Shown in pieces: positions 1 to 33,117 of a DNA stretch of 33,117 nucleotides; the first letter of the stretch is position 1, and every line of letters starts with the position of its first letter. The DNA comes from Aduncisulcus paluster (taxonomy: Eukaryota), in assembly GCA_024181965.1 (NCBI GenBank), contig BQXS01009722.1, positions 1 to 33,117 of the forward strand, given 5' to 3'. The position numbers and the translations under genes were made by a program. The notes beneath the pieces were generated by a model. It did no database searches. It saw only the letters and a program-made list of their open reading frames with translations, and was not told the DNA's origin.

Positions 1-3000
1 TGGAACAAGGCAAGAATCGACATTCCAAGAGAATATCCATCACTCCTTTGAGTCTGTTTTCCTTCACAGAGAGTCTCATAAGAATTATACACGATAGTTC
101 CACAAGCAGAGGGTTTAGGTTGTGAAAGTCGTTTTTCTTGTTTGGTGGAAGAAGAGGAAGGAATATAACTCTTGGAAGTTACAGATGATGTGATAGAATC
201 TAAGACTTGGAACATTCCAAGATCAGAGAGAACAATGCTACATTTCTTTGAATCATGATCAACACGAACAAGGAAGTTGTCTGGTTTAACATCTCGATGA
301 ACAAGACTCTTCTTTGCTCTAAACACATCATCAAGACACTCAATCATGCCAACACAGAGAGCACTCACTTTCACAGGGTTCAGTGTCATGGGATCAAAAC
401 GAGTTGTGCCAATATCACTCTTGGAGTCAGAATCAGAAATACAAGATGAATCAGAATCTTCACTATCATCAGCATCACCAATATCACTCACATACTTGCC
501 ATCATCACACCATTTCTTGGCAAAGGAATTCACACTACCTCCAGCACAATATTCCATGATAAATCCATACACACCTTTCATGTCTGCATCAAGCAGGTCC
601 AGGATATACAAAGGACGTGGGATACGATTGAAACATTTGGGGTTGTTAAATAACTTTCGTTGCATCTTGAACTCCTTTCGGCATCCTTTAACAACCCTTT
701 CATCAGCTTCATGGAGCATTTTCTTCAGAACACAAGGAATAGGAATACCTTCAACTTCAACAAGAAGAACTTCACCAAATCCACCATGACCAATGATGCA
801 CTGAGGAGTGATGGTTGCAGAGGAAGTGAGAGTGAAAGAGTTTGGTTTGATAAGCTTTGTGGAATCTGAAGGAAGGGGGGGAATGTCTTCACCTTTAATG
901 AAAATGAGGGATTTAAAATAAAAAGTTCGACTCTTCTCATGTTCCCATGTCCCTTTTCCCTGAATCTCACATAAAATAACCTTTGGAAGATCAATAGGAA
1001 GAAAGTAATATTCAGATTTATGTAGAATTTCTAGGTCAGATTTAAGTTTAATTTCTGTGAATTCATACCTCTTGGATATCTTCATACCATTAAAAAGAGT
1101 GAAAGTGAAGAGAAGGGCAGGAATTAAATATTTAGGAACAGAAATATATGCACCTTTAATTGAATTAAATGATTGAAAAGGGATGGAAAGATGGGATAAG
1201 GAGAATGCAATACCTTCCCCCTTTAACATTTTTTGTGCATTTGAACTCTGATCATAATACTCAGATTCCTTACAACATACATTATTCTTACACGTAACAT
1301 CTGAGAATGAAGGATTTATGATTGAGGTATCACCAAGGGAATCTACAATTTCTTTGGTTACAGACATTGGTTTCACAGGTGAAGATTTCAACCAGAATTC
1401 TTCGAGATCTATTTTTTGTTTTTTTCGAGCAATATATTCATCAGGAGTTTCTTCTCGATAAAAAGCAAGGGAAATAATATCAAAATTCTCCCTTTCTTCT
1501 TGGTTTCCTTTGATATCTCCTTTGATATCACATGAAATAACATCAGAGAGACCAATTGAAAGCTCAAACCAACAATCTTTGGATTCGGTATCAAATTTAT
1601 ATAAATATGATATTTTGCTTCCATTTGAAGAAGTGAATGTGAATAGAAAAGATAAAGAATCACGAGATGGTAGACAGATATAGGCACATTTCATAGGTGT
1701 TGATGATTTGAAAGGAATGGAAATATGAGAAAACCCAGAATAAAAAATACCCATTCCTTTCATCATCTTTTGTGCAAACTTGCTCGTATCATCATACCTA
1801 TGACCTCGATTCTTTCTTGCTTTAATTGCAGTTAAATCTGGAATGATAAATGTTGGATCATCTCGAGGGATTGGAATACGTGAACGATCTCCTTTATAAA
1901 GAAAATCAACTTTTCCCAATAAAATACGTTGTTTGAGGAAAACTAAAGATTTGATTGTAAAACATCGACTATTCTTCTCTTTCCACATTCCTTTCTTTTC
2001 AATCTCACACAATACAACGTTATCCAGATCAATAGGAAGGAAGTGCCATTCATAGTCATGTTTAGGTCTTGTGAATTCATACTTCTTGCGTGTCTTCTTC
2101 CCATCACAATCAGTAAAAGTGAAGAGAAGAGAGGGTGAACTATCATGCATATCCACACAGATATAAGCACCTTTCATTGGACTAGGTGATGGGAAAGGGA
2201 TGGAAAGATGGGATAATGTCACTTCTCCTTCACCTTTCAACATTCTTTGAGCTTCTTCACTTTGGTCATACTCCTCAGATTCCTTACAATACCAATAATT
2301 CTTTCCCTTGACCATCTCAAAAGAAGGATTATTAACGGCTGCATTACCACGTGGAATGGGGATGGCAGATGGATCGCCAGAATTCACAAACTCTGATTTA
2401 ATGGCGGGCTACATATCATTTTTGAAAAAGAGAGATATAATGGTATTAGAAACAAATCGAGAGATAATATTGTTAAATAAGATTAGCGTGAATCGTATCA
2501 AATAATAAAACAAAGAAATGTGAAAATATTAAACCAATAAAATATAATGAACATACAGCTTTAGACCATTGTTCCTCAATGGATTCTCGAATACAACGTT
2601 CTTCAGAGGTTTCTTCTCGAAAGAAAACGAGGGAGGAGATTCTAAAACATCGACTATTCTTCTCATTCCACATTCCTTTCCCTTCAATCTCACACAATAC
2701 AACATTATCCAAATCAATAGGAAGGAAGTGCCATTCATATTCATGTTTAGGTCTTGTGAATTCATACTTCTTGTATATCTTCTTACCATCACAATCAGTG
2801 AAAGTGAAGAGAAGAGAGGGTGAACTATCATTCCAATCCACACAGATATAAGCACCTTTCATTGGACTGGGTGATGGGAAAGGGATGGAAAGATGGGATA
2901 ATTTCACCCTACCTTCACCTTTCAACATTTTTTGAGCTTTTTCACTTTGGTCATACTCCTTAGATTCCTTACAATACGAATCCTTACTTACCGTATCATT

Positions 3001-4928
3001 CTTTCCCTTGACCATCTCAAAAGAAGGATTATTAACGGCTGCATTACCACGTGGAATGGGGATGGCAGATGCATCGCCAGAATTCATAAACTCTGATTTA
3101 ATGGTGGGCTACATATCATTTTTGAAAAAGAGATATATAATGGTATTAGAAATAAATTGAGAGATAATATTGTAAAACAAGATTAGCGTGAATCGTATCA
3201 AATAATATAACAAAGAAATGTGAAAATATTAAACCAATAAAATATAATGAACATACAGCTTTAGACCATTGTTCCTCAATGAATTCTCGAATACAACGTT
3301 CTTCAGGGGTTTCTTCTCGAAAGAATACGAGGGAGGAGATGTCAAAGTATCGACTATTCTTCTCTATCCACCTTCCTTTCCCTTCAATCTCACACAATAC
3401 AACATTATCCAGATCAATAGGAAGGAAGTGCCATTCATAGTAATGTTTAGGTCTTGTGAATTCATACTTCTTAGATACCTTCTTACCATCACAATTAGTG
3501 AAAGTGAAGAGAAGAGAGGGTGAACTATCATACTTATAAACACAGATATAAGCACCTTTCATTGGACTAGGTGATGGGAAAGGAATGGAAAGATGGGATA
3601 ACCATACACCACATTCCCCTTTTAACATTTTTTGTGCTCTTGAACTCTGATCATACTTCTCAGATTCCTTACTAAACGCATCATTCTTGCACTTAACCAT
3701 TGAGAATGAAGGATCTACAAGCTTTGGATCATCACGTGGAATAGTAATAGAATATCTATCTCCTTCCTGAACAAACTCTGGTTTCACAACTTGAGCTTCT
3801 GACCATAGTTTCTCTCGAAAAGCTTCTTTGGCTTCACGAAATATAGTTTCTTCATGTGTTTCTTCTCGAAAAAATATGAGGGAGAAGATAGTAAAAGACT
3901 CTTTCTTTCTTCCTTTCCCTGTAATCTCACACAGAACAACATCAGAGAGATCAATAGGGAGAAAGAACCAGCTTGTTTTTTCTAATTCAGAAAATTCATA
4001 TTTTTTAACCATTTTCTCCCCCTTTGAAGATGTTAAAGAGAAGATAAGGTGTGAGGGTGAATAACGAATTAATTTTCCTCGAATACAAATATAAGCACCT
4101 TTAATGGGAGTTGATGTGGAGAAAGGAAGGGAGATATCTGTAAATTCTCCCCAATAATACTCTCCCTTCATCATCTTTTGTGCTGCAGAACTCTGANNNN
4201 NNNNNNNNNNNNNNNNCTTCTTTGGCTTCACGAAATATAGTTTCTTCATGTGTTTCTTCTCGAAAAAATATGAGGGAGAAGATAGTAAAAGACTCTTTCT
4301 TTCTTCCTTTCCCTGTAATCTCACACAGAACAACATCAGAGAGATCAATAGGGAGAAAGAACCAGCTTGTTTTTTCTAATTCAGAAAATTCATATTTTTT
4401 AACCATTTTCTCCCCCTTTGAAGATGTTAAAGAGAAGATAAGGTGTGAGGGTGAATAACGAATTAATTTTCCTCGAATACAAATATAAGCACCTTTAATG
4501 GGAGTTGATGTGGAGAAAGGAAGGGAGATATCTGTAAATTCTCCCCAATAATACTCTCCCTTCATCATCTTTTGTGCTGCAGAACTCTGATCATATTCTT
4601 TATCACCTTTTCCCTTGGTCCTATTCTTGGCGTTGATAACAGTTATATCAGGACTCTTAACATTCGGGGAATCTCGAGGAATTGGAGAGGTAGATAAATT
4701 ACCTTCATGAATTAATTCTGGTTCAATGAGTTGAATCTACAAAATTTAATTGAGTTTTTGGTGGAAATGAAGCAATAAAAAACGCCCGAAAGAGAAAAGG
4801 TGTCATGAAAGCAATATGGGCATTATTTTTCAAATTAATTATATCAAACATCATAAAATGTATAAATTCGAAAACTTTCAGAAACATACAATATCTTGGC
4901 TACGTTCTGAGCTTGGTTTTGGATCCAT
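1..4928 (-). CDS. Multi-exon tandem-repeat + Ser/Thr kinase protein, paralog A (6 repeats + kinase; 3' end runs off the window). Exons 4928-4890, 4736-3257 (after collapsing the N-gap duplication), 3108-2557, 2408-<1; >1360 aa
   Basis: Manual splicing at GTATGT donors (4889, 3256, 2556) and TAG acceptors (4737, 3109, 2409) gives one open frame from MDPKPSSERSQDI|IQLIEPELIHEG. I translated 2408 to 1 without a stop (absent from the ORF track, probably because it has no stop codon in the window). Kinase motifs: GHGGFG (~775-791), VLKK, HRDVKPDN, DLG, CGTIVYNSYE, SDGYSLG. Repeat consensus: IPIPRDDP..P.F..VK..DQS..AQKMLKGE..LSHLSIPF...KGAYIC..LLFTFT..KKYEF..W.FLPIDL..VVLCEI.GKG. Confidence 0.9.
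2409..2556 (-). other. Phase-0 spliceosomal intron (148 bp), repeated intron copy 1
   Basis: GTATGT...GATATGTAG; removal joins WSKA|PAIKSEF in frame; nearly identical to 3109-3256, 26741-26889 and 27979-28122. Confidence 0.88.
3109..3256 (-). other. Phase-0 spliceosomal intron (148 bp), repeated intron copy 2
   Basis: GTATGT...GATATGTAG; removal joins WSKA|PTIKSEF in frame. Confidence 0.88.
3823..4590. other. Assembly overlap artifact: 3823-4196 repeated as 4217-4590 across a 20-N gap
   Basis: Direct copy abutting the N run; collapsing it restores an in-frame 1086-nt exon. Confidence 0.9.
4737..4889 (-). other. First intron of paralog A (153 bp, phase 0)
   Basis: GTATGT donor after ...SQDI; TTTTGTAG acceptor before IQLIEP; homologous intron at 25454-25606. 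Confidence 0.8.
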
Positions 4929-5708
4929 TGTGTTCTAAAATGTCTATGATGAGAACACGAACGATAATAAAAATAATATGATAATTTTAACAAAGAATGT
5001 CACCACAATCATCGAACATGAAGTGAGTTTCAAGGAGGAAATGACGACAAGAACAAAAAAGAACAGCCAGCGAGAGAACCAGTGAATAAAACAGGGTGAT
5101 TATGGATTGACAAGAAGTTAATATCTAACTAACGAAAATTTATGACATACAATATTTTCAATATTTCTTTTACAACAGGAAGAAATGAAGTTTTAGAATT
5201 CAAAACTCTGTATAATAACAATGCAAGATGACATTGCAGAATATATCGATTAAAAAATATAAATGTTTTCTTTCTAACATATATTGGATANNNNNNNNNN
5301 NNNNNNNNNNATAATAAAAATAATATGATAATTTTAACAAAGAATGTCACCACAATCATCGAACATGAAGTGAGTTTCAAGGAGGAAATGACGACAAGAA
5401 CAAAAAAGAACAGCCAGCGAGAGAACCAGTGAATAAAACAGGGTGATTATGGATTGACAAGAAGTTAATATCTAACTAACGAAAATTTATGACATACAAT
5501 ATTTTCAATATTTCTTTTACAACAGGAAGAAATGAAGTTTTAGAATTCAAAACTCTGTATAATAACAATGCAAGATGACATTGCAGAATATATCGATTAA
5601 AAAATATAAATGTTTTCTTTCTAACATATATTGGATAACAATCTTGTCATTCCACTCCTGAGACAAGATCGTTTCCTAAATCCCGAGTTTTGTTCACATA
5701 TTGCATTG
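4929..5708 (-). promoter_or_regulatory. Upstream region of paralog A, homologous in inverted orientation to 24981-25414
   Basis: Proximal ~130 bp nearly identical to the reverse complement of 25285-25414; distal block 5627-5708 matches 24981-25077, including an exact 19-mer (5643-5661 vs 25042-25060). Regulatory function is inferred only. Confidence 0.5.
4964..5637. other. Assembly overlap artifact: 4964-5290 repeated as 5311-5637 across a 20-N gap
   Basis: Direct copy abutting the N run. Confidence 0.88.
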
Positions 5709-6490
5709 TAAAGTTTTATTGTTTGATGATAAGTTGTAGTTGTAATCTGTGAATGTTGTGGACTTATTGGTAGATGACTATACTTGTCTGATTCCTGGTT
5801 TTCCCCCTCCAGAGCTTGTTTGAAAAAGAAATATCATTTATTTTACCTTCTCTTTTATTTTTAATTCTCTGATGCAAGTAGAAGACCCCCATGTTTCTTT
5901 TCCAACTGACGTAGGAATCCTATAATAATCGATTATTCAGGAGTCCTGGCCAGGATACTATCCTTGTAGTCATTGCACGATGCTATGTTTTTGACATGGT
6001 AACCATTATAATTTAATTAAATGTTGTTTAATTTCGAACTTAAAGGTTTGTATTCAGATAGTTCATGTCATTTCTTTCTAGATAATTCAATAATCACTGG
6101 GCGCTATTTCTTCACTAAATCCACTGAAATATGGAAGAAATAATCATATTCTCACCTTTAAGAAGCAAATATAATCTCTCAACCTAACTTAAGATGTTTC
6201 CCCCCAGATGTAAATTCGATATTGATAGTTAACAATTGAAATTTCCAGTTGGTTGTAAACTTATTTTTACCGTGACTATATTAATTGCGCCACGATTCCT
6301 ATCTATCTTGAATCAAGATTCTTGATCAAAATGTTAAGAGATTCTCTTTAGGTTAAGAATAATCTATTCCATAAGAATAATGATTTCTTCAATTTGAATC
6401 ATTTTGATCAAAATTATTCCTTCAAAACCCTGAATCTGAGTTCTCACCATTTTTTATAATCAATGCTATTCAATAGTCAATTGTTATTGT

Positions 6491-9400
6491 CTATAAATGT
6501 TTATTTTGAACGAATATAAGTGCCACAACAAGCGAAACTCCCAATGGGTCATATTTCGTCGATAAAGTTGAAAATATTCGATTCGAATCCTCTTCACCAC
6601 TTCGAATAGCAGTTAAACACTTCACCATCACCTCATCAAACTTCTCCCCAAGACGATTCTTTGCCTCTGTCATGAGTTCAAAGAGATTATCAGCCGAAGA
6701 AGAGGAAGAGGAGGAAGAAGGAGAGGAGGGAAGAAGAAGAAGGAGATTGAAGTGGTTTTCCTTCCTCCTCTTCTTCCTCCTCTTCCTTTTTGATAGAAGA
6801 ATAAGCATCTTTTTGCAAATACAATGAAGTAGTATCCATTCTCCTTGTTTTCTTTGAAGAGGTAGTTGAAGATTTTGATTCAATTTTTTTGACAATCCCT
6901 GGAATAAGTTTAATATCCTTCTCCGTTCTTTCCCCTTCTCTCTCTTCTTCCTCACTCATGTCCTTTGAATCAATCACAGCCTTTTCAATATCATCATCAC
7001 TCTCTTCCTCTTTCTCATCTTCCTCTTTCTCATCTTCAACTTTCTCATCTTCAACTTTCTCATCTTCAACATCATAATCGTAATATTCATACTCATATTC
7101 AGAAGAAGAGAACATTCCATCAATATAATGTTCCTCTTCTTTTTCTCTTTCTTCCTCTTCTTCCTCTTCTTCCTCTTCCTCTTCTTTTGTGGTAGGGGTG
7201 AAATGAAGAGTACTGCCAAGCCCTACTTCACATTGAAATAGAATCTCAGTAGAATCATCTCTATCATAATCATCTTTCTCATTAGCAATGCTATTTTTAG
7301 ATACTTGAGAATGAGAAGGTATTNNNNNNNNNNNNNNNNNNNNCATAATCGTAATATTCATACTCATATTCAGAAGAAGAGAACATTCCATCAATATAAT
7401 GTTCCTCTTCTTTTTCTCTTTCTTCCTCTTCTTCCTCTTCTTCCTCTTCCTCTTCTTTTGTGGTAGGGGTGAAATGAAGAGTACTGCCAAGCCCTACTTC
7501 ACATTGAAATAGAATCTCAGTAGAATCATCTCTATCATAATCATCTTTCTCATTAGCAATGCTATTTTTAGATACTTGAGAATGAGAAGGTATTATACCA
7601 AGTATTTCAGTCTGAGATAGAGACAATGTTGTTGAATCATCACGTGAAACCGTGCGATGTGCGTTCTTATCCTTGTTCTTATCCTCGTTCTTGGTTGTTG
7701 ACTGTGCTTGTGGAGTTGTCAATGTAGAAGGTAAGAGAAGAGTAGAAGAGGCTGAAAGAACTTCAGTCGCAGAAAGAGTCGAAGAAGTCTTTAACAAATC
7801 AAGACATATATCAATATCATTATCAAAATCACCACCATCTTCAATAGTAGTCTTTGATAACCCGACATTCTGTTGTGGAATAAATTGGTCATGTTTATCC
7901 GTTGTTCTATGTTTGCCTCTCGTAGGTTTATCTTGATCATCACCCGCTTCTGTTCCAAAAATAGATGATGAGAAAGAAGATGAGAAAGTAGAAGTCCCTG
8001 AGAAACTTGTTGTTGTCGATGCCGCAGAAGATGCACCAGTCGCAGCAGTAGTAGGGTGGTGCTGAGCAGCAGTTATAACAGATTCATCCAACACATGGAG
8101 GTGAGCTCTTCCAGAATCAGAGTATTCAATTCCCAATTTCATAAGTTTCTTCTCAGAATCTAATTTTGGAACATCTTGCCTTCTCTTCTTCTTTCTCTTT
8201 GTTCGTTTTCTCTTTGTTCGTTTTTTCTGCTTCCTGCTTTGCAGCTGGTGCTCTACCTTATCCTTGATCTTCTTCTTTCCACCCTCTCTCAATTCATCAC
8301 CATCTTTTTCTTCTTTTTTTTGTATGATTTCATTGTCTTCAAGATCCAGAAAGTCAGAAAAAGAATAAGAAGAAGGAGAGAATGATTCTTCATATTCATA
8401 TTCATACGCATATTCAAATAAAGGAGAAGGTGCAGATCCGACAACTCCTTCTTTCTCAGACAATCTAATTTTAGAACGAGCAGATCTTGGCGATATAATC
8501 ACGCTCTCTTGTTGTTGCTGCTGTTGCTCGACCCTTTCATGATCATCATATAATGTGAGTACATCGTCAGGTAAAGATTCAACAAGCTTAGAAAGTTGAC
8601 TATTCTCCATCTTTGAACCAAATACCCGCTCTCTTTCCTCTTTCTTCTTTCTCAATTCAGCTGTTATTTGAGAAGGGGATTTGTTGGCCGATTCTGAAGG
8701 ATGCATGGGCGATTGACGACGTTGTTGACCTTTCTTGACCTTTTGAGAAGAACCTGTGCCATGTCTCTGATGTGAAGAATATCTTCCTTTCTTTTCCTTC
8801 ACATTCATCTCTTCTTCTCTTCTAATCTTCTCTCTAATCCCATGAGAGATCCTTGGAGGAGGAGGTAACCTTTTCTTCTTCATTTTAACAGCACAACGCA
8901 TGCTCTGTGGAGGAGGATAGAGTTGCTTTGCTTTAATCTTACGAACAGAAGAAGAAGAAGAAGAGGAAGAAGAAGAAGAGGAGGAGGAAGAAGAAGATCT
9001 ATCACTGCGAATGATTCTATTTTTAGATGGTTTGATTTGTTGCTGTTTTTGAGAAAGTTTAGATATTTGAGGACTACTTTTGGAAGCAGGAAGAGGTGAA
9101 TGAATAGGAGAGGAAGAGGGAGAAGGAGAGGAAGGAGAGGAAGAAGTATAAGGAATCTGAGTTGGAGCTCTTGAAGAGATTTGAATCTTCTTTTTCTGTT
9201 GTTCCATCCTTGTTTTTGGTCTATTTTTATCCCTCTTGTTTCTCAGCAACATTGCATTCCTCCTTTCTCTACCTGCAATGTCAGTTAATGGAGGTAAAGG
9301 ATAAGGCGATGAAGGAAGACTACAAACATGGCGTGAAGATTCACTATCACGAACTTCCTCTTCTTCTTGTGAATGCAATTTGTCAGCAATTCCTGGAACA

Positions 9401-10632
9401 ACTTTTGCGTTCTTTTTCTTCCCACTTAAACCGCTATTAATACTTCCCACTGGTCGCGAGGTCGAATCTTTGGTATCAAGTTGTGACATTTTCGATGGAA
9501 TCTTCTGTCTTGGAGAGTATCTTGGAGAGTACCTTGGAGAAGAACTGATTGAATGATCTCTCTCCTTGTCTCTTTCTTGTTTCTGATGATTGGAGCTTTG
9601 TTGTTCTTCAGAAAAGGATACTTCTCGAGGAACAATCACTTTACCGGCTGCAACGATGCCCTTGGATCTTATATCTTTCTTCTTAGTGATTATCTCGTGT
9701 TCTTCTTTCCCTTTCATCTGACTCAAGGCTGAAGGTATTGGCGAAGCTGTTTGTACAGAGGTTGATGTTGCTTTAGTCTTATCGTGTAATCTTTCTTCTT
9801 TCTTATCTAAATACTCAGAAACTTCAGTCAAAAGAACTTTTGCTGTGGGACGAGAATCAGGATCAACACTGAGCATCTTATTGACAACAGAACACAGTTT
9901 CTTGCTATATCCACTGGTATATTTGCTCATGTGCGATACTTTTCCACGAATAAGCTTGGAAATCAACTCCGGCTGGGTCTTCGCACTGACAGGAGGTTCA
10001 CCGATGCAGCATTCGTACAAAGTGGCTCCTAAGGACCATATATCTGTCTTTTGAGAGTATTTTCCACTGAATATCTCAGGACCCATGAACAGAGGGGTGC
10101 CTACGATGGTCTCAGCAAGACTGGAGGAACTTAGAAAACGACCAACTCCAAAATCACCCAATATGGGGGTCATTTTGTTATTATCACCGATTTTCAGAAA
10201 GATATTATCCCCTTTTATGTCCCTATGTATTATTCCTATTCGGTGAATGTGAACAAGGGCAACGAGCATGGTTTCACATACACGCCATGCTCCATTTTCA
10301 GATATTCGTTTGCTTTTCTTTTGTTGAAGGTATTCTTTAAGTGTTCCACCCCGGCATATTTCTTGAAAGAGGAGTAAATACGATGAAATCAAGGAACTAT
10401 GATATAAATGAATTGCATACGGAGACTTCACCTTTTTAAGCAATTTAACCTCGTTCATGGCAACTTTTTTCCCTTTAGAACCGAGTTTAGACATATCGAC
10501 CACTTTCAAAGCCCCTTCTTGTCCTGTTTTAAGGTGTTTCGCAGCATAGACACTAGCAAAACTTCCTGAGCCTAGTTTTTCAGTTAAAACATAGTCTGAA
10601 GCTATTTTTTTATGTGCTGGCAGTATATCCAT
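6491..10632 (-). CDS. NEK (NIMA-related)-type Ser/Thr protein kinase with long low-complexity tail; ~1289 aa after collapsing the gap duplication and removing one extra base near 6729
   Basis: N-terminal kinase domain: LGSGSFASV, ALKVV, NEVKLLK, HRDIKGDNIFL, LGDFGVGR, AETIVGTPLFMGPEI, YSQKTDIWSLG (NEK-like signatures). The C-terminal helical segment LFELMTEAKNRLGEKFDEV...LVVALIF resembles the NEK1/4/11-type C-terminal domain but is in a shifted frame. Confidence 0.85.
7073..7594. other. Assembly overlap artifact: 7073-7323 repeated as 7344-7594 across a 20-N gap
   Basis: Direct copy abutting the N run; collapsing joins EYEYEYYDY to DVEDEK in frame. Confidence 0.9.
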
Positions 10633-10828
10633 GGCTTACTGCCTCATGAGTGTCTCACAAAACCATAATTTATTAATCAGATTGCTTCTTGTATTGTAGC
10701 CAGAGAAATGAATTTTAAAATGGGTTTTTATTTGGTCATAGAAATTGAATATATCAAATATAATTTGCTAAAACATTGAATAAAAGAATTAGAAAAAATA
10801 GTCACGTTTCTTCGCTAAAGGTTCTGAA
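10633..10828. promoter_or_regulatory. Probable bidirectional promoter (196 bp) between the NEK-type kinase and the CstF-50-like gene
   Basis: Short AT-rich spacer between divergent ATGs at 10632 (-) and 10829 (+). No specific motif identified. Confidence 0.5.
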
Positions 10829-12627
10829 ATGGACGCTAAAACAACCTATCAGCTTATTGTTAGTCAACTAAAAGATGATGGATATTTTGGATTAGCCGAT
10901 ATGATATGTAAAGCCACTTTAACTCGTATGTCTATCATTTCTCCTATACCTGTTCTATTTTTGCTCCTATAACTTTCCATTTATTTATAAATTTTATATT
11001 TTAAAATGATTATGTAATAGCTATGAGTGTTGAAGTTCCTCCTAACAAACTCTCTGAAATTGTATCTAATGCCGCTCAAAAAGAAGACTTATTGGGTATG
11101 GAATTGGGTGTTCGTATGTAAAAATGTCTTATTTATTACTTTTACTTGATTAAACTTGTATTTATCCTTTACCTCATGTTTTATTATCAATCGTTATTTT
11201 TATTTTCATTTCTAGCCACTGTACACTCTGACATATTCGATAAAAGCTCCAAACCGGGCTCAAAATCATATACTTCTTCTGGCTCCTCCTCAGGCCCCAT
11301 TCAATTAGCTACTCCAAAGATACAATCTGGCCTTAGAAAAAGACATACAGGCGCCGTTACTGCTCTTGCATTCTCTGCAGATGGTTCCCATTGTGCCACA
11401 GGATCCATGGATAGAGCTATCAAGATTCTTGAATGTAAAAAAGCTCTTGATGAGTACGAATCCTCCAGTTCGTCAGGTATGTCGATTGGCCATCGTGGAT
11501 CTCAAGGTCCGAAACGTGGAGTTGGCGTGACATCATCTGTTGTGACAACTCTATACCTCCATTATGGCCCAGTTACATGCATGACATTCCACCCATATCT
11601 TCCAATCTTGGCCTCTGCAGATTCTGAGGGTTTGATCGCCATAAATGCATATTTACGTGATAGATCGGCACCTTTATTGAAATTTCATGATCCAGATGCA
11701 ATTACTGCTATGGAATGGCATGGGAGAGGGAGCATATTGTTTTATGGAGGTATCGATGGAAGATTGCGTGCTTACGACGTAGATAAGAAGGAATGCTACA
11801 TTCCTGCCCATCATATTGGCAAAGGTAGTGGCTCCAAACATTTATCCACAGCCACTGGCTCTAGTGGTTTACCGACAACCATTATTTCTGAGCTAGCCGC
11901 CATCACTTGCATTGCCTGTGTAAGTGGATCGAGTGTTATGAAGGATATTATGGCCATCGGAAGGAGAGATGGCACGATTGAACTTATGAATTCACGGACT
12001 CTAGTTCAGATATGTAAGATATCATTGGTTGATCTCGAGACATCCATTGTTGAAACTGCCGGTTCTGCTGGTTCTGCTGGTTCTCTACCTTCAATGACTC
12101 GGAAAAGACTGCCCAATCAAGAGATAAGTTCCCTCCAATTCTCAAATGCCAAACCTCACTTATTGATTGGAGCCACATCAGGAAATGGCTATATTTATGA
12201 TCTGAGAAACTCCAGTATACTACCATCCTCGACTTCCCTTATGGAGTTTATAAGGGGAGAATACATTGAGAAATGTCAGATGCCTTCCTCTTCTTCTTCA
12301 TTCCCTCCCATTCGGCTTCATGTCCATGATTCTGGTGGTAAACCTCCATCCATGAGTGTTTTATCCTTGCCGGGTTGTATGGCTCCAATATTGCAATTAA
12401 GGTATATATGCGAAGATAATTTCATTGTTGCTGTCCAAGCCAAGTCATATTTGGCCACATTTAACGCCACTGATGGTAAAAAAGAGGGGACCTCGTCTCC
12501 TTCTGGACTTACCGGAGAGATTAAAAGACATACCAGCCAGATTATAAGACTCGAATCATGTAGATCGAAACCGTATCTTTTAACGGGAGGTAACAACGGT
12601 TTTCTTCAATTCTGGAGTTATAAATAG
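10829..12627 (+). CDS. CSTF1: Cleavage stimulation factor 50 kDa subunit-like WD40 protein (533 aa); exons 10829-10925, 11021-11113, 11216-12627
   Basis: Two phase-1 GTATGT...TAG introns splice into one frame. N-terminus MDAKTTYQLIVSQLKDDGYFGLA...VPPNKLSEIV matches the CstF-50 dimerisation-domain pattern (LYxLIISQLxxDGY). WD40 repeats HTGAVTALAFSADGSHCATGSMDRAIKIL and VVTTLYLHYGPVTCMTFHPYLPILASA follow the CstF-50 order. Confidence 0.8.
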
Positions 12628-12998
12628 ATATAATATTATGAGTGAATTCAAAATAAATATATATATTTCATATAAATGGCATACCAAGTTGGTTTTTGTG
12701 ATCCGAGACGAAAACGGGATAACTGGACTTATTAGAACATGATATAATTGTTATTTCTCATTAAAATGACATTTAGAATAATTTTATTCTATTTTGAAAC
12801 AAAACAACACAGGAATAGTGACTATATAGGCAGAATCAACAAAATGCGATGATTTATTGAGGGCTATGAAAGACAAGATCATTTTTATAAAAAACAGTAG
12901 TATAATTTTTTAAAAAAGTGAATTTGAAAGATTAATATGATATGATTAGCTTTGATGGACAGAAAATATTGAGTATGCTTTAATTTCTCTTCATGTGA

Positions 12999-13643
<645 letters not shown>

Positions 13644-13943
13644 TCAGAAAATTGGGGCTATTATTTTGAAAATACGCTCGTTCCCATAATTAAATATTCT
13701 TTGTTTCTTAAGTTTCCTCAGTATTTTCCTTCAACAATCACTGAATCATGTCACAATGTTCATTGTCGGATCCTCTTGAATACACAAGTTCCTGGAATGG
13801 AGAATGTATAATCTGGTATTTACCATTGCTTATTCTGTTTAATATCAATCCCAATTTTAATTAAGACCATTTTTTATCAAATTTTCACAATATCGTTTTA
13901 ATTCCCCACATCATGGAGCTTCCGAAGTTTAAACCTCGGAAAT

Positions 13944-15731
13944 TTATTCAAAACTATCAGTGTCAGATTCAAATTCCTCTTGATTTGAGTCCTGAGAAGT
14001 TTCTTCGCTATGACCATGCATTGTTCCTTTCCCAGTAGTTCCCACAGATTGTTGTGATTTCTTGCTTCTTGAAGCAGATCCGTAATCTTTCCTGGTCCTT
14101 TCCTCAAATCTCCTCTGTCTTTCATCTCTTCTGGTAGCTCTATCCTCAAAGAAAGTGCATGCTTCGAGTCGTGTAAATTTGACAATCTCAGACGGATATA
14201 TATGGTGATCTTTCTCACCTTCTCCCACCAATCCTTCTGAATGCATCCCTGCTGCTCGCCCACCATCTGTCGATCCCCCTTTGGCCGTTACCCCAGAGTC
14301 ACCTCCTCCAGCCATGTGGGTCGACTCATCCTCATCTTTCCTTCCAGCAGAAGAAAACCCACTTCCTCCTCCATCTTCACGAACAATTATAGCCGATTCT
14401 TTCGCTTCTGCACAACCATCCGCTGAGGGGCTTGAGAGACCAAATGTCACGGCTCTGTCATGTAATATACGCTCCTCTTCAGAATTATCAATAGACATCA
14501 TTCCACCTGCTTTCACATCATATAGAGCATCTCTCACACCGACTATGAACTTACTCACTAATCTATGTTTAGGTTGGAGCTTGATACGTTTCAGAACATG
14601 TCCCTTGATATCACAGACACAAACAACACCCAAGGGAACAACTATACGACTTGTACTGCACACAAACACACACAACCATGATGAACATTCCGATAGAAGA
14701 GGTGGGGAAAGGTCAATTCGATGTCCGAGAGTTTGGGCAGCTTCGAGAACAATTGTTCTCATTGTTCCTTGAAGTATATTCTTATCGGCAGTCTGAATAA
14801 CCCCATTATCATGTAGTACGACAATATTGCTACTGAGTCCCTCGAGTAGACTATTCTGATCATCAGGATTGAGAAGAATGATATCTTCAACATTGTGCTG
14901 GATATCGAAGTAACGAGATAGTTTTTTACGCTCTTCTACCCACTTTGCATCCTTAATAGATGGACTGTCACGTCCCATACGACTCCCAAGGACGGCCACT
15001 CCACACATCCCACCACCATAACGTTTTGGATCCGCAGACATTCCTACTGGCGGTATCATCTCCATATACACAGCTAATGGGGTGTGGAAATAGCTACCTT
15101 CAGAGTCTGGAGAGAGACGATCAGGGAGATTAGGAGAAAAAATAGATCTATGTTGAGATCCTGAAATACTTGAAGATTTATGAGGTAATGTTTGAAATAT
15201 TCTTGGATAACAGACGATATAATAACGTAAATTAAGTGTTTTAACGAGTTCTTTTGCTTGAACAGATAGTTTTTGAGTTTCAACAATCATTTCGTCACGA
15301 GTCATATGAGCATCGTAATCAACATCTCTTTGGGATGTAACTAACTTAAATGCAAAAACTTCTGCCATTTTAGATAATATTTGAAGTAATCTCTCTCTGA
15401 GAGATTCAAATGTTTCAACAAACGAATCTGGAGGAGATTTCCTGGAAACACCATAATGCAATCGAATAACATGTTTATCAAATAAAAAAATACCATGTTT
15501 TCCATGATGAATTAATGTGGTATAAACAGATTCAGCGTGATCTGCCAAAAATTGTTTTGAAGTCCGCGACGAGGAGCCACAGCAAATTTTTAATTGATTT
15601 TTAAGATCATATTCTACAGAAAAATTTGGAAAAGCATCAAATGCTTGCATATTGATGGCAAAAAAGATGTTATTACGGGATATTTGTGTCAGATTACTAT
15701 TAGACATCATTCTCCTTTGATCCAGTTGCAT
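13944..15731 (-). CDS. Class IV (fold-type IV) PLP-dependent aminotransferase-like protein (BCAT/DAAT/ADCL superfamily) with charged C-terminal extension; start uncertain (15731 or 15650)
   Basis: VYTTL..LFDKHVIRL; RDSPSIKDAKW (putative Schiff-base Lys); EDIILLN..LLEGLSSNIVV; ILQGTMRTIVLE; VFVCSTSRIVVP, in the canonical order of class IV motifs. Confidence 0.82.
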   Translation of the reverse strand: MQLDQRRMMSNSNLTQISRNNIFFAINMQAFDAFPNFSVEYDLKNQLKICCGSSSRTSKQFLADHAESVYTTLIHHGKHGIFLFDKHVIRLHYGVSRKSPPDSFVETFESLRERLLQILSKMAEVFAFKLVTSQRDVDYDAHMTRDEMIVETQKLSVQAKELVKTLNLRYYIVCYPRIFQTLPHKSSSISGSQHRSIFSPNLPDRLSPDSEGSYFHTPLAVYMEMIPPVGMSADPKRYGGGMCGVAVLGSRMGRDSPSIKDAKWVEERKKLSRYFDIQHNVEDIILLNPDDQNSLLEGLSSNIVVLHDNGVIQTADKNILQGTMRTIVLEAAQTLGHRIDLSPPLLSECSSWLCVFVCSTSRIVVPLGVVCVCDIKGHVLKRIKLQPKHRLVSKFIVGVRDALYDVKAGGMMSIDNSEEERILHDRAVTFGLSSPSADGCAEAKESAIIVREDGGGSGFSSAGRKDEDESTHMAGGGDSGVTAKGGSTDGGRAAGMHSEGLVGEGEKDHHIYPSEIVKFTRLEACTFFEDRATRRDERQRRFEERTRKDYGSASRSKKSQQSVGTTGKGTMHGHSEETSQDSNQEEFESDTDSFE

Positions 15732-16030
15732 CTTGAATAATGTTAAAATATTTAATGGATGATGTTTTTACGCTTTCTTTATTTGACTGTCTAGTTGAGT
15801 TTTGATCTACTTGATCAAATACTTCTAAATTTTGGATTTGGCTTTGGAATATGGATCTACTAATAGCGATAAATCGCATAAAACATTATCAAAATTTATA
15901 TTTCTTTTTAATTCCAGTTTTAATGACTTGGAACGGGGATCTCCCTCAATATACCTAATATGATATTAAGAAGGTGATTCGGAGTCAGTAATTCCCCATA
16001 AATCTTTTTATTTCATCCTAGAATTTCTTT

Positions 16031-18409
16031 TTACTTTGTCCCGTAATTTCTTCGTTTTCCAATGATAGGCGAAGAACTGTGATTAGCACTCACACTAGAA
16101 CAAGCCATGTCAAAGAAATCCTCAACACTAACACAAGAAGAACTCCGACAAGTTGGACTCGAAGAAGAAGCACTCTGGTCAAAACTTTTGAGCAGTTTCT
16201 CTCTGCATGAACTCAGAGAAAGTTCTTCATAAAACAAGGAGACTCCTGATAATAATTCTACCTTAGTATCATCAGAAACAAGACTCAATACAGATATTAC
16301 ATGGACACACGGATAACCATACCTGATAGGATGATGGCAGGAACAAGTCAATGAATTTGCAACTTTACGAACACAAAAGGGATTCCCCCAGGTCTTGGAC
16401 GACCATGGATTGGACTTTCCTCCCTCCTCAGTAGTTACAAACAAATGATAAGTGTCGTTCCTGAACTCCACAGAAAGAAAAGGTCGTAAATGAAATATCG
16501 ATTCCCAATCTTGTTCCATCTTCGATAAGACATTTTGAAAGACCTTTTCGCATTCATCAGTTCCTAATATATCTATAATACTACGTTCCTTAGCTTTGAT
16601 ATCTCTAAACACGGGTCGAATATCGTCTAAACATTCTTTCTTTAAAACACCATATGAATCAAGCTGACGATTCACACACTCGACAATGCACTCTTTCATC
16701 GTTTCCACCTTCATATCACTCTTTATACGCCGCTTCAATGATTCAGAACCACATGTAGTCCTCAGTCCAAAGTTGAATTCCATGAAATTGGTTGGAACCC
16801 AGAGCTTAAAGAGTTTTAATCCCTCTATTATTGGAGCTCTATCCGGCCGAAAGTCAGCAGTGTAAGGAACAGTGTCATGATAGAGGCGAATTATTCTTTG
16901 GATGAAATGGCGAGTTGTTGGAGAGACAGATGAATAGAAAGAAGCTAACCAACGATTAAATGAACTGTATTCTGTGACAAATATTTCACTGTCATCTTCT
17001 TCTTGGTCATCATCTTCATAACCAACGTCCTGGCTTTGTATCGTTATTTGCCTGGAAGCCTTTCGTTGTTCGTATTTCTTTCTCTCCTCGGCAACTTTTT
17101 TTGTCGACATCTTCCCCTTCTTTCTACGAGTCTTCTTTGCAACAATTGGTTGTGGAAGACAATCGGTTGCCAACATCATTTGCTCATCAGTCGCAGAATT
17201 ATCGAATAGAACAGATTTGAACTTGTCAAAAAGTTGACGAGTTTGTCGATTCGCGTGTTGAATTGATAAATGAAAATAACAAAGACGTATTTTAAAGGGA
17301 AACTTATGAGCAGCCTTAAAATCTAGCATAGCACGGCATTCTCCAGCCGAATGATCAGTAGAGAATGTTCTTACTTTCTTCCAAGGATCTTCTCCACAAA
17401 CATCCAAGACAAAGTCAAGGAATTTACGGAATGAAATAGCAGTCAACTCTTCCATATATCCACAAGCAATAATATACATCGTATAATTGGGAAGGTACCC
17501 ACAAAGCATGTGCAAATCTTGCTTAAGCCTACCAATTTTGAACGTTGTGTCCCAGCTTATGGCTGTTGGGAAAAGGGAGAATAGTTTTTTCCCAATCTCT
17601 GATATCCAGAAGAAGTGATGAAGGATTTTCTCATCTTCAGTAGCACTACCCTCCTTCTCTCCATCATCTTCTTCTTCTTCTTCTTCCTCCCTCTCTTCCT
17701 CTTCTTCATCGTCTTCATCGTCTTTCTTCCTCTCTTCAGGAGGCACAGCCACTCGATATGAAAAAGAAGTGTGGAGATTCTTCAAACCATCTGAATGCTC
17801 GGTTATGGCATATTTCAAAACTTCCGTCACCTCTAAAGACTTAGAAACGTGCCCTGCTAGCAGTTGTTTCTCACTATAAAGGATTTTTCTGTCCAACGCT
17901 GATAGTGACTGACCAGGAGACATAAACTTTTTGTGGTATCTCGACAAATAACTTCCGCTCTTAAAAAGAATTGAATTCACCAAAAATTCAATGGTTGCAG
18001 GTCCTAGATATTTTCTTTTGGTGATAGGAGGCATCCAAAGAGGAGAAACAGAAAGAGAATAGTCCTGGCATCTTTTGCAATGTGGAACCTCCTCTCGAAG
18101 TCGAAACATATCTGGTATCTTTGATTTTTTCAATTTTAGCTTATAGTTACAATTTTTTTCAACAGAATCTTGAGTGTAAGTGAACATACATGAATAATGG
18201 AAAGCAAGAGAATGATTTATAGCCTTCTCGGCAAGAACTACATGTTCTTTATATGTAATTGCGTATAAAACTTTTCGAACTTGGTCTTTTGTAAGGCAAA
18301 TCTCTTGATCCTTTTTCCATGATGAATAAAGAGTAATATCAAGCTCCTCGCCAGGAGATGTAATTAAATAACCTTTTTTTCCGTGGATATGAATATTTTT
18401 TTTCATCAT
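16031..18409 (-). mobile_element. Mutator-like (MULE) DDE transposase with C-terminal SWIM zinc finger, intact 792-aa ORF
   Basis: ISWDTTFK (D1, ~17550), FSTDHSAG (D2, ~17355), RLCYFH (CxxH, ~17275), TTCGSESLKRRIK (E, ~16745), CSC-x7-PCVH SWIM finger (~16300-16345), N-terminal CNYKLKL...H like the WRKY/FAR1-type DNA-binding domain. First ATG is 18409 (ORF-track start 18439 is TTG). Confidence 0.88.
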
Positions 18410-18961
18410 TTCACCAAAAAAGGTTATTCCCCAAATCAAGGCAATTTCTCTTGAACGTGTCTATCTCTTCTCAGCGGAAAGATATTTTATTAGACAAGTA
18501 AAAAAATATAAATCATAACGAATGATTATTATAAGTTGGCAGAATTGTCATGGAAGATGTTTTAATCTAGAGATGATTCTTTCTCTGAACACCTTCCAAA
18601 ATCATCAATACTTTTCTTATTAATAATTAAAAATGAACACTTTCTTACNNNNNNNNNNNNNNNNNNNNGATGTAATTAAATAACCTTTTTTTCCGTGGAT
18701 ATGAATATTTTTTTTCATCATTTCACCAAAAAAGGTTATTCCCCAAATCAAGGCAATTTCTCTTGAACGTGTCTATCTCTTCTCAGCGGAAAGATATTTT
18801 ATTAGACAAGTAAAAAAAATATAAATCATAACGAATGATTATTATAAGTTGGCAGAATTGTCATGGAAGATGTTTTAATCTAGAGATGATTCTTTCTCTG
18901 AACACCTTCCAAAATCATCAATACTTTTCTTATTAATAATTAAAAATGAACACTTTCTTAC
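18357..18961. other. Assembly overlap artifact: 18357-18648 repeated as 18669-~18961 across a 20-N gap
   Basis: Direct copy abutting the N run; the only difference I saw is a poly-A run of 7 vs 8. Confidence 0.88.
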
Positions 18962-19794
18962 GTTACACAATATTTTTATCGGCGGTTTTTTTCATGAGCG
19001 TTTATTCTTGGGGACCGATTACCCATCAAGCACTCACATACTGGTTAGCTGGCAATAGTGATGTTCCTTTTGATCCTAATGATCCAGAACTTCTTATTGG
19101 AGCCGCTCTTCCTGATGCTTTGAAGCTTCTCAACTCTAATTTCCACACATTTGATTTTGCTTTTTGTCTTTATAATATTACTCAGATTCACCCAGCTTAT
19201 GATGTATATCCTGCTTGGAGCTTATCAGCTGGTTATTTACTTCACATTGCTGAGGATTATATTGCTCACAAGTCTTCTGATCCCACTGGGTTCCTTCCAC
19301 GAGACACCAGTGAGGATGATCACGAATCAGAGCTTGCTGTGGGATCATATGTCCTCGATGGGAGTGAGTATATCCAAGACATTGGAGATTATTCGTTTGC
19401 CATCAAGAAAGTTGATCGCATGTCAAGTGATCTCTACGATTTCATCGCCTATGCTTCAAAGCTTTGTCTCAATTTCCCCATCACGGCTGACAATGTTCTT
19501 GACACTTTGGTGGAATTTAGTGCTGTTCAAGCTGGTTGGTTGGTTGGAGCTTCTACTTTAACTGTTGATCAGGCTTACACTGCTATTTTGCCACCTCTCG
19601 AGAGTGATAAGTGCGGATCCAGTAACGATTGGTATAAAACTAAGCAGAATTTAGACAACAATTTGGAAAATGCAGCGTATCTTGCCTACACGGTGTATGA
19701 TACCTTCAGAAGTCAGCCAAATGTTACAACCGCTGAGAGTTACATGGATTCAGAGGCAGATATTGTCATGAATGATTATGTTTGTGCCGTTTAG
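18946..19794 (+). CDS. Secreted zinc-dependent phospholipase C / P1-nuclease superfamily protein (282 aa)
   Basis: Signal-peptide-like MNTFLRYTIFLSAVFFMSVYS directly followed by WGPITH (mature Trp1 plus His), GAALPD, NFH, GYLLHIAEDYIAH and H..ELAV, matching the metal-ligand pattern of this fold. Confidence 0.8.
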   Translation: MNTFLRYTIFLSAVFFMSVYSWGPITHQALTYWLAGNSDVPFDPNDPELLIGAALPDALKLLNSNFHTFDFAFCLYNITQIHPAYDVYPAWSLSAGYLLHIAEDYIAHKSSDPTGFLPRDTSEDDHESELAVGSYVLDGSEYIQDIGDYSFAIKKVDRMSSDLYDFIAYASKLCLNFPITADNVLDTLVEFSAVQAGWLVGASTLTVDQAYTAILPPLESDKCGSSNDWYKTKQNLDNNLENAAYLAYTVYDTFRSQPNVTTAESYMDSEADIVMNDYVCAV

Positions 19795-20070
19795 TATTTT
19801 TAATTTTGTTTATCGCTTTTAATTGGATTTATATAAATAAATGTTTGATTTTTTATTTCTTTTTCGACATCAATGAATATTATGAATATTGTAATAATAT
19901 TGTTGCATATGATTAAAATTTTATATTGACCATTGATTTCCTTTCTATTTAGCCTCTCCGATCGGAGTTCAAACTCGAATAAATCGATCTCGCTCTGAAG
20001 GGCCGTTTTTCTTTCTGTTTCAAACCACAAAAAGATATTTAACCAGAAGAAATAATAATTAAATTGCAAT

Positions 20071-20694
20071 ATGTCAGCTGACCAATCATTTGATGATGGA
20101 TTTCACTCTGAAGATCACACAGTATCAAATGCTGCTTCAAGATTCATGGAATCTGAGCTTGCAAATGCAAAAATTCGTGAAGGAGTTGAACTTATTGAGC
20201 AACAATCTGGTATTTTATCGCTGTTAGAAGATATTCTATTTATTTCACTCTTCCTTATCGTCAGTTATGCTAGCGAGTTCCCTAAAAAGGTAATTTATTC
20301 AGAAATTCCAAAAAATAGATATTTATATGTTGGTTTATTCTTTGTTTGCGTTGCTGTTGTCTGTAATATTATTTTTACAGTTATGAATTGTCTCAAACCC
20401 AAGAAAGTTGCCCAGCTCAAATCCTCTCTTTCAACGGGGACTAAAAAGATTAAATCTGATGAACCACTCCCATTGACCGCCATGATTGCCACGGCTTCAT
20501 TTATATTGGCCCTTATTTTATTCTGTCCTGGTTTGTGGCCCTTCTACCAAGGTTGGACCTTAGTGATTCTTGTTCTTTGTGTTCTATTCTTAATTGGAGT
20601 TATATCTATTATGAGTGACATCGGAGGATGGATCCAGAAACAAAAGATGAAGAAGGTCACCGAAAGTGAAATTCCCGAGGCAAAATCCATGTAA
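20071..20694 (+). CDS. Four-TM membrane protein, TMEM128-like (207 aa)
   Basis: Four hydrophobic segments; IATASFILALILFCPGLWPFYQGWTLVIL resembles the TMEM128 C-terminal pattern (recalled similarity, not searched). Confidence 0.62.
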   Translation: MSADQSFDDGFHSEDHTVSNAASRFMESELANAKIREGVELIEQQSGILSLLEDILFISLFLIVSYASEFPKKVIYSEIPKNRYLYVGLFFVCVAVVCNIIFTVMNCLKPKKVAQLKSSLSTGTKKIKSDEPLPLTAMIATASFILALILFCPGLWPFYQGWTLVILVLCVLFLIGVISIMSDIGGWIQKQKMKKVTESEIPEAKSM

Positions 20695-21317
20695 TTTCTC
20701 TCGGATGGAAGCAATTAATCTGTTTATGGTGTGAAAATATTATTCTTTAATACTGTATTGTGTAGTTTAAAGATCTTTCCCCACATCTCAACTTGAGAAT
20801 GGTATGAATAGTTTATCTGTTGTCAATATTATTATATCATTGCAATGTATATGGATGGTTGTCAGGCGATACGGCCAAACCTGAATTATATAGATATATA
20901 TTGTTATCACCACTGTCCTTCCCAACTTGGGAACTTGAAGTTATTCTCGTATGTTCTGCCTAGGAATCACTTGTTGATCTCTTCATCTTTGTCATTCAAT
21001 TCATCAGTGAATGGGAATGAACATATAATAAATTTTTTGTGTATGAAATCAAATTTATCTGCAGTTTCAAACTCAAAGGCTTTGAAGTTCAAAAATATCT
21101 CAACCTCCATAAATACTAAGAATTTACAATGAAAAATAACATTTTTCAAAAAATAATATCCTTTAATATCCAATACTTACATTTAAAATTGTCTGACTAT
21201 AAGTAAAAAATGAGGATGTATTGTCTTGGCGTTTTCTCTCGTATAAAATTACCAATTATACATTTTACAAAAAATTTATTTATTATTCATTTTTTTACGT
21301 GAAAATCTGAAAAAAAT

Positions 21318-24300
21318 ATGAGTAGTAAGTTATCCCAATCCCTTATGGGATTCAAGTCAGTCCTCCTACAATATTTTTCGAGGTGTAAAGAAAATATTTT
21401 GTATAAGGCAACCTCTGCAAATGATGTATTTGTGTTTTTGAATAATTTGAAAACAATCTTTGAGAGTATCGTTCCACCTACAGCTTTCGAGACTCTTTCT
21501 GCAGAATCTTCTCTTGAAAGTAGCCCAATTCTTGAAATTATTCGAATCTCTTCGGATATTCGGAATTACTTATCTCTTGGTTATTTTTTCCTCTCAAAAG
21601 TTCGTGCACTGAAGCACGAAAGCCATCGTTTGGCCTCTGAATTCATGTCCATAAAGGAGTATGATTTCGATCAAGATACAATCGTGTCTCCCCATCCAAT
21701 TTGCCATCTTCCCGCCTATATAAGCCGGATTGTTGAGTATTTTCAATATGCTCCTATTCTTCAATGGGCTCACGAAAAATGTGAATTCACTTCTTTATTG
21801 TTTGAATTGCATTATAACCCTCCAAAAGAGTATAAAACTCAATCATTTCAATTTAGAGCCCAGAAAGACAAAGCCAAACGACAGTTTCTAGATCGTCACT
21901 TCAACAGATTGCCTCTTATCCCTCTTTGTGACTGTTTTAAGGCGACATTCTCCTGCAAATCCCCCAGACTCACAGGTGAAATATTCCATCTTGTTGATTC
22001 CATTGATATTCCGACCAAATCGACTTCATCTGTGATGGATTTTCTTGACCTGTTATTCTCCTTCTCTTCAACCGCCGAACCCACCCATGGACTCCCACTG
22101 TGTGTATTTATGCAACGACCCGTGTGTTGTATGATTAAAGACACGCCTATACTTGCCAGTAGGCTTCGTAAGACTTCTCGAGGTGATTTTGATGCTGTTA
22201 AAATGATGGAATTCACTGCTCTCATGCCTAAGACGAGCTCACTATCCGATATATTTGTTTCAACGTACAATTCTGCATCTTCTAAACCTTTTAATTGTAG
22301 TCTTTCATTCAGTGGTGGTATTTTGGCATCTTATGCTGCTTCCTTGCTTGCTCGTGGTAATATTACACCTATGGTGACACCTAAATTGATTGAAGTTCTC
22401 AAATTATCTCCTTCTGATGTGTCTGATTGTACAAATCCAATTAACTTTTACTCTCCTTGTCACATTCGTCAGTGTTCTTATCATGGCATTGTTACCAATG
22501 TTAGCGAGTCCATCCTTGATGTTTTTAAGGAATTCTTCGAAGAAGATGATGAAGAAGATGAAGAAGAAGACGAATATTCGTCCTCTTCATCTTCGTGCTC
22601 ATCCAAGAGTGACCATTCTTCGAAAAAAGATTATTCCTCCCCCTCTCTTCATAAAAACTTAAATGATTCCAGTCCTGAAAGCTTTGTTGGCTATAACGAA
22701 TTTCACAATGCGACGAAGGATATTTTTATTTTCTCCATTGGACTATCCTCTCCTAAATCTTCCAGAAGTAGAAGAGGTTTCTCCGAGGTTGCTTCAAGTT
22801 CTTACTTTGAGCTTTTCTCTGGGTCTGGGAGCAAAAGTTCTTCATGTCTTGGTCGAAATGACAATGTTTCTCTTTGGGATGCATTCTGGAAACGTTCCAT
22901 TGGTGCCGAGGAACGTCTGAAGAAATGCACATTACCTGTTGACTTTGCAAGGATCATTTCCGATGTTTGTTTTGACCCATCAAGCCTTGGCCGTCTCAAT
23001 GCTGCTCTTATTGATATTCCTTCACTTTATGACCCTTCTGCACTCCTCCACAAATGCTCAAAATCATTTGCTTCCATCCATCGAAGTCTTGGCATTCGTG
23101 ACAAGTCCAGTCTTGACACTGATTTGTCATTTTATTTCTCCTTGAACAAGACATTTGGCTGGATGTCTCAGAAGAAGCTTGATCCATTCTCTTTCGAGCT
23201 CATGTATTCCAGTTCCACAGATGACGACATGACCACTGATGCCTTTGAGGATGTGGATGAATGTTCATGCTCTGATGATTCTTCTCCTTCTTCATCTGAG
23301 GAACCTTCATTGCCTCATTCTGCTTCGGGAATGATGGGAGCTTATTCATCAACTTCAATGATACATTCTGATTCATTTCCTTCACCTTCAAAAAGCGATG
23401 CCTATGTTTCATCTCTCAGAGAAAAGTTAAAAGGAATGAGCCCAAGCCAGCGCATTGATTTTCTCAAATCGATAAAAATGGAACAAGAATTGGAAATCAC
23501 AAAGTTGAAAAACCAAAAGTTTGCTGTTGATAAAGAAGCGTCACACCTAAAGGCCGAGAAAGACAAAATCAGCGATGATGTGAAAGCTTTCAGAGAGTTG
23601 GTCCGAAAAGAGAAGATGGCTTGTAAAAGAGCTGAAGATGAGTTCTATGACCACTGTAAAAAGTTGAGAGAAAGCCGTGAGGAGAAAGAACACGATCAGA
23701 AATCCCAGGCAGAAGGCTTTAAAAAATCCCTTCAGGAAACGGAGAAAGAGAAACGTAGGAAAGAGAAGGCCCGTCAAGCAGCTCTAAGAGAAGAAAGGCG
23801 TCTTTTGAAGGAAAAAAAGGAAGCAGACGATGATATCCAGGCCCAATCTTCCAGAATCACACGTGTCAGAAAATCCAGGGAAAAAGATGAAGAAGATATT
23901 GAAAAGCGTCAAAAAGAACTTGATGAATTGGAAACTAAAAAGCAGATTGCTGACAAAGGAAAAGATATCCTTGACATTGAAAAGGACCAAGAAGAGCAGA
24001 AAAGATTGACTCGGTTACGTCTGTTTTATGCTTCTTCTGCCTGGTACCCTTCTGATTGGTGCGTGTATCGTGGCATCTGTTCTTCTGATTCCGCTAAGCA
24101 GCCTGTCTTGGTTCCCTTGAAATGTCTGGATACTTTCCAAGCCTTTGTCGATGACACTTGCATCACAAAATATCTCGGCTCTGGTCGTGATGTGGTCAAG
24201 ACTGAAAAATACAATTATCTCGAAGTTCACAAAGCTTACCGAATCGAGAATCCTGCCCTTTGGCACAAGTATTACCTTTACCGTCAGTCTATCATCGACC

Positions 24301-24896
24301 AATACAAATCGATCGACGACAAATTCACTCCACTCGATGCAGCTACGGATAAAACGAAATTGGCAAAGATAATCCTTCCCAACAAACATGATCCTGCATG
24401 CCTTCCCATTGATATGTCCAAGCTGTCCGAATGTAAACTATCTCCAAAGGATATTGATACCAAAATGCCTGCAGACTACCACTCTCCGGATTTGAGTGCA
24501 TTTGTCAATGAGAAACTTCTATTCCATGGGACTAAAGCGAGGTTTGTGGATGCTATTATGAGATGTGGTGCAGATTTTCGTCTTGCAGCCAATGGTATGT
24601 ATGGACATGGAACATACTGTGCCGAAAATTCGAGCAAAAGTGACCAATACTGTGTATGTGGTGATGATAAACTTTACCCGATGTTTATTACTCGTGTTGT
24701 TATGGGTCCATGTCCTTACAAATCCCCAACGACTTGTAATGGAAGGATCAAACCTCCTCCAATTCCTGGAACTGATCTATTGTACACATCAATTCATGGA
24801 AGATTTAGAGAGTGGTCTCAGCATGAATTCGTTGTGTATGAGCTAAGTTGCTTCTACCCTCAGTATTTGATGTGGTACAAACGAGTCCAGAAATAA
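21318..24896 (+). CDS. PARP-family ADP-ribosyltransferase (1192 aa): unknown N-terminal region, central coiled coil, C-terminal catalytic domain
   Basis: RIENPALWHKY, NEKLLFHGT, GMYGHGTYCAENSSKSDQYC, MFITRVVMG, HEFVVYELSCFYPQYLMWYK give an H-Y-E triad in a tankyrase/PARP12-like context. E/K/R-rich coiled coil at ~23400-24020. Confidence 0.9.
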   Translation: MSSKLSQSLMGFKSVLLQYFSRCKENILYKATSANDVFVFLNNLKTIFESIVPPTAFETLSAESSLESSPILEIIRISSDIRNYLSLGYFFLSKVRALKHESHRLASEFMSIKEYDFDQDTIVSPHPICHLPAYISRIVEYFQYAPILQWAHEKCEFTSLLFELHYNPPKEYKTQSFQFRAQKDKAKRQFLDRHFNRLPLIPLCDCFKATFSCKSPRLTGEIFHLVDSIDIPTKSTSSVMDFLDLLFSFSSTAEPTHGLPLCVFMQRPVCCMIKDTPILASRLRKTSRGDFDAVKMMEFTALMPKTSSLSDIFVSTYNSASSKPFNCSLSFSGGILASYAASLLARGNITPMVTPKLIEVLKLSPSDVSDCTNPINFYSPCHIRQCSYHGIVTNVSESILDVFKEFFEEDDEEDEEEDEYSSSSSSCSSKSDHSSKKDYSSPSLHKNLNDSSPESFVGYNEFHNATKDIFIFSIGLSSPKSSRSRRGFSEVASSSYFELFSGSGSKSSSCLGRNDNVSLWDAFWKRSIGAEERLKKCTLPVDFARIISDVCFDPSSLGRLNAALIDIPSLYDPSALLHKCSKSFASIHRSLGIRDKSSLDTDLSFYFSLNKTFGWMSQKKLDPFSFELMYSSSTDDDMTTDAFEDVDECSCSDDSSPSSSEEPSLPHSASGMMGAYSSTSMIHSDSFPSPSKSDAYVSSLREKLKGMSPSQRIDFLKSIKMEQELEITKLKNQKFAVDKEASHLKAEKDKISDDVKAFRELVRKEKMACKRAEDEFYDHCKKLRESREEKEHDQKSQAEGFKKSLQETEKEKRRKEKARQAALREERRLLKEKKEADDDIQAQSSRITRVRKSREKDEEDIEKRQKELDELETKKQIADKGKDILDIEKDQEEQKRLTRLRLFYASSAWYPSDWCVYRGICSSDSAKQPVLVPLKCLDTFQAFVDDTCITKYLGSGRDVVKTEKYNYLEVHKAYRIENPALWHKYYLYRQSIIDQYKSIDDKFTPLDAATDKTKLAKIILPNKHDPACLPIDMSKLSECKLSPKDIDTKMPADYHSPDLSAFVNEKLLFHGTKARFVDAIMRCGADFRLAANGMYGHGTYCAENSSKSDQYCVCGDDKLYPMFITRVVMGPCPYKSPTTCNGRIKPPPIPGTDLLYTSIHGRFREWSQHEFVVYELSCFYPQYLMWYKRVQK

Positions 24897-25414
24897 ATGT
24901 TCTAAGATAAAGGTGTGGGGGGGGAGAAAAAAACGAACCGAATGCAATGAAGGAATGAATTAGCTTATAGTAAAAAATTGCAATCCAATATGTGAACTTC
25001 ACATTGTGAACAAAACGCCGGACTTTGGAAACGAATTTATATCAGGAGTGGAATGACAAGGCTAGTTTCCAATATATATTAAAAAATTAAAATATCATAT
25101 TCATTTATTAATATATTATGTGATATTACTTTCAATTCTTGTTTAGTATGGTTTCGGTGTTTTCTCCTCAGCTCTTCTCGCTTTGAATATATCTCAGAAA
25201 TATATGTATGTCAGAAATCCAATATCATACGCATTATTATATATTTTATCCATTATTATTCAATATTACTCACTCGTTGTATTATTTTGTTCTTGTCCTC
25301 ATTTCCTCCTTGAAACTCACTTCATGTTCGATGATTGTGGTGACATTCTTTGTTAAAATTATCATATTATTTTTATTATTGTTCGTGTTCTCATCATAGA
25401 CATTTTAGAACACA

Positions 25415-28400
25415 ATGGATCCAATGCCAAGCTCAGAACGTAGCCAAGATATTGTATGTTTCTAAAAGTTTTCGAATTTATACATTTTATGATGTTTGAT
25501 ATAATTAATTTGAAAATTAATGCCCATATTGCTTTCATAAACCCATTTTCTCTTTCGGGTGTGTTTTATTGCTTTATTTCAACCAAATGCACAATTAATT
25601 TATTAGATTCAAGAAGTTAAGCCAGAGTTTATTCATGAAGGTGACAAATCTTGCTCTCCAATTCCTCGAGATTGCCCGAATGTTAAGAGTCCTGATATAA
25701 CTGTCATCAAAGCCAAGAATAGGACCAAGGAAAAAGGCGATAGAGAATATGATCAGTGTTCTGCAGCACAAAAGATGATGAAAGGAGAGCGTAATTGGGG
25801 AGAATTTACAGATATCTCCCTTCCTTTCTCCACATCTACTCCCATTAAAGGCGCTTATATTTGTATTGGAGGAAAATCATCCAGTTCTCCACCCCCATCA
25901 CACCTTATCTTCTCTCTTACATCTTCAAAGGGGGAGAAAATGTTTAAAAAATATAAATTTCTTGAATCAGAAATAATAAGCTTATTATATTTATTCTCGG
26001 AAACTGATAGCTGGTTCTTTCTCCCTATTGATCTCTCTGATGTTGTTCTGTGTGAGATTACAGGGAAAGGAAGAAAGAAAGAGTCTTTTACTATCTTCTC
26101 CCTCATATTTTTTCGAGAAGAAACACATGAAGAAACTATATTTCGTGAAGCCAAAGAAGCTTTTCGAGAGAAACTATGGTCAGAAGCTCAAGTTGTGAAA
26201 CCAGAGTTTGTTCAGGAAGGAGATAGAAATTCTCAAGGTAGATATTCTATTCCTATTCCGCGTGGTGATCCAAAGCTTGTAGATCCTTCATTCTCAATGG
26301 TAAAGTGCAAGGATGATTCGAAGAGTAAGGAATCTGAGGAGTTTGATCAGAGTTCAGATGCACAAAGAATGTTAAAAGGGGATCGCTTTGTGCGGTTATC
26401 CTATCTTTCCATCCCTTTCCCATCACCTAGTCCAATGAAAGGTGCTTATATCTGTGTTTATAAGTATGATAGTTCACCCTCTCTTCTCTTCACTTTCACT
26501 GATTGTGATGGTAAGAAGACACGCAAGAAGTATGAATTCACAAGACCTAAACATGTATTTGAATGGCACTTCCTTCCTATTGATCTGGATAATGTTGTAT
26601 TGTGTGAGATTGAAGGGAAGGGAACGTGGAAAGAGAAGAATAGTCGATGTTTTATCATCCTCTCCCTCGTATTCCTTCGAGAAGAAACCCCTGAAGAACG
26701 TTGTATTCGAGAATCCATTGAGGAGCAATGGTCTAAAGCTGTATGTTCATTATATTTTATTGGTTTAATATTTTCACATTTCTTTGTTTTATTATTTGAT
26801 ACGATTCACGCTAATCTTATTTAACAATATTATCTCTCGATTTGTTTCTAATACCATTATATATCTCTTTTTTCAAAAATGATATGTAGCCCACCATTAA
26901 ATCAGAGTTTATTCATAGAGGAAATTATCTTTGCTCTCCAATTCCTCGAGATTGCCCGAATGTTAAGAGTCCTGATATAACTGCTATCGAGTCCAAGAAT
27001 AGGACCAAGAGAAAAGGTGATAGAGAATATGATCAGTGTTCTGCAGCACAAAAGATGATGAAAGGAGAGGGTAATCGGGGAAAATTTACAGATATCTCCC
27101 TTCCTTTCTCCACATCTACCCCCATTAAAGGTGCTTATATTTGTATTGGAGGAGGATACTATTTCTGTCCACCCTCACGCCTTATCTTCTCTTTAACATC
27201 TTCAAACGGGGAGAAAATGGTTAAAAAATATGAATTTCCTGGATTAGAAAAAACAAGCTGGTTCTTTCTCCCTATTGATCTCTCTGATGTTGTTCTGTGT
27301 GAGATTTCAGGGAAAGGAAGAAAGAAAGAGTATTTTGAAATCGAATCCCTTGTTTTCATTAGTAGAGAAGAAACTCCTGAAGAAATCAAAGCTTGTGAAG
27401 CCAGAGAGAAACTATGGTCTGAAACTCCAGTTGTGAAACCAAAGTTTGTTCAGGAAGGAGATTGGACATCTCAAGGTAGAGATTCTATTCCCATTCCGTG
27501 TGATGATCCAAAGCTTGTAGACCCTTCATTCTCAATGGTTAAGTGCAAGAATGATTCGAAGAGTAAGGAATCTGAGGAGTATGATCAGAGTTCAGGTGCT
27601 CAAAGAATGTTAAAAGGTGAAGGTTTTGTACGGTTATCCCATCTTTCCATCCCTTTCCCATCACCTAGTCCTATGAAAGGTGCTTTTATCTATGTGGATG
27701 AAGATAATAGTTCACCCTCTCTTCTCTTCACTTTCACTGATTGTGATGGTAAGAAGACTTCCAAGAAGTATGAATTCACAGAACCTAAACATTACTATGA
27801 ATGGCATTTCCTTCCTATTGATCTGGATAATGTTGTATTGTGTGAGATTGAAGGGAAAGGAACGTGGAGACGGAAGAATAGTCGATACTTTGACATCGAC
27901 TCCCTTATATTCTTTCGAGAAGAAACCCCTGAAGAACGTTGTATTCGAGAATCCATTGAGGAACAATGGTCTAAAGCTGTATGTTCATTATATTTTATTG
28001 GTTTAATATTTTCGCATTTCTTTGTTTTATTGATACGATTCACGCTAATCTTATTTTACAATATTATCTCTCGATTTGTTTCTAATACCATTATATATCT
28101 CTTTTTCAAAAATGATATGTAGCCCACCATTAAATCAGAGTTTATTCATGAAGGTGACGAATCTTGCTCTCCAATTCCCCGAGACTCCCCAAATGTTAAG
28201 AGTCCTGATATAACTGTCATCAAAGCAAAGAATAGGACCAAGGGAAAAGGTGATAGAGAATATGATCAGAGTTCTGCAGCACAAAAGATGATGAAAGGAG
28301 AGGGTTATCGGGGAGAATTTACAGAAATCTCCCTTCCTTTCTCCACATCTACTCCCATTAAAGGTGCTTACATTTGTATTCGAGGAAAATATACCCTATC

Positions 28401-31400
28401 ACCCTCACACCTTATCTTCTCTTTAACATCTTCAAAGGGGGAGAAAATATTTAAAAAATATGAATTTCTTGAATTTGGAGGTTATCATTGGTATTATCTC
28501 CCTATTGATCTTTCTGATGTTGTTTTGTGTGAGATTAGAGGGAAAGGAAATTGGGAAGAGTCTTTTGGAATTATATCTCTGAAAAAGTGTTTTTTTTCTA
28601 TCCGATCCCTTGTTTTCATTAGTAGAGAAGAAACTTTTGAAGAAACTCAATCTCGTGAAGCCAGAGAGAAACTATGGTCTGAAGTTCCTGTTGTGAAATC
28701 CGAATTTGTTGGGATTGGACACAAAGAATTTCAGCCGATTCAATTTGATGACCCAGCAATAATTTACCCTTCATTTTCAATGGTTAAGGCAAAATTGGAT
28801 CATTATTGTAAAGAATCTTCCGATTATGATCAGAGTGAAAGAGCAAAAAGAATGTTGGAGCTCAACTATGATGGAATTTGGTATCGTGAGTGTGATTTAT
28901 TTGTGTCCCATCTTTCCATCCCTTTCCCATCACCTCGTCCAATGAAAGGTGCCTATATTTGTGTGGATAAGGATGATAGTTCACCCTCTCTTCTCTTTAC
29001 TTTCACTGATTCTGATGGCAATAAGACATCCATAAAGTATGAATTCACAGAACCTATTTATGAATTTGAATGGTACTTTCTTCCTACCGATCTGTCGAAG
29101 ATTGTGTTGTGTGAGATTGAAGGAAAAGGAATGTGGAAAGCGAAGAATACCAGAAAATTTAAAATCAATTACTTGGTTTTCCTTCAACAACGTGTTTCTT
29201 TGGTAAGAATCAGGAATATATTTGATGGTTCTTCTCGATGTATTCCAACTCCTCGAGATGATCCAACCTTTATTTGTCCAGATTTTGCTGCAATTAAAGT
29301 AAGAAGGATCAAACCAGGAGATGTTTCCCAAGATTTTGATACTAAGAGCGATTCAGAGGGAACTATATTGGAAGATGAAACAGATCGTGATGTAATTAAA
29401 GTAACAAGCAAAGCAAAAGCAAAAGATGTCATTGGGGATGAGATTGGACAAAAGATCATGAAAGGAGAGGTGTGTAGTTTTGAAGATGTCGGGTTTTCTT
29501 ATATTTCCATTCCTTTTAAATCATCGATATCTATTAAAGGTGCTTATATCTGTTTATGTGATGGTTTGGCTGCTGGTGATACATATCTTTTCACATTTAC
29601 CATATCAAATGGAAAAAAAAGATACAATACCTATCAAATTCCTAAACGTGATCGTCCATCTTGGTGGTACCTTTCGATTGATCTCTCTGATATTGTTTTG
29701 TGTGAGATTGAAGGTAGAAAGACAAAAAATAACCATTTTCGAATTTTTTCTCTGGCATTTTATCGAAAAGAAACTCCTGATGAAGAGAATAATCGAAAAA
29801 ACAGAGATTTTTGGCAAAACAGAGCGTGGATAGAAACCATAACTATCAAACCTGAATTCATTAAGGAAGGATATAGAGATTCTATTCCCATTCCTCGAGA
29901 TGATGAGTCAATCATAAATCCTTCATTTTCAGATGTTCAGGGGAAGAATGATGTCTATTGTAAGGAATTTGGGGAGTATGATCAGAGTTCAAAAGCACAA
30001 AAAATGTTAAAAGGGGAAGATTCTGTATCTTTATCCCATCTTTCCATTCCTTTTCCATCTCCTTGTCTAATGAAAGGTGCTTATATCTGTGTGGCTAATG
30101 ATTTGAGTTCGCCTTCACTTCTCTTCAGATTTTCTCATTCTTGTGGCACTAAAACGTTCAAAAGGTATATATTTTCGAAATTTGAGGAACCCACTTCCAA
30201 ATCCACAAAGGAAGATTTTGAATTTGAATCCAATGGATTATCCAAAGATTCGGAATTTGAATCGATAATTAATACTAGATGGTATTTCCTTCCTATAGAT
30301 TTACCAAATGTTATTTTCTGTGAGATTCAAGGAAAAGGGACATGGAAAGAGCGGTTGAGTCGAAGTTTTCAAATAGAATCCCTCATTTTCATTAAAGGTG
30401 AAGACATTCCTCCCCTTCCTTCAGATTCCACAAAGCTTATCAAACATGACTCTTTCACTCTCACTTCCTCTGCAACCATTACATCTCAGTGCATCATTGG
30501 TCATGGTGGATTTGGTGAAGTTCTTCTTGTTAAAGTTGAAGGTATTCCTATTCCTTGTGTTCTGAAGAAAATGCTCCATGAAGCCGATGAAAGAGTTGTT
30601 AAAGGATGTCGAAAGGAGTTCAAGATGCAACTCAAATTGTTTACGAATCCAAAATGTTTCAATCGTATCCCTCGTCCTTTGTATATCCTTGACCTGCTTG
30701 ATGCAGATATGAAAGGTGAATATGGATTTATCATGGAATATTGTGCTGGAGGCAGTGTTAAGGATTTTGCTAGAAGTTGGTGTGATGATGGCAAGTATGT
30801 GAGTGATATTGGTGATGCTGATGATAGTGAAGATTCTGATTCATCTTGTATTTCTGATTCTGACTCCAAGAGTGATATTGGCACAACTCGTTTTGATCCC
30901 ATGACACTGAACCCTGTGAAAGTGAGTGCTCTCTGTGTTGGCATGATTGAGTGTCTTGATGATGTGTTTAGAGCAAAGAAGAGTCTTGTCCATCGAGATG
31001 TTAAACCCGATAANNNNNNNNNNNNNNNNNNNNAAAGGAGTTCAAGATGCAACTCAAATTGTTTACGAATCCAAAATGTTTCAATCGTATCCCTCGTCCT
31101 TTGTATATCCTTGACCTGCTTGATGCAGATATGAAAGGTGAATATGGATTTATCATGGAATATTGTGCTGGAGGCAGTGTTAAGGATTTTGCTAGAAGTT
31201 GGTGTGATGATGGCAAGTATGTGAGTGATATTGGTGATGCTGATGATAGTGAAGATTCTGATTCATCTTGTATTTCTGATTCTGACTCCAAGAGTGATAT
31301 TGGCACAACTCGTTTTGATCCCATGACACTGAACCCTGTGAAAGTGAGTGCTCTCTGTGTTGGCATGATTGAGTGTCTTGATGATGTGTTTAGAGCAAAG

Positions 31401-32369
31401 AAGAGTCTTGTCCATCGAGATGTTAAACCCGATAACTTCCTTGTTCGTGTTGATCATGATTCGAAGAAATGTATTATTGTTCTTTCTGATCTTGGATTAG
31501 CAAAGATACAAGATTCTATTTCTTCTTCGTTATATTCTTCAACAGCCTCAAATTTCGCTCCCTATTCTACAATCCTGAGTGGGAAAGAAGACAATCCTTC
31601 AAAACAAAAGGGTAAATGTGGAACTCTTGTGTATAATTCGTATGAAACTCTTTTGGATGGGACTCAGACTCAAAAGAGTGATGGATATTCTCTTGGAATG
31701 TCGATTCTTTCGTTATTCTTATGTGAGCAACCTTTCACTTCATTGCCCATCTTCAGAGAGGTTTATAGGAAAGTTCGCATGGGAGAAGCTGATGATTTTG
31801 ATATTATGAAATTATTAAAGCGTTTGATGGAAAATGATATGTGTCCACGTCTATCTCGATCTCCTTTGTTTAAATCCTTGTTAACCATTGAAGATGGGAA
31901 ATACCAAGCTGTTCATGCATGTTTGAATGAAATATTCACTCGTCTCACCAAACTCGATGAAGATGAACGTATGAGTATTCATGAAGCTTTTGAGAAAGTT
32001 CAATCCATCAAATATTTACTTCCAAAGATTGGAGAAGGATTTAAATGTCCACCTATTGAGGATATTGTAAAACGTCAGCTTGCAAAGTTTAAAAGAGACG
32101 CTGGATGTGTTGAAGAGGAAATGGAAGATGGGAGTGAAAAAGAAAAGGATGGCAAAGTTTCTCTCGTATCAACAATTCAAAGTAAGGAGAAAGAAAATCG
32201 TGATATCCCTTCATATGATAAAAAAGAGACTCATGGTTTATCAACAACACTCTCCACATCAACAATCCAAAGTTCTGTGGGTGATCACAGAGATATGATG
32301 TCATTTACTGATGAGATTGATAGCCGTGGTCGAAGGATAATCAAACCAAAGGAAAAGGAAGGGAAATGA
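25415..32369 (+). CDS. Multi-exon tandem-repeat + Ser/Thr kinase protein, paralog B (8 repeats + kinase, ~2028 aa). Exons 25415-25453, 25607-26740, 26890-27978, 28123-32369 (omitting duplicated 31014-31435)
   Basis: Three phase-0 GTATGT...TAG introns splice ORFs 25775, 27055, 28288 and 31047 into one frame (6087 nt including stop). Kinase motifs GHGGFG, VLKK, RKEF, HRDVKPDN, DLG, CGTLVYNSYE, SDGYSLG. No signal peptide or TM segment seen. Confidence 0.92.
25454..25606 (+). other. First intron of paralog B (153 bp, phase 0)
   Basis: GTATGT...TTATTAG; joins SQDI|IQEVKPEF. Confidence 0.8.
26741..26889 (+). other. Phase-0 intron (149 bp), repeated intron copy 3
   Basis: GTATGT...GATATGTAG; joins WSKA|PTIKSEF. 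Confidence 0.88.
27979..28122 (+). other. Phase-0 intron (144 bp), repeated intron copy 4
   Basis: GTATGT...GATATGTAG; joins WSKA|PTIKSEF. Confidence 0.88.
30612..31435. other. Assembly overlap artifact: 30612-31013 repeated as 31034-31435 across a 20-N gap
   Basis: 402-bp direct copy abutting the N run; collapsing restores HRDVKPDN|FLVR in a single kinase domain. Confidence 0.92.
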
Positions 32370-32759
32370 TCAAAATTAAAAACGAATCTGATCATATTGG
32401 TTCTTGTTGAAAGGAATGGTATACCCCGGTTTGATATTTATGAGTAAAAAGACATATATTCCACAGGAAAAAAATTAATTGGTCGAGCTCTCCTCTCTCT
32501 GATGTTCTGAAGAATGCTATAAATTATAGATAGGATTTGAAGAGCGATTCTGGGCTGGTGTGAAAGGTATATTCAAACTCTTCAAAAGGAAATCACAATG
32601 AAAAAGAGGATATGGATGCGGATCATAACATAACATCAAAAGAGAAAATCACCTCGAGAGATATCATCTCATGGATGCCGATATCGCTGCGTTGGTGTGA
32701 AAATAAGTTTGGAACATATTGTATCTAATTTATGAGAACCTTATGAGTAAATGTTACAT

Positions 32760-33117
32760 TTAAAATTGATCTTTATGATAGAGCTGATGATTGCTATCGC
32801 TACTCAGGTGAAAATTTTGATCATATCTTTTTCCAGCAAGGGGATTATGAGAAATTTGCATAACAGGTGCTGGATGCATTATAGGAGCAATGGAATACAA
32901 TTGCCTACCAGCTTTAGACCCCTTCTCCCCCTTCGAAGAACAGCAACAACACTTCACGATGATCACAATTGCAACAACAACAACTGCAACACCTCCACAA
33001 ATGATCAGGACGAGTTGCCACGTTTCCAATGAAGACGTAGAGAGAATTGTTTCACATGAGTCTCCTCCAAAACCATCATAACATTGACACGTCACAAGCT
33101 CCGAATCATTTTCTATT
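32760..33117 (-). CDS. C-terminal end of a type I membrane protein with an EGF-like domain (5' part outside the window)
   Basis: TCQCYDGFGGDSCE (CxCxxGxxGxxC EGF tail), TM helix WQLVLIICGGVAVVVVAIVIIV, juxtamembrane KCCCC, short cytoplasmic tail; frame open to the window edge. Confidence 0.85.
   Translation of the reverse strand, partial: IENDSELVTCQCYDGFGGDSCETILSTSSLETWQLVLIICGGVAVVVVAIVIIVKCCCCSSKGEKGSKAGRQLYSIAPIMHPAPVMQISHNPLAGKRYDQNFHLSSDSNHQLYHKDQF

Follow-up and report, generated by a model that had tools for sequence, protein, structure and literature searches.

The window analysed here, that is the whole stretch of 33,117 nt on contig BQXS01009722.1 of Aduncisulcus paluster, carries two paralogous genes in inverted orientation: paralog B at 25415-32369 (+) and paralog A at 3-4928 (-). 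Each encodes tandem repeats followed by a Ser/Thr kinase domain, with eight repeats in B and six in A. A preliminary description of this DNA had placed paralog B at 25415-32369, and in fact its ATG lies at 25415 and its stop codon ends at 32369; the 14 repeat copies that it had counted over the two paralogs were recovered by phmmer with a single repeat as query (6 units in A on the - strand, 8 in B on the + strand), with domain E-values of 2e-23 to 2e-129 for 12 whole repeat units and with B7 and B8 split by insertions. The repeat units measure 489-618 nt, corresponding to 163-206 aa. The features are the following:

25415..32369, + strand: paralog B, complete gene in 5 coding pieces, giving 2028 aa when the duplicate is left out, with 8 repeats, kinase and a K/E-rich tail
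25415..25453, + strand: paralog B exon 1, MDPMPSSERSQDI, a hydrophilic N-terminus; the junction is the same in the public model of paralog A, P0003
25454..25606, + strand: paralog B intron 1, 153 nt, GTATGT..TAG, 91% identity with paralog A intron 1
25607..26740, + strand: paralog B exon 2, repeat pair B1+B2, phase-0 symmetric, 378 codons
25607-26185, + strand: repeat B1, type a (phmmer unit)
26186-26740, + strand: repeat B2, type b (phmmer unit)
26741..26889, + strand: paralog B intron 2, 149 nt, GTATGT..TAG, 96-99% identity to three other introns
26890..27978, + strand: paralog B exon 3, repeat pair B3+B4, 363 codons
26890-27426, + strand: repeat B3, type a
27427-27978, + strand: repeat B4, type b
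27979..28122, + strand: paralog B intron 3, 144 nt
28123..30426, + strand: paralog B exon 4, first part, repeats B5-B8
28123-28686, 28687-29217, 29218-29835 and 29836-30426, + strand: repeats B5, B6, B7 and B8
30427..31994, + strand: paralog B linker and protein kinase domain (Pfam Pkinase; motifs read directly in the sequence)
31014..31435, no strand: assembly gap and duplicate, treated as an artefact; 20 N at 31014-31033, and 31035-31435 is an exact copy of 30613-31013
3..4928, - strand: paralog A, start at 4928; 6 repeats, then the kinase at 3-863, which runs off the window start
4736-3797, - strand: repeat A1, containing an N gap at 4197-4216
3257-3796, 2557-3108 and 1920-2408, - strand: repeats A2, A3 and A4
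1371-1919 and 864-1370, - strand: repeats A5 and A6
2409..2556, - strand: paralog A intron 3, 148 nt, 1 mismatch against paralog B intron 2
3109..3256, - strand: paralog A intron 2, 148 nt

The spliced frame of paralog B is open from ATG to stop once the gap-flanking duplicate is skipped. Each array had been described as feeding an intact kinase; a conserved kinase domain does follow both arrays, but its integrity carries two caveats, as the kinase of paralog B is broken by the 20-N gap beside an exact 401-nt duplicate and that of paralog A is cut off by the window start. A comparable duplication flanks the gap in A1, where 374 nt (3823-4196) recur 394 nt away at 4217-4590. Since the assembly is fragmented (N50 4.6 kb, with 15,316 predicted proteins, according to the genome announcement) and gap-flanking duplicates lie inside both genes, the number and order of the repeats may be partly wrong. 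Contigs from a DNA run match the unique parts without mismatches; on a 5.7-kb stretch, 3,888 short DNA-run contigs were found at 97% or more, of which 1,318 fit two places. None of the sequencing runs that contain this sequence is registered as RNA. A further run, guessed to be RNA (X2), contains 0.40 of the sampled words, and its contigs match 28976-30406 without mismatch; no contig joint spans any of the three introns, and bins consisting mostly of intron or upstream sequence have no X2 cover. The depth of these contigs is not readable as copy number or expression.

The modular organisation of the genes is visible in their introns. The four introns that lie between repeats share 96-99% identity (p-distance 0.007-0.041), as the near-identity reported for them had implied, and they are more alike than the synonymous sites of the repeat framework; the repeat exons have lengths divisible by 3. 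The phase-0 exons together with the near-identical introns suggest exon shuffling. Among type-b repeats, moreover, the tree of the N-terminal half conflicts with that of the C-terminal half. A four-gamete test for shuffling of loop cassettes found 0 quartets, among loop words that almost never recur.

Both proteins look soluble and cytosolic on a simple hydropathy scan, which agrees with the cytoplasmic placement proposed earlier and with the reported lack of signal peptide and transmembrane segment in either paralog: the maximum Kyte-Doolittle mean over 19 residues is 1.45-1.49, a maximum that falls within the kinase or a beta strand, and both N-termini are hydrophilic.

At the sequence level, the repeat matches no named family, and this part of the preliminary description holds. 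Pfam returned 0 families on the repeat ORFs at E<=0.1, and even at E<=10 only chance, unrelated matches appeared, and 0 of the 14 repeats matched families of the galactose-binding-domain-like fold. The repeat is not a sequence-level member of F5_F8_type_C (PF00754), CBM32 (PF18344) or APC10, the atlas feature scores being only 0.82-0.89. At the level of fold, however, it can be assigned. An AlphaFold2 model of paralog B exon 2 (B1+B2), built on a 40-sequence alignment, reached pLDDT 92.4 and pTM 0.85, and its best Foldseek match was the tandem CBM32 of ZmpB (7jnd; E 1.4e-10), with neuropilin b1b2, the DDR1 discoidin domain (4ag4), factor VIII and allantoicase among the other top matches (E range 1.4e-10 to 1e-5). 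VIA-align against members of the fold gave Z 10-13 and rmsd 2.5-3.3 A over 118-133 residues, for example Z 11.6 and rmsd 3.3 over 130 residues with the F5/8 type C structure 3nng, and further matches with APC10, the DOC domains of HECTD3 and HERC2, muskelin, IFT25 and PITH. The predicted fold of the repeat is therefore a galactose-binding-domain-like (discoidin/CBM32/DOC-type) beta sandwich, and each protein consists of 6-8 such domains strung by helical linkers, with the kinase at the end.

The kinase that closes both arrays is divergent yet conserved, with its catalytic motifs kept. The post-gap part of paralog B matches Pfam Pkinase (PF00069) with 48.3 bits against a cutoff of 31.7, and the motifs GHGGFGEV, VLKK, HRDVKPDN and DLG can be read in the window kinases; in paralog B their approximate positions are 30499 for the Gly-rich GHGGFG, 31413 for HRDVKPDN (post-gap copy) and 31488 for DLG, and the domain contains an acidic insert rich in Ser and Asp. 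Between A and B, omega over the first 225 kinase codons is 0.14. Within the family described below, PF00069 stands in the precomputed Pfam column for 28 of the 120 listed proteins; of 81 family kinases, 54 have HRDxKPxN and 48 have DLG, most of those without being short fragments, and the kinase is C-terminal of all repeats in 75 of 81 proteins. A phmmer search of the kinase against PDB gave no match at E<=1e-5; at E<=1 the matches were weak (best E 6e-4) and spread across CAMK, NAK, CK1, STE and RIPK kinases, and for this reason no kinase group was assigned.

The central observation concerns the distribution of variation within the repeats. Every one of the variable strings quoted in the preliminary description is present in the repeat alignment of the window: RNWG/GNRG/GYRG/YYWG after MKGE; GGKSSSS../GGGYYFC../RGKYTL../RGKLIRY.. 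after YICI; DRFVR/EGFVR/ECGVW/EGRVK/EGEVT after MLKG; VF/YY/EY/DY after PKH; CFIILS/YFDIDS/YFDISS/CFRISS/CFTIKS after NSR; and the set YKYD/DEDN/DWND/DMHD/DKDD. A variable set was also defined independently from 37 two-repeat family proteins outside the window. Of their 366 scored columns, 41 have no majority residue and most of the remaining ones are at least 90% conserved, so the variation does fall at the same few positions, which are homologous between the two repeat types. When the variable sites were mapped on the predicted structure, they proved to lie mostly in loops (32 of 41 in coil, versus 119 of the remaining 337; Fisher p 1.7e-7), and along the chain a conserved turn follows each variable loop in alternation. 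The framework is nearly constant, and almost every copy has its own residues in four loop segments and on the outward face of the last strand; in the repeat HMM the loop columns are 12-15, 61-66, 87-91, 114-121 and 141-154. In all, 142 distinct loop combinations occur among 143 type-b repeats, on frameworks at least 70% identical. Strand order and secondary structure, rather than coordinates, suggest that the variable loops may all lie at the same end of the sandwich, away from the termini of the chain.

Over 435 family repeats from 244 proteins, the residues overrepresented in the variable columns are N (3.4x), Y (3.3x), W (2.1x) and D (1.9x), together with H and R, and P, V, I, L and F are underrepresented there. 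The composition first proposed for these sites (Y/W/R/D/F) is thus right for Y, W, R and D but wrong for F, which is depleted 0.52-fold. Mutagenesis by a diversity-generating retroelement was considered as a source of this variation and rejected: codons ending in C or T make up only 54 of 119 states at the variable sites, and TGG, AAR and GAR are common. No reverse transcriptase is found among the genes of the window.

Codon analyses were carried out on the 14 window repeats only. At the independently defined variable codons, pairwise omega is 1.2, 1.76 and 2.88, versus 0.35-0.45 in the framework. The changes at the variable positions are mostly non-synonymous, as had been noticed. Site models M1a and M2a were fitted with our own implementation to alignments of 6 type-b and 4 type-a repeats only; M2a was favoured over M1a in both types (2dlnL 39.9 and 30.4, respectively) and placed about 5% of codons in a class whose omega is well above 1, although recombination in the trees and the 2-3-base differences at many variable codons can each inflate such tests. 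Simulated M1a nulls (n=14) gave 2dlnL of at most 5.46, and half-alignments on their own trees gave 10.5, 23.2, 12.8 and 15.9. The sites selected by M2a fall inside the independent variable set in 6 of 7 and 4 of 6 cases (Fisher p 1.1e-5 and 0.0015). When the variable class was given its own synonymous rate, its omega was 2.60 (p=0.023) in type b and 1.53 (p=0.41) in type a, so that some of the variable class is accounted for by relaxed constraint. Once the local synonymous rate is allowed for, the strength of positive selection is moderate.

The two genes of the window are two members of a large family and not an isolated pair of paralogs. A protein search at E<=1e-3 returned 216 family proteins, all from A. 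paluster among the 120 matches listed, and a profile search of 1.84 billion representatives returned 171 clusters at 50% identity, with A. paluster accounting for 17 of 20 sampled. The three other samples gave no link of the repeat to another lineage in the matches scanned: P0229 was rejected as a bacterial HYR-domain repeat protein and P0244 as an insect protein with transposase-type domains, both without related domain, and P0231 is an unnamed protein with no Pfam match. By these searches the family numbers hundreds of members and appears only in A. paluster, in line with the lineage-specific character first ascribed to it. At least 216 of the 15,316 predicted proteins belong to it, about 1.4%. 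The family includes at least the 244 proteins retrieved, 163 of these 244 without kinase and many with two repeats only; tandem arrays across the family hold 2-12 domains.

The family is deposited solely as hypothetical proteins; the UniRef name 'NudC domain-containing' carried by some members lacks Pfam support in 4 of 4 tested. Some members start with Met-Gly. The repeats also occur with AAA (P0009) and LRR (P0050) partners. In P0009 they begin directly after the end of a complete fidgetin-type ATPase, for which reason this entry has the look of two gene models joined into one. No publication on the family was found in the literature on the species, nor with the genus combined with 'protein kinase' and 'gene family', and the family is absent from the main text of the A. 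paluster genome announcement.

We consider it somewhat probable that the family is a recognition repertoire, made of kinase-linked or free discoidin-like binders whose loops are the putative binding site under diversifying selection. The variable loops would together form this site at the position that the ligand site has in discoidin, CBM32 and DOC domains; if they do, the members would make up a repertoire of different binding specificities. When the array of a kinase-bearing member binds its ligand, the kinase is probably recruited or clustered, which converts recognition into phosphorylation, and the kinase-less two-repeat members may be free binders or adaptors. New specificities would come from point substitutions within the loops, from the duplication of phase-0 exons that hold a single repeat or a pair, and from recombination among copies, which would keep framework, linkers and introns alike. 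The putative ligands would most likely be non-self molecules, from prey bacteria or from intracellular bacteria or viruses, and a putative immune or non-self function is plausible.

The same observations can be read otherwise. The repeats could be a structural or scaffold family with lineage-specific housekeeping functions, for example in the cytoskeleton or as docking modules that serve an expanded set of kinases, in which the loops are unconstrained, gene conversion homogenises the rest and no repertoire exists. We hold this to be rather unlikely. The non-significant omega of the variable class in type a, the signs of recombination or conversion (conflicting half-trees, introns closer than framework synonymous sites), the inflation to which the site tests are exposed and the large expansions of kinases with repeat domains in Giardia, a relative of A. 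paluster, all agree with it; against it are the codons at omega well above 1, with likelihood ratios far beyond the simulated null also in half-alignments, and the significant omega of type b. Nor do the variable residues look like random filler, since Tyr, Trp, Asn and Asp are enriched, and loop combinations are almost all unique on similar frameworks; conversion alone would also erase loop differences unless selection keeps them.

Diversification could also reflect subfunctionalisation, if the variable domains dock each kinase to its own endogenous substrate and the kinase-less members regulate it. The relatives of the fold in the cytosol, DOC/APC10, muskelin, IFT25 and PITH, do bind endogenous proteins, and the kinase is conserved, but one would not expect endogenous partners to make the loops of hundreds of copies nearly unique, and such internal regulation would not explain the complete absence of the family outside one species among the searches made; we regard it as improbable. 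Even less credit can be given to the idea that the mosaic or the array is a chimera of many paralogs in a short-read assembly. The N gaps with exact duplicated flanks inside both genes, the N50 and the share of DNA-run contigs fitting two places speak for such chimeras, which are nevertheless very improbable as an explanation: the same variable positions recur in the 37 independent proteins and in the 435 repeats from 244 proteins, the frames stay open across 2028 aa, DNA-run contigs match the unique parts without mismatches, and chimeras could reshuffle loops but not create the site pattern.

A broader version of the recognition reading, which we put forward only tentatively and think doubtful as a whole, is that a free-living metamonad has its own cytosolic innate recognition repertoire. 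It would comprise hundreds of genes whose discoidin-like tip loops diversify like antibody or NLR sites, one third of them wired to a kinase, and would be renewed by duplication of repeat exons and by recombination through near-identical introns; it would then be convergent with the immune receptors of plants, fungi and animals, on a fold and architecture not so used elsewhere.

Rapidly diversifying intracellular receptors occur in plants, animals, fungi and brown algae, and they are almost always built on solenoid repeats (LRR, WD40, ANK, TPR). A. paluster is a free-living flagellate, a deep-branching relative of Giardia, and its undescribed family bears this evolutionary signature too, but the scaffold is another one: a complete beta-sandwich domain, with a kinase attached directly. 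If the recognition reading is true, a wider range of folds and lineages would have evolved immune-type repertoires, and several hundred natural loop variants would be available on one stable framework.

Discoidin, F5/8 type C and CBM32 domains have the beta-sandwich fold in common with the A. paluster repeat, and the DDRs (DDR1) likewise combine a discoidin-type domain with a protein kinase; in discoidin-type domains, ligands are bound by loops at one end of the sandwich. Unlike in discoidin receptors, the A. paluster repeat has no sequence-profile match and stands in tandem arrays of 2-12; unlike transmembrane receptor kinases (LRR-RLKs, DDRs), the proteins have no signal peptide or membrane span by hydropathy scan, and unlike that of DDRs their kinase is of the Ser/Thr type and highly divergent. 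DOC/APC10, the muskelin discoidin domain, IFT25 and PITH share the fold (Z 11-12) and are intracellular like the A. paluster family, but they are single-copy conserved housekeeping domains, whereas this family is species-restricted, massively expanded and hypervariable.

The evolutionary likeness is with other systems. In Dyrka et al. 2014 (PMC4986451), the WD40/ANK/TPR repeats of fungal NLR-type proteins (HET-E/HET-D type) are very similar at the DNA level, with a few hypervariable, positively selected positions on the binding face, and these proteins form large lineage-specific families with concerted evolution, repeat reshuffling and combinatorial fusion of effector domains. The A. paluster family is likewise cytosolic-looking, with conserved tandem repeats and few hypervariable, positively selected positions, and it resembles the fungal proteins also in its large, lineage-specific membership, in the signs of concerted evolution and of reshuffled repeats, and in the combinatorial joining of repeats to effector domains. 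No NOD/NACHT/NB-ARC module was found by Pfam in either gene or in 8 further family members; compared with the fungal proteins as described there, the repeat is a whole 163-206-aa beta-sandwich domain and not a 33-42-aa solenoid unit, and the output is a C-terminal kinase. For the ROCO-LRR and NB-ARC-TPR candidate receptors of Ectocarpus, a non-model eukaryote, Zambounis et al. 2012 (PMC3341825) describe repeat units on separate exons, exon shuffling, diversifying selection on the repeat domain, high gene birth/death and a role proposed in recognition. Repeat exons, a repeat domain under diversifying selection, high gene birth/death and a suggested part in recognition are found again in A. paluster, whereas the Ectocarpus folds, as given in that source, are LRR/TPR and the signalling modules are ROCO GTPase/NB-ARC.

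Two paralogous genes in the window, inverted relative to one another and built with the same exon logic, encode tandem repeats followed by a kinase: paralog B, the gene of the preliminary description, and paralog A. The window DNA is eukaryotic and AT-rich, with introns of the GTATGT..TAG form. Of the genes lying between the paralogs, those listed from 7345 to 15767 and from 18940 to 20694 are ordinary-looking.

Genes and frames of the window (coordinates, strand, description)
3-4928, -, paralog A, repeats A1-A6 and a kinase inside which the gene ends at the window start
7345-10635, -, conventional Ser/Thr kinase
11122-12627, +, WD40 protein
12999-13643, -, E2 ubiquitin-conjugating enzyme
13944-15767, -, class IV aminotransferase-like protein
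16031-18460, -, 809-aa frame with a MULE transposase domain (28.0 bits, cutoff 27.6), between the inverted paralogs
18940-19794, +, Zn-phospholipase C-like protein (weak)
20059-20694, +, TMEM128
21303-24896, +, PARP gene directly upstream of paralog B; uninterrupted 1197-aa frame, C-terminal Pfam PARP catalytic domain (E 6e-14), long Lys/Glu-rich, coiled-coil-like stretch
25415-32369, +, paralog B, repeats B1-B8 and kinase; ATG at 25415; exons 25415-25453, 25607-26740, 26890-27978 and 28123-32369; introns of 153, 149 and 144 nt
32760-33116, -, frame running off the window end; EGF-like Cys pattern, hydrophobic stretch, then Cys-rich segment; no Pfam match

A phmmer search with one repeat recovers the 14 units that had been claimed, 8 in paralog B and 6 in paralog A, with E-values down to 2e-129 and lengths of 163-206 aa. 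They comprise type a (A1, B1, B3, B5), type b (A2, B2, B4, A3, A4, B6), a penultimate type (A5, B7) and a kinase-proximal type (A6, B8). Exons 2 and 3 of paralog B each hold exactly one a+b pair and have lengths that are multiples of three bases. The variable strings quoted in the preliminary description all lie at their motifs in the repeat alignment, in loops that are also sites of insertions and deletions, and the reported absence of a signal peptide or membrane span holds as well (Kyte-Doolittle 19-residue means <=1.49, both N-termini hydrophilic). The kinases had been called intact: the frame is open and the motifs are kept, but the paralog B frame is open over 2028 aa only once a gap duplicate is skipped, and the paralog A kinase leaves the window.

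The duplicate in question, 31035-31435, is an exact copy of the 401 nt (30613-31013) that precede a 20-N gap at 31014-31033, and was treated as a scaffolding artefact. Paralog A has a similar gap-flank duplicate at its gap, 4197-4216. At both gaps checked (31014-31435 and 4197-4590) the preceding sequence is exactly duplicated, over 401 nt in one and as a 374-nt flank recurring at a 394-nt offset in the other; further N runs lie at 5291-5310, 7324-7343 and 18649-18668. P0003, the public protein model of paralog A, has the same splice junctions as found here and contains the gap duplicate as a spurious partial repeat, so that annotated repeat counts cannot be relied on for this family. RNA-seq data served as hints for the public gene models, built on a 29.4-Mb short-read draft assembly of Aduncisulcus paluster with an N50 of 4.6 kb and 15,316 predicted proteins (PMC9933649). 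Positions 28976-30406 of paralog B match exactly contigs of a sequencing run that is only guessed to be RNA, and no intron-spanning joints were shown in these contigs.

None of the repeat ORFs matches a Pfam family, and for none of the 14 repeats was a related Pfam family found even at E<=10. The exon-2 pair (B1+B2) was modelled with AlphaFold2 on an alignment that added 37 two-repeat family members and two other window pairs (pLDDT 92.4, pTM 0.85), giving two beta-rich domains with a long linker helix after each. The best Foldseek match in the PDB is to the tandem CBM32 modules of Clostridium perfringens ZmpB (E 1.4e-10), followed by neuropilin b1b2, the DDR1 discoidin domain, factor VIII C domains and allantoicase. 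An independent VIA-align search gave single-domain matches of Z 10-13, including F5/8 type C 3nng (Z 11.6, rmsd 3.3 A, 130 residues), numerous CBM32 modules and the fold's cytosolic representatives APC10, the DOC domains of HECTD3 and HERC2, muskelin, IFT25 and PITH; language-model features retrieve the same families weakly (scores 0.82-0.89). Since these structural matches come without a Pfam match, the repeat is, on the predicted model, a galactose-binding-domain-like beta sandwich forming a separate sequence family.

To avoid circularity, variable columns were taken only from 37 non-window proteins. No majority residue exists in 41 of the 366 scored columns, and most of the other columns are at least 90% conserved. 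Variable positions are homologous between types a and b and, pooled over 435 unique repeats, fall into five clusters: after EG near the N-terminus, after KGE, after YIC, before a conserved Trp, and from GKG through the last strand, where alternate residues vary (xFxIxS). In repeat B5 (28560-28620, +) this last strand appears locally duplicated (..ESFGIISL then KKCFFSIRSL); the extra 10 aa sit exactly in the hypervariable strand, where slippage or micro-recombination may have left them. Asn, Tyr, Trp, Asp, His and Arg are over-represented at variable columns, and Pro and aliphatic residues under-represented; Phe, which had been named along with Tyr, Trp, Arg and Asp, is not enriched. Of 143 type-b repeats whose frameworks are at least 70% identical, 142 have a loop combination found in no other.

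The model places 32 of the 41 variable positions in coil, compared with 119 of the 337 remaining residues (Fisher p 1.7e-7); 37 of the 41 lie within 2 residues of coil. The ligand-binding loops of discoidin and CBM32 domains occupy one end of the sandwich, opposite the termini. From the alternation along the chain of variable loops with conserved turns (PSPSPMKG, DGKK, an LDNV-type turn), and from the last strand running into the linker helix, we infer that the variable loops would likewise share the end opposite the termini.

At the independently defined variable codons, Nei-Gojobori omega between the three window a+b pairs is 1.20, 1.76 and 2.88, against 0.35-0.45 for the framework, and dN (0.55-0.71) is 3-6 times framework dS (0.08-0.20). 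Site models were fitted with a purpose-written Goldman-Yang likelihood; M2a against M1a gave 2dlnL of 39.9 on the six type-b repeats and 30.4 on the four of type a, with omega well above 1 for about 5% of codons, and the maximum over 14 data sets simulated under the fitted M1a was 5.46. Recombination is present, since the type-b alignment yields different trees for its N-terminal and C-terminal parts; the four half-alignments, each on its own tree, gave 10.5, 23.2, 12.8 and 15.9. Among sites with posterior >0.8, 6 of 7 and 4 of 6 are independently defined variable positions. A fixed-sites test, harsher because the variable class was allowed its own synonymous rate, put omega at 2.60 in type b (p=0.023) and at 1.53 in type a (p=0.41). 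We take a minority of the loop positions to be under genuine diversifying selection, and the others in the variable class to be at least free of constraint; how strongly this can be claimed is limited by sample size, recombination and codons that differ at more than one base.

Purifying selection acts on the kinase (omega 0.14, dS 0.21, 225 codons). The Gly-rich loop, the VLKK lysine, HRDVKPDN and DLG are all retained, and the domain is too divergent for a kinase group to be assigned. An acidic Ser/Asp-rich insert, DIGDADDSEDSDSSCISDSDSKSD (30790-30890, +), identical in both paralogs, lies between the N-lobe and the catalytic loop.

As to the origin of this variety, retroelement-driven adenine mutagenesis was rejected because variable codons do not follow the NNY pattern it would produce (54 of 119 codon states). 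No reverse transcriptase was found in the window. Divergence between repeat exons is highest in the 60-nt windows that hold loops (9.7-16 mismatches) and falls to 1.3-2.7 in linker-helix codons and introns. The near-identity of introns noticed earlier extends to four between repeat exons of both genes (26741-26889, 27979-28122, 2409-2556, 3109-3256), which differ by 0.7-4.1% and are more alike than synonymous sites of the flanking exons (dS 0.08-0.20); either they are homogenised along with the linker-helix codons or they are themselves constrained. Together with the conflicting half-trees, this profile suggests that whole repeat exons are duplicated and exchanged through unequal crossing-over or conversion, the breakpoints lying in the linkers and introns. 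The same loop word is hardly ever found in two repeats.

Named relatives of the window proteins come solely from A. paluster, a fornicate flagellate. The single-repeat search found 216 proteins at E<=1e-3, and all 120 of those listed belong to this species. A profile of the 14 window repeats, searched against 1.84 billion cluster representatives, matched 171 at E<=1e-3, and 17 of 20 matches sampled over the E-value range are from A. paluster. The others are a bacterial HYR-domain repeat protein and an insect protein with transposase-type domains, both rejected as having no related domain, and an unnamed protein without a match in a Pfam scan. The repeat is present in 244 of 255 fetched proteins (673 domain hits, 1-12 per protein); 81 of the 244 carry a kinase, C-terminal to every repeat in 75. 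Exactly two repeats occur in 53 of the first 120 proteins, and many two-repeat proteins, of about 360 aa, have roughly the size of one exon-2-like pair. Twenty of the 244 start with Met-Gly (among them P0095, P0180, P0173, P0183, P0018, P0079 and P0111), several as MGC.., MGxxxS or MGxxxT, which we take to be an N-myristoylation and palmitoylation pattern; it suggests that some members may be anchored at the cytosolic face of membranes.

In its parts the repeat is closest to discoidin, CBM32 and DOC domains, from which it differs in having no sequence match to named domain families, and as a domain pair repeat and kinase are closest to discoidin domain receptor kinases, which differ by the membrane span that a Kyte-Doolittle scan did not find here. 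NLRs differ by their NOD module, which Pfam did not find in the repeat-kinase genes. For these reasons the family belongs to none of those compared, and we file it as lineage-specific, diversifying and repeat-receptor-like, with a new scaffold and a directly fused kinase. We infer that it may serve in recognition, the immune reading being above all conjectural. In evolutionary behaviour two systems come closest: NLR-type genes of fungi, whose WD40, ANK or TPR repeats are highly conserved (PMC4986451), and the candidate LRR and TPR receptors of Ectocarpus with their exon shuffling (PMC3341825).
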